Part shown: in pieces, positions 1-64,000 of the stretch
Numbering within the stretch: the stretch's first letter is position 1
Layout: each line of letters starts with the position of its first letter
From: Pseudomonadota bacterium
Lineage (GTDB): Bacteria; Pseudomonadota; Gammaproteobacteria; Steroidobacterales; Woeseiaceae
Assembly: GCA_039814545.1 (NCBI GenBank)
Contig: JBCCBB010000004.1
Location: 994-64,993, forward strand
Length of the DNA stretch: 64,000 bases
Direction: 5' to 3'
Made by a program: the position numbers and the translations under genes
Notes under the pieces: model-generated
The model's input: the letters and a program-made list of their open reading frames with translations, nothing else
Database searches by the model: none
What the model was told of the DNA's origin: nothing

Positions 1-1506
1 CTGCCCGGAATGAAAGTGGCGCTCGTTGCCCATTCGCCCCGCTTTGGGGGCCGTGTGGCATCGTTCGATGCGTCAGCAGCGCAGGCTGTCGAAGGTGTGA
101 GCGAAGTCGTTGAGGTACCGACAGGCATCGCCGTCGTGGCCGACAGCTTCTGGTCGGCGCGCAAGGGTCGCGATGCGCTCAAGATTGAGTGGGACGACAA
201 CGACGCGGAGCTGCGTGGCAGCGACGAGATCATGGCCGATTACCGTGAGATGGCCGCGACGCCCGGCGTGACGGCCAGTGATGGCGGTGACGTTGATGCG
301 ACGCTCGACCGCGCGAGCCAGGTGGTGGAGCTGACGCTCGAGACCCCGTTTCTCGCGCATGCCACGATGGAGCCGATGGACTGCGCGGTCCGGCTCGATG
401 AATCCGGCTGCGAGATCTGGACAGGTTCGCAGTTGCAGACCGTCGACCAGCAGGTCGCGGCCGCCGTAGCGGGTGTCCCCATGGGGCAGGTTCGGGTCAA
501 CACACTGTTCGCGGGTGGCAGCTTCGGCCGCCGCGCTGTGCCCAACAGCGACTACATCGCCGAGGCGGTCGCCATCGCCCGGGCGAGCCAGGGCAACGAT
601 CCCGTGAAGCTCATCTGGACGCGCGAGGACGACTTCAATTCGGGGCACTTCCGGCCCATGAGTCTGCACGTCATGCGCGCGGGCATCGATGCCGCGGGTC
701 AGCCCGTTGGCTGGTCGCACCGCATCGTCACGCAGTCGATCCTTTCGGGCACGCCGTTCGAGGGCATGATCAGCAACGGCGTTGACCCGTCGACGGTCGA
801 AGGTGCGGCCAATTTGCCGTACGCCGTGAAGCAGCTGCAGGTCGATGTGCACACGCCACGCATTGGTGTTCCGGTGCTCTGGTGGCGCTCAGTCGGGCAC
901 ACGCAGAATGGCTGGGTCACCGAGGTCATGATCGATCAGCTCGCGCATGCGGCCAAGGCAGACCCTGTCGAGTACCGGCTCGGTTTGCTCGAGGCGCACC
1001 CGCGCCACAGGGCGGTTCTTGAGCGGGCGGCGAGCGCTGCGAATTGGTCCGGGCCCGCGCCCGAAGGCCGGTTCCGCGGCGTGGCGGTGCACGAGTCATT
1101 CTCTAGCTTTGTCGCACAAGTCGCTGAAATTAGTGTTGATTCTGGTGGCCGCTTGAAGATCCATCGTGTCGTCTGCGCTGTGGACTGCGGGTTCGCGATT
1201 AATCCCGACGTGGTGCGCGCCCAGATGGAAGGTGGCATCGGCATGGGACTGGGCGCGTTCTTGCGCGAGGCCGTGATGTTCAACGAGGGCCAGGTGCTTT
1301 CGAATAACTACCACCTCTACCGACCGTTGCGCATTAATGAGATGCCCGAGGTTGACGTGCACATCGTCAACTCCGGTGAAGCGCCGACGGGTGTCGGTGA
1401 GCCGGGGCTGCCGCCTATCGCGCCTGCGGTCACGAACGCGATCTTTGCGGCGACGGGGCAGCTCATCACGACGCTGCCACTCGGCGATCAGCTACGCGCC
1501 GGTTAG
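1..1506 (+). CDS. Aldehyde oxidase/xanthine dehydrogenase-family molybdopterin-binding subunit (IorB-like), 5'-truncated by the window edge
   Basis: The frame is open from nt 1, with no stop before the Met at 10. Motifs seen: [59 protein letters not shown]. Confidence 0.85.
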
Positions 1507-1511
1507 GGCGC

Positions 1512-3065
1512 TCAAGCGCGGGGCGCGACCATGACTTCGATGAGTTGTGGTCCGCGCACCGCGAGCGCGTCTTTGAGCGCCCTGCGGTATTCGGCGGTCG
1601 TGGCGACACGCGTCGCCGTGACGCCCAGCGAGGTCGAGAGCGCGGTCCAGTCGATCGCAGGCTGGGTCAGGTCGAGTAATGACCGTGCGGTGTCGCCCAC
1701 ATCAGCGAGCCCCACGCGCGCCAGCTCGATGTTCAGAATCGCGTAGCTACCGTTATTGAAGATGACCGTGGTGACGTCGAGCTGCTCGCGCGCCATCGTC
1801 CAGAGCGCCTGCAGGGTGTAAAGCCCACTGCCATCCGCCTGTAAAGCAATGACCGGTCGGTCGGGACAGGCGACGGCCGCACCGACGGCGACGGGCAATC
1901 CCTGGCCAATGGCGCCGCCCGTGAGCGTGAGCCAGTCGTGCGGCGCGGCCGCCGTGGTCGCGAGAAACGACGGCAGTCCTGTGGTCGCGGCCTCATCAGA
2001 GACGATCGCTCCTTCAGGGAGGCACTCCGCGAGCACCCCTGCAACAGAGGCCGGCGTCAGCGGGCCGTCGGGCGTGACCGCCGTGTTCTCCCGCGCGGTG
2101 GACACCGCGGCAGGCGCATCAAGTGCCTCCGCGAGCCGTATCAGCGCGTCGGCGACGTCGTCGCGCGCCTCGCAGAGTGTGACCACTTCAGCGTTGCCGG
2201 GTAGCAGTCGCGACGGCTGGCCTTCGTAGGCGAAGAACGACACCGGCGCTGGCGCACCGGCGAGCACGACGGCGTCGGTGCCGGTCAGCGATGCGATCGC
2301 CGCGTCGCCGAAGTAGGGCAGGCGCTCTACAGCGACGCGCCCCGCGCCGCGTTCGACGCGTGCCGGAAAGGTCTCGCAGATGAGCCGGGCGCCCGTCGCG
2401 CCTTGAATGCGTCCCGCAGCGTTGAGCGCATCACCCTGCAGCGACTGTCCGCCCAGAAACAGGCAAGGCGTGGCACTGGCCATGAGCGCTTCGGCTGCTG
2501 TTGCAATGACCTCATGGTCGACCAACAAGGCTTGTGGCGGTGCCACCGGCTTAGGCGTCACAGAGCTTGCGCCCCAGCAGTGATCGGCAGCGGCGATGAC
2601 ACTTGCGACTGCGCCAGGGTGCCGCTGCGCGGCCGCGATGGCCTCGGCACCCGCCTGCGCCAGGTCATCGGGTGAGGTTGAGCGCCGGACCCAGTCCGAC
2701 ATCGGCTGCGCAAGCCCTTCGATGTCTGATGTCAGTGGTGCGTCAAGCGCAACATGGTCGACGGCATGATCGCCGATGAGATTGATGACCGGGCTTCTCG
2801 CGCGCCGCGCGTTGTGCAGGTTGGCCAGTCCGTTGGCAAGTCCGGGCCCGAGATGGAGCAGTGTGATCGCCGGAACACGCGCCATACGGCCGTACCCATC
2901 GGCCGCGCCTGTGACGACACCTTCGAAGAGCCCGAGAATCGACCGGATGCCCGGCTCGCGATCGAGTGCCGCGACCAGGTGCAGTTCGGAGGTCCCCGGG
3001 TTGGCAAAGCAGGCACGCACGCCCTGCTTAGCGAGCGTCGCAATCAGTGCATCGGCGCCATTCAT
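1512..3065 (-). CDS. Thiamine-diphosphate-binding enzyme, acetolactate synthase large-subunit-like
   Basis: 517-aa ORF. N-terminus is MNGADALIATLAKQGV..ANPGTSELHL. The C-terminal ThDP motif region reads GGAIGQGLPVAVGAA..LQADGSGLYTLQALWT..NNGSYAIL. Confidence 0.85.
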   Translation of the reverse strand: MNGADALIATLAKQGVRACFANPGTSELHLVAALDREPGIRSILGLFEGVVTGAADGYGRMARVPAITLLHLGPGLANGLANLHNARRARSPVINLIGDHAVDHVALDAPLTSDIEGLAQPMSDWVRRSTSPDDLAQAGAEAIAAAQRHPGAVASVIAAADHCWGASSVTPKPVAPPQALLVDHEVIATAAEALMASATPCLFLGGQSLQGDALNAAGRIQGATGARLICETFPARVERGAGRVAVERLPYFGDAAIASLTGTDAVVLAGAPAPVSFFAYEGQPSRLLPGNAEVVTLCEARDDVADALIRLAEALDAPAAVSTARENTAVTPDGPLTPASVAGVLAECLPEGAIVSDEAATTGLPSFLATTAAAPHDWLTLTGGAIGQGLPVAVGAAVACPDRPVIALQADGSGLYTLQALWTMAREQLDVTTVIFNNGSYAILNIELARVGLADVGDTARSLLDLTQPAIDWTALSTSLGVTATRVATTAEYRRALKDALAVRGPQLIEVMVAPRA

Positions 3066-3120
3066 CGCCCGGAGTCTACCGCACCCCGCGGCAACGACGA
3101 GCAGCTACGTTGCGTCGTGC

Positions 3121-4251
3121 TCAGCGCGTGGAAGCGGTCGCGTTGTCCGTATCTGTCGTCGACGTGTATTGCACGTACGTTTCGAGCAACGTTTCAATGG
3201 CCGCGCGGCGTTCTTCCGCGGACATGCTGTCGGCGGATTCCGCGTGCTTGAACGTGGCCGTGATGATCTGCATGCCATCAACGGCGGTGTCGATGACCAC
3301 GGTATTGCCCGGGGCCAGTCGGCGCGTCCAGGCGGCGCGAACATCGGCCCAGTAGGCTGCCGTCTTGTCCCAGTAGTCGACACCGGGCCCAAAGTTATAT
3401 CCCTCGATGGCACGGTAGTCGTTGAAACCGAACTCCCGGACGAGCGTTTGCGTCGCCTTGCGTCCATCTCTGGCTGTTTTCGTGTTGTCCTGCTCGTGCG
3501 TCCAGCCGTGCGGCGTCACGGTATGACGGTTCAACGCATCGATCGCGTTGTAGTCATCACGGGTTGTGTACTCGCGTCGCGGTAAGGGTCGCCAGGTGCG
3601 ATCGCTGGTCCAGGTGGAAGCAGCGTCATCGTGTTGCCACTTGCCGGTCCCGCAATAGCGCGGTGCATCCGACACCTCAAACACGCACTGCGTCCAGGCG
3701 CCTGCGGTGTGCTCTGGTGCCAGGTCGCGTACGTCCCAAGTCTGGTCTTCGACAAACTCGAAGCGCGTCGACGCTTCGTAGGTCCAGTCCTGGCGCCAGT
3801 GCTTGATCACGTAGCCACTCTCCATCACCAGCAAGTGCTGCAGGACAATATGGTCGGGTGTATCGGTGACTACCTGAACCAATTCGAAGGCGCCCGTGGT
3901 CTTGTCGTCGCGTCGCCTATAGCCGGCGCCCAGGCGTACGGTCTCCATAAAATGAAAATCGACACGGTGTTCACCGCGCATGGCGAGGATCGCAAGTCGG
4001 TCACGCTGCTCGGCAGTGTCGCCTTCGCGGATCGCCGCGAAGCCTGGGTTGGGTACTTCGCGGTACTCAGGCATCGGCTTGGCTGCGGGCTCGGACTCGG
4101 CGGCCCCCGCTGATTCGACGGGCGCCGATTCTGCCCCAGGCGTTGCCGCGCAACCCGCAAAGAGGATCGTCACTACGGCGATCGCCGCGGGTTTGAAGGC
4201 TACCGGGTGTCGTCCGTGCGGATTGGTCATACAGCTGCTCGTGTGGTTCAT
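3121..4251 (-). CDS. Putative lipoprotein of unknown function (Trp/His/Tyr-rich)
   Basis: 376-codon ORF with a lipobox-like signal (AVVTILFAG-C-AATPG). An alternative start is ATG 4230. I recognise no family. It lies directly downstream of the Fur-box/hemP unit on the same strand. Confidence 0.6.
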   Translation of the reverse strand: MNHTSSCMTNPHGRHPVAFKPAAIAVVTILFAGCAATPGAESAPVESAGAAESEPAAKPMPEYREVPNPGFAAIREGDTAEQRDRLAILAMRGEHRVDFHFMETVRLGAGYRRRDDKTTGAFELVQVVTDTPDHIVLQHLLVMESGYVIKHWRQDWTYEASTRFEFVEDQTWDVRDLAPEHTAGAWTQCVFEVSDAPRYCGTGKWQHDDAASTWTSDRTWRPLPRREYTTRDDYNAIDALNRHTVTPHGWTHEQDNTKTARDGRKATQTLVREFGFNDYRAIEGYNFGPGVDYWDKTAAYWADVRAAWTRRLAPGNTVVIDTAVDGMQIITATFKHAESADSMSAEERRAAIETLLETYVQYTSTTDTDNATASTR

Positions 4252-4402
4252 CGTTGGCGCTATCCAGCTTATTGCGGTTTCTTGGTCAGAGTCCCACTTT
4301 GGGGACTTGTCTGTTCTTTCTTGGGGTGCGCCGGGCAGGATATCGATCCTGAAGGCGAATCCGCTGGCTTGCTGGTTGGGGGTGAACGCGCTGGCTCGCG
4401 GA

Positions 4403-4567
4403 TTACTTAGTCAGGATGAGCTTGCCATTGCGCGTCTTTCGCAGGCGGTATTCCTGCCCTTTGAAGTGAATCCGAACCTCCTGCTCTTCGCCAAACAACT
4501 GCTCGGCGAGAATGACTCTCGGCTGATTGCTGGCGGTCGGTTCGATCGCATCTAGCTTACTCCCCAT
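4403..4567 (-). CDS. hemP: Hemin uptake protein HemP/HmuP family (54 aa; below the ORF-track cutoff)
   Basis: Hand translation: MGSKLDAIEPTASNQPRVILAEQLFGEEQEVRIHFKGQEYRLRKTRNGKLILTK. The C-terminal pattern L-F-G-x-x-x-E-V-x-I-x-H-x-G-x-x-Y-R-L-R-x-T-x-x-G-K-L-I-L-T-K is the HemP signature as I recall it. A Fur box lies immediately upstream. Confidence 0.75.
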   Translation of the reverse strand: MGSKLDAIEPTASNQPRVILAEQLFGEEQEVRIHFKGQEYRLRKTRNGKLILTK

Positions 4568-4574
4568 GCAACTA

Positions 4575-4593
4575 AATGATAATGATTCTCATT
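4575..4593. promoter_or_regulatory. Fur box overlapping the hemP promoter
   Basis: AATGATAATGATTCTCATT compares well with the consensus GATAATGATAATCATTATC. On the minus strand a perfect -35 TTGACA (4598-4603) is followed 16 nt later by TATCAT. The Fur box covers the spacer and the -10. Confidence 0.65.
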
Positions 4594-4700
4594 TGAGTGT
4601 CAACCGGTGTTGACAGCGCTTGCGCGGATACGCGGGCGTAGGGACATTCAGTGATGCCTGGTGCTAGGAGCTCAAACGACCGGTTCGATACACTCACGCC

Positions 4701-5672
4701 ATGAACACCGTGCCTCTTGCCGTAGCGCCGATGATGGACTGGACGGATCGGCACTGCCGGTACTTTCACCGTCTTCTGGCGCCCTCAGCCGTGCTCTACA
4801 CGGAAATGGTGACCGCCGCCGCGCTCGTGCATGGCGACGCAGACCGGCTGCTCGCGTTCAACGCCGAGGAGCACCCGGTCGTGTCACAGGTGGGCGGCAG
4901 CGAGCCCGAGCTTATGCGCGAGGCTGCGATCATGGCCGAGCAGGCAGGCTACGATGCCGTGAACATCAACGTCGGTTGCCCCAGCGATCGCGTGCAGAAG
5001 GGTGCGTTTGGCGCTTGTCTCATGGCAGAGCCCGACACCGTGTCTCGGTGTTGGCTGGCCATGTCCGAGGCCGTCTCGATTCCCGTCACCGTGAAGTCGC
5101 GCATCGGCATTGATGATCGCGACGACGCCGCGTTTCTCGACGCGTTTGTGGACGCCGTGGCGGGCGCGGGCTGCACGCATTTCGACATTCATGCGCGCAT
5201 CGCTGTCCTTGCGGGTCTGAGCCCCAAGCAGAATCGCGAAGTGCCACCGCTCATTTACGACGCTGTGTACCGTCAGAAGCAGCGTCGACCCGATCTCACC
5301 GTCTTCATTAACGGCGGTATCGTTGATGCCGTTGCCGCAGCGACCCATCTTGAGCACGTTGATGGGGTCATGATCGGTCGCGCCGCCTACCAGGATCCCT
5401 GGTCGCTGACGGCGTTCGAGCAACTCGTCAATCCTGACTGCGCGCCACCGACGCGCGCTGCCGTGGTCCACGAGATGGCGGCGTACGTCGAGCGGGCGCT
5501 CGGGCAGGGTGCGTCGCTCAAGCACGTCACGCGGCACATGTTGGGCTTGTTCAACGGCTTGCCCGGCGCACGTGCCTGGCGACGCACGCTCAGCGAGCGC
5601 GCCCATCTTGACCGTGTCGGCCCGGAGCTGTTGATCGCAGCACTCGAGCCGCTCGAATCCGTGGCCGCCTGA
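4701..5672 (+). CDS. dusA: tRNA dihydrouridine(20/20a) synthase DusA
   Basis: The N-terminus APMMDWTDRHCRYFHRLL and NINVGCPSDRVQKG are typical of DusA. Length is 323 aa. Confidence 0.9.
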   Translation: MNTVPLAVAPMMDWTDRHCRYFHRLLAPSAVLYTEMVTAAALVHGDADRLLAFNAEEHPVVSQVGGSEPELMREAAIMAEQAGYDAVNINVGCPSDRVQKGAFGACLMAEPDTVSRCWLAMSEAVSIPVTVKSRIGIDDRDDAAFLDAFVDAVAGAGCTHFDIHARIAVLAGLSPKQNREVPPLIYDAVYRQKQRRPDLTVFINGGIVDAVAAATHLEHVDGVMIGRAAYQDPWSLTAFEQLVNPDCAPPTRAAVVHEMAAYVERALGQGASLKHVTRHMLGLFNGLPGARAWRRTLSERAHLDRVGPELLIAALEPLESVAA

Positions 5673-5774
5673 AGGCACTTGCTGGTCTCGTCCGGGGCCA
5701 CTCGATACAATCGCGCCCACGAAAGCCCCGGCCATGTGCCGTGTGGCTTCTTTTTGATTGCCGCAGGGGACGTC

Positions 5775-6596
5775 ATGGGCCGCGCCAAAAGAAAGGGCCA
5801 GGAACCAACGATGGCCGAGTCAGCCGACCGCCATGATTTGTATGAGGAATCGGTTCAGGACGTCGAAGTCGAGATTGACTTCCTCGATGCCACCTACGAG
5901 AAGCTGCGCGGTCGCAAAGCCAAGCGCTTTCGCGAGGATTTCTGTGGCACGGCAAGCGCCGCCTGCGAGTGGGTGCGACGCCGTCCCAGCAACGAAGCGA
6001 TTGGCGTGGATCTCGATCGCCCGACTCTCGACTGGGGCATCGACCACCGCGTGTCACGGCTGACCGCTGATGCGCAATTGCGCGTCAAACTCCTTCAGGA
6101 AGACGTCTGCACCGTCACGGCGTCGCCGGCGGATATCATCGGCGCCTTCAATTTCAGCTACAACATCTTCAAGACGCGCGACGCCCTGCGCGGCTACTTC
6201 GAAAATGCGCGGCGCGGTCTCGCTGACGACGGCGTGTTCTTCCTCGACGCGTTCGGCGGCTCCGAAGCCATCAGTGAAATGAAGGAGAAGACGAAGCTCG
6301 ACGGCTTTACCTACGTCTGGCACCAAGCCCGCTATCGACCCGTAACTGGCGAGATTCGTTGCCATATTCACTTTCACTTCCCCGATGGCTCGAAGTTAAA
6401 GAAGGCCTTCACCTACGACTGGCGATTGTGGACGCTGCCTGAGATTCGTGAGCTCTTGCTCGAGGCTGGCTTTCGCACCGTCACCGTCTATTGGGAGGGT
6501 GTTGACGAGGATGGTGAGGGGAACGGCGTCTACGAACCCGACCCGCACGGTGAGGCAGATCCGGCCTGGATTGCCTACATTGTGGCGGAGCGCTGA
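5775..6596 (+). CDS. Class I SAM-dependent methyltransferase
   Basis: The ORF opens at 5679, but the likely start is ATG 5775 (MGRAKRKG..). Motif-I-like FREDFCGTAS, with IIGAFNFSYNIF and GVFFLDAFGG further on. Confidence 0.65.
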   Translation: MGRAKRKGQEPTMAESADRHDLYEESVQDVEVEIDFLDATYEKLRGRKAKRFREDFCGTASAACEWVRRRPSNEAIGVDLDRPTLDWGIDHRVSRLTADAQLRVKLLQEDVCTVTASPADIIGAFNFSYNIFKTRDALRGYFENARRGLADDGVFFLDAFGGSEAISEMKEKTKLDGFTYVWHQARYRPVTGEIRCHIHFHFPDGSKLKKAFTYDWRLWTLPEIRELLLEAGFRTVTVYWEGVDEDGEGNGVYEPDPHGEADPAWIAYIVAER

Positions 6597-6710
6597 GCAT
6601 CGACGCGCATTGCCTCGACATTTCAATGCGTTGCGCGCTTATAATCGACGCCGTGAAGGTGCAGTGGTCACGGGGCCCGCGCCTGGTCTAGGGAGTAGGG
6701 GGCCGTCGCA

Positions 6711-7619
6711 GTGAGCGAGGAACTGGAAGTCGCCATTGTGTTTGCCGATGTTGTCGGCAGCACGCAACTGTACGAATCGCTGGGCGACGATCAGGCCCGC
6801 GCTGTCGTGCGCCAATGCCTGGACATCATGATCAGTGCCACCGATTCAGGTGGCGGTGAGGTCATTAAGACCATGGGGGATGAGGTCATGTCGATCTTCC
6901 CCGACTCGGACGCCGCCATTGGCGCGGCCGTCGAGATGCAGCAGCGCATCTCGGGCAGCAAGAATCTCGTACCCGACGGTCAAAGCATTTCGATTCGCAT
7001 CGGCTGCCACTACGGTGTCGTCGCGCGCGAACCCAACGATATATTCGGCGCGGCCGTGCACACGGCTAATCGCATGACATCGCAGGCCAAGGCCAGGCAG
7101 ATTGTCACGACAGGCGCCATGGTCGAGCGACTCGGGGATGCCTGGCGGAAGACCACACGCCAGATCGATCTGGCGGTCGTTAAAGGCAAGAAGGACGAGG
7201 TCGCGCTGTTCGAAGTGCTCTGGCAGCCCAACGAGGAAGCCACGAGTGTCGTTCAGACCATCGGATTTTCGTCAGCCGAGGAAACACAGCGCCTTACGTT
7301 GTCGTTCGCAGGCCGCAACATGGCTGTCGAGCCAGAGCGCCAGCAGATCACCATGGGGCGCGCCGAGGACAATGACCTCGTCATCAAGGGTAATCTGATC
7401 TCGCGCGTGCACGCGCGCATCGAGAAGCGCCGCAACAAGTACTTCCTCGTCGACGAGAGCACCAACGGCTCATTCGTCGTGACCATCGACGGCCAGGAGT
7501 CGTTCGTTCGTCGTGACAGCATGCAGCTGCAGGGCGAGGGCGTCATCGGCTTGGGCAAGGTCGCCAAGCCGGGCACCTCGCTGGCCGTGCACTACCTGCT
7601 CGAAGCCTCAGACGGCTGA
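6711..7619 (+). CDS. Class III adenylate/guanylate cyclase domain fused to a C-terminal FHA domain
   Basis: GTG start preceded by GGGAG/GGGGG. Cyclase motifs: IVFADVVGST, IKTMGDEVM, IFGAAVHTANRM. FHA motifs: ITMGRAEDNDLVI..ISRVHARIE..YFLVDESTNGSFV. Confidence 0.8.
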   Translation: MSEELEVAIVFADVVGSTQLYESLGDDQARAVVRQCLDIMISATDSGGGEVIKTMGDEVMSIFPDSDAAIGAAVEMQQRISGSKNLVPDGQSISIRIGCHYGVVAREPNDIFGAAVHTANRMTSQAKARQIVTTGAMVERLGDAWRKTTRQIDLAVVKGKKDEVALFEVLWQPNEEATSVVQTIGFSSAEETQRLTLSFAGRNMAVEPERQQITMGRAEDNDLVIKGNLISRVHARIEKRRNKYFLVDESTNGSFVVTIDGQESFVRRDSMQLQGEGVIGLGKVAKPGTSLAVHYLLEASDG

Positions 7620-7631
7620 CGCCTCGGCGGG

Positions 7632-9386
7632 TCAGCTCACCGCTTTCAACGCATCAAGAATCTTTAGCTGCGCCTCGCGCAGCCGATTGGGCACGCGTGC
7701 GCCGAAGGCATCGAGGTATTCACCGACGGCCGCAATCTCGGCGTCCCATCCGGCCCTATCGACATCCAGGAGTGTCTCGAGCGCACCCGGCGCCATCTCG
7801 AGATCTTGGGCATCGATGTCTGCGGCGTGCGGGAGGTGGCCGATCGCTGTGTCACGCGCCTCGAGCTGACCTTCGCAACGGCCGATGATCCAGCGCAGGA
7901 CGCGCAGGTTCTCGCCAAAGCCAGGCCAGAGGAATCGCCCCTCACTGTCCTGGCGGAACCAGTTGACGTGAAAGACGCGAGGCAACGCATCGGAGCGCTC
8001 GGCGAAGGACAACCAGTGCGCCCAGTAGTCGGCGAAGTTGTAGCCGCAAAAAGGCTTCATCGCCATCGGATCGCGGCGCACCACACCCACGGCGCCCGTG
8101 GCCGCAGCCGTCGTCTCAGACGCCACGCCCGCCGCCACCATGACGCCGTGGTGCCAATCCTTGGCCTCGAAGACGAGTGGCGCGAGCTGCTTGCGCCGCC
8201 CGCCAAATACAATGGCCGAGATGGGCACGCCGTCGGGCGCTTCGGCCAATTCGCTGTACACAGGGTTTGCCGTGGCGCGCACCGTGAAGCGTGCATTGGG
8301 ATGCGCCGCAGGTCCGTCGCCCGAATAAGGGTTGCCGCGCCAGTCAGTCGCCGGCGTGCCTTCGCCCTTGTCTTCCCACCAGGGGCAGTTGTCCTCGGTT
8401 AGGGCGACATTGGTGAAAATGGTGTCGCTGCGAATCGTGTCGAAGGCGTTCTTGTTGGTCTTCTCGTTCGTGCCCGGAACGACACCAAAGTAGCCCGCCT
8501 CGGGATTGATCGCGCGCAATTGGCCGGCATCGTCGAGGTGCAGCCAGGCGATGTCATCACCCAGCGTCCAGATCTTCCAGCCCGGCTGCGACGCCGGCGG
8601 TATCAGCATGGCCAGATTGGTCTTGCCGCAGGCAGACGGAAAGGCGCAGGCCAGGTAATGGGTGTCGCCCGCCGGGCTCTGCACGCCGACGATCAGCATG
8701 TGCTCCGCGAGCCAGCCTTCCTGGCGCGCCTGCCAGCTGGCAATACGCAGCGCGTGGCACTTCTTGCCGAGCAGCGCGTTGCCGCCGTAGCCCGAGCCGT
8801 AGCTCTTGATTTCGAGCGATTCGGGGAAGTGCATGATGAACCGCTGATCGGGGTCCAGCGTGCCGGTTGAGTGCAGACCCTTCACGTAGTCGCCGTCGCG
8901 CTCAATGCGCGCTAACGCGGCATCGCCCATCCGGGTCATGAGTTTCATGTTGACGACCACGTAGGGGCTGTCCGTGATCTCGACGCCGCAGCGGGCGTAG
9001 GGCGAATCGATCGGCCCCATGCAGTAGGGCACGACGTACATCGTTCGCCCTCGCATGGCGCCATCGAACAACGCGTCGATTTTGGCGTGCGCGGCCTCAG
9101 GTGCCATCCAGTTGTTGTTCGGACCGGCATCGTCTTCTTCGCTCGTGCAGACGAAGGTCAGGTGTTCGACGCGAGCCACATCGTCGGGGTCCGAACGGTG
9201 CAGGTAGCAGCCTGGGTATCGGTCCTGGTTCAGCGGTAGCAGGGTGCCGTCGTCGGTCATCTGGGCGACGAGCCGGTCGTATTCGGCGTCGCTGCCATCA
9301 CACCAGACAATGCGGTCAGGCTGGGTGCGCGCGGCAACTGCATCGACCCAGGTATTTAGGTCCTGCAATCGGCTGTGTTGGGGCAT
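7632..9386 (-). CDS. pckG: Phosphoenolpyruvate carboxykinase (GTP)
   Basis: The ORF opens at 9470, but the likely start is ATG 9386 (MPQHSRLQDLNTW). The GTP-PEPCK kinase-1a loop FPSACGKTNLAM is present, and the length (about 584 aa) and overall sequence fit the GTP type. Confidence 0.9.
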   Translation of the reverse strand: MPQHSRLQDLNTWVDAVAARTQPDRIVWCDGSDAEYDRLVAQMTDDGTLLPLNQDRYPGCYLHRSDPDDVARVEHLTFVCTSEEDDAGPNNNWMAPEAAHAKIDALFDGAMRGRTMYVVPYCMGPIDSPYARCGVEITDSPYVVVNMKLMTRMGDAALARIERDGDYVKGLHSTGTLDPDQRFIMHFPESLEIKSYGSGYGGNALLGKKCHALRIASWQARQEGWLAEHMLIVGVQSPAGDTHYLACAFPSACGKTNLAMLIPPASQPGWKIWTLGDDIAWLHLDDAGQLRAINPEAGYFGVVPGTNEKTNKNAFDTIRSDTIFTNVALTEDNCPWWEDKGEGTPATDWRGNPYSGDGPAAHPNARFTVRATANPVYSELAEAPDGVPISAIVFGGRRKQLAPLVFEAKDWHHGVMVAAGVASETTAAATGAVGVVRRDPMAMKPFCGYNFADYWAHWLSFAERSDALPRVFHVNWFRQDSEGRFLWPGFGENLRVLRWIIGRCEGQLEARDTAIGHLPHAADIDAQDLEMAPGALETLLDVDRAGWDAEIAAVGEYLDAFGARVPNRLREAQLKILDALKAVS

Positions 9387-9468
9387 GGTTTCGCGGTCTT
9401 TTGTCGGGGTCGCGATTATAGACCAGCGCCAATGCACGATGGTGATGTCAGCGCTGTCAATCGTAAGC

Positions 9469-9507
9469 AAAAAAAAACGCTGACACCCCGGGGGGGAGGT
9501 GTCAGCG
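9469..9507 (-). terminator. Rho-independent terminator of the phasin-like gene
   Basis: The minus strand reads GCTGACACC-TCCCCCCCGG-GGTGTCAGCG followed by T9. This is a 9-10 bp GC-rich stem plus a U-run, about 75 nt after the stop at 9583. Confidence 0.75.
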
Positions 9508-9527
9508 TCAGGTTGCGCTGGCCGTCA

Positions 9528-9539
9528 GGGGGGGGGGGG
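9528..9539. repeat. Homopolymeric G12 tract (C12 on the phasin mRNA 3'-UTR)
   Basis: Read directly: 12 consecutive G between the phasin stop and its terminator. A G7 run lies at about 9490-9496, inside the terminator loop. Confidence 0.9.
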
Positions 9540-9582
9540 AGAGATGGCCAGTGTTGGGTAACCTCAGGGGGAGAGGTTGAGA

Positions 9583-10146
9583 TCAGGCAGCCGTTACCGA
9601 CTCCGTGACCTCTACTACCTTTTTCGCAGCCGTCTTAGCGGCCGTTTTTGCTTTCGTTTTAGCTTTTTTTGCGGGAGCCTTGCGTGCGGTCTTTTTGGCA
9701 GCCGTTTTCGCACGCTTGGGTGCGGCGGGCTTGCCGATGCCGGACACAACGCCAGTGACGTCCGTCGCAGCGCTACGAACGAGGTCGAAGGCTTCGCGGA
9801 TGTCAGTGATGTAGCCGCGAACGACCTTCGGCATCGTGTCGCGCTGGTAGGCCAGCAGCGAACCAACCGATTCAGCGCGGGCAGCGGCGTCAAAGCCACC
9901 AGCCAGTGCGTCGAGGCTGCCCTGGACGCTCTTGGTCTGCAGCTCGATCAGGTCTTTCGACAGGCGGAAACCGATACCGTTGACGTCAATGCTGGCCTTG
10001 GAAAGCTTGGCGACGGGCTTCTTGCCCGTTGCGATGGCTTTGCCAGCCTGGCCAACGCGTTCCTGCGTGGCGTCAACAGCGGTGTTCATGGTTGTACGGG
10101 CCGAGTCGGCGACGCGCGTCAGCGCAGTTTCGATCTGTTCTTTCAC
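9583..10146 (-). CDS. Phasin-like (PHA granule-associated) protein with Lys/Ala-rich histone-H1-like C-terminal tail
   Basis: The ORF opens at 10191. The likely start is GTG 10146, preceded by GAGGG. The N-terminal region looks helical (VKEQIETALTRVADSARTT..LLAYQRDTMPKVV). The tail is KPAAPKRAKTAAKKTARKAPAKKAKTKAKTAAKTAAKK, as in PhaF/AlgP-type proteins. Confidence 0.55.
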   Translation of the reverse strand: MKEQIETALTRVADSARTTMNTAVDATQERVGQAGKAIATGKKPVAKLSKASIDVNGIGFRLSKDLIELQTKSVQGSLDALAGGFDAAARAESVGSLLAYQRDTMPKVVRGYITDIREAFDLVRSAATDVTGVVSGIGKPAAPKRAKTAAKKTARKAPAKKAKTKAKTAAKTAAKKVVEVTESVTAA

Positions 10147-10442
10147 GGTGAGAACCCTCAATGGTGCGGTGCAACAAATGTTGCAGCGCACAATATGGCA
10201 GCGTCATGGTGCTGTCAACCTTTTTTCGGTAAGTTTTCGTCTTGAGTTCGTCCGGCGCACGGCAGCGTCCCGGAATCCTTAAGCACTGCTTAGCCAGAAT
10301 GAGACCTGGTTCACACAGAGGTCGTGAATACGCTCACAGATTCGCGGTCGTAACACCCTGATCCATAGGCTTTAGCGTCCCGCTCAGGGACAATCTTATG
10401 GTGAAACCGGGGTGTGCCCGGAAATCGGGACGAAGCAGGCTT

Positions 10443-11447
10443 ATGACAATCAGAAACGGCGTGTGCGCGACAGGGACGAGGCGCTTTCTCGCCTCCATCA
10501 TTCTGGCCATGCTGTCAGCAGGGGCCGGTGCCGCCGGCACGCTGGCAGGCACAGACATCGCCAATACGGCCAGTGTCAGCTACGAGCTCGACGGCAACCC
10601 GGTCACCCAGGACTCGAACACGGTCACGATCAGTGTCGCCGAGATTCTCGACGTCACGGTGGTACTCGTCAGCCCGCAGCAGTCCGTGAGCCCCGGCGAT
10701 ACTGCGCAGGCACTCGTCTTTACGGTGACCAACACGGGCAACGGCCAGGAATCGTTCGGGCTCAGCGTTGACAATGCGCTGGCCGGTGACGATTTCGACC
10801 CCATCGCCGCGAGCCCCAACATCTATTTCGACAGTGACGCGAGCGGCGACTTCAGCGCGGCTGACACGCCTTACGTACCGGGCAGCGGTGACCCCGACCT
10901 CGCGCCAGACGCTGCGATCACACTCATCGTCGTCAACGACGTTCCCACGGGTCTCGCCAACGGTGACCGCGGCACCAGTGCATTGATCGCCGTCGCTGCC
11001 ACGGGCAGTGGTGCGCCAGGCACGTTGTTCGCCGGCGCCGGCGCCGGTGGGGTCGACGCCGTGGCCGGCGCGAGCGGCGCCACCGCGACCGCGACGGGCG
11101 AATACCTCGTTTCCGACGTCGCGCTCGTCCTCAACAAAGTCGCCCTGGTGCTGGACCCGTTCGGCGGTGATCAGCCCGTACCCGGCGCCACGATTCGCTA
11201 CACGGTCACGGCCGAAGTCACGGGAACCGGGACGGCCGTCGCGGTTGCCGTCGAAGATCAGATTCCGGCCAACACGAGCTATGTCCCAGGAAGCCTCGCG
11301 CTTAACGCGGCTGGCCTCAGCGATGCCGCCGATGCTGACGCGGGCGTGTACGAGGTGGCACCGACGCCGCTCGTGCGCGTGACGCTGGGCGACCTGGCTG
11401 CCGCCGACGGTGTGCAGACCATCACTTTTGAAGTACTCATCGACTGA
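10443..11447 (+). CDS. Secreted two-module DUF11-like (conserved-repeat, Ig-like) protein; putative fibre subunit A
   Basis: ATG 10443 (alternative ATG 10398). Signal peptide MTIRNGVCATGTRRFLASIILAMLSAGAGAAG. Module signatures: FTVTNTGNGQESF and PGATIRYTVTAEVTGTG..VEDQIPANTSYVPGS. It is a collinear paralogue of 12126-13235. Confidence 0.85.
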   Translation: MTIRNGVCATGTRRFLASIILAMLSAGAGAAGTLAGTDIANTASVSYELDGNPVTQDSNTVTISVAEILDVTVVLVSPQQSVSPGDTAQALVFTVTNTGNGQESFGLSVDNALAGDDFDPIAASPNIYFDSDASGDFSAADTPYVPGSGDPDLAPDAAITLIVVNDVPTGLANGDRGTSALIAVAATGSGAPGTLFAGAGAGGVDAVAGASGATATATGEYLVSDVALVLNKVALVLDPFGGDQPVPGATIRYTVTAEVTGTGTAVAVAVEDQIPANTSYVPGSLALNAAGLSDAADADAGVYEVAPTPLVRVTLGDLAAADGVQTITFEVLID

Positions 11448-11499
11448 CGCCACCAACGAAGTGGCGATGCAACTGACAGCATTTATTAAGGAGCGAAGC

Positions 11500-11985
11500 A
11501 TGAACCGAGCACTGACCCTACTGGCAGCCGTGCTCTCACTGAGCCTGGCGACACCCGCCCTGGCTCAGGAGGGCAAGATCGAACTCAAGAGCGTTGTTGA
11601 GAAAGAAGTACGTGTCGTCAATGATGCGGGCGAAGAGGTCGTGCAGCTCGTGACTGCCGACAAAGTCGTGCCCGGTGACGTGGTGATCTACACGGTCACC
11701 TACACGAATGTCGCCGAACAGGCCGTCGACAACGTCGTCATCACAAACCCCATCAACGATGCCTTGAGCTATGTCGTCGATTCCGCGTTTGCCCCGGGTG
11801 CCGACGTCAGCTTTTCCGTTGACGGTGGCGCCTCGTTCGACGCGCTCGAGGCACTGACTGTCGAACGCGAGGGCACCGCGATCGCCGCCGGTGTCGACGA
11901 TCTCACTCACATCCGCTGGATCCTGCGCGAGCCGCTAGATCCCGGTGCACAGGGCTTCGCCCGATTCCGCGCGCGCCTCAATTAG
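11500..11985 (+). CDS. Secreted single-module DUF11-like protein; putative fibre subunit B (cap candidate)
   Basis: ATG 11500 with AAGGAG 6 nt upstream; the track ORF opens at 11410. Signal peptide MNRALTLLAAVLSLSLATPALA. Module signature: VVPGDVVIYTVTYTNVAEQAVDNVVITNPINDALSYVVDS. Confidence 0.85.
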   Translation: MNRALTLLAAVLSLSLATPALAQEGKIELKSVVEKEVRVVNDAGEEVVQLVTADKVVPGDVVIYTVTYTNVAEQAVDNVVITNPINDALSYVVDSAFAPGADVSFSVDGGASFDALEALTVEREGTAIAAGVDDLTHIRWILREPLDPGAQGFARFRARLN

Positions 11986-12125
11986 GCGCCGCCAGATTCG
12001 CCCGGTAAGGGACCACCGGGCTCAACGATAACAGGGACTTCCAGGCCGCTGCGCAGGGCGGCTTGGCGCATCCGAGCGACCTGCGCATTGGCAAGAGCAA
12101 ATTAATGCAAGACAGGAGAAGCGAA

Positions 12126-13235
12126 ATGACGCTTGCACGCACAACCCTGGGCCGTATAGCGGCCTCGGGACTCGTAGCGATCGCGTTGTCGTTCGCGGGG
12201 ACGGCACAAGCTGCCGGCACCGCGGCCGGGACCTCGATCGAAAACGTGGCTACCGTCGACTACGAAGTCGGCTCGATCGCACAGACGCCGATCGAATCGT
12301 CTCCGACGGGTAACTCCACCCCAGGTGTCAGCAACGGCACGGCAACGGCGTTCCTCGTCGATAACCGTGTCGATCTGACGCTGGTGGAGACCGACAGCGC
12401 GCCCACCCCGGTCAGCCCGGGACAGGCCGATGTCGTGGCTACATTCAGCCTGACCAACACCGGTAACGAGGCACAGGGCTACGCACTGGTCGCAGCCAAC
12501 CTCGCAGCCGGCGCCGTCGTTCACGGCAACACCGATGATCAGCAGGTCAACAACCTGCGGGCCTTCGCCGACACCGACGGCAGTGGCGACTTCTCGGGCG
12601 GTGACGCCCAGTTCGTCGACACGCTCGCGGCTGACGGCAACATCCTCGTGTTCGTCGTTGCTGACGTGCCGATCGGTGTCGTTAATGGTGAGTTCGCCAA
12701 CGTCAGCATGACCGCAACGACTGCGGTTTCGGGCACGAGCGGCGCGACGATTGTCACGGAAACCACGGGCGGCAACACCGCCGGTGTTGACGTCGTGTTT
12801 GCCGATGCTGGCAATGATGGTCTCGAGACGGCCGAAGACGGCTTTGCCGTATCGTCGGCTGCCCTCACTGTGACCAAGGCGGATGCGATCATCAGTGATC
12901 CGATCAACGGCACTACGGACCCGCTGTACATTCCGGGTGCGGTCGTTGAGTACACGATCACGATCGTGAACACGGGTACCGCCGACGCCGAACAGGTCAG
13001 CGTTACGGACGTCATCGATGGCGACCTGACCCTGGCTCTGGGCGAATACGGCGGCGGCGCCGATATCGAGTTTGACCTCGGTGGCGCCACAACGGGCTGC
13101 ACGGCGAACAACGCCGACGCGGACCCCTGTGGCCTCACGGGTTCGACGCTCGAAGCCGACGTGAATGCGACGCTGGGTACCAACCCGGGTGTCGACGACA
13201 CGCTGGTGGTGCGTTTCCGCGTGACCATCAACTGA
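12126..13235 (+). CDS. Secreted two-module DUF11-like protein; putative fibre subunit C (paralogue of A)
   Basis: ATG 12126 with AGGAG 8 nt upstream; the track ORF opens at 12063. Signal peptide MTLARTTLGRIAASGLVAIALSFAGTAQA. Module signatures: FSLTNTGNEAQGY and PGAVVEYTITIVNTGTADAEQVSVTDVI. One Cys pair (CTANNADADPC) is present. Confidence 0.85.
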   Translation: MTLARTTLGRIAASGLVAIALSFAGTAQAAGTAAGTSIENVATVDYEVGSIAQTPIESSPTGNSTPGVSNGTATAFLVDNRVDLTLVETDSAPTPVSPGQADVVATFSLTNTGNEAQGYALVAANLAAGAVVHGNTDDQQVNNLRAFADTDGSGDFSGGDAQFVDTLAADGNILVFVVADVPIGVVNGEFANVSMTATTAVSGTSGATIVTETTGGNTAGVDVVFADAGNDGLETAEDGFAVSSAALTVTKADAIISDPINGTTDPLYIPGAVVEYTITIVNTGTADAEQVSVTDVIDGDLTLALGEYGGGADIEFDLGGATTGCTANNADADPCGLTGSTLEADVNATLGTNPGVDDTLVVRFRVTIN

Positions 13236-13261
13236 CGGTAGTTGCGGAGACGCTGACGCCC

Positions 13262-16200
13262 ATGAGCGAGCGCATCGCTGCTCTTGCACTGCGCGCCGTG
13301 GCCGGGAAACCGGCCGCGGCGCGCGGGCGTTTGTGTGTCCGCCGCCGTCGTGCCGTGCGAGTGGCTCCGGGGTACGTTCGACGTGCCCCGGCGCTTCTTC
13401 GCAGTGCGGTGTTGGTGCTGGCCGGTGTCTTCGGCTTTGCACTGACCGCTGTCGCGGCGACGCCACCCGGTACCCAGATCGACAACCAGGCACGGGCGCT
13501 GTTCCAGACCGACGCGGGCACGCCCGTCACGGTGCTCAGCAATACGGCCAGTGTGATCACCGTTTTTGGTCGCACGCCTTCGCAGGCGACCTTCACACGA
13601 CTCGCTGCGGGCACCGTGAGCCGCAGCGAAACCATCGGTCCCGTGCAGTGTGCACTCAACGGGACGTTTACTCCCTTGCCTGCACCACTTGACGGCGCGG
13701 GCCAGCCGATCGACCTGACCGCCCCGCAAACCGTGGCGGACACGGGCATCTTCAACACCGACGAGACCGCGTTTGTGCGTCTCGATGACGGTGACCAAAA
13801 CCTCAATGGGCTCTTGCGTGAGACGGTGACCGTGACCGTCAGCAACGCCCCGGGCGGTGACAGCGAGACGCTGACGCTGACCGAAACGGGCAATAACACG
13901 GGTGTGTTCACGGGTTACGTACCACTTGCCGAGGCGACGCCTTCAGCGGGCAACTGCGTACTTGAGACGACGCCCGACAGTACGCTGTCCATCAGCTACG
14001 CCGACCCGGCGGACAACACGGACGCGAGCCAGGCGCTGGCGCTTGTGGAGCCGCTTTCGATCGTGTTCGACGCCAGCACGGGCCAGCCTGTCGACGGCGC
14101 GACGATCACGCTTGTCGATGCGGCCACGGGGCAGCCCGCGACCGTGTTCGGCAACGACGGCGTTAGCACGTACCCGGCGACGGTAGTCAGCGGCGCACCC
14201 GCGACCGATGCTGCCGGTGTGGTCTACAACGTGCCGGCTGGCGGCTACCGCTTCCCGGTCCTGCCCGCGGGCGACTACCGCCTGCAGATCGTGCCGCCGG
14301 CGCAGTTCATCGCACCGTCCAACCGGAGTGTTGCCGAACTCAACACGTTGCCGGGTGCGCCGTTCGATCTGGCAACGGCTTCATTCGGCGGTGACTTCAC
14401 GCAAGTCGTCGATGGCGCGGGCGATCTCGTTGACGTCCCGCTCGATCCCTTTGACGGCGGCCTGTTCCTGTCCAAACGCACCACGACGGCCGTAGCCGGC
14501 GTGGGCGACTTCGTTCGCTACGAACTCGGTCTGACCAACGCATCAGAACGTGTCGCTGCGACGGGCATCACCGTCAGTGATGTGCCGCCGCAGGGCTTCC
14601 GCTATGTGGCTGGTTCGGCGCGGCTCAATGGCAACGTCATTTCCGATCCCGTCTTCGCTGATGCGACGGGTAGTTCGTTCACGTTTACCTTGCCCGATCT
14701 GCCCGCGGCAGCATCGGCAACGCTGGCTTACGTCATGGAAATTACGCCGGGTGCTCGAGGGCGTCAGGCTATCAACATCGCTTCTGCGCGCGCGGACCGT
14801 GGCGTTGCCTCTAACGAAGCGCAGGTATCGATTCGCCTGCGTGAAGACCTGTTCCGGAGCACGAGTGTGCTCGTCGGCCGCGTGGTGGAGGGCAACTGCA
14901 CCGACGAGACGTTTACCGAGTCGCAGGGTGTTGCCGGCGTGCGCGTCTTCCTCGAGGACGGTCGATTCGCGGTCACCGATTACGGCGGTCGTTACCATCT
15001 CGAAGGTCTGACGCCGGGCCGACGTGTGGCGCAGCTCGACGACACCACCGTGCCGGAATGGTTAGAGCTGGTCCCCTGCGACGCGGCACCGCGCTTCGGC
15101 GGTCGGGCGGACTCGCAATTGGTTGACCTGAAACCGGGTCTGTTGCATCGGGCCGACTTCTACCTCAAGCGGCGCGCACCGGATACGGGTGCGGTTTCGC
15201 TTGAGCTCGTCAACGAGAGCGGCAACTCGCCCGACACGATCGATTACAAGCTCGAGCTAACCGGTGACGGCAATGTCTCGGTCGAAGGTCTGAGTGCCAC
15301 GGTGCTGCTGCCCAAGTCGGCCTCGCTTGTACCCGGCACGGCGCGCCTCAACGGCCAACTGCTGCCGAGCCCGCGCCAGACAGGCAATGCCGTCGTGTTC
15401 GTGATTGGCGAGCGTGCGGGCGGCTGGCGCGACCGCATTACGTTCTCGGCCAGGATCGATGCCCTCTACGCCGGTGAGCTCGTGAGCCGCGCTGTGGCCA
15501 ACTTCAATACGCCCGCGACAGGCAACCAACGTACGCCAGTTGGCGAGGCGAGGATGCTACGCGAGGCGGCCACGACAGAAAACGCGGAGTACGTGCTGTC
15601 GCTGAACTTCGACGTGTTGTCTGCTGAGTTGTCCGCCAATGACCGCGAGACGCTGGACGCGCTCATCGATACCTGGCGCGGCGTCTATGACATCCGCCTC
15701 GCAGCGGTGGGGCACTCGGACGCTGATCGTATTGCCGCTCGCAACAGACACGTGTTTGCGGACAACTACGCTCTGTCCGAGGCGCGCGCTGCGTCTGCCG
15801 CACGCTACCTGGCCAGCGCACTCAATGTCGATTCGAAGGCAATCGAGGTGCGTGGCTTCGGCCCCGACCGTCCTGTGGCCAGCAACGATACGGCCGACGG
15901 CAAGCGCCGCAACCGGCGCGTGGAACTCGTCATGAGCGGCACGCGACCCGGTCGTCAGTCGGTCGTCGAGGTCACGCAGGCCGCCAGCGGCGTGCAGCGG
16001 GTCGACACAACGGGCGCCACGCCGGGCCCTGAGACGGCATCGCGAAACGCGCTCGACGAAAAAATTGCGCGCGTGACGGCGGCGAGTGACGAAGCCGTGA
16101 TGGTTGCAGCGCCGGGCGTCGAGGCATTGGGCAGCGCGCATGGCTTTGTCGCACCAGCCGCCGACTACCAGCCGCCGATTCCCAGCTTGACCGTCGCAGT

Positions 16201-19200
16201 GGCGCACGCCGGTGACAGCCGCGTCGAGCTGTCGCTCAACGGGGCGCCCGTCAGCAACCTTAACTTCGATGGCACCGAGCGCAGCGCCGACAAACAGCAT
16301 GCGCTGAGCAGCTGGCGCGGTGTCGACCTTGCCGATGGCGACAACACGCTGATTGCGACCGTGGTGGATGCCAACGGCGTGGTGTTGGCCACGCACCGAC
16401 GTGCCGTGCATTACGCCGGACAGCCCATTCGCGGTGAGCTCGTCGCCAAGGAATCCCGACTTACTGCCAACGGCCGCCAGCGGCCCGTGATCGGTGTACG
16501 TCTGCTCGACGCGGATGGCCAGCCGGCGCGTGCGGGCTCGATCGGCAGCTTCCGCGTTCGTGCCCCGTACCGCTCTTGGTTCGAGGTGTCGCGGGAGCGC
16601 GAGAACCGGCTTGTTGAGGTCGGCGACCGCCGGCCGCTCTACCGCGTTGGCGAAGACGGCATCGCCTACCTGGAGCTCGAGCCCACGACGCGCGCGGGTG
16701 AAGTGATTGTTGATCTTGAATTCGAGAACGGTCGCCAGCAGGAATTGCGCACCTACCTTGCGCCGGCGCCACGCGACTGGATTCTGGTCGGCTTTGCCGA
16801 GGGCACCGTTGGCTACAACACGCTGCGCGATAACGTTAACGCGGCAGACGCTGCCGGTTTCGAGGACGATGTCTACACGGACGGCCGCGTGGCGTTCTTC
16901 GCCAAGGGCCGGATCAAGGGTGACGCGCTGCTGACGCTGGCCTACGACACCCGCGGCAATGCCGTGGACCGCGATGGTTTCGGCACCGAGGTCGATCCGG
17001 ACGCCTTCTTTACGCTCTACGGTGATGGCACCGAGACGCGCTTTGAGGCGGCCAGCCAGCGCAAGCTTTACATCAAGCTCGAGCGCCAACAGTTCTCCGC
17101 CCTGTTCGGTGACTTCGACACGGGGCTGTCGGTCACGGAGCTTGCCCGCTATGAGCGCCGCTTTAACGGGCTGCAGGTGCAGTACTTCGGCAATCGTTTC
17201 ACCGTTAACGCCTTTGCGGCCGAGAGCGATCAGTCATTCCAGCGCGACGACATCCCCGGCGACGGCACCTCGGGTCTGTACCGGCTCTCCGGTCAGGACA
17301 TTGTCGTCAACTCTGACGCCGTGCGTATCGAGACGCGTGACCGCTTCGACGCGTCGGTCGTGATCGCGAGCGAGCGCCTGACGCGTTTCCTCGATTACGA
17401 CATCGACTACATCAACGGCACCTTGTTCTTCAAGCGGCCTGTGCCGAGCCGTGACCAGGACTTCAACCCGCTGGTCATCGTCGCAGAGTACGAATCGCGC
17501 GATGCGGCGGAAGACGACACGATTGCGGGTGGCCGTGCCTCGATCAAGGCGCTCGACGGCGCGCTTGAAGTCGGTGTCACGGCGGTCCACGAAAACAATG
17601 CCGTGGACGCCAACGCGCTCTACGGCGTCGATCTCGCCTGGCAAATCGACAACGCGACGCGACTCACGGCCGAGTACGCCGACACCGACCGCAATGACGT
17701 CAGCGCCACGACCTCTGGCTACGCCTACAAGATCGAGCTTGAGCGCGCGACGGGCTCCCTCGATGCGCGGCTTCACCACCGCCTGTCGGACTCGAATTTC
17801 GGGCTGGGTGCGCAAGCCGCGAACCAGCTCGGTATTGAGGCGACCGGTCTGGATGTGCGCTGGCAGCACGCCGAGCGCTGGTTCAGCCAGATGTCGCTGG
17901 GCCACCAGGAGAACCTGGATACGGGCGCTGAGCGCCAGCGCGCCGAAGCCGAAGTGCGCTACCAGGATTCACGCAACACGGCGTTTACGGGGCTCGCCTT
18001 TGTCAGCGACGAGGCGGCCGATGGCACGGAGCGCGAGTCGTCTCTGGCGCGCGCTGGTGTTGGACGCAGCTTCTTCGGTGACCGCATCACGCTGCGCCTG
18101 TCGACGGAGCAGGCCATCGACACCGATGAGAGCATCGACTACCCGTCGCGTACGCTCGTAGGACTCGACTGGAAGCTGGCGCAGGCCACGCTGTTTGCTG
18201 AGCACGAGGTGGCGAGCGGGGAGAGTATTGATGCGCAAACCTCTCGCGTCGGTCTGCGTGCGACGCCCTGGCAGCGCGCCCAGTTCCTGACCACGCTCGA
18301 CAACCAGGTCACCGAGTTTGGCCCGCGTTTGTTCGCCAACATCGGCTTTATCCAGGGCATACAGATTGGTGAGCGCTGGACCCTCGACGTCGGTGTCGAC
18401 CACAGCAACACGATTATCGACGAGCAGAGTGCGCAGGTCTTTGATCCCGATCGCGAGCTCGTATCAGGCAGCCTGCGCGCCGACTTCGTCGCGGCATTCG
18501 CGGGAGCGCTATACCAGTCTGATAACTGGTCGGCCAATGCGCGCTACGAACGCCGGTCGGCCGATGACGAGGACCGCGACACAGTGTTGTTTGGCTGGTT
18601 CCGTGAGCCCGTCGCAGGTCACGGCCTGTCGGCAGGCTTGCAATACTTCAACAGCGACCGCGCTGACCGCGGCGAGCGACGCGCGGACCTGCGGTTTGGC
18701 TGGGCGTATCGCAAGGCCGATCGCCGCTGGGCGTTCCTCGACCGGCTGGATCTCGTGCTCGATGAGGGCGACGGTTTGGGCGGCGAGCGCCGCAGCATGC
18801 GCTTCATCAACAACTTTAACGCGGTGCGCCGCATCGGCGCGGCCGGTGAGCTGTCGTTGCAGTACGCGTTCAAGTACGTCGACAGTGAGTTCGATGGTGT
18901 CGGCTACTCGGGCTACACCGACCTGGCCGGCGTCGACTATCGCCGCAGCTTCCGCGCGCGCTGGGACTGGGGCATACACGGCTCGGCGATGACGTCGTAC
19001 GAGTCGGGTGTGACGGACTATGGCGTAGGTGTCGATGTTGGGTTCAACCCCCGCGACAACCTCTGGCTGACGCTCGGCTACAACTTCTCTGGCTTCCGCG
19101 ACGAGGACTTCGACGACGCACGCTACACGGCGGCGGGTCCCTATCTGCGTGTCACGGTAAAAGCTGATCAGCACACGCTTAACCGCATCACGGGCAGGAT

Positions 19201-19216
19201 TCGCGGCGACCGCTAA
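13262..19216 (+). CDS. Giant (1984 aa) multidomain outer-membrane protein: Ig-like/Cna-B-like/DUF11-like modules, internal OmpA-like domain, very large C-terminal beta-rich (barrel-like) region
   Basis: Alternative GTG starts at 13355 and 13361. Signal-like segment [22 protein letters not shown]. Cna-B/CarboxypepD_reg-like: [20 protein letters not shown] and [25 protein letters not shown]. DUF11-like: [27 protein letters not shown]. OmpA-like: [21 protein letters not shown] (nt ~15587-15940). Invasin-Big-like: [24 protein letters not shown]. About 820 aa of amphipathic strand-like sequence follows, from nt ~16760. Confidence 0.85.
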   Translation: [1984 protein letters not shown]

Positions 19217-19243
19217 CGCCCGGGGCGCGGTATAGTGCGCGCC

Positions 19244-21169
19244 ATGACCGACCTCGACGACCTGCTGGCCAGTGATGGCGCCGTCGCGCGCGCCATTCCC
19301 GGCTATCAGCCGCGCCTGTCGCAGCGTCTTATGGCCGAAGCCGTCGATGTGGCCATGGCCAGCCGGGAACACCTCGTGGTCGAGGCGGGCACCGGCACGG
19401 GCAAGACGTTCGCCTACCTATTGCCCGCGCTCGTCGCCGGGCGTCGCACCATCATCTCCACAGGCACTCGCGCGCTGCAGGACCAGCTTTTTCACCGCGA
19501 CCTGCCCATGATCGCTGCGGCCGTCGGCCGACCCGTGAAGACGGCCTTGCTCAAGGGGCGCGCGAACTATCTGTGCCTGCACCGGCTCGACCAAGCCCTG
19601 ACGGATGCGGCGGCGCTGACCGGAAAGGAAGCGCGGGTTCTTTCCGAGTGGCGTGACATGACCCGGCGCGGCGACCGTGCTGAGGTAACGCAAATTCCCG
19701 AGGACGCGTCGGTGTGGCCGCGGGTGACCTCAACGGCCGACAATTGTCTTGGCCAGAAGTGCGCGTTCTACGAGGACTGCTACGTCGCACAGGCGCGTCG
19801 CGATGCGCAACGCGCTGACCTCGTGGTTGTTAACCACCACCTGTTACTGGCCGACCTGGCGTTTCGCGAGACGGGCTTTGTTGAGTTTCTGCCTGACGCC
19901 GACGCCGTGATTATTGATGAGGCGCACCAGTTGCCCGACACGGCGCTGCAGTTTTTTGGCGTCAGTCTGTCCACGCGGCAGTGCATCGATCTGTTTGATG
20001 AGCTCGAGGTCGACACGGCAGGGATTGGCGGGCCGCCGCTCGACGAGGCTATGCGGCGCGCCCGTAAGGCAGTGCTCGACTTGCGCGAGCAGGCGCCGGC
20101 CGACAGTGGCCGCTACGAGTTGGCCAACCTCGCCGGTGCCATCACGGCGCCGTTGTCCGAGTTCTCGGCGGCGCTCTCTGCGCTTCTGGAAGTGCTCGAC
20201 GGCATCGGTGTCGATGCGTCTGATGCGCTCGTGGATCGCGTGGTCAGGCTTGTGGACCGCCTTGGCATCATCGTCAACGACGACGACCTCGATGGTCTGC
20301 GCTGGGTCGAAGTGTCGCGCCGCAGCGTGCGTCTCAACATGACACCGCTCGACGTATCCGTGCGACTGCGCGCTGCCATGGACGCCACGGAGACGGCCTG
20401 GGTGTTCACCTCGGCAACACTCGCGGTCGGCGAGGACTTCTCGCACTTTACGAATCGCGTCGGGGTTGATGACGCGCGATGCCTGCGATTCGAATCGCCC
20501 TTCGATCTGGCGCGCAATGCGCGCGTGCTCGTGCCGCGCGATTTGCCGGCGCCCAACGAGCGCGGCTTCATGGGGACCTTGCTCGAAAGGACCGCACCAT
20601 TGCTCGCCGCGACAGCCGGCGGTGCGTTCTTCTTGCACACAAGCTATCGCGCGTTGGCTGAAAGCGCGGCGTGGTTCTCGTCGCGACCGGCCGTGCTCGG
20701 CGATCGGGCGTTGTACGTGCAGGGCGATGCCCCGCGCGACAAGTTATTGCAGGCGTTTCGTGCGGAGGGCAACGCCGTGTTGCTGGGCACGGGAACCTTT
20801 TGGGAAGGCGTTGACGTGCGCGGCCCGGCCCTGACGCTCGTGGTCATCGACAAGCTGCCCTTCGCGGCGCCTGATGACCCGATGCTCGTGGCACGCAGTG
20901 CCTGGTTGCGTGCCAACGGCCGTAACCCGTTTCGCGACTACCAGTTGCCGCAGGCGGTACTCGCGCTCAAGCAGGGCGTGGGGCGGCTGCTTCGGGACAC
21001 GGCCGACTACGGTGTGGTCGTGCTCGGAGATCAGCGACTGCACGGCAAGTCCTACGGACGCCTGTTTCTCGATGCGGTTCAGCCCATGCCAGTCGTCGAT
21101 GACCTGGCCGCGGCCGAGGCGTTTCTTGCGGCGCGCGAAGGTGCGGACAGCGAACGCGTGGCGTCGTAA
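19244..21169 (+). CDS. yoaA: ATP-dependent DNA helicase, DinG/Rad3 family, YoaA-like
   Basis: I chose ATG 19244 (MTDLDDLLASDGAVARAIPGYQPR..) because it mirrors the E. coli YoaA N-terminus; the track start is GTG 19235. Walker A is EAGTGTGKTFAYLLP, the DEAH box is IIDEAHQL, and the Fe-S cysteines are CLH..CLGQKCAFYEDC. Confidence 0.85.
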   Translation: MTDLDDLLASDGAVARAIPGYQPRLSQRLMAEAVDVAMASREHLVVEAGTGTGKTFAYLLPALVAGRRTIISTGTRALQDQLFHRDLPMIAAAVGRPVKTALLKGRANYLCLHRLDQALTDAAALTGKEARVLSEWRDMTRRGDRAEVTQIPEDASVWPRVTSTADNCLGQKCAFYEDCYVAQARRDAQRADLVVVNHHLLLADLAFRETGFVEFLPDADAVIIDEAHQLPDTALQFFGVSLSTRQCIDLFDELEVDTAGIGGPPLDEAMRRARKAVLDLREQAPADSGRYELANLAGAITAPLSEFSAALSALLEVLDGIGVDASDALVDRVVRLVDRLGIIVNDDDLDGLRWVEVSRRSVRLNMTPLDVSVRLRAAMDATETAWVFTSATLAVGEDFSHFTNRVGVDDARCLRFESPFDLARNARVLVPRDLPAPNERGFMGTLLERTAPLLAATAGGAFFLHTSYRALAESAAWFSSRPAVLGDRALYVQGDAPRDKLLQAFRAEGNAVLLGTGTFWEGVDVRGPALTLVVIDKLPFAAPDDPMLVARSAWLRANGRNPFRDYQLPQAVLALKQGVGRLLRDTADYGVVVLGDQRLHGKSYGRLFLDAVQPMPVVDDLAAAEAFLAAREGADSERVAS

Positions 21170-21171
21170 CG

Positions 21172-21852
21172 ATGAAACCCTTGCTGGCCATAGAGACTTC
21201 GACCGTCGCCTGTTCGGTGGCGGTGGGCGGTGCTGAAGGCACAGCACTGCAGGAACGGCACGAGCCAGGCGCGCACGCGAGCCATATTATGGCCATGATC
21301 GACACGGCGCTCGAGGATGGCGGTATCGAGATGAACGCCCTGGGTGGCATCGTCTACGGTCAGGGGCCGGGCTCATTCACCGGTGTACGGATTGCCGTTG
21401 CCCTGGCGCAGGGTCTTGCCGCGGGTCTGTCGGTGCCAGTGCTGGGTGTCTCAAGCCTTGCGGTACTGGCACAGGTGGCCGTGGCTGCGAACCCGGGGCG
21501 GGCGCTGCTTGTCGTGCAGGACGCGCGAATGGGCGAGGTCTACGCCGGTACCTACGCGCCCAATGTCGCGGGCATCGTTCGCGCAACAGGTGCGGACCGT
21601 CTGCTTGAACCTGATGCTGTGACCGCGCTCAAAGACGGCGTCGTACTGGGCGGTGCCTTGCAATCCATGCCGGCGCTTGCGGCGCGGCTTGAAGATTGCG
21701 GCATGATGACAGCCCCGGAGCTTATGTTGCCCTCAGCGCGCGAATTGCTCGTTCTGGCGCGTGCGGCCGGCGACACGGGCTGGACGCCAGCGGCAAACGC
21801 GGCCGCGGTGTACCTGCGTCAGCAGGTGGCTACAGCCAAGCCGGCCGGATGA
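21172..21852 (+). CDS. tsaB: tRNA threonylcarbamoyladenosine biosynthesis protein TsaB
   Basis: LLAIETSTVACSVAV at the N-terminus and GPGSFTGVRIAVALAQGLA are typical of TsaB/YeaZ. Length is 226 aa. Confidence 0.85.
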   Translation: MKPLLAIETSTVACSVAVGGAEGTALQERHEPGAHASHIMAMIDTALEDGGIEMNALGGIVYGQGPGSFTGVRIAVALAQGLAAGLSVPVLGVSSLAVLAQVAVAANPGRALLVVQDARMGEVYAGTYAPNVAGIVRATGADRLLEPDAVTALKDGVVLGGALQSMPALAARLEDCGMMTAPELMLPSARELLVLARAAGDTGWTPAANAAAVYLRQQVATAKPAG

Positions 21853-21861
21853 TTCCGGCTG

Positions 21862-21879
21862 CTGTAACATCGGTGTAAC
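21862..21879 (+). promoter_or_regulatory. Pho-box-like direct repeat upstream of phoB
   Basis: CTGTAAC-ATCG-GTGTAAC is two 7-bp repeats with 11-bp periodicity, close to the consensus CTGTCAT-N4-CTGTCAT. It sits about 40 nt upstream of the phoB ATG, and a TGTAAT follows at about 21890. Confidence 0.55.
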
Positions 21880-21919
21880 GTCATATCGTTGTAATACCGG
21901 CGTCAATGGTGTCCGAGCC

Positions 21920-22618
21920 ATGAAGATGAGCGGACCACGCATCCTAATTGTTGAAGACGAAGCAGCCATCAGTGACATGGTGGCGTTTCATTTGTCGCGT
22001 TCCGGTTACGACGTCGTGCAAGCGGCGGACTGTGAGACGGCGCGCGCCAAGCTCGCCGACCAGGGCGCCGATCTCGCCATCGTCGACTGGATGCTGCCCG
22101 ACATGAGTGGCCTGGAACTCGTGCGGTCTCTGCAGCGTGATCCGCAGTACGAAGATCTCGCCATCATCATGCTGACGGCGCGTGCCGATGAGCAGGACAA
22201 AGTGCGTGGCCTCGACAGCGGGGCCGACGACTACATGACCAAGCCTTTCAGCTCGCGCGAGCTCTTGTCGCGCATTCAGGCTGTGCTGCGTCGTTCGGCG
22301 CCTGCTGCGGGCGAGCAACATACGGCCGGACCGCTCACGATCGACGCCGTCGGTCACCGCGTGTTCGCAGGCGACGCCGAAGTGTCGCTCGGGCCCAAGG
22401 AATATCGGCTGCTCAAGTATCTGGTGACCCACCCCGAGCGTGTCTACAGCCGCGCCCAACTGCTGGACCGGGTCTGGGGAGCCAACGTCTACGTTGAGGA
22501 GCGCACGGTCGACGTGCACATCCGCCGCCTGCGAAAAGCGTTGGAGCCCTACGAGGCGGACGGCTGCATTCAAACGGTTCGCGGCGCCGGCTACCGGTTC
22601 TCGGCCCGGAGCGACTGA
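21920..22618 (+). CDS. phoB: Phosphate regulon response regulator PhoB
   Basis: ATG 21920 (MKMSGPRILIVEDEAAI); the track ORF opens at 21761. Receiver motifs are DLAIVDWMLPDMSG and DDYMTKPF. The OmpR/PhoB winged-helix tail is VDVHIRRLRKAL..IQTVRGAGYRF. Confidence 0.9.
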   Translation: MKMSGPRILIVEDEAAISDMVAFHLSRSGYDVVQAADCETARAKLADQGADLAIVDWMLPDMSGLELVRSLQRDPQYEDLAIIMLTARADEQDKVRGLDSGADDYMTKPFSSRELLSRIQAVLRRSAPAAGEQHTAGPLTIDAVGHRVFAGDAEVSLGPKEYRLLKYLVTHPERVYSRAQLLDRVWGANVYVEERTVDVHIRRLRKALEPYEADGCIQTVRGAGYRFSARSD

Positions 22619-23928
22619 TGCCTGGCGCCTGGCGCAGTGTATTGCTGATCGTCGCCGGGACGATGGCTGCCGGACTCGGTGTAGGTGCCATTGTCGGCTT
22701 TCCCGTCGAGGGGCTCGCAATCGCGCTGGCCACGTTACTCGGCTACAACCTGTACCGACTGCTCGACCTTGAGCGCAGCCTACGGCTGCGTGAACGTGTT
22801 GAAGTACCTGAGGGCAATGGTGTGTGGTCCCGCGTGCTCGCAGGCGTGCGTTACCAGCAACAACGCGTACGCCGCCACAAACGGCGCGCGCGCGAAGTGA
22901 TGCGCGAAGTGCGCCAGTCGACCAACGCGTTGCCGGACGGCGTCATCGTGCTCACGCAGGAAAACGAGATTCAGCGTTATAACGCGGCGGCGCGCATGAT
23001 GCTCGGTCTGCGACGGCGTCGAGACCGGGGTCAGCGTGTTGATCATCTCGTGCGCCACCCGAACTTTGTGACCTACCTGTCAGCTGATGACTACGCGTTG
23101 CCTGTGACCATCCCATCGCCTGTGCGCGACGGGGGCTGGTTGAGCCTACGGCTTGTGCCCTACAGCGACGAAGGCCGTCTGCTCACCGTGCGCGACATCA
23201 CCGAGCGCACGCGCCTGACCCGCATGCGCCGCGACTTTGTGGCCAATGCTTCACATGAGTTGCGCACGCCGTTGACCGTGATTTCGGGCTATCTCGATGC
23301 GATGCGCGACGATCCGGATCTGGCGGCAGAGTGGGAAAAACCGCTCGAGGAAATGGGCCAGCAGGCCAACCGGATGCGGCAGATGCTCGACGAGCTGTTG
23401 GCTTTGTCACGTCTCGAGGCCAGCGCCACGGCACCGGCCGATAAGATCGTCGACATGCCCGGCGTGATTCGTGAGTGCGCCGCGTTGTTCGAAGGTGAGG
23501 ATATGGCTGTTGAGCTTGAGGTTTCGTCGCACGCCAATGTGCTCGGAGAATACGGAGAGCTCATATCCGTGGTCAGCAACCTACTCAGCAATGCCCATCG
23601 CTACGGCGGTGGGGATGCGCCGGTTGTCGTGCGCTGGTTCAACACGGAAACAGGCGCCGAACTCGTCGTTGAGGATCGTGGCGAGGGTATTGCGCCTGAA
23701 GACATTCCGCGACTCACGGAGCGCTTTTACCGCGTCAATCGGGGGCGCGGCCGCGACTCGGGCGGGGTGGGTCTGGGACTCGCCATCGTCAAGCACGCGC
23801 TCGCGCGCCACGATGCCGCGCTGAAGATCGACAGCACGCTTGGAGAAGGCAGCGCCTTCCGCTGCCTGTTCCCAACGTCACGACTGGCCGGTCCTGAGGC
23901 ACTACAGGCTGTGGGCGGCGAGCGCTGA
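22618..23928 (+). CDS. phoR: Phosphate regulon sensor histidine kinase PhoR
   Basis: The ATG overlaps the phoB stop (ATGA). H-box FVANASHELRTPLTVI, N-box LLSNAHRY, G-box DRGEGI..GGVGLGLAIVKH. One N-terminal membrane hairpin is present. Confidence 0.88.
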   Translation: MPGAWRSVLLIVAGTMAAGLGVGAIVGFPVEGLAIALATLLGYNLYRLLDLERSLRLRERVEVPEGNGVWSRVLAGVRYQQQRVRRHKRRAREVMREVRQSTNALPDGVIVLTQENEIQRYNAAARMMLGLRRRRDRGQRVDHLVRHPNFVTYLSADDYALPVTIPSPVRDGGWLSLRLVPYSDEGRLLTVRDITERTRLTRMRRDFVANASHELRTPLTVISGYLDAMRDDPDLAAEWEKPLEEMGQQANRMRQMLDELLALSRLEASATAPADKIVDMPGVIRECAALFEGEDMAVELEVSSHANVLGEYGELISVVSNLLSNAHRYGGGDAPVVVRWFNTETGAELVVEDRGEGIAPEDIPRLTERFYRVNRGRGRDSGGVGLGLAIVKHALARHDAALKIDSTLGEGSAFRCLFPTSRLAGPEALQAVGGER

Positions 23929-24042
23929 CGTCGGCCATTGAACCCGGCCGAACCCGGCAGGTCGAACTGCTAGACTCTCCACAAGCCCGCGCTTGCGACG
24001 GACATCACAGCAAGCCCGTGACATTACGGCGAAGGTATTTGA

Positions 24043-24756
24043 ATGCAGCCCGTTGATCTGACCCATCACATATCGAAGCGCTTCGAGAAAGACCTCGAGG
24101 AGCTGCGTGGCAACGTGCTCGCCATGGGCGGTCTTGTTGAGTCACAAATCTCAAAGGCCATCGAGGCGGTGGTGTCGGGCAATAGTGAGCTCGGCCTGCG
24201 TGTCGCGCACGATGACTACAAGGTCAATCGTTTCGAAGTCACGATCGACGAAGCCTGCAGCCGCATTATTGCAACGCGCGCGCCCGCGGCATCGGACCTG
24301 CGCCTGATCATGGCCATCATCAAGACCATCACGGACCTCGAGCGCATCGGCGATGAGGCGGAGAAGATCGGTTTTCTCGCGTCAAGACTTGCGAATATGG
24401 ATCGTCCCAGAGATTCGTACCGGGAACTCAAGACACTGGGTGCCCATGTCCGGCGCATGGTTGCAGCAGCGATGGACGCATTCGCGCGCCTGGACGTTGA
24501 GGCTGCTCTGGATACGGTGCGCGAGGACGAGTACGTCGACGAGGAGTACGAGAAGATTCAGCGTCAGTGCATCACCTTCATGATGGAAGACCCGCGCACG
24601 ATTCGTCGATTCATGGACGTGACCTGGGCCGCGCGGTCACTGGAACGCATTGGCGACCACGCAAAGAACATCTGCGAGTACGTGATCTACATGGTGCACG
24701 GGAAGGACATCCGCCATATCAACGTCGATGAGATTGATCTCGACGAACAGGACTAA
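24043..24756 (+). CDS. phoU: Phosphate signalling complex protein PhoU
   Basis: 237 aa. The duplicated PhoU motif appears as DLERIGDEAEKI and SLERIGDHAKNICEY. Confidence 0.9.
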   Translation: MQPVDLTHHISKRFEKDLEELRGNVLAMGGLVESQISKAIEAVVSGNSELGLRVAHDDYKVNRFEVTIDEACSRIIATRAPAASDLRLIMAIIKTITDLERIGDEAEKIGFLASRLANMDRPRDSYRELKTLGAHVRRMVAAAMDAFARLDVEAALDTVREDEYVDEEYEKIQRQCITFMMEDPRTIRRFMDVTWAARSLERIGDHAKNICEYVIYMVHGKDIRHINVDEIDLDEQD

Positions 24757-24759
24757 CGG

Positions 24760-25272
24760 ATGCCGATACTGACTCGACGAATGGGCAATGCGCTGACCGC
24801 GCTCGCGTGCTTTGGGCTACTGGCTTTCGCGCTGTACTCGCAGTACGTGCTTGAACTCTACCCATGCCCGCTGTGCATTTTTCAGCGGATCGCCGTTGCG
24901 GGTCTCGGACTCGTAACACTGATCGCGGCACTCCACAACCCCGCGCGCGTCGGCACCATCGTCTACACCATGCTGGCACTTGCGGCTGGCGGGTTGGGTG
25001 TCGGCCTCGCTGCACGCCATGTCTGGTTGCAAAATCTGCCGCCCGACCAGGTTCCCGCCTGTGGCGCCGGCCTGGATTACCTGCTCGACACCTTGCCACT
25101 CACGGGTGTCGTGCGGCAGGTGCTGACGGCATCTGGTGAGTGTGCGGAGGTGTCCTGGCGCTTCCTTGGCTTGACCATGCCCACATGGGTGGTGATCGCG
25201 GTCTCCGCGTTGCTGCTTTGGGTGCTCGTGGTCAACACCCGGCTGCCGCGACGTACCGCCCCGGCGTTGTAG
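24760..25272 (+). CDS. dsbB: Disulfide bond formation protein B
   Basis: 170 aa with four hydrophobic segments. The first periplasmic loop is YPCPLCIFQR (CxxC), and a second Cys pair (PACGAG..GECAEV) is present. Confidence 0.85.
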   Translation: MPILTRRMGNALTALACFGLLAFALYSQYVLELYPCPLCIFQRIAVAGLGLVTLIAALHNPARVGTIVYTMLALAAGGLGVGLAARHVWLQNLPPDQVPACGAGLDYLLDTLPLTGVVRQVLTASGECAEVSWRFLGLTMPTWVVIAVSALLLWVLVVNTRLPRRTAPAL

Positions 25273-25276
25273 GCCG

Positions 25277-26434
25277 TTACATCAGCAGGCGTTGCATGAC
25301 GCCTTCGTACATCGTTGCCAGCCTGCCGATATCGCTGATTTTCACGTGCTCGTTAATCTTGTGAATGGACGCATTCACAGGGCCGAGCTCGACGACGTCG
25401 ACGCCCGCCGGCGCAATGAATCGACCATCGGACGTGCCGCCGCCCGTAGAGAGCTCGGTGGTCAGGCCTGACACGTCGCGAATCGCTTCGGTTACTGCGT
25501 CGGTCAGCGTGCCGGGCTCCGTGAGAAACGGCTCGCCGGACAGGTGCCAGTCGAGCGTGCAGTCGATGCCAAATTCGCCGACGAGCGCCTCGACCTTTTG
25601 CTGGAGCTCTTTGAACGTCCATTCAGTCGAATAGCGGAAGTTAAAGCGCGCCGACAGGCTGCCCGGTGTGACGTTGGGCGCGCCCGTGTCCGAAACAACC
25701 TTCACCACCTGGAAGGAGGTGGGCGGGAAGTGGGCGTTGCCGTCATCGAGCGGCATCTGGACCAGTGCGTCGAGCACGGGTGCAAACGCGTGAATGGGGT
25801 TGCTCGCGAGGTGCGGGTAGGCAACGTGTCCCTGGATGCCGTTTACGGTCAGCATGCCAGACAGGGAACCGCGTCGACCGATGCGGATGCGGTCGCCTAA
25901 AACGGCTTCGCTCGACGGCTCACCAATGACGCACCAATTAATACGCTCGTCGCGGTCGACAAGAGCTTCGACGACCTTGAGCGTGCCGTGGCGCGCGGGG
26001 CCTTCCTCGTCACTCGTAATAAGAAACGCCAGTGAGCCCTGATGCTCGGGGTGGCGCGCCACAAACCGCTCAACGGCGACAACCATGGCGGCCAGACTCG
26101 CCTTCATGTCTGCAGCGCCGCGCCCGTAAAGCAGCCCATCGCGTTGCGTCGGCACAAACGGATCGCTGTCCCATTGCTCCAGTGGCCCGGGCGGCACCAC
26201 ATCCGTGTGACCGGCAAAGCACAATACGGGCCCGTCAGTGCCGCGACGTGACCAAAGGTTGTCGGTCGCAACCGCGCCTTCACCGAATGGCATGTGGGCA
26301 TTGGCGAATCCCAGCGTTGCGAGGCGCTCGGCAATGAGCGTTTGGCAGCCGGCATCTTTGGGCGTGATTGAGGGGCGTTGGATCAGCGCTTCCGTCAGTT
26401 CCAGCGCATCTTTGTCAAAGGTGTGTTCAGTCAT
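25277..26434 (-). CDS. dapE: Succinyl-diaminopimelate desuccinylase
   Basis: [46 protein letters not shown] and GRGAADMK are M20/DapE signatures. Confidence 0.88.
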
Positions 26435-26493
26435 CAGGACTCAAAGCAAATCAGGGGGTTAAGCATGCCGCGGCGCGGCAAACGGGGCGTGGA

Positions 26494-26533
26494 CTGCAAC
26501 AAATCGGTAACGAAAGAGATTTATCCTTGTAAA
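26494..26533 (+). promoter_or_regulatory. Tandem Pho-box-like repeats upstream of pstS
   Basis: CTGCAAC-AAAT-CGGTAAC-GAAA-GAGATTT-ATCC-TTGTAAA keeps an 11-bp register and resembles the phoB-upstream repeat. It ends about 22 nt before the pstS GTG. Confidence 0.5.
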
Positions 26534-26555
26534 TCATCAATTTGAGTGGCCACAC

Positions 26556-27629
26556 GTGGCGTTGCTTCAGAACAACAAGAAAACTGGTACGACCGGGCTC
26601 GGAATTATCGCGGTGCTGTTTCTGCTTTGCGGTGCGTCGGCACAAGCCCAGCAAGGCCGAAACTACATCGCTATCGTGGGTTCGTCGACCGTATACCCTT
26701 TTTCGACAGTGGTTGCGGAGCGGTTTGGCCGCGGGCAGGTGTTTCGAACACCGAAAGTCGAGGCGACGGGATCTGGCGGCGGCCTGAAGGCATTCTGCGC
26801 AGGGGTGGGTGCACGCTTCCCGGATATTGCGAACGCCTCACGTCGCATTAAGGCCTCCGAGCTCGCGCTGTGCCAGGACAATGGCGTCGATGCAGTACTC
26901 GAGGTCAAAGTCGGCTACGACGGTATCGTGCTGGCTAATGCGGCCGGCGCGCCGCGAGTTGCCCTCACTCGCACACAGCTTTGGCTGGCGCTCGCCAAGA
27001 ACGTGCCGGCGGTTGATGGCAGTGAGCGGCTCATTCCGAATCCATATCGTCGATGGAGCAGTATTGACCCGTCGCTGCCCGACGCCGAGATTGAAGTGCT
27101 GGGCCCGCCGCCCACGTCCGGCACCCGCGACGCGTTTGTTGAGCTTGCGATGACGGGTGGCTGCCAGGGCATCGGCTGGATTCGCGATCTGCAGGCCACC
27201 AATGCGCCTCGGTTCCGTGCCATCTGCCAGGCTGTTCGCGAAGACGGGCATTTTGTCGAGACCGGCGAGAACGACAACCTGGTTGTGCAGAAGCTGCGCG
27301 CCAATCCGGCTGCACTGGGCATTCTGGGTTTCAGTTTCGTCGACCAGAACACCGACAAGGTGCAGGGCTCTGTCATCGACGGCTACGAGCCCACGTTCCG
27401 AAACATCGCGACAGGGCGTTACGCCGTGTCACGCTCGCTCTACTTCTACGTCAAGCGTGCACACATTGGTGTCATTCCGGGGCTTGACGAATTCGTTGCT
27501 GAATTCACGAGCGAGCGTGCCTGGGGTCGGGATGGTTACCTGGCCGCGCGCGGTCTGATTCCGATGCCAGCCGCCGAACGCGCGGCATACCTCGCGAGCG
27601 TTTTGGCGCAAAGCCCCGTTTACCTGTGA
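26556..27629 (+). CDS. pstS: Phosphate ABC transporter substrate-binding protein (PstS family)
   Basis: GTG start. Signal peptide GLGIIAVLFLLCGASAQA. IAIVGSSTVYPFSTVVAERFG and GPPPTSGTRDAF are typical of PstS-family binding proteins. pstCAB follows. Confidence 0.85.
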   Translation: MALLQNNKKTGTTGLGIIAVLFLLCGASAQAQQGRNYIAIVGSSTVYPFSTVVAERFGRGQVFRTPKVEATGSGGGLKAFCAGVGARFPDIANASRRIKASELALCQDNGVDAVLEVKVGYDGIVLANAAGAPRVALTRTQLWLALAKNVPAVDGSERLIPNPYRRWSSIDPSLPDAEIEVLGPPPTSGTRDAFVELAMTGGCQGIGWIRDLQATNAPRFRAICQAVREDGHFVETGENDNLVVQKLRANPAALGILGFSFVDQNTDKVQGSVIDGYEPTFRNIATGRYAVSRSLYFYVKRAHIGVIPGLDEFVAEFTSERAWGRDGYLAARGLIPMPAAERAAYLASVLAQSPVYL

Positions 27630-27639
27630 GTCCCGTCAG

Positions 27640-29022
27640 ATGATCGCGCTGCAACCTGCGACGTTGCTGCTGCTCGGCGCGTTTGGCGCGTTCACGCTCT
27701 ATTTCCTCGGCCGCCGACGCGCGCTGTCTTTGGGTGCGTCGCCAAGGGGGCTCAAGTCGCTACCGGCCTACTACGGCGCCTATGCTGCGCTGTGGTTATT
27801 CGTGCCGCTGATTCTGGCGCTGCTCATTTGGTGGTCATTTTCGGGCCGCCTTGTTGCGCTCAACATGTTGCAGCGCATTCCGGATTCGGTCGTCGCCGAG
27901 ACTGCGGGCAACCCGGGTCTTGCGCTCGACGAGATTCGCAACATCGCCAACGGGGCGATCCAGGTCGATGACGACGTGCTTAATACGCTCGCACGCGATT
28001 ACCTGGCCTTGCAGACGGAATCGCGGCGCAGGCTCACGTTCGCAACGTTCGCGCTGGCCTTCGCAGGCGCCGTGTTCGGCCTCGTACGTATTCGACCGGG
28101 TTTCACGGCGAGGCAGCGTGTCGAGCGGTTCATTCGTGCGCTGTTGTTCCTGGCCTCCAGCGTTGCCGTTCTGACCACCATCGGCATTGTGGCCACCATG
28201 CTGCTCGAGACCTTTCGGTTTTTCGGGCAGGTACCCGTGGCCGAGTTTTTGTTTGGACTCGAGTGGAGCCCGCAAACGGCGATTCGCAATGACCAGGTGG
28301 CGGCTGCCGGCAGTTTCGGGGCCGTGCCGCTGCTTGCGGGCACGTTACTCGTCGCCGCACTGGCCATGGTCATTGCCGTACCCGTTGGCCTCATGACCGC
28401 GATCTACCTCACGCAGTACGCGGGGCGCGGTTTGCGCGTGGTCGTCAAGCCGATGCTTGAGGTGCTGGCCGGAATCCCCACGGTGGTCTACGGCTTTTTC
28501 GCCGCACTGACTGTGGCGCCGCTGGTGCGGCGGCTCGGCGAGGCCCTGGGACTCAATGTGGCCTCCGAGTCGGCACTGGCGGCGGGGCTCGTCGTCGGCA
28601 TCATGGTCATCCCGCAGATTTCGTCACTGTCGGACGATGCGTTGACCGCGGTGCCGCGCCCGTTGCGTGACGGCGCGCTCGCACTCGGTGCCACGCGTTC
28701 GGAGACGATTCGTAATGTGCTGCTGCCTGCCGCAATGCCCGGCATCGTTGGCGGCATCTTGCTCGCCCTGTCCCGTGCGATCGGTGAGACGATGATCGTC
28801 GTCATGGCCGCAGGCCTGGCCGCGAACCTGACGGCCAACCCCTTCGAAGCGGTGACCACGATGACTGTTCAGATCGTGGCGCTGCTTACGGGTGACCAGG
28901 AACTAGCGAGCGCGCGCACGCTCGCGGCATTTGCCCTGGGGCTGTTTCTGTTCATGGTCACGCTGGCGCTCAACGTGCTGGGGCACCGTGTGGTGCGCCG
29001 GCAGCAGGTCTACGAGCGCTAG
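27640..29022 (+). CDS. pstC: Phosphate ABC transporter permease PstC (long form)
   Basis: 460 aa and polytopic. The EAA-type loop is ALALGATRSETIRNVLLPAAMPGI. Confidence 0.88.
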   Translation: MIALQPATLLLLGAFGAFTLYFLGRRRALSLGASPRGLKSLPAYYGAYAALWLFVPLILALLIWWSFSGRLVALNMLQRIPDSVVAETAGNPGLALDEIRNIANGAIQVDDDVLNTLARDYLALQTESRRRLTFATFALAFAGAVFGLVRIRPGFTARQRVERFIRALLFLASSVAVLTTIGIVATMLLETFRFFGQVPVAEFLFGLEWSPQTAIRNDQVAAAGSFGAVPLLAGTLLVAALAMVIAVPVGLMTAIYLTQYAGRGLRVVVKPMLEVLAGIPTVVYGFFAALTVAPLVRRLGEALGLNVASESALAAGLVVGIMVIPQISSLSDDALTAVPRPLRDGALALGATRSETIRNVLLPAAMPGIVGGILLALSRAIGETMIVVMAAGLAANLTANPFEAVTTMTVQIVALLTGDQELASARTLAAFALGLFLFMVTLALNVLGHRVVRRQQVYER

Positions 29023-29025
29023 GCC

Positions 29026-30318
29026 ATGGCTTCCGCGCCAGAGGACGTACGCCGAATCATTGCTGCGGGTCTTCGCAGGCGACATGCGCGTGAGCGCCGT
29101 TTCCGGATGTTCGGGCTGGCCGCGGTACTCGTCGGCATGCTGTCCCTGCTCGTGTTGTTTGTGACCGTCGTGTCGCAGGGCGTCGGCGCGTTTCGCCAGA
29201 CCGAGCTCATGCTGCCCATGGACGTCACGGCGGCAAAGGTGGATCCGCTCGGCGACGGCAGTCGCGAATCACTGGCCGCCGGGGATTACGATGCCGTCGT
29301 TCGGGAGGCCGTCCAGCGGTTGTTGCCGGGTACTACGCTTCGTGCCGATCGGGCGGCACTGATTGGGCTCGTGAGCGTTGAAGCCGGTTTTCGCCTGCGG
29401 GATCGTGTGATCGCCGCACCAGAGCTGGTTGGGCAACGTGTGGAGTTGTGGGTTCCGGCCAGCGATGCCGTGGACCTCTACGTGCAGGGCCGTGTGGGGC
29501 GCGACACGCCAGTGGCTGCGCGTGAGCTCAACGACCAGCAGTTCTATTGGGTGGACGCCCTTGCCGCAGACGCGCGCGTGGCGCGTGTGTTCAACACGGC
29601 GCTGATCAAGAACGGTGACTCGCGTAATCCTGAACTTGCCGGTGTGCGCGCAGCGTTTCGTGGCTCGTTGTACATGCTGGCTGTAATGCTCGTGCTGGCG
29701 TTTCCCGTCGGCGTGGCCGCGGCGGTGTATCTCGAAGAGTTTGCACCGCGAAACCGCTGGACGGATCTCATCGAGATCAATATTAGTAATCTCGCTGCCG
29801 TGCCCTCGATTGTGTACGGGCTGCTGGGGCTCGTCGTGTTCATCAACTGGTTGTCGTTGCCGCGATCGGCGCCACTCGTGGGTGGACTCGTGCTCGCGCT
29901 GCTGACCCTTCCCGTGATCATCATCTCCGCACGGGCCGCCATTAAGGCGGTGCCTGTGACGCTCCGTGACGCGGCGCTGGCACTCGGCGCATCGCGCGTG
30001 CAGACGGTTTTTGGGCACGTCCTGCCGCAGGCGTTGCCAGGCATCATTACGGGCGCTGTGATCGGCTTTGCGCGCGCGCTGGGTGAGACCGCGCCGCTGC
30101 TGATGATCGGCATGGTCGCCTTTATCGCCGACATTCCCCGGGGGCCGCTCGATCCCTCGACGGCGCTTCCCGTGCAGGTGTATCAGTGGGCGGAGAGCCC
30201 GGATCCGGCGTTCGTCGCGCGCACAGCGGCCGCCATCATCGTATTGCTCACGCTTCTCTTCACGATGAACTTGCTGGCGGTCATGCTGCGGCGTAACTTC
30301 GAGAGGCGTGCAGGATGA
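29026..30318 (+). CDS. pstA: Phosphate ABC transporter permease PstA
   Basis: 430 aa and polytopic. AALALGASRVQTVFGHVLPQALPGIITG is present, and the conserved tail ALPVQVYQW is typical of PstA. Confidence 0.88.
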   Translation: MASAPEDVRRIIAAGLRRRHARERRFRMFGLAAVLVGMLSLLVLFVTVVSQGVGAFRQTELMLPMDVTAAKVDPLGDGSRESLAAGDYDAVVREAVQRLLPGTTLRADRAALIGLVSVEAGFRLRDRVIAAPELVGQRVELWVPASDAVDLYVQGRVGRDTPVAARELNDQQFYWVDALAADARVARVFNTALIKNGDSRNPELAGVRAAFRGSLYMLAVMLVLAFPVGVAAAVYLEEFAPRNRWTDLIEINISNLAAVPSIVYGLLGLVVFINWLSLPRSAPLVGGLVLALLTLPVIIISARAAIKAVPVTLRDAALALGASRVQTVFGHVLPQALPGIITGAVIGFARALGETAPLLMIGMVAFIADIPRGPLDPSTALPVQVYQWAESPDPAFVARTAAAIIVLLTLLFTMNLLAVMLRRNFERRAG

Positions 30319-30355
30319 TCCTCGCGCGCACTCGAATGCGTAATCGGAGACAACG

Positions 30356-31201
30356 GTGGCTGCCGTAACGCCTCATTCAAAACCCGGCGACGCCGCGGCA
30401 GCGGAGCTGCCCGACACCGGCGCAGTTGGCGCACCCTTTGTCGAGGGGCCGTGCATTCGGGTGCGCGATGTGAGTGTGCACTACGGCGGCACGCCGGTGC
30501 TTCACAACGTCAGCCTGGATGTTGCGCACGACGAAGCGCTTGCGCTCATCGGCGCATCGGGCAGTGGCAAGTCGACCTTCTTGCGGTGTTTCAATCGGAT
30601 GAATGACACGATTGACGATGCTCGCGTGTCGGGTCAGATCCACATTGACGACGACAATGTTCATGGGCGCGACATGGATGTGGTGGCACTTCGCGCTCGT
30701 GTCGGCATGGTGTTTCAGAAACCGAATCCCTTTCCCAAATCGATCTACGACAACGTCGCCTACGGGCCGCGTATTCACGGCCTTGCCGGGAATCGAGCGG
30801 AGCTCGACGACATCGTGCACCAGTGTCTCGACCGCGTCGGATTGCTGGCCGAAGTGAAAGACCGGCTCGAAGCCAGTGGGACCAGCTTGTCGGACGGCCA
30901 GCAACAGCGTCTGTGTATTGCACGCACGCTGGCTGTTGGGCCTGAGGTCATCCTCATGGACGAGCCGTGCTCGGCGCTCGATCCCATTGCCACGGCGCGG
31001 ATCGAGGACCTTATCGACGCACTACGTGAGCGTTACGCCATCGTGATCGTGACGCACTCAATGCAGCAGGCCGCGCGCGTGTCGCAGCGCACCGCGTTTT
31101 TTCATCAGGGACAGCTGATTGAAGTCGACGAGACGGACCGGCTCTTCACGAACCCCAGTCACAGGCTGACCGAGGACTACATCACCGGTCGCCTAGGCTG
31201 A
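30356..31201 (+). CDS. pstB: Phosphate ABC transporter ATP-binding protein PstB
   Basis: GTG start. Walker A is GASGSGKST, the ABC signature is [13 protein letters not shown], and Walker B is [11 protein letters not shown]. Confidence 0.92.
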
Positions 31202-31210
31202 GGACTTCCC

Positions 31211-31552
31211 TTAGTCGATCAGCTCCGCCCAGCGGTCCGCGTTGAATCCGACCGTGACTGCGGCGTCCGTCTCGAGAACGGGGCGCTTGATTAGTGTCGG
31301 GTGACCGACCAGCAGCGAGGCGGGATCGCCCAGGATCTGCTCACGTAGGGTCTCGTCAAGTCCACGCCAGGTCGTCGAGCGACGGTTGATGAGGGCATCT
31401 GCGCCGACCGCTTCAAGCCAGCGTGCGAGGATTGCGGAGTCGGGTGTCGACTCACGCACATCGACAAAGCGATGCGCCGTGCCGCGCGCGTCAAGCCAAC
31501 GCCGGGCTTTGCGACAGCTGTCGCAATTCTTGAGTCCGTGGACAGTGATCAT
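31211..31552 (-). CDS. ArsC/Spx-family reductase-like protein (YffB type)
   Basis: [41 protein letters not shown]. Length is 113 aa. Confidence 0.8.
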
Positions 31553-32373
31553 CCGTGCGACGCCGCCCGCAGCAGCTCATTCAGTCCGACACGCTTGCGC
31601 GTCTTCTCGTCGACGCGTTTGACGATGATTGCCGCATAAAGAGAATAGCGCCCGTCATGTGAGGGCAGGCTGCCCGGTACCACAACGCTCCCGGCGGGCA
31701 CGCGGCCGTAGTGCACCTCGTTCGTATCCCGGTCGAAGATGCGCGTGCTCTGCCCGATGTACACACCCATCGACAGCACGGCGCCGCGCTCGACAATGAC
31801 GCCTTCGACGACCTCGGACCGGGCGCCGATAAAGCAGTCATCTTCGATGATCGTGGGCGTCGCCTGCAGGGGCTCGAGCACGCCGCCAATGCCGACACCA
31901 CCCGACAGGTGGACATTGCTGCCTATCTGCGCGCAGCTACCCACGGTCGCCCAGGTGTCCACCATCGTGCCGCTGCCAATGTAGGCGCCAATGTTGGTGT
32001 AGGAGGGCATCAGAACGACATCGGGTGCGACGTAGGCGCCTTGGCGAACCTGTGCGTCCGGTACAACACGAACGCCGTCGCGCGAAAAGTCCTCGGCCGT
32101 GTAGTCCGCGTACTTGAGCGGCACTTTGTCGTAATAGGGGTTGGGCGCGTGCTCAATGCGCGCGTTGTCGCGCAGACGAAACGACAGCAGCACGGCTTTC
32201 TTCAGCCACTCGTTGACCTGCCAGTCGCCATCGACGGGCTCCGCAACCCGGGCCTCGCCGCGGTCGAGCAGCCCGATGGCGGCATCGACGGCGTCGCGCA
32301 ACGCGGCATTCGTCCTGTCGATGGTGTCGCGCGCCTCCCAGGCGGCCTCAATGGTGTCGATGATCGCCTGCAT
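31549..32373 (-). CDS. dapD: 2,3,4,5-tetrahydropyridine-2,6-dicarboxylate N-succinyltransferase
   Basis: The true start is ATG 32373 ([13 protein letters not shown]), preceded by AGGAG. The 476-aa track ORF adds an artefactual N-terminus that overlaps dapC. Hexapeptide repeats and the [22 protein letters not shown] core are present. Confidence 0.9.
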
Positions 32374-32377
32374 GGCG

Positions 32378-33580
32378 TCAGTCTCCTTGGTTTGCTTCGA
32401 AGTTGGCCACGCGCTGGATGGCCTCGAGTGTTTGTTCGGGTGTCGCGACCAGTGACAGTCGCACGTAGCCTTCACCCGGGTTGCGGCCGTCGACCGTGCG
32501 CGCGAGGTAGCGCCCTGGCACAACCGTGACGCCGGTACTCGCGTACAGCTGTCGCGTCCATTCGGTTTCGTCCCCGCCGACGGGCAGCCACACGTAGAAC
32601 GTCGCGGCCGGTGTGTCGACCGGCCAGTGGGTCGCGAGCACGGGCAGTGCTTGCGCGTACTTGGCATTGTATTGCGTGCGATTGTCTGCGACATGCGCGT
32701 CGTCGTTCCAGGCCGCAATGCTGGCCGCCTGCACGGCCAGCGACATCGAGCATCCATGGTAGGTACGGTAGCGCCCGTAGTCGCTGATGAGCGCAGCATC
32801 GCCGGCCACGAATCCCGAACGCATACCGGGCAGGTTGGAGCGTTTCGAGAGGCTGTGGAACACGAGCACCCGCTCGAATGCGTCGTTGCCCAACGCCGCG
32901 GCCGCACTAAGCATTGATACGGGTGGTGTAGCGCGGTAGAGCTCGATGTAGCACTCATCCGTGAGCACGATGAAGTCATGTCGCTGCGCCAGTTCGACGA
33001 GGCGCTTCAGATACTCGAGATCGGCAACCGTGCCACAGGGATTAACGGGATTGCAGAGGTAGAACAGGCGCGCGCGGTCGAAACGCTCGGGCGCGATCGC
33101 ATCCAGGTCAGGCAGAAAATTGTTGCCCGCTGTGACGTTGAGGTAGTCCGGCGCAGCCCCCGCAAGCAAGGCCGCGCCTTCATAGATCTGATAGAACGGG
33201 TTGGGCATAAGTACGGTTTGCCCCGCGCCCGCGTGGCAAAACACCTGCGCCGCCGCGAACAGCGCTTCGCGAGTTCCCGTGACCGGCTGCACCATGCGCG
33301 CGGGATCGACCGTGACGTTGAAGCGACGCGCGAGCCAGTCGGTACAGGCGCTTCGCAGTTCATCACTACCGCGAATGGTCGGGTAGCGTGAGACGCCGTC
33401 AACCAGGGCATCCCGATACGCGGCCAGCGCGACTTCGGGTGGCGTGTGTCGCGGCTCGCCAATAGACAGCGGAATCGGGGTTACGGAGGTCGGCGGTGTG
33501 TTGCCGCGGAGCAATGCGTCGAGCTTTTCGAACGGGTAGGGCGCAAGCGCGGCCATACCCGGGTTGGAGGGGTCCGTCAT
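32378..33580 (-). CDS. dapC: Succinyldiaminopimelate transaminase (class I aminotransferase)
   Basis: [13 protein letters not shown] at the N-terminus and the PLP-lysine region [15 protein letters not shown]. It sits immediately upstream of dapD. Confidence 0.8.
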
Positions 33581-36267
33581 ACGCGGATCGTCTGACTTAC
33601 GACGAGGCTTTCGTCGACACCTTGCAGCAGCGCCTCGCGCAACGCATCGCAGTGTGCCTCGCTTAGTGGCTCGTCGTTTTCGTCGGTGAGGTAGAACACG
33701 TCTTCGGCGCGCTCACCGATGGTCACGATCTTGGCCATGACGATGTAGACCTTACAGTCGATGAGCGTCTCGCCAACGCGCATGAGCAGGCCCGGGTGGT
33801 CGGCACAGGTCAGCTCCATGACCGTGAAGTGGCCTGTGGGGTCGGGTCGGAATGTGATGCGCGTGAGGGTGTCGAACATACGCTGACGACGCGATGCCTT
33901 GCGACTGACGCTGGGGACCACGTCTTCGCGGCGCTCGGCGATCGGCAACAGTCGCTCGTAGACATCAGTGAGTTTTTCCTCATTGATATCTGCGCCATCG
34001 AAATCGACAACAATGTAGGTGTCGAGGCTGTAGCCATTGTTGATGGGCTCGATACGTGCGTCGAGTACCGAGAGCCCCAGCTCGTCGAGGCCTGCTGTGA
34101 CTGCCGCGAACGTGTGATGGGTGTGCGGTGTGTAGAGCATGATCGCCAGGCCGCTGGCATCCGTTCGTGTTACCACATCAAGCTGCGAGGTATCGAGCCC
34201 GGCCCGCGCCAGTGCGCGCGTATGCCACGCGATTTCGTCGGCCTCGTGGCGCAGGAAATAGTCATTGGGCAACGCGCGCCACACGATGTCGAGCTCGGCA
34301 TCGGTAACACTCGCGCCGATCGCCGTGCGGGCAGCATCACGGGTCGATTCGATCAACGCCTGGCGTTCGAGCGGGTTCTCGAGACCGCGCTCGAGGGCCT
34401 GACGTGTGGCCTCGTAGAGGTCGCGGAACAACTTCGACTTCCAGGACGTCCACATCGCCGGATTGGTGCCGCGCACATCGGCCACGGTGAGCAGGTACAG
34501 GTGGTCGAGCCGGCGCTTGTTCCCCACAAGGTTGGCAAACCGTGCAATGACGTCAGGGTCGCTCAGATCTTTTTTCTGTGCCGTCATCGACAACACCAGG
34601 TGGTGCTGGACGAGCCAGGACACGAGCTGTGCGTCCTCTTCGGACAGGCCGTGTTCGCGACAGAATGCCAGCGCGTCTATGGCGCCGAGTTCAGAATGAT
34701 CGCCGCCGCGCCCCTTGGCAATGTCGTGGAACAAGCCCGATAAAACGACGAGCGCCTGATCCTCGATGTCTTTCATGACCGCCGTGCAATGGGGAAACTC
34801 CGACTCATGGCGCGGCGACGTGAAGCGGCGCGTATTGCTGACAACAAACAGTGTGTGCTCGTCGACCGTGTAGGCGTGGAACAGGTCGTACTGCATGCGC
34901 CCGACGATGCGGCCAAATGCCGGGATGTAGAGACCGAGAACCCCGTAGCGGTTCATGCGGCGCAACTCGCGCGTCACACCGCTGGGCGCGCGCAACAGGT
35001 CGAGGAACAAGCGGTGGTTGCGCGGGTGCTGGCGAAATTGCTCGTCAATAAGATGCAGACTGCGTCGTACGAGTCCCAGCGTGCGCGCGCTGACACCGCG
35101 CAGGTCGGGGTGGTCCTGCATGCAACGGAACAGCTCGAGCAGTGCGGACGGGTTACGCGCGAAGACGTCGTCGTGCGCCACCTGCAAGTAACCGTTATCC
35201 GAGACAAACTGGTGGTCGATGGGAACTGGCGCGGCATCTTGCGGCAGCAAAATGTCTTCTTCAAAGCGCTGCAGCAGCATCTCGTTAAGTCGCGACAGCT
35301 CCATGACCGTGCGGTAGTAGCGCTGCATCATCTGCTCGACGCCGAGCGTGAAGCGCGCGTCCTCGTAGCCCAGCAGTTCGGCCAGGGATTTTTGGTGGTC
35401 GAACAGCAAGCGATCCTCGCGACGACCGACGAGGGTGTGCAGGCCGTAGCGCACGGTCCAGAGAAAATGCTGACACTCGACGAGTCGCTGGTGCTGGCCT
35501 TCCGTCAGGAAGCCGTGATCGACGAGCTCAGCAAAACTCTCCGCGCCGAAATGCCGCTTGGCCACCCAGCCAATCATCTGGACGTCTCGCAATCCGCCCG
35601 GACTGCCCTTCACATTGGGCTCCAGGTTGTAACCTGTGTCGTCGTAACGCCGGTGGCGTGCAATCTGTTCGTCGCGCTTGGCGCGGAAAAAGTCGGTGGA
35701 AGGCCAGATGGACGCCGGTCCTGTGGCCGCGCCCATGGCTTCGAACAGGGCGTCGGGCCCCTCCAGCAGGCGTGCTTCCATGAGCGTGGTGGCCACCGTG
35801 ACATCGTCAACGGCCGCTTCGCGACACTGTTCGACCGTCCGTACGCTGTGGCCAACCTCGAGGCCGCTGTCCCAGAGTGCGGTGACAAACTCGGCGGCGG
35901 GACCCGTATCGCTGCGGTCGTCTGCGAGCAGCAGCATCACATCGATATCGGACCCCGGATGAAGTTCGCCACGACCGTAGCCGCCGACGGCGACGAGCGC
36001 GATCTCGCTGGCGTTGACGTGGCAGTGCCGCCAGAGGCGGCGAAGCAGGGCATCAATGAGTCCCGCGTGCGCGGCGACGAGGGCTTCGACCGATTCGGCG
36101 GCACGAAACCGCGCCGCAAGCGCCTGCTTGGCCGCCGCAAGCGGCTCTCGGCAGGCGGATACCGTAAACGGCTCAAGCCCTTCGAGCACAGACACAAACC
36201 CCGCCACCGTGTCATCGACCCGCGCCTGGGGCCTGCGCTGACGCGTTTCGCCGCTGACCAGCATCAA
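33577..36267 (-). CDS. glnD: [Protein-PII] uridylyltransferase/uridylyl-removing enzyme
   Basis: 896 aa. The nucleotidyltransferase motif is AVGGYGRGELHPGSDIDV, the HD domain is LFHDIAKGRGGDHSELG, and two ACT-like C-terminal segments are present. Confidence 0.9.
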   Translation of the reverse strand: MMLVSGETRQRRPQARVDDTVAGFVSVLEGLEPFTVSACREPLAAAKQALAARFRAAESVEALVAAHAGLIDALLRRLWRHCHVNASEIALVAVGGYGRGELHPGSDIDVMLLLADDRSDTGPAAEFVTALWDSGLEVGHSVRTVEQCREAAVDDVTVATTLMEARLLEGPDALFEAMGAATGPASIWPSTDFFRAKRDEQIARHRRYDDTGYNLEPNVKGSPGGLRDVQMIGWVAKRHFGAESFAELVDHGFLTEGQHQRLVECQHFLWTVRYGLHTLVGRREDRLLFDHQKSLAELLGYEDARFTLGVEQMMQRYYRTVMELSRLNEMLLQRFEEDILLPQDAAPVPIDHQFVSDNGYLQVAHDDVFARNPSALLELFRCMQDHPDLRGVSARTLGLVRRSLHLIDEQFRQHPRNHRLFLDLLRAPSGVTRELRRMNRYGVLGLYIPAFGRIVGRMQYDLFHAYTVDEHTLFVVSNTRRFTSPRHESEFPHCTAVMKDIEDQALVVLSGLFHDIAKGRGGDHSELGAIDALAFCREHGLSEEDAQLVSWLVQHHLVLSMTAQKKDLSDPDVIARFANLVGNKRRLDHLYLLTVADVRGTNPAMWTSWKSKLFRDLYEATRQALERGLENPLERQALIESTRDAARTAIGASVTDAELDIVWRALPNDYFLRHEADEIAWHTRALARAGLDTSQLDVVTRTDASGLAIMLYTPHTHHTFAAVTAGLDELGLSVLDARIEPINNGYSLDTYIVVDFDGADINEEKLTDVYERLLPIAERREDVVPSVSRKASRRQRMFDTLTRITFRPDPTGHFTVMELTCADHPGLLMRVGETLIDCKVYIVMAKIVTIGERAEDVFYLTDENDEPLSEAHCDALREALLQGVDESLVVSQTIRV

Positions 36268-36276
36268 CGCTCCCCT

Positions 36277-37074
36277 TCAGGCTGCGTTGGCCTGGTCGCG
36301 CTCATTCGCGCCCAGGGTAAGGATCTCGAAACCCGTTTCGGTGACGAGCACCGTGTGTTCCCACTGCGTCGACAGGGAGTGGTCTTTAGTGACCACGGTC
36401 CAGCCATCTGGCAGCAGTTTCGTGTGGCGCTTGCCGGCATTGACCATGGGCTCAACCGTGAAGGTCATACCCGGCTCGAGCATGAGGCCCGTGCCCGGCT
36501 TGCCGAAATGCACCACTTGCGGGTCCTCGTGGAAGCCTTGCCCGATCCCGTGACCGCAGTATTCACGCACGACGGAACAGCGGTTGGCCTCGACAAAAGT
36601 CTGGATGGCGTGGCCGATATCGCCCAGGTGTTTGCCAGGCGCGATCTGGTGGATGCCGCGCATCATGGACTCGTGGCAAATCCTGGCCAAGCGCTCGGCC
36701 TGCAGTTTGGGCTTGCCCACGAGGAACATGCGGCTCGTATCGCCGTGCCAACCGTCTTTGATGACCGTGATGTCGATATTGAGCGCATCGCCGTTGCGCA
36801 GCTTGCGATCTGAGGGGATACCGTGGCAGATGACGTGGTTCAGTGAGGTGCAGATCGACTTCGGGAAGGGCACGGGGCCGCCACCACGATAATTGAGCGG
36901 CGCCGGTATCGCGTCCTGCACCTCTGTAATGTAGCGGTGACAGATGTCGTTGAGCTCGTCTGTCGTGATGCCGGGCTTAACATAATCCGTGATCATGTCG
37001 AGCACATCGGCTGCCAGACGGCCCGCAATCCGCATCTTGTCTTGCTGCTCGGCGTTCTTGATCGTGACCGGCAT
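36277..37074 (-). CDS. map: Type I methionine aminopeptidase
   Basis: ATG 37074 (MPVTIKNAEQQDKMRIAGRLAADVLD); the track ORF opens at 37158. Metal ligands lie in the context DIGHAIQ, CGHGIG and QWEHTVLVT. Confidence 0.92.
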   Translation of the reverse strand: MPVTIKNAEQQDKMRIAGRLAADVLDMITDYVKPGITTDELNDICHRYITEVQDAIPAPLNYRGGGPVPFPKSICTSLNHVICHGIPSDRKLRNGDALNIDITVIKDGWHGDTSRMFLVGKPKLQAERLARICHESMMRGIHQIAPGKHLGDIGHAIQTFVEANRCSVVREYCGHGIGQGFHEDPQVVHFGKPGTGLMLEPGMTFTVEPMVNAGKRHTKLLPDGWTVVTKDHSLSTQWEHTVLVTETGFEILTLGANERDQANAA

Positions 37075-37350
37075 GCCTGTTCCTGTTATTTGCGTTGATG
37101 ATCCGCGGCGTCCAACGCCCCGGTGGCCGTGCTGCCCCGGCCCGCCTGGCGCTGGCACACGCCCGGGCTCTGTGCTATAAAGCGCGCGCCGAGAGGGGCA
37201 CAGACGGCCTGCAGTATTGCCTGCCGTCCTGCGCCCAGCTCGTAATTCTAACTATTCCACACCTATATCGACACCCGGTGCTGGGTGCCCCGCCGAAAAA
37301 GGGGTTGCACTTGGGGGATATAGGGAGGCTTAACCCTTAAGGAGACTTCC

Positions 37351-38268
37351 ATGGCCGACGTCACCATGCGTCAGATGCTGGAAGCGGGCGTTCATTTCGG
37401 ACATCAGACCCGCTACTGGAACCCGAAAATGGCCCCGTTCATTTTCGGCGATCGCAACAAGATTCATATCGTTAACCTCGAACGTACGCTGCCCCTGTTC
37501 CGCGAAGCGCTGAACTATGTGAGCGGCCTGGCGGCTGATGGCGGCAACATCCTGTTCGTGGGCACCAAGCGGTCCGCGCGCGACACGATCGGCGAAGAAG
37601 CGCGCCGTTGTGGCATGCCGTTCGTCAATTACCGTTGGCTCGGCGGCATGCTGACCAACTTCAAGACCATCCGTCAGTCGATCAAGCGCCTCAAGGAGCT
37701 GGAGAGCCTGGGCGAAGGTGGCATGGTCGAGTCGCTGACCAAGAAAGAACTGCTCAACCTGGAGCGCGAGCGCGAGAAGCTCGAGCGCAGCCTGGGCGGC
37801 ATCAAGGACATGGGCGGCCTGCCGGACGCCATGTTCGTGGTCGACGTGGGGCACGAGAACATCGCCATCGACGAAGCACGCAAGCTCGGTATTCCGATCG
37901 TTGCCGTCGTCGACACGAACTGCGCACCCGACGGAATCGACTACGTGATTCCGGGTAACGATGACGCCATGCGCGCCATCAAACTTTACTCCACGGCAAT
38001 CGCTGACGCCGTGCTCGACGGCCGCGCTACGGCGCCGCAGGCAGTGTTGGGCGACGACGACTTCGTCGAGCTCGATGAAGAAGGCAACGTTCGCAAGGCG
38101 GGTGGCAAGGGTCGTGGTGGCCGCAAGCCGGCTGCAAAGCCTGCAAAGGCTGCAGAGCCAGCCGCAGCGGAGCCAGCGGCAGCTGAGCCCGCCGCGGCGG
38201 AAGCGCCCGAGCCGGCGGCCGAGGCCGAAGCGCCTGCCGCTGAAAGCGACGCTAGCACCGACGCCTGA
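37351..38268 (+). CDS. rpsB: 30S ribosomal protein S2 with a 64-aa Ala/Glu/Pro/Lys-rich C-terminal extension
   Basis: [35 protein letters not shown] is canonical S2. The conserved part ends near FVEL, around aa 241. Confidence 0.95.
38152..38196 (+). repeat. Three tandem 15-bp units encoding (AEPAA)x3 inside the rpsB tail
   Basis: GCAGAGCCAGCCGCA / GCGGAGCCAGCGGCA / GCTGAGCCCGCCGCG, read directly. Confidence 0.85.
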
Positions 38269-38347
38269 GGCTCTGCCGCAGGGCAATCTGACACGCTGCC
38301 GGGAACAACGTCCCGGCAGCCTCTAACACCAATACGAGGTAACACTC

Positions 38348-39235
38348 ATGGCTATCACCGCAGCAATGGTCAAAGAACTGCGTGAGCGTACGGGCGTCGG
38401 CATGATGGAGTGCAAGAAGGCACTTGTTAAAGCCGACGGCGACATGGAAGCGGCAGCACAGCTGCTGCGCGAGTCGGGCCAGGCCAAGGCCGACAAGAAG
38501 GCAGGCCGTGTGGCTGCTGAAGGTCGCATCATCGTGCGCCACGGCGACACGGCAGCGATCATCATCGAAGTGAACTGCGAAACCGACTTCGTGGCCGCCG
38601 ACGATAACTTCATCGACTTTGCCGACTCGGTCGCCGCGGTGGCTTTGGACCAGCGCCCGGCTGACGTCGATGCGCTGATGGCAGCTACGTTCGCCGACGG
38701 CGAAACGGTCGAAGCCACGCGCACGGCGCTTATCGCTAAGATCGGTGAGAACATCGGTGTACGTCGGTTCGACATCGTTGAAGCCGGCGACGGCGCACTG
38801 GCGAGCTACACGCATGGCGTCCGCATCGGTGCGCTCGTGGCCGTGGCTGGTGGCGACGACGCGCTGGGCAAGGACCTTGCGATGCACGTGGCGGCCTCGT
38901 CGCCCGTGTGCGTCGACGAAGCTGGCGTCCCGCAGGACACCATCGACAGCGAACGCGCCATACTCGTGGAGCAGGCGAAAGGCAGCGGCAAACCCGACGA
39001 GATCATTGCGAAGATGGTTGACGGGCGTATGCGCAAGTTCCTGGGCGAGATCACGCTCGTGGGACAGCCCTTCGTCAAGGATCCCGACCAGACGGTCGGA
39101 AAACTCCTCAAACAGCACGGCGCGACGGTATCGAGTTTTGTGCGCTATGAGGTGGGCGAGGGCGTTGAAAAGAAAGAAGACAACTTCGCAGAAGAAGTCA
39201 TGGCCCAGGTCGCTGCCGCACAGGGCAAGTCCTGA
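38348..39235 (+). CDS. tsf: Translation elongation factor Ts
   Basis: [27 protein letters not shown] is canonical EF-Ts. Length is 295 aa. Confidence 0.93.
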
Positions 39236-39325
39236 AGCACTTCGCGATGACCGTTGGCGGCGGGCGCTGGGTTACACTGTCGCCCGCCGCCGTTGCGGCC
39301 ATGACATCACGGAGGCCATCAACGC

Positions 39326-40051
39326 ATGAGTAAGAAGGCGGCACCGATCGCCAAGCGCGTCCTGCTGAAGCTCAGTGGCGAGGCGCTCATGGGGGATCTC
39401 AAATACGGCATCGCTCCGAACGTGATTGGCCGTATCGCGAGCGAAGTGGCCACGATCGTCAACATGGGGGTTGAGGTCGCCATTGTCATTGGCGGTGGGA
39501 ACATCTTCCGCGGTGCGGGCCTGGCCCGTGCAGGCATGGACCGCGTCACGGGCGACCACATGGGCATGCTGGCCACGGTGATGAACGCGCTTGCGATCCA
39601 GGATGCGCTCGAACGACAGGAAGTCTACGCGCGGGTGATGTCTGCGCTGGCCATTAATGATGTCTGCGAGGACTACATCCGTCGACGCGCCATTCGGCAC
39701 CTCGAAAAGGGCCGCGTCGTAGTGCTGGCCGCCGGTACGGGCAACCCGTTTTTCACAACCGATACGGCCGCAAGCCTGCGCGCCATCGAGATCGGTGCGG
39801 ACCTGATGCTCAAAGCCACAAAGGTCAACGGGGTGTACGACAGTGACCCCGCGACGAATCCAGACGCCGAGCAGCTGCCCGAAGTCAGTTTCGATCGTGT
39901 GCTCGCCGACCGGCTCAACGTCATGGATGCGACCGCGATTGTGATGTGCCGCGACAACGCGGTGCCGCTGCGTGTATTCGACATGACAGAACCCGACGCG
40001 CTGGTGCGTGTCATCGAGGGCGAGCCTCTCGGTACGCTCGTTACGGCCTGA
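39326..40051 (+). CDS. pyrH: UMP kinase
   Basis: [40 protein letters not shown]. Confidence 0.93.
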
Positions 40052-40077
40052 AGCCGGGACTGCCTGGGACACCCGAT

Positions 40078-40635
40078 ATGATTGAAGACATCAAAAAAGA
40101 CGCCGCAGAGCGTATGGGCAAGAGCGTCGAGTCGCTTCGCGTCGAGCTGCAGAAGATTCGCACAGGACGTGCGCACACGAGTCTCCTTGATCACATTATG
40201 GTCGAGTATTACGGCAGCGACGTGCCGCTAAACCAGGTCGCCAACCTGGGCGTCGAGGATGCTCGCACGCTCACCGTCACGCCATGGGAGAAGGACATGG
40301 TGGCGAAGGTTGAGAAGGCCATCATGAATTCTGACCTCGGCCTTAACCCGGCATCCGCCGGAACCGTGATTCGCGTGCCCCTGCCGCCGTTGACAGAAGA
40401 ACGTCGTAAAGACCTGATCCGCATCGTACGCAACGAGGCGGAGGGCGGTCGCGTTGCGATCCGCAATATCCGCCGAGACGCGCTCAACGATTTCAAGGAC
40501 CTGCTTAAGGAAAAGGAAATTGGCGAAGACGATGAGCGACGCGCCGCGGACGACGTGCAAACCCTGACCGATACCTACGTCGGCCAGGTGGACGCGTTGC
40601 TGTCCGAGAAAGAAACCGAACTTATGGAAATCTGA
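40078..40635 (+). CDS. frr: Ribosome recycling factor
   Basis: ATG 40078 ([32 protein letters not shown]); the track ORF opens at 39946 inside pyrH. Confidence 0.93.
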
Positions 40636-40647
40636 GTCACTCGGACC

Positions 40648-41403
40648 ATGTCGGATCGCGATACGCCAAGCCACCTGGTGCACGTGCCACAACACGTGGC
40701 CGTCATCATGGACGGCAACGGTCGCTGGGCGCGACGGCGTGGTTTGCCCCGTCATCTGGGTCACCGCGCCGGTGTCAAGGCGGTGCGCGCGACCGTGCGT
40801 CGTTGCGGCGAGCTCGGCGTTGACTACCTGACCCTGTTCGCATTCTCGAGCGAAAACTGGTCGCGACCGCGCGACGAAGTCGTGGGCCTCATGAAGTTGT
40901 TCCTCGACGCGCTGCAGCGAGAAGTTGCTGAGTTGCATGAGAACAAGGTCCGCCTGCGGTTCATTGGTGACCTGTCACGATTGTCGGACCGTCTGCGGCG
41001 CGGGATGCAGGACGCCGAGCGGCTTACCCGGGATAACACGGGTCTGTCGCTGCAGGTCGCTGTCGGCTTTGGCGGACGGTGGGATATCGTCGAGGCGGCT
41101 CGCGAGCTGGCCGAACGCGCCCGATCGGGCACGCTCGATCCCGCGGAACTCAACGAGCAGCACGTCAGCGATAGCTTGTCGCTCTCGGGCTGCCCTGACC
41201 CTGATCTCATGATCCGCACGGGCGGTGAGCAGCGCATCAGCAATTTCTTACTCTGGCACGCGGCGTACGCCGAGCTGTTCTTTTGCGACACGCTGTGGCC
41301 CGATTTCGATACGGACGCGCTGGAACAGGCGCTGACGTGGTTCGGCAGTCGCGAGCGGCGCTTTGGCCGCGTGGAGACGCTTCCGAAAGAAGAGGCCAGT
41401 TGA
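40648..41403 (+). CDS. uppS: Ditrans,polycis-undecaprenyl-diphosphate synthase
   Basis: HVAVIMDGNGRWA..LTLFAFSSENWSRP..RTGGEQRISNFLLWHAAYAELFF. Confidence 0.92.
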   Translation: MSDRDTPSHLVHVPQHVAVIMDGNGRWARRRGLPRHLGHRAGVKAVRATVRRCGELGVDYLTLFAFSSENWSRPRDEVVGLMKLFLDALQREVAELHENKVRLRFIGDLSRLSDRLRRGMQDAERLTRDNTGLSLQVAVGFGGRWDIVEAARELAERARSGTLDPAELNEQHVSDSLSLSGCPDPDLMIRTGGEQRISNFLLWHAAYAELFFCDTLWPDFDTDALEQALTWFGSRERRFGRVETLPKEEAS

Positions 41404-41404
41404 C

Positions 41405-42217
41405 GTGCTGCGCGCTCGCTTCATCACCGCCGTTTGCGCGCTGGCGGCCATCTTCCTGGTGCTCTTCGTGCTGCCACCTGTCGTGGTCTCGCCGGTGATT
41501 CTTCTCGTCATCACGGGTGCGGCCTGGGAATGGTCCCGGCTTGCGGGGCTAGAGTCAGCGCTGCCGCGTGCCACTTACATCCTGGCTATCGCGGCCATGA
41601 CGGCCGTGGCATCAATTACCTGGCCCAGCGCGACCTTCGGACCGCTGCTGGTTGCCGCAGGCATCTGGTGGTTGATCGCCTTTGTGCTTGTGGTGCGCTA
41701 CCCCGTCAAGGTGCCTAGCGCCCTGGTCTTGCTCGGCGGACCGCTGACACTGGTACCGGCAGGGTTCGCGCTCATCGCGCTGACGCGCAACGACATGTTG
41801 TCCACGTTGGACGGCGCGAGCCTGTTGTTATTTGTGCTCGTGACAATATGGGGCGCCGATGTCGGTGCCTACTTCGCGGGCCGTGCTTTGGGCAAACGCA
41901 AACTCGCACCACACGTCAGCCCCAACAAGACCTGGGAGGGGGTGTTCGGCGGGCTCGCGCTTGTGGCCCTCATCGGCGTTGTCGGAGCGTGGATCACGGG
42001 GCTCGCGTGGTTCCGCCTCGTACCCCTGTGCATGGCCGTGGCGGCCATTTCGATCGTGGGTGACCTGACCGTGAGCCTGTTCAAGCGTGAGGCCGGAATT
42101 AAGGACTCGGGCACCCTGTTCCCCGGGCACGGCGGCATACTGGACCGCATAGACAGCATCGCAGCGGGTACGCCGTTGTTCGTGGCGGGCATCTACCTCG
42201 GGCATGGACCATGGTAG
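41405..42217 (+). CDS. cdsA: Phosphatidate cytidylyltransferase
   Basis: GTG 41405 lies next to the uppS stop; the track ORF opens at 41363. The signature is SLFKREAGIKDSGTLFPGHGGILDRIDS. Confidence 0.85.
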   Translation: MLRARFITAVCALAAIFLVLFVLPPVVVSPVILLVITGAAWEWSRLAGLESALPRATYILAIAAMTAVASITWPSATFGPLLVAAGIWWLIAFVLVVRYPVKVPSALVLLGGPLTLVPAGFALIALTRNDMLSTLDGASLLLFVLVTIWGADVGAYFAGRALGKRKLAPHVSPNKTWEGVFGGLALVALIGVVGAWITGLAWFRLVPLCMAVAAISIVGDLTVSLFKREAGIKDSGTLFPGHGGILDRIDSIAAGTPLFVAGIYLGHGPW

Positions 42218-42356
42218 TCGCGGGCGCTGACTTAAGCCCACGGGGCCCCTCGTGTATCGTTTCTGACTGCATTGAGATGCCAGCGGCCCGGGAACGATGG
42301 GTGCCGGGCATGGTCTGTAACGTCGGTGACGTGCCGAGCGCGCGGAGGGGCCACGA

Positions 42357-43730
42357 ATGACAGTACTAGGCTATGTGTTTGCGCTGATCCTGACGATCAG
42401 TCTGCTCGTTGCTGTGCACGAATTCGGGCATTTCATCGTGGCGCGCTGGTGCGGCATCAAGGTGCTGCGTTTTTCGATCGGTTTCGGAAAGCCCATCTGG
42501 CGCTATCAGCGTGACCCCGACGACACCGAGTACTGCATCAGCGTGCTACCGCTGGGTGGTTACGTCAAAATGCTGGACGAGCGCGAGGGCAACGTCTCGG
42601 CGCGTGATGCCGGTCGAAGTTTTAACGCTCAGCCTGTCTGGCAACGTATTGCCGTTCTACTCGCCGGACCCGCGTTCAATTTCATTTTTGCGATCGCCGC
42701 CTACTGGTTGATCCTCGTGCTCGGGACGATGGTCACACGGCCCGTGGTTGGCGAGGTCGCGCCGGGTTCGCCGGCCGACGTCGCAGGCCTTCAGTACGGC
42801 GATGTTATCGCGTCCGTTGGCGGCCGTTCGATCGAGAGCTGGCAGGGCGGCCTGCAGGTGCTCGTTGACGAACTGGTCGACGATGCTCAGATCCCGCTGA
42901 CGATCGACCGTGAAGGTGAGGCCAGCTTTGACACCATGCTCGTGGCCAGCGCCGAAACGGCGCGCTTGAGCGAGCCCGGCAAATTGTTCGAGGGTCTCGG
43001 GTTCGGGGTCTGGTCGCCGCGCCCGATTATTGGTGAAGTGACCCCCGATACGCCGGCCGCAGCGGCCGGAATCCAGACGGGCGATCGCGTCCTCACGGTA
43101 GACGGAGAAGCGGTGACGACCTGGAATCAGGTGGTACAACGCATTCGCGCCGCGGGCGAGTCGTCGCTTCAGATCAGCCTGGAGCGCGGCGATCAGGTCG
43201 TCGATGTGTCGGTGACACCGCGCCTCGTCGACACCGAAGAGGGTCGCGTGGCCAGGATCGGTGCTGCCAATTTTGTGGGCCCGGATTCCCAGCCAAAAAA
43301 CCTCTACGTCGAGAAGCGCCTCGGTGCGGTCGACGCCTTTCCTGCTGCGGTTGTAAAGACGGGTGAGCTAACGATGTTCACCCTCGAGATGTTCGGCCGC
43401 ATGATCACTGGCTCCGTGTCGACCAAAAACATCTCGGGCCCGATAAACATCGCCGAGTACGCCGGCTTCACCTTGAGCCGCGGATTCGTCGACTTTCTGG
43501 ATTTTCTGGCGCTGGTCAGCGTCAGCCTGGGTGTCCTTAATCTGCTGCCCGTGCCGATGCTCGACGGTGGACAGATTGTCTATCAGTCCGTTGAGGGCAT
43601 CACGGGACGCCCGCTCTCCGAGCGTCTGCAAATGCTCGGCCACCAGGTCGGCCTGTTCCTACTTGTCGGGGTCATGAGCCTCGCCTTCTACAACGATATC
43701 GCCCGCGTCGTCGAACGTTTTCTGAGCTGA
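42357..43730 (+). CDS. rseP: Sigma-E protease regulator RseP (site-2 zinc metalloprotease)
   Basis: The HEFGH zinc motif sits in TM1 (LLVAVHEFGHFIVAR). Two PDZ-like segments and the C-terminal LNLLPVPMLDGG are present. Confidence 0.9.
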   Translation: MTVLGYVFALILTISLLVAVHEFGHFIVARWCGIKVLRFSIGFGKPIWRYQRDPDDTEYCISVLPLGGYVKMLDEREGNVSARDAGRSFNAQPVWQRIAVLLAGPAFNFIFAIAAYWLILVLGTMVTRPVVGEVAPGSPADVAGLQYGDVIASVGGRSIESWQGGLQVLVDELVDDAQIPLTIDREGEASFDTMLVASAETARLSEPGKLFEGLGFGVWSPRPIIGEVTPDTPAAAAGIQTGDRVLTVDGEAVTTWNQVVQRIRAAGESSLQISLERGDQVVDVSVTPRLVDTEEGRVARIGAANFVGPDSQPKNLYVEKRLGAVDAFPAAVVKTGELTMFTLEMFGRMITGSVSTKNISGPINIAEYAGFTLSRGFVDFLDFLALVSVSLGVLNLLPVPMLDGGQIVYQSVEGITGRPLSERLQMLGHQVGLFLLVGVMSLAFYNDIARVVERFLS

Positions 43731-43741
43731 TCGCCATAACC

Positions 43742-46210
43742 ATGCACACCGAATCCCGAGCCGTTATTCCGGCCCATCGTTTCGCTGGCCTACGCCACCG
43801 CCTGCTGTGGCTCCTGGCGCCGGTCCTGATGCTTGTAGCCACCACGGCGGACGCCTTCGAAGCATTCGAAGTGCGGAATTTTCGTGTGGAGGGGCTGCAG
43901 CGCATTGCGGAAGGTACCGTGTACAACTACCTGCCCGTAAACATTGGCGACGTGGTCGATGAGGTTCGAGCCCGCGAGGCCATTCGCGCTTTGTACAGCG
44001 GCGGTGACGGCCTTTTCGACACCGTGGAATTGCGCCGCGATGGCAACACGCTCGTTATTGTCGTCGCGGAGCGCCCGTCGATTGAGAGCTTCTCGATTGA
44101 GGGCAATAAGGACATCAAGACTGAAGACCTCATGGACTCGCTGCGCTCCGTGGGTCTCGCGCGCGGCAAGACCTTTGACCGCTCGGTGCTCGACGAGGTC
44201 ACCCAGTTCCTCGTCGACCAGTACTACAGCCGTGGCAAGTACGGCGTCGCTGTCGAGGCCGACGTCGAGGAACGCCCGAACAACGCGGTCGCCATCAACA
44301 TTGATGTGAACGAGGGCGAGCGCGCGCGCATTCGTCAGATCAACGTGATCGGCAACACCATCTTCAACGACGAAGAGCTCGTTGGTCAGTTTGAGCTCAA
44401 GACGCCCAATTGGTTGTCGTGGCTGCGCCAGGACGACCGTTACTCACGCGAAGCGCTAACCGGTGACCTGGAGACGCTGTCGAGCTACTACCTCGATCGC
44501 GGCTATGCCGACTTCCGCGTGACCTCGACGCAGGTCGCAATCTCGCCGGACCGAAAGGACGTATTCATCACGGTCAATGTGTCCGAAGGCGACGTCTACA
44601 AAATTAACGACATCAAGATTGCCGGCAAGCTCGTGGTTGAGGAAGAGCTGCTCATGCAGCTGGTGCTCACCAAGCCGGGTGACATCTTCAACCAGCGCAT
44701 GCTGACTCAGACGACGGAGCTCATGACGCTGCGACTTGGCGCAGATGGCTACGCGGATGCCGAAATCGAATTTGCGCCCGAGCTCGATCGCGACGGCAAG
44801 ACCGTCGACGTCACGATCTTCGTCGAACCCAACAACCGCATCTACGTTCGCAACATCAACTTTGACGGCATCGACCAGGTCAACGACGAAGTGCTACGCC
44901 GCGAGGTGCGCCAGATGGAAGGCGCCTACCTCTCGAACCAGCTGCTGGACCGTTCGAAGATCCGCCTGCAACGTTTGCCTTACCTTGAGACGGTCGATTT
45001 CGACACCGTGCCGGTGCCGGGCGTCAATGACCAGGTCGATATCGTGTTCGACATCGAGTACGGCCTGCCGGGTCAGTTTGGTGGTGGTTTGGGTTACTCA
45101 GAAACTCAGAAGCTGCTGCTCAACGGTAACTTCACGCACACAAACTTCATGGGCACGGGCAACCGTGTCAGTGCCGATATCAATTCCAGCCGGTTCCAGA
45201 ATCTCTACAGCCTGTCCTACACAGATCCTTACGTGACGATGGACGGCGTGCGCCGCACCGTGTCGTTGTCGTACCGGGATTTTGAGCAGTTCAATGACTC
45301 TTCGTCCGATCTTTCGACGGAGACCCTGACGGCGGCATTGGAGTACAGCTATCCGCTGTCGGAATTCCAGAGCGTTAGCCTGGGCGTGGCGCTGCAGCGT
45401 GCGCGACTGGTCGCGTCGGAGAGTGACCAGGGACAGTTCTCGACGCAGCAGGCCATTGACTGGATCAGGCAGAACGGTGACGCGAACATCACAGAGATCG
45501 AGGACCCATTCTTCGGCAACCTGACCGTGTACACGAGCGAATTCGATACCTACGAGCTCATCGCGGGCTGGGGCTTTGACAGCCGCAACCGAGCGCTCTT
45601 CGCGGACAGGGGCTCGCGCCACCGCCTGTCGTTTGCTTACGCGGTCCCGGGTTCAGATGTTGAGTACTGGACCTTCCGTTACGACGGGGTCAAGCTCGTG
45701 CCGCTTTGGGGCCAGTGGACGCTGTCTTTCTCCGCGGATCTCGCGTTTGGTGAAGGTCTCGGAGCCACAACGGCATTGCCGCCCTACAAGCTGTTCCGTA
45801 CGGGCGGCCCAGGATCTGTGCGCGGCTTCCGCGAGTTTGACCTGGGTCCGCGTGACAGTTTTGGGCGCCCTTATGGCGGCAACGTGCTCGTGACCGGCCA
45901 GGCTGAGTTGTTCCTGCCGATGCCTGAGCGCTTCCGTGGACGCGGTCGCGCCGCCCTGTTTTACGACGTCGGCAACGTGTTCAGTAACGGGGAAATTCAG
46001 TTTACGGACCGCCTCGGTGCGGACCTGATCGACTACAGTTTCGATGCAGATCAGCTCAAGCAATCGGTCGGCGTGGCCGTCGAATGGCTCGCGCCGCTCG
46101 GTCTGTTCCGTTTCAGCTACGCGTACCCGCTCAACGAGTTTGGCGGCAACGACCGCATTTTCGGCGACGACGTGGAGCGCTTTCAGTTTACAATTGGACA
46201 AGCTTTCTGA
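43742..46210 (+). CDS. bamA: Outer membrane protein assembly factor BamA
   Basis: 822 aa. POTRA repeats start at FEVRNFRVEGLQRI, and the barrel ends in ..RFQFTIGQAF, with a C-terminal aromatic residue. Confidence 0.92.
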   Translation: MHTESRAVIPAHRFAGLRHRLLWLLAPVLMLVATTADAFEAFEVRNFRVEGLQRIAEGTVYNYLPVNIGDVVDEVRAREAIRALYSGGDGLFDTVELRRDGNTLVIVVAERPSIESFSIEGNKDIKTEDLMDSLRSVGLARGKTFDRSVLDEVTQFLVDQYYSRGKYGVAVEADVEERPNNAVAINIDVNEGERARIRQINVIGNTIFNDEELVGQFELKTPNWLSWLRQDDRYSREALTGDLETLSSYYLDRGYADFRVTSTQVAISPDRKDVFITVNVSEGDVYKINDIKIAGKLVVEEELLMQLVLTKPGDIFNQRMLTQTTELMTLRLGADGYADAEIEFAPELDRDGKTVDVTIFVEPNNRIYVRNINFDGIDQVNDEVLRREVRQMEGAYLSNQLLDRSKIRLQRLPYLETVDFDTVPVPGVNDQVDIVFDIEYGLPGQFGGGLGYSETQKLLLNGNFTHTNFMGTGNRVSADINSSRFQNLYSLSYTDPYVTMDGVRRTVSLSYRDFEQFNDSSSDLSTETLTAALEYSYPLSEFQSVSLGVALQRARLVASESDQGQFSTQQAIDWIRQNGDANITEIEDPFFGNLTVYTSEFDTYELIAGWGFDSRNRALFADRGSRHRLSFAYAVPGSDVEYWTFRYDGVKLVPLWGQWTLSFSADLAFGEGLGATTALPPYKLFRTGGPGSVRGFREFDLGPRDSFGRPYGGNVLVTGQAELFLPMPERFRGRGRAALFYDVGNVFSNGEIQFTDRLGADLIDYSFDADQLKQSVGVAVEWLAPLGLFRFSYAYPLNEFGGNDRIFGDDVERFQFTIGQAF

Positions 46211-46223
46211 GGGAAATCACACC

Positions 46224-46769
46224 ATGTTCGACCTGACTCATCGCACCCGGCTTCTGTTTGCAGCGCTGCTGCTGGCAGCGCTCGGTGTATCGCCCGTGGC
46301 GTCGGCGCAGGAACTCAAGATAGGCGTCGTCAACGTACAGGCGTTGTTGCAGCAGGCGCCGCAGACCAAGGCCTCGCTCGAAGCCCTGCAGGAGGAGTTC
46401 GCACCGCGGGAGCGCACGGTACTCGCCAAGCAGAAAGAGCTCGAAGAACTTAGCGAGAAAGCACAACGCGACCTCGCGGTGATGGGCGAAGAAGAACGCC
46501 GCAGCATGGAGCGCCAGCTGCGCGACGGCCGCCGCGACCTCGAGCGCCTGCAGGCGGAGTTCGTTGAGGAGAGCAACCTGCGCCGCAATGAAGAGCTGGC
46601 CAAGCTCCAGCGCGTTTTGTTGCAGCAGGTGGACACCTACGCACGTGAGAATGGCTACGACATCATTTTCGGTGACGGTGTCATCTTCGCGAGCGGACGC
46701 ACCAATATCACGCGCGCTGTACTCGACAAGCTCACGTCTGACTTTGAGACCGCGGCTGGCGGCGACTGA
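46224..46769 (+). CDS. skp: Periplasmic chaperone Skp (OmpH family)
   Basis: ATG 46224, signal peptide LLFAALLLAALGVSPVASA, then KIGVVNVQALLQQAPQ and coiled-coil E/R/L-rich arms. Confidence 0.85.
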   Translation: MFDLTHRTRLLFAALLLAALGVSPVASAQELKIGVVNVQALLQQAPQTKASLEALQEEFAPRERTVLAKQKELEELSEKAQRDLAVMGEEERRSMERQLRDGRRDLERLQAEFVEESNLRRNEELAKLQRVLLQQVDTYARENGYDIIFGDGVIFASGRTNITRAVLDKLTSDFETAAGGD

Positions 46770-46782
46770 TTCCGGCCCTGCC

Positions 46783-47817
46783 GTGACCGAGCTGTGTGTC
46801 GGTGATCTCGCGGTGCAGTTTGGCTGCGAGGTTCAGGGCGATCCAGCGACCCGGGTCTCCCGCGTCGCCACCCTTGCGAACGCCGATGCGGCGTCGCTCG
46901 CGTTTCTCGCCAATCCGAGCTATCGGCAGCAGCTCGCGTCGACGGCGGCCGCCGCCGTCGTAGTCGCTGAAGCGGACGCCGATGCGGTGCCGTCCACAGC
47001 GATTATCGCGACCGACCCTTACCTCACGTATGCCCGCATGGCCGGGGTCTTGTACCCCGCCGCAGCGGCGCAACCCGGGATTGGGCCTGGTGCGCAGGTC
47101 GACGCCACGGCGAGTGTCGATCCCAGCGCCGAAATTGGCCCCAATGCTGTCATTGGTGCGGGGTCTGTCATCGCTGCGCACGTGGTGATCGGAGCCGGGA
47201 CGGTGGTCGGTCGTCATTCGAAGATTGGCGAGGCCACGCGGCTCGCGCCCAACGTCACCATCATGGATGACGTTGTTATGGGTGTGCGCTGTGTCGTGCA
47301 CTCGGGCGCGGTCATTGGCAGCGACGGCTTCGGAATTGCCCGCGGCCCGGCCGGTTGGGAGCGCGTTCCGCAGGTCGGAGGCGTGATCATCGGCGACGAC
47401 GTCGACGTGGGCGCTTCGACGAGCATCGACCGGGGCGCCATCGAGCCCACGTGCATCGGCAACGGCGTCAAGCTCGATAACCAGATCCAGATCGGCCACA
47501 ACACGGTCATTGGTGAGCACACCGTGATGGCCGGCATGGTGGGCATTGCCGGTTCCACGACCATTGGCGCCAATTGCGCCTTCGGTGGCAATAGCGGCAC
47601 CACGGGGCACCTCAGCATCGCAGATGGCGTTATCATTACGGCGCGCTGTACGGTCACGGGCGACATCGACGCGCCCGGCACCTTCGGTGGAGTATTCCCT
47701 CACGAGGACATCCGCTCGCACCAGCGCAACGTGGCCCGCTACCGCCAGCTCGATAAGCTTGCGCGCCGTTTGTCGGCGCTCGAGAAGCGCCTGAAGCACA
47801 ACGAGAACACAGAATGA
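46783..47817 (+). CDS. lpxD: UDP-3-O-(3-hydroxyacyl)glucosamine N-acyltransferase
   Basis: GTG 46783 ([14 protein letters not shown]); the track ORF opens at 46564 inside skp. Long hexapeptide-repeat region, including [15 protein letters not shown]. Confidence 0.88.
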
Positions 47818-48275
47818 GCGAGATCAATTTCGCCGACCAGCTCGACATTCGAAAGATCATGTCGCTGATCCCGCACCGCTACCCGTTTTTGCTCATCGAC
47901 CGCGTATTGTCGTGCGAGCCCGGCGAGTCGGTTGTGGCCCTCAAGAACGTCACGTTCAATGAGCCTTTCTTCCAGGGGCACTTCCCAGGCCGGCCCGTCA
48001 TGCCCGGCGTACTCATTATTGAGGCGCTCGCGCAGGCAACCGGCATCCTGGCATTCGCCACGGTCGGCGAGGGTCCCGGCGAGGGACGCCTCTATTACTT
48101 CGTGGGTATTGACAAGGCGCGCTTCCGCCAGCCCGTCGAGCCCGGTGATCAACTTCGCCTGGAGGCGAAACTGATCCGGCGCATTCGCTCCGTGTGGCGG
48201 TTTGAGGCCACGGCCTGGGTTGGCGACACCAAAGTCGCCTCGGCCGAGCTCATGTGCGCACCCGGCGAGGCCTGA
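47814..48275 (+). CDS. fabZ: 3-hydroxyacyl-ACP dehydratase FabZ
   Basis: [37 protein letters not shown]. Confidence 0.93.
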
Positions 48276-48278
48276 TCC

Positions 48279-49055
48279 GTGACAGGCATTCACCCGACGG
48301 CGATCGTCGACGACAGCGCCGTCATTGCCCATGACGCTACGATCGGGCCTTACGCGATTATCGGCGCCGACGTCACGATCGGTTCGGGCACCTTGGTTGA
48401 TGCCCATGTCGTCGTGCGTGGCCCCACCGAGATCGGGCGTGACAACCGCCTCTATCCGTTTTCTTCGATCGGCGACGATCCGCAGGACAAAAAATACGCT
48501 GACGAGCCCACGAAGCTCATCATCGGTGACCGCAATACCATCCGCGAGTACTGCACGATCAACCGCGGCACCGTGCAGGATGAGGGCGTTACGCGTATCG
48601 GCAACGACAACTGGATCATGTCCTACGTGCACATCGCCCACGACTGCATCGTTGGTGACCACTGCATCCTGGCCAACAACGCGACGCTCGCCGGTCACGT
48701 CAAGCTGGGCGACTGGGTGATCATGGGTGGCTACGCGGGTATCCACCAGTTTTGCCAGATTGGCGCACATGCCTTCCTCGGGATGTACGCGGCCATCGGC
48801 AAGGACGTACCCGCCTATGTCATGGTCATGGGCAGCCCAGCTGCGGCCCGGGGCATCAATGCCGAGGGTCTCAAGCGGCGCGAATTCACGTCCGAGCAGA
48901 TCCGTAACATCAAGACGGCCTACAAGATCGTGTATCGCGAAGGCCTGCGGCTCGAAGAGGCCGTGGAAAAGCTGCGTACGCTGGCGCCCGAGCAGGCCGA
49001 AATTCTACCCATGCTTGAGTCGATTGAGCGTTCGGAGCGCAGCATTGTTCGCTGA
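48279..49055 (+). CDS. lpxA: Acyl-ACP--UDP-N-acetylglucosamine O-acyltransferase
   Basis: IHPTAIVDDSAVIAHDATIGPYAIIG hexapeptides, plus HIAHDCIVGDHCILANNATLAGH and the C-terminal helical domain. Confidence 0.93.
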   Translation: MTGIHPTAIVDDSAVIAHDATIGPYAIIGADVTIGSGTLVDAHVVVRGPTEIGRDNRLYPFSSIGDDPQDKKYADEPTKLIIGDRNTIREYCTINRGTVQDEGVTRIGNDNWIMSYVHIAHDCIVGDHCILANNATLAGHVKLGDWVIMGGYAGIHQFCQIGAHAFLGMYAAIGKDVPAYVMVMGSPAAARGINAEGLKRREFTSEQIRNIKTAYKIVYREGLRLEEAVEKLRTLAPEQAEILPMLESIERSERSIVR

Positions 49056-49094
49056 GCTCGGCGGGACCGGGACGCCTGTCACGGCGCGCTGACC

Positions 49095-50237
49095 GTGCGC
49101 GTCGGTCTCGTTGCGGGCGAAGTGTCAGGCGATCTGCTCGGCGGCGGTCTGATTGAAGCCATCCGTGCACGCCACCCAGACGCACAGTTCGAGGGTGTCG
49201 GTGGCGATACGATGCGCGCGGCCGGCATGGACTGCTGGTACGACGCCGAGGCGCTGGCCGTCATGGGACTGACTGAGGTGTTGGCCCACTTGCCGCGTCT
49301 GTTGCGGCTGCGCCGGGATCTGGTCCGTCGCTGGACGGCACAGCCGCCCGATGTGTTGGTCGGGATCGACGCGCCCGATTTCAACCTGGGACTTGAACTC
49401 AAGTTACGGCGCCGCGGCGTACGCACGGTGCACTACGTGAGCCCGTCCGTCTGGGCCTGGCGCCAGCGCCGCGTGCGCAAGGTGCGGCGCGCCTGCGACC
49501 GGGTGTTGTGTCTGTTGCCGTTCGAACCGGCGTTCTACGCCGACCATGGCGTACCGGCGGACTTTGTCGGGCACCCCCTGGCTCAGCGCATTTCGCCCGA
49601 GTCCGATACGACTGCGGCCAGGGCTGCGTTGTCGATCGCGGGGGACGGCCCCGTTCTGGCCGTCCTGCCGGGCAGTCGGCTCGGTGAGATTGGCCGACTC
49701 GGCGCGGATTTTGCGGCCGCGGCCCAGCAATTCAGCGCCGCTCACCCGGGCGCAACGGTGCTGGTGCCGTTGGCGACCGAGGCTGGTGCGGACGTCTTCC
49801 GTGCGCTTGTCGCCGACCTGGGCATTGGTGATACATTCAGGATCAGCGTCGGCGACTCGCGGGCCTGCATGGCGGCCTGTGACCTGTTACTCATGGCCTC
49901 GGGTACCGCAACACTTGAAGGCCTGCTGCACGGTCGCCCCATGGTGGTGGCGTACCGGCTCGCCGCCTCGACCCACCGCATCGTGACGGCCCTGAACCTC
50001 GTGAAACTCAAACACTTCTCACTGCCGAACCTGCTCACACCCGAGCCGCTCGTCACGGAGGTGTTGCAGGACGACGTCACGCCCGAACGCCTCGCCAATG
50101 AATTGAGCGCACTGGTGGCGTCACCCGAACGTGCATCGGCAATGCGTGACGCGTTTCACGAGGTGCACACGGTGCTCGCGCGCAACGCGGATGAACGTGC
50201 TGCCGAGCTCGTGCTGGCGACGGCCAAACCCGGATGA
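49095..50237 (+). CDS. lpxB: Lipid-A-disaccharide synthase
   Basis: MRVGLVAGEVSGDLLG..IDAPDFNL..YVSPSVWAWR. Confidence 0.9.
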   Translation: MRVGLVAGEVSGDLLGGGLIEAIRARHPDAQFEGVGGDTMRAAGMDCWYDAEALAVMGLTEVLAHLPRLLRLRRDLVRRWTAQPPDVLVGIDAPDFNLGLELKLRRRGVRTVHYVSPSVWAWRQRRVRKVRRACDRVLCLLPFEPAFYADHGVPADFVGHPLAQRISPESDTTAARAALSIAGDGPVLAVLPGSRLGEIGRLGADFAAAAQQFSAAHPGATVLVPLATEAGADVFRALVADLGIGDTFRISVGDSRACMAACDLLLMASGTATLEGLLHGRPMVVAYRLAASTHRIVTALNLVKLKHFSLPNLLTPEPLVTEVLQDDVTPERLANELSALVASPERASAMRDAFHEVHTVLARNADERAAELVLATAKPG

Positions 50238-50860
50238 AGGGGCAGCGCGCCCTGCCGTTGCCGCCGGTGCCCGAACTCGGGCCCGTTGCCGGCATCGACG
50301 AAGCGGGCCGCGGGCCGCTGGCCGGTCCCGTGGTCGCCGCCGCCGTGGTGCTTGATCCGGCTAACACGCCCGGGGGCATCGATGATTCCAAGCGTCTTAA
50401 GCAACGCGCGCGCGAGTCTCTTGCGGCGGCCATTCGCGCATCGGCTTTGCACTATCACGTCGCCGTCGTGTCTTCGGACGACGTGGATCGGCTCAACATC
50501 CTCCAGGCAACGATGTGGGCGATGGCGCTCGCGGCCGATGGCATTGACGTGGCGCTGCGCGAAATTCGCATTGACGGGAATCGTGCGCCAACCCTGACGG
50601 CGCGGCACGAGCGCGTGCCCGTAACGACCTGGGTGGGTGGCGACGGGCGTTGCGCTGCGATTGCTGCTGCGTCGATTCTGGCCAAGACGACGCGCGACGC
50701 ACTGATGTGTGACTACGACGCGCGCTGGCCCGAGTACGGGTTTGCGCAACACAAGGGTTACGGCACCGCGGCACACCTCGCCGCACTGCGCGAGCACGGG
50801 CCCTGCGACATCCACCGCGTGAGTTTCGCGCCCGTGCGTGCGGCGCAGGAACGCGCCTGA
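50234..50860 (+). CDS. rnhB: Ribonuclease HII
   Basis: VAGIDEAGRGPLAGPVVAAAVVL..DSKRL..GYGTAAH. Confidence 0.9.
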   Translation: MKGQRALPLPPVPELGPVAGIDEAGRGPLAGPVVAAAVVLDPANTPGGIDDSKRLKQRARESLAAAIRASALHYHVAVVSSDDVDRLNILQATMWAMALAADGIDVALREIRIDGNRAPTLTARHERVPVTTWVGGDGRCAAIAAASILAKTTRDALMCDYDARWPEYGFAQHKGYGTAAHLAALREHGPCDIHRVSFAPVRAAQERA

Positions 50861-53800
50861 TGGCGGCCCAGGCCAGCGCCGTCGCCGAGACCATGGGCGG
50901 CACCGAGGCGCAGACTTCGGGTGGCTTTGTGCACTTGCACGTGCACACGCAGTACTCACTGGTCGATGGGCTTGTGCGCGTGCCCGAGCTGGTGCGCCAG
51001 GCCCGAGACGCGGGCATGCCTGCCGTGGCGCTGACGGATGCGGGAAATCTGTTTGCCATGGTCAAGTTCTACCGCCAGGCGCTCGCGCAGGGCGTGAAGC
51101 CCATCGTGGGCGTCGAACTGGCCCTGGTCGATGACGACGACGCCAAGACAGACGACGTCATGGTGGTGCTGTGTCAGGACGCGGCGGGCTACCGCAATCT
51201 GACGCGACTTGTGACGCAGAGCTTCCTCGACGGTCAGCTGCGCGGTCGGCCGCGGGTGCGACGTGACTGGCTTACGGGCGAAACGACGTCCGGCCTGATC
51301 GCACTGTCGGGCGGCTTCGCGGGCGATGTTGCGCGGCTTGCGTTGTCACGTGGCCGCGACGCTGCCGGTGAACGGCTTGACGCCTGGCGCGGGCTGTTTG
51401 GCGACCGCTACTACCTGCAGGTGTCGCGCACCGGTCGTGAGGTCGAAGAGCGCTGGTTGCAGCACGCCGTAAGCCTGTCCGCTGCCCACGGCGTCCCGCT
51501 CGTGGCTACAAACGACGTGCGCTTCCTGGATGCGGACGATTTCGAAGCCCACGAGGCGCGTGTATGCATTCACCAGGGCCGCACCCTCGCTGATGCCGGT
51601 CGCCCGCGCGTCTACACGCGCGAGCAGTTCCTGCGCGCGCCTGAAGACATGTACGCACTCTTTGCTGACGTACCCGTTGCTGTGGCCAACACTGTGACGG
51701 TGGCCGCGCGCTGCAGCCTCGACCTCGAACTCGGCAAGAGCTATCTGCCCGAATTCCCGACCCCCGACGCACACACCACGGACTCGTGGCTGCGCCATGA
51801 GGCCGCCCTCGGGCTCGAGGAGCGGCTCGCGGCGGGCGGGCGCCATGACGGCGAGGAGACGTATGAAGCGCGGCTCGCGCGCGAGCTCGACGTTATCTGC
51901 GACATGGGCTTTCCGGGCTACTTCCTGATCGTAGCCGACTTCATCCGCTGGGCGCGCGAGAACGGCGTGCCCGTGGGCCCGGGCCGCGGCTCGGGTGCGG
52001 GGTCGCTCGTGGCCTGGACGCTGGGCATCACAGACATTGATCCGCTCGAGCACGACCTGTTGTTCGAACGGTTCCTGAACCCCGAACGCGTGTCGATGCC
52101 CGACTTCGATGTCGACTTTTGCATGGAAGGCCGCGACCGAGTGATTGCCTACGTGGCGGATCACTACGGCCGAAAGCGCGTCTCACAAATCATCACCTAC
52201 GGCACGATGGCCGCGAAGGCCGTGGTCCGTGATGCGGGCCGGGTCCTCGAATTTCCGTACGGCTTCGTCGATCGCATCGCCAAGCTCATTCCGTTTGAAG
52301 TCGGGATGACGCTCGACAAGGCGCTCACGGAAGAGGCCGAACTTGCGCGGCTTTACGAAGAGGACGAGGAGGTGCGGAGCATCCTCGACCTGGCGCGGTC
52401 GCTCGAAGGCTGTGTGCGCAATGCCGGGAAGCACGCGGGTGGCGTCGTCATAGCCCCCACGGAGCTCACAGACTTCACGCCGCTCTACTGCGAAGAGGGT
52501 GGCAACAACCTCGTGACGCAGTTCGACAAGGACGACGTCGAGGCCGCCGGCCTCGTCAAGTTCGACTTCCTGGGCCTGCGCACGCTGACGATCATTGATT
52601 GGGCGCTCGACGCCGTTAATGCGCGCCGTGCGGCGGTTGGCGAGGCGGTGCTCGACCTCGCCAGCCTGCCGATGGATGACGAGAAGACCTTCGCGCTACT
52701 GCAGCGTTGTCAGACCACGGCCGTGTTCCAGCTGGAATCGCGTGGCATGAAGGACCTCATTAAGCGATTGCAGCCCGACAGTTTTGCTGACCTTGTGGCG
52801 CTTGTGGCGCTGTTTCGTCCGGGCCCGTTGCAGTCGGGCATGGTCGATGACTTCATCAACCGCAAGCACGGCCGGGGAGGTGAAATCGATTACTTGCATC
52901 CCGATCTGCAGCCGTTATTGGAGTCGACCTACGGCGTCATCCTCTACCAGGAACAGGTGATGCAGATCGCCCAGGTACTGGCGGGCTACACGCTGGGCGG
53001 CGCGGACCTGCTGCGCCGGGCCATGGGCAAAAAGAAGCCCGAGGAGATGGCCAAACAGCGCGAGATTTTCGTGTCGGGTGCCACTGAGCGCGGCGTCGAC
53101 AAAGCGCAGGCCGAGTACATCTTCGACCTCATGGAGAAGTTTGCAGGCTACGGCTTTAACAAGTCGCACTCGGCGGCCTACGCCGTTTTGTCTTACCAGA
53201 CAGCCTGGCTCAAGGCGCATTACCCCGCAGAGTTTATGGCTGCCGTGATGTCGTCGGACATGGACGCGACTGACAAGCTCGTCGGCCTCAAGGACGACTG
53301 CCGAGCGCTGGGTCTCGAGCTGCTGGCACCCGACATCAACACGTCGGTGTGGGCGTTCTCGGCAACCGAGGACGGCCGGATTCGTTACGGTCTGGGCGCC
53401 GTCAAAGGGGTGGGTCGTGCGGCCATCGATGCGACGATCGAAGCCCGCGAAGCCGACGGGCCGTTCACAGAGCTGTCTGACTTGTGTCGGCGTGTGGACG
53501 CTGAACGCATTAACCGGCGCATGTTCGAGGCGCTCATCAAATCGGGTGCGCTTGACGCGCTAGGGCACAATCGGCGCACGCTTTTCGAGGCGTTGCCACT
53601 CGCGCTCGCGCAGGCCGAGCAGGACGCGCGTGCGCGTGACGCGGGGCAGACCGATCTGTTCGCGCTGGATGACTCATCGACACCGGCCGCACCGCCGCTG
53701 GAGATTGCGACGCATCCCGAGTGGCAGCACGGCGATCGGCTGCGGGCCGAAAAAGAGGCGTTGGGACTTTACCTGAGCGGTCACCCGTTCGAGGCTTACC

Positions 53801-54414
53801 GCGACATGTCACAGCACATTACGAGCGGCTCACTGGCCGACGTGACCTCGATCAAGCCACCGCCGGAAGCTGGTAACGGCGGCAGTTTTGCACAACCACG
53901 CCGCAACGCCACGGTGGCAGGGCTGATTTTCGATATCCGTCGGCGCGGCAATCGCACGACGCTGACACTCGACGACGATACGGGCCGGATCGAAATCCAG
54001 CTCTACGCTGAAATGGTCGACGCCGTTCGCCACCTGCTCGTCAAAGACGCCGTGGTCATCGCCAGTGGTCAGCTGCGCTGGGATAACTTCCTGAACGGCT
54101 GGTCGGTTTCCGCGCGCAGTTTGCGCGACATCGATCATGTCATCGAGGAGCAGGCGCGGCGACTCGTGCTCACTCTGGAAAAGTCTGACGACGATGCCGA
54201 GGCCATGTTGCAGCTGCGTGCGCTTAAGGAGGCGCTGGAGCCGCACTTGGGCGGCGCCTGTGAGGTGGCAGTCGAGTATTGCGTGAGCGGCAAGACGGCC
54301 CAGCTCGCATTCGGCGAACGCTGGCGCGTGCGGGCCAGTCGTGACCTGCGCCAGGCGCTTGCCGCGTTGCCTGGCGCGGCGGCGCTGCGACTCGCCTTTG
54401 CCACGGAACACTGA
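50860..54414 (+). CDS. dnaE: DNA polymerase III alpha subunit
   Basis: 1184 aa. The PHP domain reads FVHLHVHTQYSLVDG. Also present: GPGRGSGAGSLVAW, FNKSHSAAYA, and an OB-fold region near the C-terminus. Confidence 0.95.
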   Translation: MAAQASAVAETMGGTEAQTSGGFVHLHVHTQYSLVDGLVRVPELVRQARDAGMPAVALTDAGNLFAMVKFYRQALAQGVKPIVGVELALVDDDDAKTDDVMVVLCQDAAGYRNLTRLVTQSFLDGQLRGRPRVRRDWLTGETTSGLIALSGGFAGDVARLALSRGRDAAGERLDAWRGLFGDRYYLQVSRTGREVEERWLQHAVSLSAAHGVPLVATNDVRFLDADDFEAHEARVCIHQGRTLADAGRPRVYTREQFLRAPEDMYALFADVPVAVANTVTVAARCSLDLELGKSYLPEFPTPDAHTTDSWLRHEAALGLEERLAAGGRHDGEETYEARLARELDVICDMGFPGYFLIVADFIRWARENGVPVGPGRGSGAGSLVAWTLGITDIDPLEHDLLFERFLNPERVSMPDFDVDFCMEGRDRVIAYVADHYGRKRVSQIITYGTMAAKAVVRDAGRVLEFPYGFVDRIAKLIPFEVGMTLDKALTEEAELARLYEEDEEVRSILDLARSLEGCVRNAGKHAGGVVIAPTELTDFTPLYCEEGGNNLVTQFDKDDVEAAGLVKFDFLGLRTLTIIDWALDAVNARRAAVGEAVLDLASLPMDDEKTFALLQRCQTTAVFQLESRGMKDLIKRLQPDSFADLVALVALFRPGPLQSGMVDDFINRKHGRGGEIDYLHPDLQPLLESTYGVILYQEQVMQIAQVLAGYTLGGADLLRRAMGKKKPEEMAKQREIFVSGATERGVDKAQAEYIFDLMEKFAGYGFNKSHSAAYAVLSYQTAWLKAHYPAEFMAAVMSSDMDATDKLVGLKDDCRALGLELLAPDINTSVWAFSATEDGRIRYGLGAVKGVGRAAIDATIEAREADGPFTELSDLCRRVDAERINRRMFEALIKSGALDALGHNRRTLFEALPLALAQAEQDARARDAGQTDLFALDDSSTPAAPPLEIATHPEWQHGDRLRAEKEALGLYLSGHPFEAYRDMSQHITSGSLADVTSIKPPPEAGNGGSFAQPRRNATVAGLIFDIRRRGNRTTLTLDDDTGRIEIQLYAEMVDAVRHLLVKDAVVIASGQLRWDNFLNGWSVSARSLRDIDHVIEEQARRLVLTLEKSDDDAEAMLQLRALKEALEPHLGGACEVAVEYCVSGKTAQLAFGERWRVRASRDLRQALAALPGAAALRLAFATEH

Positions 54415-54475
54415 TCGTGCGGACACAACGGGCGCTGTGCTAAATTTGCCGGATTGATCTGGCCGGAAGTCTCGG

Positions 54476-55435
54476 ATGGACCTCAAGTTTCTCGACTTCG
54501 AACAACCAATAGCTGAGCTCGAAGCGAAAATCGATGGGCTGCGCTACGTCGGCGACGACTCGGGCGTCAATATCGCCGAAGAAATCGATCGGCTGCAGGC
54601 CAAGAGTGCTTCGCTGACCAAGCAGATTTTCTCGAGCCTGTCTGCGTGGCAGGTTGCGCAGGTTGCGCGCCATCCGATGCGCCCCTACACCATGGATTAC
54701 GTAGCCGCGATCTTCGACGATTTCCAGGAGTTGCACGGCGACCGCATGTACGCCGACGACTACGCCATCATCGGTGGCCTGGCGCGGCTCGAGGGCACGC
54801 CCGTCATGGTGATCGGCCATCAGAAGGGGCGCGACACCAAAGAGCGCGTGCGCCGAAACTACGGCATGCCGCGGCCCGAGGGCTACCGCAAAGCGCAACG
54901 ACTCATGCAGATGGCTGAAAAATTCGGCCTGCCCATCATCACGCTCATCGACACGCCAGGCGCCTATCCGGGCATCGGTGCCGAAGAGCGTGGCCAGTCC
55001 GAAGCGATCGCACGAAGCTTGTTCGTCATGTCACGTCTCAAGACGCCAGTGGTCGGCGTGGTCATCGGCGAAGGGGGTTCGGGCGGTGCGCTGGCCATTG
55101 GTGTTGCCGACCGATTGCTCATGCTGCAATACGCGGTGTACTCGGTCATCTCGCCGGAAGGTTGCGCGTCAATCCTCTGGAAGAGTGCCGACAAGGCTGC
55201 GGACGCGGCGGAGGCCATGCGCATTACGGCCAACGATCTTCAACAGTTTGGGCTCATCGATGGTGTGCTTGACGAGCCGTTGGGTGGCGCGCATCGCGAC
55301 ATCGAATCCATGGCGGCCGGCCTCAAGAATGCACTCGTCGCCCAGGTCGAGGAGCTCAAAGCCTTGCCGACCGAAACGCTGCTCGAACAGCGTGCTGCCA
55401 AGCTCGCCGCCTACGGCGAATTCCGCGAAGGCTGA
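54476..55435 (+). CDS. accA: Acetyl-CoA carboxylase carboxyltransferase alpha subunit
   Basis: [42 protein letters not shown]. Confidence 0.95.
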
Positions 55436-56733
55436 TGCCGCTCGATCCCGTCGCGCTGTGTGACGGCATCGACCGCACGGCCGCGACGCTTGGCAAGCGC
55501 AGACTGGCCATTGCCTTCAGCGGTGGCCTCGACTCCACGGTACTGCTGGCTCTCGTATCCTCGGGTAGCGACCTGCCGTTGCGTGCCCTACATGTGGATC
55601 ACGGCTTGCAGGGTAACCAGCCTGAATGGCGCGCCCAGGTGGTTGCAAACTGTGACGAGCGTGATGTCTCGCTGCGGGTGCTGGACGCCCGCGTGACGAT
55701 CGAGCCCGGGGACAGCGTCGAGGCCGCAGCGCGCGACGCGCGATACGCGGCCTTGAGCGCGGCCGTCGACGACGATGAACTCCTGCTGCTGGCGCAACAC
55801 CGCGACGACCAGGCTGAAACGGTGCTGCTTCAGCTACTGCGAGGCGCAGGGCCTGCGGGGCTTGCAGCAATGCCCGCGGTCGCCGAACTGGGTGCCAGCC
55901 ATGTGATGCGGCCGCTGCTGGGTGTGGCGCGAGAGACGTTGCGCGACTATGCGCAGGCGCACGCGTTGCGCTGGTTTGATGATCCCAGCAACGCCAACGA
56001 CCGCTTTGACCGCAATTACCTGCGCCGCGAGGTGATGCCGCTGCTTCGCGAGCGCTGGCCCGGTCTCGCAACCACCCTGGCGCGGGCCGCAGACTGGCAG
56101 GCGGAGGCCGATCAGCTCGCCAGCGCGCTGGCGGCGTCCGACGCGCGGCGGTTTGCGCCGCAACCGGCCCGTGTTGACCTGTCGCGTTGGTCGGCGCTGC
56201 CACCGGAGCGACAGCGCAATCTGCTGCGCTTTTTGTGCCGGGCGCGGTCGTTGTCAACACCGCCAGCGCGTCGTCTTACATCACTGCAGGCCCTGGCAAC
56301 GGGTGACACGCCGCGCGGTGCGGTGCGCTGGCCTGGCGGTGAGGCGCGCCGCTACCGCAACTGGTTGCACCTGTCGCCACCGCTGCCGCCGCCACCCGAG
56401 GCGACCTGGTGCGGCGTGCCCGATGGCACGGGGGCCGTCACCCTGCCTGAACCCTACGGTCGACTAAACTACAACCGCGACGCGCTTGATGCCGGCGCCA
56501 TCCAGTGTCGATTTCGACAGGGCGGTGAGCGCGTGCGCCGCGACCCCGATGGGCACAGCGCCCCGTTTGCCGCGTGGTGCCAGCGCGAGGGTGTTGCGCC
56601 CTGGCTCCGGCTCCGCCTGCCGCTCACGTTTGTCGGCGATGCGCTCGCGGTCATTGGCACACGGGCTGTATCGCCCGATTATGAGGCCTGGGTACCGCAC
56701 TGGACCGGGGCCCCTCAGGGTCTCGAGACTTAA
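55435..56733 (+). CDS. tilS: tRNA(Ile)-lysidine synthase
   Basis: The PP-loop is AFSGGLDSTVLL. HVDHGLQ and AQHRDDQAETVLLQLLRG are also present. Confidence 0.85.
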   Translation: MPLDPVALCDGIDRTAATLGKRRLAIAFSGGLDSTVLLALVSSGSDLPLRALHVDHGLQGNQPEWRAQVVANCDERDVSLRVLDARVTIEPGDSVEAAARDARYAALSAAVDDDELLLLAQHRDDQAETVLLQLLRGAGPAGLAAMPAVAELGASHVMRPLLGVARETLRDYAQAHALRWFDDPSNANDRFDRNYLRREVMPLLRERWPGLATTLARAADWQAEADQLASALAASDARRFAPQPARVDLSRWSALPPERQRNLLRFLCRARSLSTPPARRLTSLQALATGDTPRGAVRWPGGEARRYRNWLHLSPPLPPPPEATWCGVPDGTGAVTLPEPYGRLNYNRDALDAGAIQCRFRQGGERVRRDPDGHSAPFAAWCQREGVAPWLRLRLPLTFVGDALAVIGTRAVSPDYEAWVPHWTGAPQGLET

Positions 56734-56982
56734 GCCAGTGCCCCGTTTCAAATTGTCTGCACGGGGCCCATCTGATAACCTGCTTTTCCGTCTCCAATCA
56801 CTGAGCAACGGCACGTGCGACAGTGACCGAGAGCCGGAGTGAAGGCTTGCGTCCGGCCCCATCGAGCGATGCTCGAGCGGCCAGGCGAGCTGCGCAAATC
56901 TCAGTGGGTTTGCGCCGCTACCGCACCCTTTGCTCCGGCTTTTTTCGTGCCGCAACGACGCGCATCGGCAGCTTAGGCCTGA

Positions 56983-60829
<3,847 letters not shown>

Positions 60830-60830
<1 letters not shown>

Positions 60831-61150
60831 TGCGTGACGTCGTTCAGACCGGCCGCGCGCTCCGCGCCAGCACCGTGTGCCTTGTGGTTGCGGGTGCCTT
60901 GTTTGCCTGGACGATGACCCAGTTGCTGTTGTCGCCCGATGGGCTGCGCAAGACGCGGGAGCTGCGCGCCGCTGTGGCCACGACGCGCGTCGAGATCGCG
61001 TCGCTCGAGCGGCGGCATGCGGCGCTGGCCGCCGAGGTCAACAACCTAAAGCGCGGTCTCGAAGCTGCCGAGGAACGTGCCCGTGCCGATCTCGGCATGA
61101 TCGGTATTAACGAGTCGTTCTACCAAATCATCGTCACGGATTCTGAGTGA
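60830..61150 (+). CDS. ftsB: Cell division protein FtsB (septum formation initiator)
   Basis: 106 aa with one N-terminal TM segment (VCLVVAGALFAW). The coiled coil is followed by ARADLGMIGINESFYQI. It occupies the conserved position after eno. Confidence 0.8.
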
Positions 61151-62184
61151 CCGCCGCCGACGGCGGCTGGCCGCAACCTGCGGCCCATGGCCCGAGCCTG
61201 GCCCCTGCACGACTGCGCGTGCAGCCGGAGCACTTCGCGGTCGAAGAAATGCCGAACTGGACGCCGACCGGCGATGGCGAGCACGACGTCGTCTACGTCG
61301 AAAAACGCGGCGCCAACACACGTTGGGTGGCCGGCGCGTTGGCCCGCCATGCGGGCTGTCATGCCCGAGATGTCGGCCATGCCGGCCTCAAGGATCGCCA
61401 TGCTGTCACGCGACAGTGGTTCAGTGTGCAACGCGGTGGTCGCCGTATTGATTGGGACGCGCTCGACATTGAAGGCGTCCGGGTGCTCGAGGCGCATGCG
61501 CATCGCCGCAAGCTGCGGCCGGGTGCGCTGTTGGGCAATCGCTTTCGCATTGTCGCCAGTCTTGATGACGCCGGGGCCATCGACAGCGGTGTGCTCGAAG
61601 CGCGCGTCGCGGCGGTTACGGCGCAGGGCGTGCCCAACTATTTCGGCCCGCAGCGCTTCGGTCGCGACGGGGGCAACTTGGCACTGGCCGGCCGCCTGGC
61701 CGCCGGCGAGCGCCTCGGTCGCGGGGATCGGGGCTTCGCCGTCTCTGCAGCCCGAGCGGCCCTGTTTAACGCCGTGCTTGCGGCACGTGTAGCTGACGCG
61801 AGCTGGTGCGTTCCGCAAGCGGGGGATGCGCTCATGCTGACCGGTTCGAACAGTTTCTTTCTGGCCGGACCCGACGAGTCTCTCGAGGCGCTTCGGGGCC
61901 GCGCCGCCCGCGGTGATCTGCAACCCACAGGTCCGCTTTGGGGCGATGGTGAGCCGGTCGTCGGCGAGACGGTTGCGGCGCTCGAGTCCCGGCTTGCGGA
62001 GGCGCACCCGGATTGGGTCGAGGCGACGTATCGTGCGCGAGCTGACGGCGCGCGTCGCGCATTGCGGGTCTTTGCGTCGGAATTTGAAGTGTCGCCCGTG
62101 GACGCGGGTTATGCGCTTGCCTTCACGCTGCCGGCCGGAAGCTTCGCCACGACCGTCATCAATGAGTTCTTCTCGATCGACTAA
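61147..62184 (+). CDS. truD: tRNA pseudouridine(13) synthase TruD
   Basis: The GTG start overlaps the ftsB stop (GTGA). AGLKDRHAVTRQWFSV and VPNYFGPQRFG are TruD signatures. Confidence 0.85.
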   Translation: MTAADGGWPQPAAHGPSLAPARLRVQPEHFAVEEMPNWTPTGDGEHDVVYVEKRGANTRWVAGALARHAGCHARDVGHAGLKDRHAVTRQWFSVQRGGRRIDWDALDIEGVRVLEAHAHRRKLRPGALLGNRFRIVASLDDAGAIDSGVLEARVAAVTAQGVPNYFGPQRFGRDGGNLALAGRLAAGERLGRGDRGFAVSAARAALFNAVLAARVADASWCVPQAGDALMLTGSNSFFLAGPDESLEALRGRAARGDLQPTGPLWGDGEPVVGETVAALESRLAEAHPDWVEATYRARADGARRALRVFASEFEVSPVDAGYALAFTLPAGSFATTVINEFFSID

Positions 62185-62708
62185 TAACGCAGGAGCACGT
62201 ATACAGCGCCGCTGCCGCCGTCGACCTGGCGCGCGGAGACGAAGGCGGATACAGCGTCCAGTCGTCGCAGCCAGCCGTCGACGCTGCCCTTGAGCCGCGG
62301 CCCGCGGTGGCCTGACCCGAGCCCCTTGCCGTGGATGATGCGCACGCAACGCCAACCGTAGTGTTCGCAGTCCGCCAGGAATTCGCGCAAGACCTCCTTG
62401 GCCTCGCGCACGGTGTAGCCGTGGAGATCGAGCTCGGCCTCAACGCGGTAGCCGCCGCGGGCCAGCTTGCGCAGTGTGCGCTCACCCACTTCCGGGCGGC
62501 GGAAACGCAGCGCGTCACCGTTGCGCCACTCCATTTGCTCAATATCGGCTTGCAGGCTTTCTTCGAGCACCTGCCGTTCGTCCTCGCGCCGCATGCGGGC
62601 GCGCGGTTTGGGTTTGCGGCGGGGTGTTTCGACGCGATCGTGGTCCAGGGGGCGCGCGCCGGAAACCGCGTCGCGGAACAGCGAGTTGTCGTCGTCGTGT
62701 TCAGCCAT
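62181..62708 (-). CDS. Smr/MutS2-type small endonuclease-domain protein
   Basis: The C-terminal Smr domain reads ELDLHGYTVREAKEVL..CVRIIHGKGLGS. The start is uncertain: ATG 62708 was chosen, no clear SD is visible, and the ORF opens at 62801. The stop codon overlaps the truD stop in a convergent arrangement. Confidence 0.72.
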   Translation of the reverse strand: MAEHDDDNSLFRDAVSGARPLDHDRVETPRRKPKPRARMRREDERQVLEESLQADIEQMEWRNGDALRFRRPEVGERTLRKLARGGYRVEAELDLHGYTVREAKEVLREFLADCEHYGWRCVRIIHGKGLGSGHRGPRLKGSVDGWLRRLDAVSAFVSARQVDGGSGAVYVLLRY

Positions 62709-62829
62709 GGGAGGGGTCACCGGATAAGCCATGAGCATAACCGCGCAGCCCGAACGCCGAAAGCGGCGCTTAAGCTCGTGTCCGGGATTGCGTATCATCA
62801 CGGTTTGGCATGTGCGGGTTCTCGCCCAG

Positions 62830-63579
62830 TTGAAGATCCTTCTCAGTAACGACGACGGCTACCGTGCTCGGGGCCTCGCGGTGCTTCATGAGCGTTTCCA
62901 GCAGCTCGGTGCGGTCGAGGTGGTGGCGCCCGACCGCAACCAGAGTGGTGCCTCGAGTTCGCTGACCCTGCACGCGCCCCTGCGCGTCACTGAGGCCGCA
63001 ACCGACGTCTATAGCGTCAATGGCACGCCCTCGGATTGCGTTCACCTGGCGCTGGCGGGGTTTCTCGACAGCGACCCCGACATGGTGGTCTCCGGTATCA
63101 ACCACGGCGCCAACCTCGGTGACGATGTCATCTACTCCGGCACTGTGGCGGCGGCCATCGAAGGGCGTCATTGCGGGTTGCCTGCCATCGCCGTGTCGCT
63201 GGTTGGCGATTCGCACACCCATTTCGAGACGGCTGCGGCCGTGACGGGCACGGTCATCGAACGCATGACCCGTGAGCCGTTGCCCGCGGACCTCATTCTG
63301 AACATTAACGTGCCCGATGTGCCGCTCGAGTCGCTGCAGGGGATTCGTGCCACACGCCTGGGTTTCCGCCACCGCGCGGAGCCGCTGATCCGGCAACGTG
63401 ACCCACGCGGTCGTGAGATTTACTGGATCGGTCCTGCGGGGCCCGGCGAGGATGCGGGGCCCGGCACCGATTTCCATGCGGTTGAGCACGGTTTCGCCTC
63501 AGTGACACCGCTTCAGATCGACCTCACGCGGCACCAGCAGCTCGAGCAATTGCGTGGCTGGCTCGGAGCGCTGTCGTGA
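62830..63579 (+). CDS. surE: 5'/3'-nucleotidase SurE
   Basis: I chose TTG 62830 because it gives (M)[14 protein letters not shown], matching the canonical [11 protein letters not shown]-terminus. Alternative starts are GTG 62812 and the track start 62731. [24 protein letters not shown] is present. Confidence 0.88.
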
Positions 63580-64000
63580 GTTCTCGGGAAGGCATCGGCA
63601 TGACGTCGATGCGCACACGCGAGCGACTGGTGCGGCGGCTGCAGGAGCAGGGCATTCGTGCGCCGGCTGTGTTGGGTCGCATCCGCGACGTGCCGCGCCA
63701 CCTGTTCATGGACGAGGCGCTTGCAAGCCGCGCCTACGAAGATACGGCGCTGCCCATCGGACTCGGACAAACGATCAGCCAGCCTTACGTCGTGGCGCGC
63801 ATGACAGAGGCGCTCATCGAATCGGGAGCGCCCGACAATGTGCTCGAAGTGGGGACGGGGTGTGGCTACCAAACTGCTGTGCTCGCGCCGCTCGTGGGCA
63901 AGGTATTTTCGGTGGAATATCTGAAGCCCCTGTTGCGCAAGGCGCGCCAGAACGTGGCCGCACTGAATCTGTACAACGTGCGTTACCGACAAGGCGATGG
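63576..64000 (+). CDS. pcm: Protein-L-isoaspartate O-methyltransferase, 3'-truncated by the window edge
   Basis: This gene is not in the ORF track because no stop falls within the window. GTG 63576 overlaps the surE stop; the alternative is ATG 63600. Hand translation: ..[53 protein letters not shown]. Confidence 0.85.

Follow-up and report, generated by a model that had tools for sequence, protein, structure and literature searches.

A four-gene locus of an uncultured marine gammaproteobacterium that may encode a surface fibre built from split CLIPPER (DUF11) domains

Introduction

The SpyTag/SpyCatcher pairs were engineered from the CnaB2 domain of a Gram-positive adhesin. In Gram-positive pili, the bonds between subunits are made by sortase at an LPXTG motif. 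Fibrillar adhesins contain CLIPPER (DUF11, PF01345), a domain with an intramolecular isopeptide bond whose structure was solved experimentally (PDB 9IFR) and whose triad is Lys715/Asp748/Asn806 (Costa et al. 2025, PMC12617251). In the CLIPPER survey, the triad positions were not universally conserved in DUF11 domains without the bond (PMC12617251). In the archaeal threads of Sulfolobus acidocaldarius, the proposed bond runs from the N-terminal amine of one subunit to Asn57 in subunit n+2 and has no Lys/Asp/Asn triad (PMC9715654). Here we describe four adjacent genes (A, B, C and a giant gene) of an uncultured marine gammaproteobacterium, in which the residues of this triad are divided between the two chain ends of A and C. 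The window, i.e. the whole stretch of DNA that was analysed, is 64 kb long. Coordinates of all features are shown in Table 1.

Table 1. Features of the A-B-C-giant locus (positions within the window)
Feature	Position	Strand	Description
Gene A	10443..11447	+	334 aa precursor: signal peptide, donor hairpin, domain 1, acceptor domain 2
A donor hairpin	10533..10640	+	Mature residues 1-36, strands 8-19 and 22-34; Asn11 codon 10563-10565
A domain 1	10641..11111	+	Ig-like, TNTGNG and FDxDxSGDxxxxD motifs; appears complete with its own final strands
A acceptor domain 2	11112..11444	+	CLIPPER, truncated past the seventh strand; Lys202 codon 11136-11138, Asp242 codon 11256-11258
Gene B	11500..11985	+	161 aa precursor, mature from 11566; one truncated CLIPPER-like domain
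Gene C	12105..13235	+	376 aa precursor; paralogue of A
C donor hairpin	starts 12213	+	Asn codon 12243-12245
C acceptor domain	12843-13232	+	Lys codon 12876-12878, Asp codon 13008-13010
Stem-loop	13289..13326	+	GC-rich, 17 pairs, between C and giant gene; terminator- or attenuator-like; fold z = -5.4
Giant gene	13361..19216	+	Signal peptide, donor hairpin, Ig-like stalk, OmpA domain, very large β-barrel
Giant donor hairpin	13457..13564	+	ATPPGTQIDNQARALFQTDAGTPVTVLSNTASVITV; Asn codon 13484-13486
Giant internal CLIPPER domain	14468..14830	+	Complete; DUF11 45.6 bits; Lys, Asp and Asn in one chain
Giant OmpA-like domain	15608..15916	+	Peptidoglycan-binding; PF00691 44.8 bits
Giant C-terminal β-barrel	17468..19159	+	Outer membrane; predicted, about 30 strands

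Locus and gene order

The order A-B-C-giant is kept across all 80 loci, as far as the contigs reach. Protein A matches TIGR01451 with 39.7 bits and DUF11 in part, and has 1760 homologues. The longest reading frame of the giant gene begins at ATG 13262, with GTG 13361 as the likelier start. In most of the related loci listed, the gap between C and the giant gene holds a hairpin in the same place but of different sequence. A recurrent terminator-like hairpin after C is consistent with a higher output of the small subunits than of the anchor. The terminator lies 3' of C and not of A, however, and gives no hint of A alone as a major polymerising subunit, which counts against the proposed fibre.

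Mature N-termini

The mature N-termini of A (AGTLAGTDIANTASVSYEL), B (QEGKIELKSVVEKEV), C (AGTAAGTSIENVATVDYEV) and the giant protein (ATPPGTQIDNQARALFQT) were found as written in the first-pass annotation, which had noticed a strand-like motif common to A, C and the giant protein. The motif was recovered as GTxIxNxA, 5-6 residues past an AxA signal-peptidase site. Six-frame translation of the whole window (127,996 positions) contains three copies, against 0.03 expected from composition, and all three are the starts of A, C and the giant protein. Among 58 homologues of A, which are 55-65% identical overall, G2, T7, I9, N11 and A13 are invariant, and the motif segment is the best conserved part of the family. 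It is also kept in the C and giant families (about 70-80 loci), in the latter as PG(T/A)xIxNxA...SNxV (71 sequences). The same hairpin stands before unrelated domain types, those of A and C versus that of the giant protein, which favours completion in trans over completion in cis. In A it aligns to β8-β9 of a contiguous CLIPPER repeat.

Truncated C-terminal domains

Proteins A, B and C terminate in ...TITFEVLID, ...FARFRARLN and ...LVVRFRVTIN, respectively. That the chains end right after a strand, as previously stated, holds for all three, and this final strand is the seventh of the DUF11/CLIPPER domain. Every member of the three families stops within a few residues of the same strand; the A homologues all end at ...TITFEVLID. 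The truncation was seen by comparison with the DUF11 profile of Pfam (114 positions), of which A (12-72, or 12-73 with its last domain by itself), B (4-53) and C (15-56) cover the early part only. The internal domain of the giant protein, by contrast, covers positions 4-113. The displacement of a piece from the C-terminus to the N-terminus, as proposed in the first-pass annotation, was confirmed; the piece is not the single strand assumed there, however, but a two-strand β-hairpin (β8-β9) of about 35 residues.

Joining the N-terminal 36 residues of A to its last domain extended the DUF11 coverage to 12-111 of 114 positions and raised the score from 25.0 to 29.9 bits, and the score against DUF7619 rose with the A hairpin from 14.9 to 22.3 bits. 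A shuffled peptide appended to the same domain gave no gain (DUF11 24.5, DUF7619 14.5 bits). For the C acceptor the hairpin raised the DUF7619 score from 23.4 to 30.2 bits; across DUF11 and DUF7619, the gains were 5-11 bits. The joined ends of A (...TITFEVLID directly followed by AGTLAGTDIANTASV) align over the junction, free of gaps, to ...VTFSVTIDDPTNSGTTITNTANV of the tandem CLIPPER adhesin P0242, and the score of this alignment increased from 116 to 162 with the hairpin joined. From the end of the seventh strand to GT there are 5 residues in both. In the PDB, a profile of the joined sequence matched best to BcpA (3rkp/3kpt), a pilin with isopeptide bonds; the match is not significant (E 0.17), and its alignment spans the artificial junction. 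The sequence evidence supports the view, already put forward, of the subunits as arrays of CLIPPER/DUF11 domains that are cut out of register and whose missing C-terminal piece heads A, C and the giant protein.

Domain 1 of A is delimited by AlphaFold strands within residues 37-193, a weak match to NF041740 and invariant columns in the family alignment.

Split isopeptide triad

The triad is divided: the acceptor domains of A and C contain Lys and Asp, and the hairpins that head A, C and the giant protein contain Asn. The Asn of the GTxIxNxA motif is the isopeptide-forming residue of the CLIPPER domain family, which had been missed before. Conservation of the triad in A, C and the giant protein is 94-100% overall (about 80 loci): Asn 80/81, Lys 79/81 and Asp 81/81 in the A family, Asn 76/76, Lys 75/75 and Asp 74/74 in the C family, and donor Asn 67/71 in the giant family. 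All three residues are kept in 224 of 245 wider relatives. Protein B is acceptor-only, without a donor hairpin, and its triad is degenerate; Lys13 is present in 62 of 78 family members, and Asn occupies the position of the catalytic Asp in 69 of 78. Since B has no conserved Lys/Asp pair, at least one junction would be non-covalent.

Domains of the giant protein

The internal CLIPPER domain aligns to PDB 9IFR around Lys and Asp. Sequence matches of the OmpA-like domain in the PDB include 6jfw (5e-11). The AlphaFold model of the barrel (46 sequences) has a pLDDT of 77.7 and shows about 30 long antiparallel strands. In Foldseek the best hit was the 30-strand barrel of Deinococcus SlpA, followed by SprA, LptD and PapC; these resemblances are to generic large barrels only (TM about 0.2-0.3). 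The OmpA domain lies between stalk and barrel, which is an awkward topology.

Proposed assembly

Three proteins carry a donor (A, C, giant) and three an acceptor (A, B, C). No incomplete domain was detected in the giant protein itself, so that it is an orphan donor; in all loci examined this holds, and B is the orphan acceptor. The bookkeeping fits the role suggested earlier for the giant protein, which as donor-only would be the proximal anchor. The role suggested for B, that of a distal cap, fits an acceptor without a donor, while a simple cap is questionable given the degenerate Lys/Asp positions; the protein may instead cap the fibre non-covalently or act as a chaperone-like decoy. More orphan acceptors adjoin the operon in related loci, at the ends of a 605-aa protein (L084) and of a 2145-aa adhesin-like protein (L087), both with Lys and Asp intact. 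Such acceptors on adhesin-like proteins are hard to account for without complementation in trans.

We propose that the four genes give rise to a cell-surface fibre or stalk by trans complementation of split CLIPPER domains. A, C and the giant protein would be exported by Sec, and cleavage by signal peptidase would leave the β8-β9 hairpin exposed as their N-terminus. The open acceptor would be the last domain of A, B and C, a CLIPPER domain that ends after β7, and the hairpin of one chain would fill the open domain of the next. The completed junction would be equivalent to the uninterrupted stalk of tandem CLIPPER domains that ordinary fibrillar adhesins have, except that the chain is broken in the β7-β8 loop. 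As the triad is split between acceptor and donor, completion would probably trigger an intermolecular bond: Lys and the catalytic Asp of the acceptor would meet Asn of the donor strand, and a Lys-Asn isopeptide would form, probably autocatalytically. The giant protein would terminate the fibre proximally and anchor it: its OmpA domain would bind peptidoglycan, and its barrel of about 30 strands would sit in the outer membrane, where it may double as the pore for export. B would cap the distal end, or else bind free donor hairpins non-covalently. The tips in related loci would be the large adhesin-like proteins that end in the same acceptor module. If the bond forms, the product is a covalent polymer made without sortase or chaperone. 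We infer the insertion in trans, the bond, the subunit order, the stoichiometry and the export route from the observed anatomy of the sequences, their conservation, the split triad and the operon architecture. On balance, a chaperone-free and sortase-free donor-strand fibre with a SpyTag/SpyCatcher-like covalent lock seems somewhat more probable than not.

Alternative explanations

The AlphaFold monomer of A is confident throughout (pLDDT 94.4), with one residue alone below 70, and the first residues are confident too; the hairpin is probably docked on its own chain in this model. A confident N-terminal tail makes closure of domain 2 in cis, side by side, geometrically conceivable. A and C would then be stable, circularly permuted two-domain monomers and form no polymer, each hairpin completing the C-terminal CLIPPER domain of its own chain with an intramolecular Lys-Asn bond, and at most the hairpin of the giant protein and B would pair in trans. 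Confidence at both chain ends is expected if the ends meet, the short linkers either side of domain 1 would permit a side-by-side arrangement, and discontinuous CnaA-type domains such as GBS104-like_Ig are known (PMC12617251). AlphaFold monomers of donor-strand subunits often self-complement artificially, however, as in the 'closed' model of TafA (PMC11821415). A separate explanation would be needed for the giant protein as an orphan donor and for B, the 605-aa and the 2145-aa proteins as orphan acceptors, and all 17 A-like proteins without an Asn of their own still have Lys and Asp. In a natural fusion of 1335 aa (P0255), many domains, about 1000 residues, lie between donor and acceptor. We regard closure in cis as unlikely.

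The same 17 proteins, out of 245 relatives, have Ser, Thr or Tyr at the position of the donor Asn, which counts against a covalent lock. Of these Asn-less loci three were examined; C kept its donor Asn in all three, and the giant protein in both loci that contain it, which favours complementation in trans over cis. Complementation in trans could be non-covalent, with Lys, Asp and Asn as structural residues from a CLIPPER ancestor. B, which must accept a hairpin without a conserved triad, would fit such an assembly, and isopeptide bonds are absent from some CLIPPER domains (PMC12617251). Against this stand the conservation of the A and C triads (97-100%) and of the donor Asn in the giant protein, the incomplete conservation of the triad in DUF11 domains without the bond, and the presence of a triad in the complete CLIPPER domain of the giant protein itself. 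Such a bond-free assembly is decidedly improbable.

Very improbable is the absence of any complementation, with the hairpin integral to the domain that follows it, the C-terminal domains natural seven-stranded Ig variants and the proteins separate envelope parts, e.g. a SlpA-like tether of outer membrane to peptidoglycan with accessory proteins: partial Pfam matches to DUF11 are common and the giant protein, with barrel and peptidoglycan-binding domain, is like Deinococcus SlpA in outline, but the joined ends align in exact register to a contiguous CLIPPER repeat, the profile gain comes from the hairpin and not from a shuffled peptide, different domain types follow the same hairpin, the hairpin of P0255 is continuous with the domain before it, and the triad is divided between two chain ends.

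Comparison with known systems

Deinococcus radiodurans SlpA (8ae1) likewise joins a very large outer-membrane barrel (30 strands) to a peptidoglycan-binding module. The structural similarity is low, however (TM-score 0.22). Where the giant protein has its OmpA domain and Ig stalk, SlpA carries an SLH domain and a coiled coil, and it has no donor hairpin; no sequence relationship between the two was detected.

TasA/TapA fibres, archaeal bundling pili, cannulae and Tat-fimbriae (PMC10151520, 10.1101/2024.12.30.630787, PMC11821415) resemble the proposed fibre in that donor strands polymerise without a chaperone, and in having an accessory initiator or anchor subunit (by analogy with TapA, TafC and TafF). 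Their folds are unrelated, and they lack a split catalytic triad and an outer-membrane barrel anchor. The threads of Sulfolobus acidocaldarius, too, are chaperone-free donor-strand fibres of Sec-cleaved subunits, for which inter-subunit isopeptide bonds were proposed (PMC9715654). They belong to another fold family and, being archaeal, are without an outer membrane.

As in chaperone-usher pili (type 1, P, Csu), the last strand(s) are missing from the Ig fold of the subunits, the donor would be an N-terminal extension, the tip would be acceptor-only and the terminator donor-only, and the operon encodes a large outer-membrane barrel. The A-B-C-giant system contains no PapD-like chaperone and no PF00577 usher. 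The proteins of these pili are not homologous to those described here, which differ in their two-strand donor hairpin, in their two-domain subunits, in the possibility of a covalent lock, and in a barrel of about 30 strands that is fused to the proposed anchor with an OmpA domain.

The sortase-assembled pili of Gram-positive bacteria (BcpA, SpaA) are covalent polymers of CnaA/CnaB domains with Lys-Asn bonds, and it is BcpA that the joined junction matched best, if weakly, among PDB sequences. Neither sortase nor LPXTG was found in the A-B-C-giant system, in which, unlike in these pili, the intra-domain bond itself would become the link between subunits. With SpyTag/SpyCatcher and related split domains the system shares an arrangement in which Lys and the catalytic acid belong to one partner and the strand with the reactive Asn/Asp to the other; the fold is completed when this strand docks, and here, judged from sequence, docking would trigger the bond. 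It would differ in being a natural CnaA-like split, in a Gram-negative organism and for polymerisation, with a chemistry that is predicted.

With CLIPPER itself the domain family is shared (both TIGR01451 and PF01345 match), as are the motifs (Lys in strand 1, Asp, and Asn in the penultimate strand) and the nine-strand unit with its terminal hairpin, of which the giant protein holds one ordinary complete copy. Unlike in CLIPPER, the domain of A, B and C is cut in the β7-β8 loop, the hairpin that bears Asn heads A, C and the giant protein, and the bond, if formed in trans, would link two chains instead of closing one.

Gene organization and conservation

The genes A, B and C, and the gene of a giant protein with a predicted outer-membrane barrel, are co-directional, and their coordinates are listed in the table below together with those of the other features. 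The longest open reading frame (ORF) of the giant gene begins upstream of a GC-rich stem-loop and reads through it; GTG 13361 is the likelier start, because the signal peptide then has a normal length of 32 residues. Among the related loci listed (L001-L046), most have a strong hairpin of other sequence at the matching place (counted within 200 nt past the C gene), often with a T-run after it. Since a terminator-like hairpin recurs between C and the giant gene, A-B-C are probably transcribed separately from the giant gene, or in excess of it. An excess fits several small subunits per anchor; the stem-loop does not mark A as the major subunit.

Features of the operon and of the related loci discussed in the text
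Feature	Position	Strand	Remarks
Gene A	10443-11447	+	334-aa precursor; Sec-type signal peptide ending AxA
Gene B	11500-11985	+	161 aa; Sec-type signal peptide ending AxA
Gene C	12105-13235	+	376-aa precursor; Sec-type signal peptide ending AxA
Giant gene (longest ORF)	13262-19216	+	ATG start, 1984 aa; Sec-type signal peptide ending AxA
Stem-loop	13289-13326		17 bp, GC-rich, terminator-like; between C and the probable giant start; fold z = -5.4
Motif FDxDxSGDxxxxD in A	10827-10865		Domain 1, mature residues 99-111
202-aa ORF	9583-10191	-	Divergent from gene A; Ala/Lys/Pro-rich C-terminal tail; phasin- or histone-H1-like look
PEP carboxykinase gene	7632-9470	-	GTP-type; just upstream of the operon
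PEP carboxykinase gene, locus L082	7988-9766		Near distant variant operon
PEP carboxykinase gene, locus L083	2688-4466		Near distant variant operon
Orphan acceptor, locus L084	17783-19600		605 aa; after the giant gene
Orphan acceptor, locus L087	3533-9970		2145 aa; directly upstream of A
Fusion protein P0255, locus L088	98-4105		1335 aa

The flanking ORFs resemble PEP carboxykinase, a phasin-like protein, a DinG-type helicase and TsaB, as judged by inspection of the translations rather than by family scan; the same inspection recognised no chaperone, usher-family, sortase or secretion-system gene among them. The PEP carboxykinase gene lies just upstream of the distant variant operon too, a conserved synteny. 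None of the four operon proteins matched a chaperone family in Pfam or NCBIfam. No sortase-like ORF was found in the operon or the flanking genes, and A, B and C have no LPXTG-type sorting signal, their C-termini being directly the last beta-strand.

Near-identical loci (96-97% protein identity) were found in uncultured gammaproteobacterial MAGs, and more diverged copies of the operon in Woeseiaceae, Steroidobacteraceae and relatives. The locus comparison took in 80 of the 205 matching species-level genomes, all of them uncultured MAGs, and the order A-B-C-giant is kept in 80/80 loci, wherever the contig extends. Woeseiaceae are abundant in marine sediments. With its gene order conserved in at least 80 species-level genomes, the operon may specify a major attachment structure of that habitat.

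Truncated CLIPPER domains

The domain DUF11 has been renamed CLIPPER, and crystallography shows an intramolecular isopeptide bond in it (PDB 9IFR; PMC12617251). TIGR01451 is matched by A, B, C and the giant protein with 39.7, 27.7, 31.4 and 43.7 bits, respectively (cut-off 24), and PF01345 by C, B and the giant protein with 25.2, 24.6 and 45.6 bits (cut-off 24.6); A scores 22.2 bits against PF01345 at full length and 25.0 bits with its domain 2 alone. The remaining weak matches of the operon proteins are to DUF7507, DUF7619 and DUF7927, which belong with CLIPPER to one group of predicted isopeptide domains.

According to the first-pass annotation, the C-terminal modules of the small proteins stop right after a strand. 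This was borne out in 58/58 A homologues, which end in ...QTIxFxVxID, and likewise in the C family. On the DUF11 profile, the matches stop after the first half to two-thirds (A 12-72, B 4-53 and C 15-56 of 114 positions), where the proteins end. The only full copy is the internal domain of the giant protein (4-113/114); a complete nine-strand sandwich within one chain is found in none of A, B and C. On their profile matches these three are assigned to CLIPPER/DUF11 by homology, outside the single-chain fold that defines the family.

The putative N-terminal donor hairpin

The strand-like motif reported earlier for the N-termini of A, C and the giant protein is present, and the sequences quoted for it, as well as the C-terminal ones, are correct. 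When the whole window is translated in six frames, GTxIxNxA turns up exactly 3 times (0.03 expected), and every copy lies 5-6 residues past the predicted signal-peptidase site of A, C or the giant protein. Conservation in A peaks in this N-terminal segment: across 58 homologues with just 55-65% overall identity, G2, T7, I9, N11 and A13 (mature numbering) are invariant. The motif is conserved likewise in the C and giant families. In the AlphaFold model of mature A (58-sequence alignment, pLDDT 94.4), an N-terminal hairpin (strands 8-19 and 22-34) is followed by a large domain 1 (37-193) and a domain 2 (198-303) that ends on a strand. The proposed relocation to the N-terminus stands, with a two-strand hairpin rather than one final strand as the displaced element; it corresponds to beta8-beta9 of the nine-strand CLIPPER fold (PDB 9IFR).

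Domain 1 of A and the equivalent stretch of C share an invariant FDxDxSGDxxxxD, which looks like a calcium-binding loop. Calcium drives some donor-strand polymerisations, such as that of archaeal cannulae.

When the last domain of A was joined to its own first 36 mature residues, the DUF11 match extended to 12-111/114 and rose from 25.0 to 29.9 bits, and that to DUF7619 rose from 14.9 to 22.3 bits; a shuffled-peptide control gave 24.5 and 14.5 bits, respectively. DUF7619 gains of 7-11 bits were obtained with the C domain joined to its own or the A hairpin, and with B joined to the A hairpin. A search of 1.8 billion representatives with an A profile led to giant tandem-CLIPPER adhesins. Joined A, in which ...QTITFEVLID is followed across the junction by AGTLAGTDIANTASVSYELDG, aligns to ...VTVTFSVTIDDPTNSGTTITNTANVNHK-DG of the adhesin P0242 gap-free over the junction. 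Five residues separate the strand end from GT in both, and joining the termini raises the score against one 146-residue P0242 repeat from 116 to 162. The best PDB match of a profile of 24 joined A sequences, with an E-value of only 0.17, is the isopeptide-bonded pilin BcpA (3rkp/3kpt), and the alignment crosses the artificial junction. When A, B, C and the joined A junction were each searched as single sequences against the PDB, nothing useful came up. The Foldseek matches of the A model were all generic tandem Ig proteins (integrin legs, complement, SafDAA) at TM ~0.25, and are silent on the docking site of the hairpin. As far as alignments can tell, the N-terminus of A is the missing C-terminal piece of a CLIPPER domain, in exact register.

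A split isopeptide triad

The CLIPPER bond links a first-strand Lys to a penultimate-strand Asn, with a catalytic Asp (Lys715/Asp748/Asn806 in 9IFR; PMC12617251). With Lys715 taken as chain residue 10, the conserved Asp, counted on the 9IFR chain as it stands in the alignments, lies one residue past the Asp748 of the paper; the Asp of the LxD motif was taken as the catalytic residue. Domain 2 of A provides the Lys (K202 in VLNKVA) and the Asp (D242 in AVEDQIP); the N-terminal hairpin provides the Asn (N11 in DIANTAS). Among the related loci, Asn, Lys and Asp are conserved in 80/81, 79/81 and 81/81 sequences of A and in 76/76, 75/75 and 74/74 of C; the hairpin of the giant protein carries the Asn only (67/71). 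The triad residues of A, C and the giant hairpin are thus 94-100% conserved, spread over both chain ends in A and C, and the complete internal CLIPPER domain of the giant protein has all three on one chain. All three occur together in 224 of 245 wider relatives. The triad of B is degenerate, with the Lys equivalent K13 in 62/78 sequences and Asn (69/78) or Asp (7/78) at the catalytic position.

B also has the strongly conserved motifs FSVDGG and THIRW, which are missing from domain 2 of A and common to the C-terminal modules of accessory orphan acceptors; this suggests that B and the accessory acceptors form a distinct acceptor subtype.

The giant protein

After its hairpin the giant protein continues with Ig-like domains, with CarboxypepD_reg-like, CLIPPER, SdrD_B-like and DUF7507-like matches. 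Residues 783-885 are an OmpA-type peptidoglycan-binding domain (PF00691, 44.8 bits, cut-off 27.2) with PDB matches down to 5e-11. The AlphaFold model of the last 1024 residues (46-sequence alignment, pLDDT 77.7) comprises Ig-like sandwiches, a disordered stretch, a small beta domain and ~30 long antiparallel strands. Foldseek found generic very large barrels only, the best being the 30-strand SlpA of Deinococcus (E 1e-7, TM 0.22), followed by SprA, LptD, TonB-dependent transporters, PapC and MtrB. The family (P0121-P0240) occurs in two forms, of ~2000 aa with the OmpA domain and of ~1650-1750 aa without it. Anchoring of the giant protein to both the outer membrane and the peptidoglycan is well supported, and A, B and C might be exported through its barrel. 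Homology to ushers was rejected: there is no match to PF00577, the barrel has ~30 strands, and PapC ranks 22nd in Foldseek (TM 0.17/0.31).

Assembly in cis or in trans

The donors are A, C and the giant protein, the acceptors A, B and C. As the first-pass annotation had stated, B is an acceptor without a donor and the giant protein a donor, with no open domain detected in it; this is true of every locus, and in that annotation the two would be cap and anchor. Of the donor-strand reading as a whole, the complementarity of the ends is found in the sequences, exchange between chains would be its mode, and the split triad extends it. Trans donor-strand assembly with a covalent lock is judged probable, with moderate confidence. 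In such an assembly, the presence per operon of at least three types each of donor and acceptor would imply a built-in pairing specificity; covariation has low power here, with an A donor that is nearly invariant and no more than ~75 related loci.

Closure in cis, in which each hairpin would complete the open domain of its own chain, is unlikely. A single residue of the AlphaFold monomer of A falls below pLDDT 70, so the N-terminal tail is confidently placed, probably on its own chain; this docking may reflect a closed form that really exists, or the self-complementation that donor-strand subunits usually show when modelled singly. Against cis closure stand acceptors that have Lys and Asp intact and no donor, namely the truncated CLIPPER acceptor of the 605-aa protein of L084 (with a weak DUF3344 match) and the adhesin-like 2145-aa protein of L087, whose C-terminus reads ...THIKIAPKG...FELRFKVKVK. 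These two look like tip adhesins equipped with the acceptor module of a pilin, and are candidates for that role. B, too, is without a donor, and in the giant protein a donor is found with no open domain detected. A further argument against cis closure comes from 17 diverged A-like proteins (P0262, P0273, P0285, P0302 and 13 others) that have Ser, Thr or Tyr for the donor Asn and keep the acceptor Lys and Asp in 17/17, as expected if another chain serves the acceptor. In the three such loci examined (L082, L084 and L086), the donor Asn of C is kept (3/3). That of the giant protein is kept in L084 and L086, the two loci that reach its N-terminus, whereas L082 stops short of the giant gene.

The natural fusion P0255 begins with a donor hairpin and domain 1, followed by ~800 residues of other domains, many of them Ig-like/Fn3-associated. 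Next comes an internal hairpin that runs on directly from the domain before it, and after this hairpin a domain 1 and an open domain 2. The same type of hairpin also precedes unrelated domain types, in A and C versus the giant protein. This indirect evidence favours trans over cis. Trans assembly held together without an isopeptide bond has a low probability; the Lys/Asp pair is lacking in B and retained in A and C. That the hairpins complete no domain at all is very improbable alongside the gains of the joined ends.

In the favoured trans assembly with a covalent lock, the subunits would be exported by Sec and cleaved at AxA (predicted, conserved sites). The hairpin of one chain would then complete the open CLIPPER domain of another, and the Lys-Asn isopeptide would form under catalysis by Asp, to judge from the conserved split triad. 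By chaperone-usher logic, acceptor-only B or the large adhesins would be distal, and the donor-only giant protein proximal, as terminator and anchor. B, without a Lys/Asp pair, would serve as a non-covalent cap or as a reversible holder of free hairpins.

Implications

Tentatively, the operon might encode a natural SpyTag/SpyCatcher-type pilus of Gram-negatives, in which the Asn hairpin docks into the Lys/Asp domain of the next subunit and an autocatalytic inter-chain isopeptide forms. If so, chaperone, usher-family protein and sortase would all be unnecessary, the fibre would end on the giant protein, which would terminate it, anchor it to peptidoglycan and outer membrane and perhaps double as the export pore, and large adhesins with the same C-terminal 'catcher' module would be attached covalently at the tip. 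Pili of this kind, conserved in Woeseiaceae and Steroidobacteraceae, would constitute a new class.

If assembly is covalent and in trans, the literature searched contains no earlier natural example of an isopeptide domain, normally intramolecular and stabilising, that is divided among chains so that they polymerise. Such assembly would join the separate fields of donor-strand pili and isopeptide-bonded adhesin stalks, and give diderms a route of fibre assembly that dispenses with chaperone, usher-family protein and sortase. Protein engineering would gain natural 'tag/catcher' pairs that are new and orthogonal. Even if closed in cis only, the proteins would still represent an isopeptide domain permuted circularly in an unusual way.

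Comparison with known systems

In the literature searched, neither a split CLIPPER domain nor this operon is described; the matches for DUF11 together with a donor strand were false ones of the DUF1102 type, apart from a single unrelated mention. The possible novelty lies in a donor-strand fibre that uses a domain family, and perhaps a chemistry, not reported for such a purpose.

The operon products would work much as chaperone-usher pili do. At the sequence level, their truncated domains and N-terminal hairpins are analogous to the incomplete Ig fold and donor extension of those pilins, and not homologous; yet no PapD-like chaperone, PF00577 match or pilin homology was found in the operon, and the usher is a 24-strand barrel with a plug, whereas the giant barrel is modelled with ~30 strands. 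Type V pili (Bacteroidota FimA/Mfa1) are made from a lipoprotein precursor with a protease-removed N-terminal strand and a C-terminal donor; here the signal peptides end in AxA without a lipobox Cys, and the donor is N-terminal. Sortase-dependent pili need an LPXTG-type signal and a sortase gene, neither of which was recognised in the operon. One of the two nearest functional analogues is the engineered SpyTag/SpyCatcher, the likeness being in the distribution of the residues. The other is the archaeal thread, in which donor strands are combined with a different, proposed isopeptide (PMC9715654).

Follow-up and report, generated by a model that had tools for sequence, protein, structure and literature searches.

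A four-gene locus with a predicted giant outer-membrane barrel as the possible base of a surface fibre

The CLIPPER/DUF11 domain is an isopeptide-bonded stalk domain of cell-surface proteins; CLIPPER_2 variants with seven strands exist, and the Acinetobacter adhesin B9T28_05395 (PDB 9IFR) also has an OmpA-like anchor (PMC12617251). Archaeal threads (Sulfolobus Saci_0406) are chaperone-free fibres built by strand complementation and intermolecular isopeptide bonds (PMC9715654). Solan et al. 2021 used sequence and contact maps to predict a superfamily of single-chain outer-membrane barrels with 38 and 40 strands (PMC8346858). Here, a locus of four genes, A-B-C-G, was analyzed in a window of 64,000 nucleotides (the whole stretch of DNA studied, to which all positions refer). 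It is tentatively proposed, with chances somewhat short of even, that these genes encode a so far uncharacterised system for a surface fibre or adhesin, with G as its base in the outer membrane and the G barrel serving as both anchor and conduit. If true, this would be an undescribed Gram-negative route to building and anchoring a surface fibre.

The order A-B-C-G, with G fourth and last, is kept at every locus having upstream DNA, among Gamma-, Beta- and Alphaproteobacteria as well as Desulfosudis oleivorans, and the core housekeeping neighbourhood in which the operon lies is also conserved among relatives. The presence in one operon of three small secreted DUF11 proteins alters the likely function of G. 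A chance ORF is excluded for G, since 305 full-length relatives were scored and its barrel is matched by 3,198 cluster representatives at 50% identity; judged from these sequence matches, G is one member of a large, unstudied family and not a singular oddity. The core of this family consists of the N-terminal stalk, two Ig domains and the barrel, with OmpA as an optional module. Some relatives are extended by cadherin repeats; they have ~2,000 aa of Ig-like modules ahead of the barrel and keep the hairpin motif at their extreme mature N-terminus.

Table 1. Positions in the window of the four genes and of the features assigned to G.
Feature	Position	Strand	Residues of G	Basis or remark
Gene A, secreted two-domain DUF11/CLIPPER protein, 349-aa ORF	10398..11447	+		Family matches, operon position
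Gene B, secreted single DUF11-like domain, 161 aa	11500..11985	+		Mechanically called ORF begins at 11410
Gene C, paralogue of A	12063..13235	+		32% identity, E 2e-20
Gene G, giant ORF, 1984 aa as mechanically called	13262..19216	+		ORF list and translation
GC-rich stem-loop, 17 bp, then GCGTTTGTGT	13289..13326	+		Between C stop and probable true G start
Mature N-terminus/hairpin, ATPPGT.I.N.A...SN.V..V	13457..13561	+	66-100	Motif common to A, C and G
N-domain, beta-rich	13562..14056	+	101-265	AF2 pLDDT 85-95; conserved columns
Pilin-like stalk	14057..15571	+	266-770	Pfam/profile matches, AF2 pLDDT ~90, Foldseek
Predicted OmpA-like peptidoglycan-binding domain	15584..15946	+	775-895	Pfam PF00691, AF2
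Linker, poorly conserved	15947..16126	+	896-955	Conservation; AF2 pLDDT 45-66
Two Ig-like beta-sandwich domains directly ahead of barrel	16127..16756	+	956-1165	AF2 pLDDT 85-91
First barrel part, ~4-8 strands	16757..17233	+	1166-1324	Alternating hydrophobicity, covariation
Conserved small all-beta insert, includes SRD	17234..17467	+	1325-1402	AF2 short strands, pLDDT ~70-79
Main barrel wall, 30 consecutive long beta-strands, short turns	17468..19159	+	1403-1966	AF2 DSSP

The original prediction of a giant ORF with an unusual domain order was confirmed by Pfam and profile matches, the translation and AF2 models: a Sec signal peptide is followed by the N-domain, alternating CnaB-like and DUF11/CLIPPER modules, the OmpA-like domain, the pair of Ig-like domains and a ~820-aa barrel region, which is broken up by a conserved beta domain of ~75 aa. 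The mechanically called ATG is probably too far upstream; translation is likely to start from a GTG (codon 32 or 34), and the signal peptide is likely cleaved between AVA and ATPPGT (residues 65/66). The orthologue at locus L008 has a short, ordinary signal peptide immediately ahead of ATPPGT. The stem-loop upstream of the probable start lies in a region (13225-13375) whose fold scores z = -7.2 relative to shuffles. It was kept in the close relatives L006, L007 and L011, with one C>T change that preserves a G-U pair, and was absent at L008. Its role may be that of an attenuator within the operon or of a hairpin that stabilises the mRNA.

The N-terminal part of G, modeled by AF2 over residues 60-960 with a mean pLDDT of 88.8, consists of successive beta domains and an alpha/beta OmpA fold. 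Its hairpin is predicted as strands (pLDDT ~78-81), with N75 conserved in 148 of 152 sequences. In covariation analyses, run on small sequence sets (Meff 66-231) with a reduced alphabet, this hairpin co-varies in cis with strand 188-195 of the N-domain (91 with 194, z 9.0). Among the conserved alignment columns of the N-domain are Cys130, Cys232 and a DxDxN motif. Within the stalk, CnaB-like module 1 is matched on its N-terminal half by CarboxypepD_reg (268-343, E 2.5e-7), and the first DUF11/CLIPPER module (403-523) exceeds the Pfam cut-off (E 1e-11). The second CnaB/SdrD_B-like module gives a weak Pfam match (553-587); the second DUF11-like module (~650-770) matches Pfam faintly and the profile of the first DUF11 with an i-E of 1.3e-7. 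Top Foldseek matches of the stalk include the sortase pilins BcpA, SpaD, EbpB, EbpC and LrpA, as well as SdrD.

The OmpA-like domain had been described as canonical, and this was borne out: PF00691 matches residues 783-885 (E 1.7e-11, 44.8 bits compared to a cut-off of 27.2), many NCBIfam and PDB OmpA-like domains match as well, the GHSD, LSEARA and NRRVEL motifs are present in the translation, and AF2 returns the fold. The topological puzzle posed by the original prediction holds as far as the domain order is concerned, but the OmpA module at its centre is optional, being missing in 28 of the 120 closest relatives. The linker that follows includes a low-confidence AF2 helix (~923-948). The presumed Invasin/Big-like modules ahead of the barrel are indeed beta-sandwiches in the AF2 model, but their assignment to Big_1/Invasin_D3 is not significant (E 0.04-0.1); this Ig-like pair belongs to the family's conserved core and is kept in relatives without OmpA.

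The amphipathic-strand region beginning at nt ~16760 proved to be a very large predicted outer-membrane barrel, according to AF2 strands and Foldseek matches to giant barrels. In the main wall, AF2 pLDDT values are mostly 80-94, covariation backs several hairpins, and the chain ends in the motif GYNF.GF.D.DF...Y...GP.L...K.DQ. In the first part, AF2 confidence is low (pLDDT 33-45, with the low stretch at 1171-1269), and covariation pairs residues 1166-1175 with 1268-1277 (z 14.7) in a non-meander arrangement; two strands that pair with each other are probably separated by an excursion at ~1186-1267. The 30 strands after the insert and the 4-8 before it give a predicted total of ~34-38 in these models, placing the G barrel among the largest outer-membrane barrels predicted. 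A barrel-closing contact was not detected by covariation. Foldseek matches include SlpA (E 5e-9), SprA, MtrB, LptD and TonB-dependent transporters, with TM scores to giant barrels of just 0.14-0.21; PapC/FimD are not among the top 50. Searches of Pfam, NCBIfam and PDB sequences, usher and autotransporter families included, returned no match to the barrel. These searches uphold the claimed mismatch with classical and inverse autotransporters; nor does the architecture of G fit any usher, LptD, SprA or BamA family.

The compact, non-barrel segment noticed within this region (nt 17238-17497) is real and conserved, forming a small all-beta domain in the AF2 model. Nowhere else in the C-terminal half of G do invariant columns lie so densely together, and covariation supports hairpins inside it (1356 with 1369 and 1374 with 1389). 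The insert is a candidate plug, gate or clamp; for the usher-like plug analogy, homology support was not found.

Each of the three small proteins carries a Sec-type signal peptide, and neither a lipobox nor a known C-terminal sorting signal was found in them, suggesting the adjacent G barrel as their obvious export route. Protein A, whose relatives are ~325-340 aa long, consists of the signal peptide, an N-terminal beta-hairpin (aa ~47-80) with the motif GT.I.N.A.V.Y...SN.V..V, domain 1, a Gly/Ala-rich linker and a C-terminal DUF11. This last domain ends two strands early: it aligns with columns 19-103 of the complete 138-column DUF11 profile (hhalign probability 98.3, E 1.3e-14), the last residue of A falling at column 103. 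Invariant or nearly invariant residues of A are N56 (127/128), N74 (124/128), K247 (125/128) and D287 (128/128), and its hairpin co-varies with the C-terminal domain (73 with 284, z 9.3). Protein C carries the same hairpin motif and a similarly truncated DUF11 (columns 18-102 of 138, probability 95.4). In both A and C, the invariant Asn of the N-terminal hairpin and the invariant Lys and Asp of the C-terminal DUF11 are thus divided between the two ends of the protein. The hairpin motif with its invariant Asn is common to the N-termini of A, C and G and is missing in B, in which 'ITNP' replaces the 'D.IP' of A and C and the first-strand Lys is not conserved. B aligns with DUF11 columns 16-69 (hhalign probability 95.6) and has 2,321 relatives, all ~158-170 aa long and all annotated as 'hypothetical'.

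In the proposed fibre system, the G barrel would be inserted in the outer membrane as anchor and conduit at once, and its wide lumen would let the N-terminal stalk of the same protein through to the cell surface. With a U-turn of the chain in the periplasm, the OmpA module, where present, would lie below the membrane and clamp the assembly to peptidoglycan, while the conserved insert would shut an otherwise large lumen hole or hold the stalk there. A and C, and possibly B, would pass through this conduit as well and either bind to the stalk or lengthen it. The hairpin of A and C, with its invariant Asn, may complete the C-terminal CLIPPER domain, which has the invariant Lys and Asp and misses its last two strands, either within one chain or between chains; completion between chains would generate a head-to-tail fibre, possibly linked by isopeptide bonds. 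Similarity of the hairpin to the last DUF11 strands was not significant. Because the G hairpin co-varies in cis with its own N-domain, G is not obviously a donor in trans, and A and C may likewise be completed in cis as a rule; given the existence of seven-stranded CLIPPER_2 variants, the short C-terminal domains of A and C might also be complete alone.

The module types of the G stalk are typical of mechanically loaded extracellular stalks. An outside stalk is favoured over the periplasm-spanning alternative by the cadherin-extended relatives, whose ~2,000 aa of Ig-like modules would form a rod estimated to be too long for the periplasm. Two points count against an outside stalk: OmpA-like domains and multi-Ig proteins can be wholly periplasmic, and the stalk-to-OmpA linkers comprise few residues, so that a folded domain must occupy the lumen and the chain must turn back.

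An unlikely, although seriously considered, alternative is that G is a translocon only, functionally similar to an usher or SprA, with its N-terminal region serving as a periplasmic handling and peptidoglycan-anchoring scaffold, A, B and C as exported cargo and the hairpin motif as a recognition signal. Periplasmic placement of OmpA-like domains and the shortness of all N-terminal linkers of G agree with this, as do the position of the insert after the first few strands, broadly that of the usher plug, and the conserved operon of cargo-like proteins bearing Sec signals; B, without the motif, could be a periplasmic chaperone. However, CLIPPER and CnaB modules are characteristic of stalks outside the cell, the cadherin-extended relatives would have to pack all their Ig-like modules into the periplasm, G bears the same N-terminal motif as its presumed cargo, and it has no homology to ushers or SprA.

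Considered quite improbable is an envelope connector, in which G would be a peptidoglycan-tethered giant porin-like barrel resembling SlpA/OmpM and OmpA, and A, B and C, as periplasmic partners, would form a scaffold beneath the outer membrane. In structure, the C-terminal half is closest to the 30-stranded outer-membrane/cell-wall connector SlpA (E 5e-9), the OmpA-like domain is canonical, and the neighbourhood of the operon is a conserved housekeeping one. However, about one-quarter of close relatives lack OmpA, so tethering cannot be the core function; the TM score to SlpA is just 0.21, with neither SLH domain nor coiled coil in G; the family includes adhesin-type cadherin extensions; and the three extra secreted proteins would be superfluous for a tether. 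Very improbable is that the C-terminal 820 aa are divided into two barrels (one small, ahead of the insert, the other of ~30 strands) or are in part a soluble beta domain: the low AF2 confidence at 1171-1269, the non-meander pairing, the undetected closing contact and the existence of multi-barrel chains (PMC8346858, main text) point that way, but 30 consecutive long strands are predicted at pLDDT 80-94, single barrels of 38 and 40 strands are predicted from contact maps in the large-barrel superfamily (same text), and the clear strands of the pre-insert region, with the excursion discounted, are too few to make up a separate barrel of at least 8.

The proposed fibre system resembles chaperone-usher pili (PapC/FimD with Pap/Fim subunits) in its operon of small secreted Ig-like subunits with one large outer-membrane barrel, in the small beta domain that interrupts the barrel early, in subunits that have a strand element at the N-terminus and a fold left incomplete at the C-terminus, and in B, which lacks the N-terminal element, as tip adhesins do. 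In contrast, G has no sequence or fold match to ushers and ~34-38 strands compared to 24; no PapD-like chaperone gene was found with A-B-C-G in database family searches; the element of A and C is a two-strand hairpin with an invariant Asn rather than a single donor strand; and a ~1,100-aa pilin-like N-terminal region plus OmpA takes the place of the usher N- and C-terminal domains. Similarly to type Va and Ve autotransporters, G joins a membrane barrel and a long string of adhesin domains in one chain, with the barrel C-terminal as in type Va and a possible peptidoglycan-binding module as in intimin (LysM). However, its barrel is ~3x bigger than those of autotransporters, which have 12 strands, Pfam gave no match to an Autotransporter or Inverse-AT barrel, the peptidoglycan-binding module lies between 'passenger' and barrel, and there are three dedicated partner genes.

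Among very large barrels, the SlpA/OmpM connectors (Deinococcus SlpA, PDB 8ae1) provide the best Foldseek match and likewise place a C-terminal barrel after a periplasmic wall-binding module; the TM score is just 0.21, however, and G has neither their SLH domain nor their coiled coil, its wall-binding module is optional, and a pilin-like stalk and an operon are added. The 36-strand T9SS translocon SprA is of similar size, with a lumen wide enough for folded cargo, but is not homologous to G, which has no T9SS partners; sorting domains of the T9SS type are likewise missing from the C-termini of A, B and C. The superfamily of Solan et al. is compared here by size, its predicted barrels being bigger than any solved and near the strand number estimated for G, and the main text gives no function, operon or domain context for it (PMC8346858).

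Sortase pili (BcpA, SpaD, EbpB) and CLIPPER-stalk adhesins use the same CnaA/CnaB-type stalk modules as G, and conserved Lys, Asn and Asp are placed by sequence position like the isopeptide triad of the latter (PMC12617251). In the G system, however, there is neither LPXTG nor sortase, the host is a diderm, the anchor is a fused giant barrel, and the putative triad is divided between the two ends of A and C. Archaeal threads have no outer membrane or barrel partner, and complementation in trans is only proposed for A and C; likened by mechanism, they nevertheless provide a precedent for the one proposed here as a novel case.

The giant ORF of the original prediction, here called G, is indeed present and translates into 1984 aa (residues follow the mechanical ORF call). 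Its proposed succession of N-terminal domains was likewise borne out, both by Pfam matches and by an AlphaFold2 model of aa 60-960 (mean pLDDT 88.8), in which a string of beta-domains is followed by an alpha/beta OmpA fold. The best PDB matches of this model include the Gram-positive pilins BcpA, SpaD, EbpB, EbpC, and LrpA, as well as SdrD; it also resembles other multi-Ig proteins, among them integrin ectodomains and alpha-2-macroglobulins. The called ATG is probably too early a start for G, since its 5' end is occupied by a stem-loop; in a relative of 67% identity, ATPPGT immediately follows a short signal peptide of ordinary type, and mature G most likely begins at aa 66. Within the N-domain that follows, D176, D178, and N180 are near-invariant in a DxDxN motif resembling a calcium site; this domain has no invariant Lys able to partner in cis the invariant Asn75 of the preceding hairpin, a two-strand element at the mature N-terminus.

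Features of the operon, its flank, and protein G (nucleotide positions in the window; aa, residues of G)
Feature	Position	Strand	Remarks
Phasin-like ORF	9583-10191	-	Pfam Phasin_2, E 3.8e-6
Gene A	10398-11447	+	DUF11-type matches; small secreted protein
Gene B	11500-11985	+	DUF11-type matches; 161 aa from ATG 11500
Gene C	12063-13235	+	DUF11-type matches; small secreted protein
G	13262-19216	+	ORF as called
Stem-loop	13289-13326	+	17 bp, GC-rich, then GCGTTTGTGT; between C stop and probable true G start, inside called G 5' end
N-domain of G	13562-14056 (aa 101-265)	+	conserved cysteines C130, C232
CarboxypepD_reg	aa 268-343	+	weaker Pfam match; originally called CnaB-like
DUF11/CLIPPER 1	aa 403-523	+	full Pfam profile (PF01345), E 1e-11
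SdrD_B	aa 553-587	+	weaker Pfam match; originally called CnaB-like
DUF11-like 2	aa ~650-770	+	faint Pfam match; profile of first DUF11, i-E 1.3e-7
OmpA-like domain	aa 783-885	+	PF00691, E 1.7e-11, 44.8 bits vs curated cut-off 27.2
Single predicted helix	16028-16105 (aa 923-948)	+	~26 residues, AlphaFold2 pLDDT ~60
Span of paired strands	16757-17100 (aa 1166-1277)		brackets ~85 aa left unmodelled by AlphaFold2
Insert	aa ~1325-1402		small all-beta domain (AlphaFold2)
Main barrel wall	aa 1403-1966		30 consecutive long strands with short turns, pLDDT mostly 80-94 (AlphaFold2)

The C-terminal half of G is covered by no Pfam family (aa 940-1984), and a profile of the barrel region found no match among all PDB sequences. 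Its AlphaFold2 model, built from a 38-sequence alignment (pLDDT 74.7, pTM 0.63), comprises in order two Ig-like sandwiches, a poorly predicted segment (aa 1171-1269), a few strands, the insert, and the main wall. The compact segment originally seen to interrupt the barrel region is thus the all-beta insert, which is the most conserved part of this half of the protein. The proposal of a large barrel agrees with the 30 modelled strands and with a Foldseek search against the PDB, whose matches were exclusively large outer-membrane barrels, all at TM 0.14-0.21: SlpA (30 strands, E 5e-9), SprA (36 strands), MtrB, LptD, and TonB-dependent transporters. Among the candidate relatives first put forward for this comparison, LptD and SprA were recovered, whereas PapC, FimD, BamA, and TamA were not among the top 50 matches.

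Reduced-alphabet mean-field covariation analysis of 256 sequences bears out several of the modelled hairpins. Across the barrel region, its strongest signal is a nonlocal antiparallel pairing of aa 1166-1175 with 1268-1277, so that the low-confidence stretch is likely an excursion separating two strands that pair with each other. Judged by hydrophobic alternation, as many as eight strands precede the insert, and the complete barrel is estimated at about 34-38 strands. On the model, it would rank among the largest single-chain outer-membrane barrels, raising the questions of how BAM could fold so many strands and how the resulting pore stays sealed.

G is not an isolated oddity. A total of 305 full-length relatives were scored; searched on its own, the barrel region hit 3,198 cluster representatives (50% identity), of which 1,252 scored below 1e-30. 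The carriers include a widespread group of environmental diderms, among them Woeseiaceae-like Gammaproteobacteria, Beta- and Alphaproteobacteria, Desulfobacterota, and Nitrospirota. The barrel is always C-terminal, in proteins of about 1,600-3,000 aa; short matches that might have been stand-alone homologs were discarded as contig-truncated fragments. The modules preceding the barrel vary: the second DUF11-like module is missing in some relatives, and in others the N-terminal motif is followed by a cadherin-repeat extension of ~1,100 residues. This leaves, as the conserved core, the N-terminal stalk, the pair of Ig-like domains, and the insert-bearing barrel.

The OmpA-like domain was correctly recognized as canonical, with a profile score above the cut-off and the GHSD, LSEARA, and NRRVEL motifs in the translation; it matches many NCBIfam models and 41 OmpA-like PDB chains (e.g., 6jfw, E 4.9e-11). 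The Asp of GH[ST]D and the Arg of LS..RA are presumably the diaminopimelate contacts, as in the A. baumannii OmpA and Pal structures, and both putative contact residues are found in G and kept in the family consensus. Nevertheless, pairwise coordinates and precomputed Pfam lists show the module to be missing from 28 of the 120 closest relatives, so that it is an optional rather than a constant part of the family. Named sources call G relatives only "OmpA family protein" or "TIGR01451 repeat protein"; the former describes one optional module and hides both the architecture of G and the operon, which is an annotation problem. The single helix of G, predicted at low confidence, falls between the OmpA module and the first Ig-like domain, in a linker of poor conservation; it is long enough to cross a membrane or pore but is missing in relatives that lack OmpA.

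Three small secreted DUF11/CLIPPER-type proteins, A, B, and C, are encoded directly upstream of G. The mechanical ORF of B (11410-11985, plus strand, 191 aa) overlaps the end of A, but 2,321 relatives are uniformly ~158-170 aa, which places the true start at ATG 11500. The A-B-C-G order recurs in every related locus with upstream DNA, including close relatives, a Pseudomonadales cadherin variant, Sulfuriferula, an uncultured betaproteobacterium, Sphingorhabdus, and Desulfosudis oleivorans Hxd3 (L001); the exception is an Azotimanducaceae variant (L013, L017) with the order C-like, C-like, B, G. In one relative (L003), whose G is 44% identical, the operon occupies the same chromosomal slot (window 7632-23928), with PEPCK (minus strand) upstream and YoaA helicase, TsaB, PhoB, and PhoR downstream. 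Its G has no OmpA module, so this module was gained or lost without the operon moving. Because the rest of the window is housekeeping (BamA, DnaE, GlnD, PyrG, Pst) and of uniform composition, the operon is a resident part of the chromosome rather than an island. The phasin-like ORF, which has a Lys/Ala-rich, histone-like C-terminal tail, separates PEPCK from the operon and lies on the strand opposite to the latter.

The 151 nt around the stem-loop fold far better than shuffled sequences (z -7.2). The structure is kept in three close relatives, with one change that preserves a pair, but the 67%-identical relative lacks it. Its possible roles are those of an intra-operon attenuator or an mRNA-stabilizing hairpin setting the subunit-to-barrel ratio. 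A further, larger DUF11-type protein of 508-682 aa is encoded downstream of G in some relatives, Desulfosudis oleivorans among them (L001:14357-16195; L012:11520-13568; L015:15365-16891). It shares the "..F.V.V" last strand of A, B, and C, has no N-terminal GT.I.N.A motif, and may be an additional or tip component.

A and C are paralogs. Right after signal-peptide cleavage, both carry the motif (A)GT.(A)GT.I.N.A.V.Y ... SN.V..V in all lineages examined, and G has ATPPGT.I.N.A at the same position, again in all lineages examined; B has no such hairpin motif. In profile-profile alignments to the complete 138-column DUF11, the C-terminal domains of A and C cover columns 19-103 (probability 98.3) and 18-102 (95.4), respectively. 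With their last residues at column ~103, both lack the final ~35 residues, or two strands, of the full domain. B aligns to columns 16-69 only (probability 95.6), its first-strand Lys is not conserved, and TNP replaces the D.IP motif. All three proteins end directly after a beta-strand (..FEVLID, ..FRARLN, and ..FRVTIN in A, B, and C).

The CLIPPER isopeptide triad consists of a Lys, an Asn, and a catalytic Asp (PMC12617251), and the invariant residues of A are of these types, making them a putative triad. Among 128 A-family sequences, Asn56 (127) and Asn74 (124) are kept in the hairpin, and Lys247 of the first strand (125) and Asp287 of the D.IP motif (all 128) in the C-terminal domain. The putative triad is split in both A and C, with Asn in the N-terminal hairpin and Lys and Asp in the C-terminal domain. 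In A, the hairpin covaries with the C-terminal domain (73<->284, z 9.3; also 68<->345 and 64<->324), as does the start of domain 1 (84<->328, z 9.1). Judged from sequence, the two ends of A are a candidate single CLIPPER-like domain, formed in cis or in trans. Either arrangement opens tests of natural intra- or intermolecular isopeptide ligation and could yield protein-ligation tools.

Several results count against an obligatory trans complementation. The hairpin of G covaries in cis with its own N-domain (91<->194, z 9.0), which also weakens the idea of G as a pure trans donor, and seven-stranded CLIPPER_2 variants exist (PMC12617251). Moreover, the likeness of the hairpin to the missing strands is not significant: its HMM score against the last two DUF11 strands was about zero, and in hhalign its best match to DUF11 fell on the C-terminal columns and beat 7 control domains (P 0.012-0.036), a weak and nonsignificant signal. 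Conversely, the notion that cis completion of A is sterically impossible was dropped, as side-by-side packing allows it and domain 1 covaries with domain 2.

The leading, still tentative, interpretation is that G forms the outer-membrane base of a surface fiber or adhesin, with its stalk outside the cell. The stalk modules typify extracellular, mechanically loaded stalks; in the cadherin-extended relatives, the Ig-like modules preceding the barrel add up to ~2,000 aa, by estimate too long a rod for the periplasm; and A, B, and C have Sec signals and no other sorting signal, leaving the adjacent barrel as the only conserved candidate conduit. In members with OmpA, the chain would run from the barrel rim down via the two Ig-like domains and the linker to a peptidoglycan-bound OmpA domain and then return upward through the barrel lumen. 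With linkers of just a few residues, the pore would need to accommodate a folded domain, and the conserved insert would seal the pore or clamp the stalk. If correct, this arrangement would be a route for building and anchoring a surface fiber distinct from chaperone-usher, type V secretion, type IV pilus, T1SS adhesin, and T9SS systems.

A bolder proposal, which appears unlikely as a whole, is that A-B-C-G constitutes a categorically new chaperone-free, isopeptide-ligated diderm pilus pathway. A and C would polymerize head to tail without a chaperone, the hairpin of one subunit completing the truncated C-terminal CLIPPER domain of the next and its invariant Asn bonding the acceptor's invariant Lys in an intermolecular isopeptide, as a natural split-domain "tag/catcher". 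B, an acceptor domain without a hairpin, would cap the fiber or chaperone free hairpins. A plug-gated barrel of about 34-38 strands would export the fiber and root it on the pilin-like stalk; in many members, the OmpA module would bolt this barrel to peptidoglycan. Were this true, thousands of environmental lineages would possess an unrecognized outer-membrane assembly pathway.

An unlikely competitor to the surface-base interpretation is that G is a pure translocon with a periplasmic N-terminal scaffold; it too takes the barrel as conduit, and it must accommodate the length of the cadherin-extended stalks. Quite improbable is a structural membrane-wall connector, to which the SlpA match and the OmpA module would be congenial and the loss of that module in relatives uncongenial. 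Least probable is that the C-terminal region forms something other than one barrel: covariation of the 256 sequences gave no signal for a barrel-closing contact, but the 30 modelled strands of the wall argue for a single barrel.

The expectation that this architecture matches no characterized family held for all systems compared, and a full-text literature search found no paper on the G family or the A-B-C-G operon. A superfamily of 38- and 40-strand barrels, comprising sequence clusters 002 and 003, has been predicted by Solan et al. (2021; PMC8346858), whose main text gives it no function. The sfz/sfb "stalk formation" cluster of iron oxidizers, considered because G relatives occur in Sideroxyarcus and Sulfuriferula, is an unrelated exopolysaccharide cluster without DUF11 or OmpA genes. 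Sortase-dependent pilins have a C-terminal LPXTG sorting signal and a nearby sortase gene, whereas A, B, and C end right after a beta-strand, the neighborhood of the operon in the window contains no sortase, and the fold likeness is limited to the G stalk. SlpA/OmpM connectors combine an N-terminal SLH domain, a coiled-coil stalk, and a 28-30-strand barrel; G has no SLH match in Pfam or NCBIfam, and its likeness to SlpA is in the barrel only (E 5e-9, TM 0.21).

Functionally, the operon is most like an usher or an autotransporter, yet it lacks defining features of both. Classical (type Va) autotransporters have a C-terminal 12-strand barrel (PF03797) whose pore contains an alpha-helical linker, whereas G has no Pfam match to this barrel and 30 or more strands. 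In inverse (type Ve) autotransporters, such as intimin and invasin, an N-terminal LysM and 12-strand barrel precede a C-terminal Big-domain passenger; this order is reversed in G, whose Big_1 and Invasin_D3 matches reach only E 0.04-0.1, far below cut-offs. The fimbrial ushers PapC and FimD have periplasmic N- and C-terminal domains and a 24-stranded barrel whose plug follows strand 6 and precedes strand 7, whereas G has about 34-38 strands, an insert after about 4-8 of them, and no domains after the barrel. Neither Pfam nor NCBIfam gave an usher match (PF00577), for the C-terminal half of G even with the threshold relaxed to E<=10; the PDB-profile search likewise gave none, and the Foldseek top 50 included neither PapC nor FimD, so that homology to ushers was rejected, leaving a functional analogy only. 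Related loci contain no PapD-like chaperone gene, and A, B, and C match DUF11-type families only. On the leading interpretation, A-B-C-G would be a variant among the barrel-anchored surface adhesin or pilus systems.
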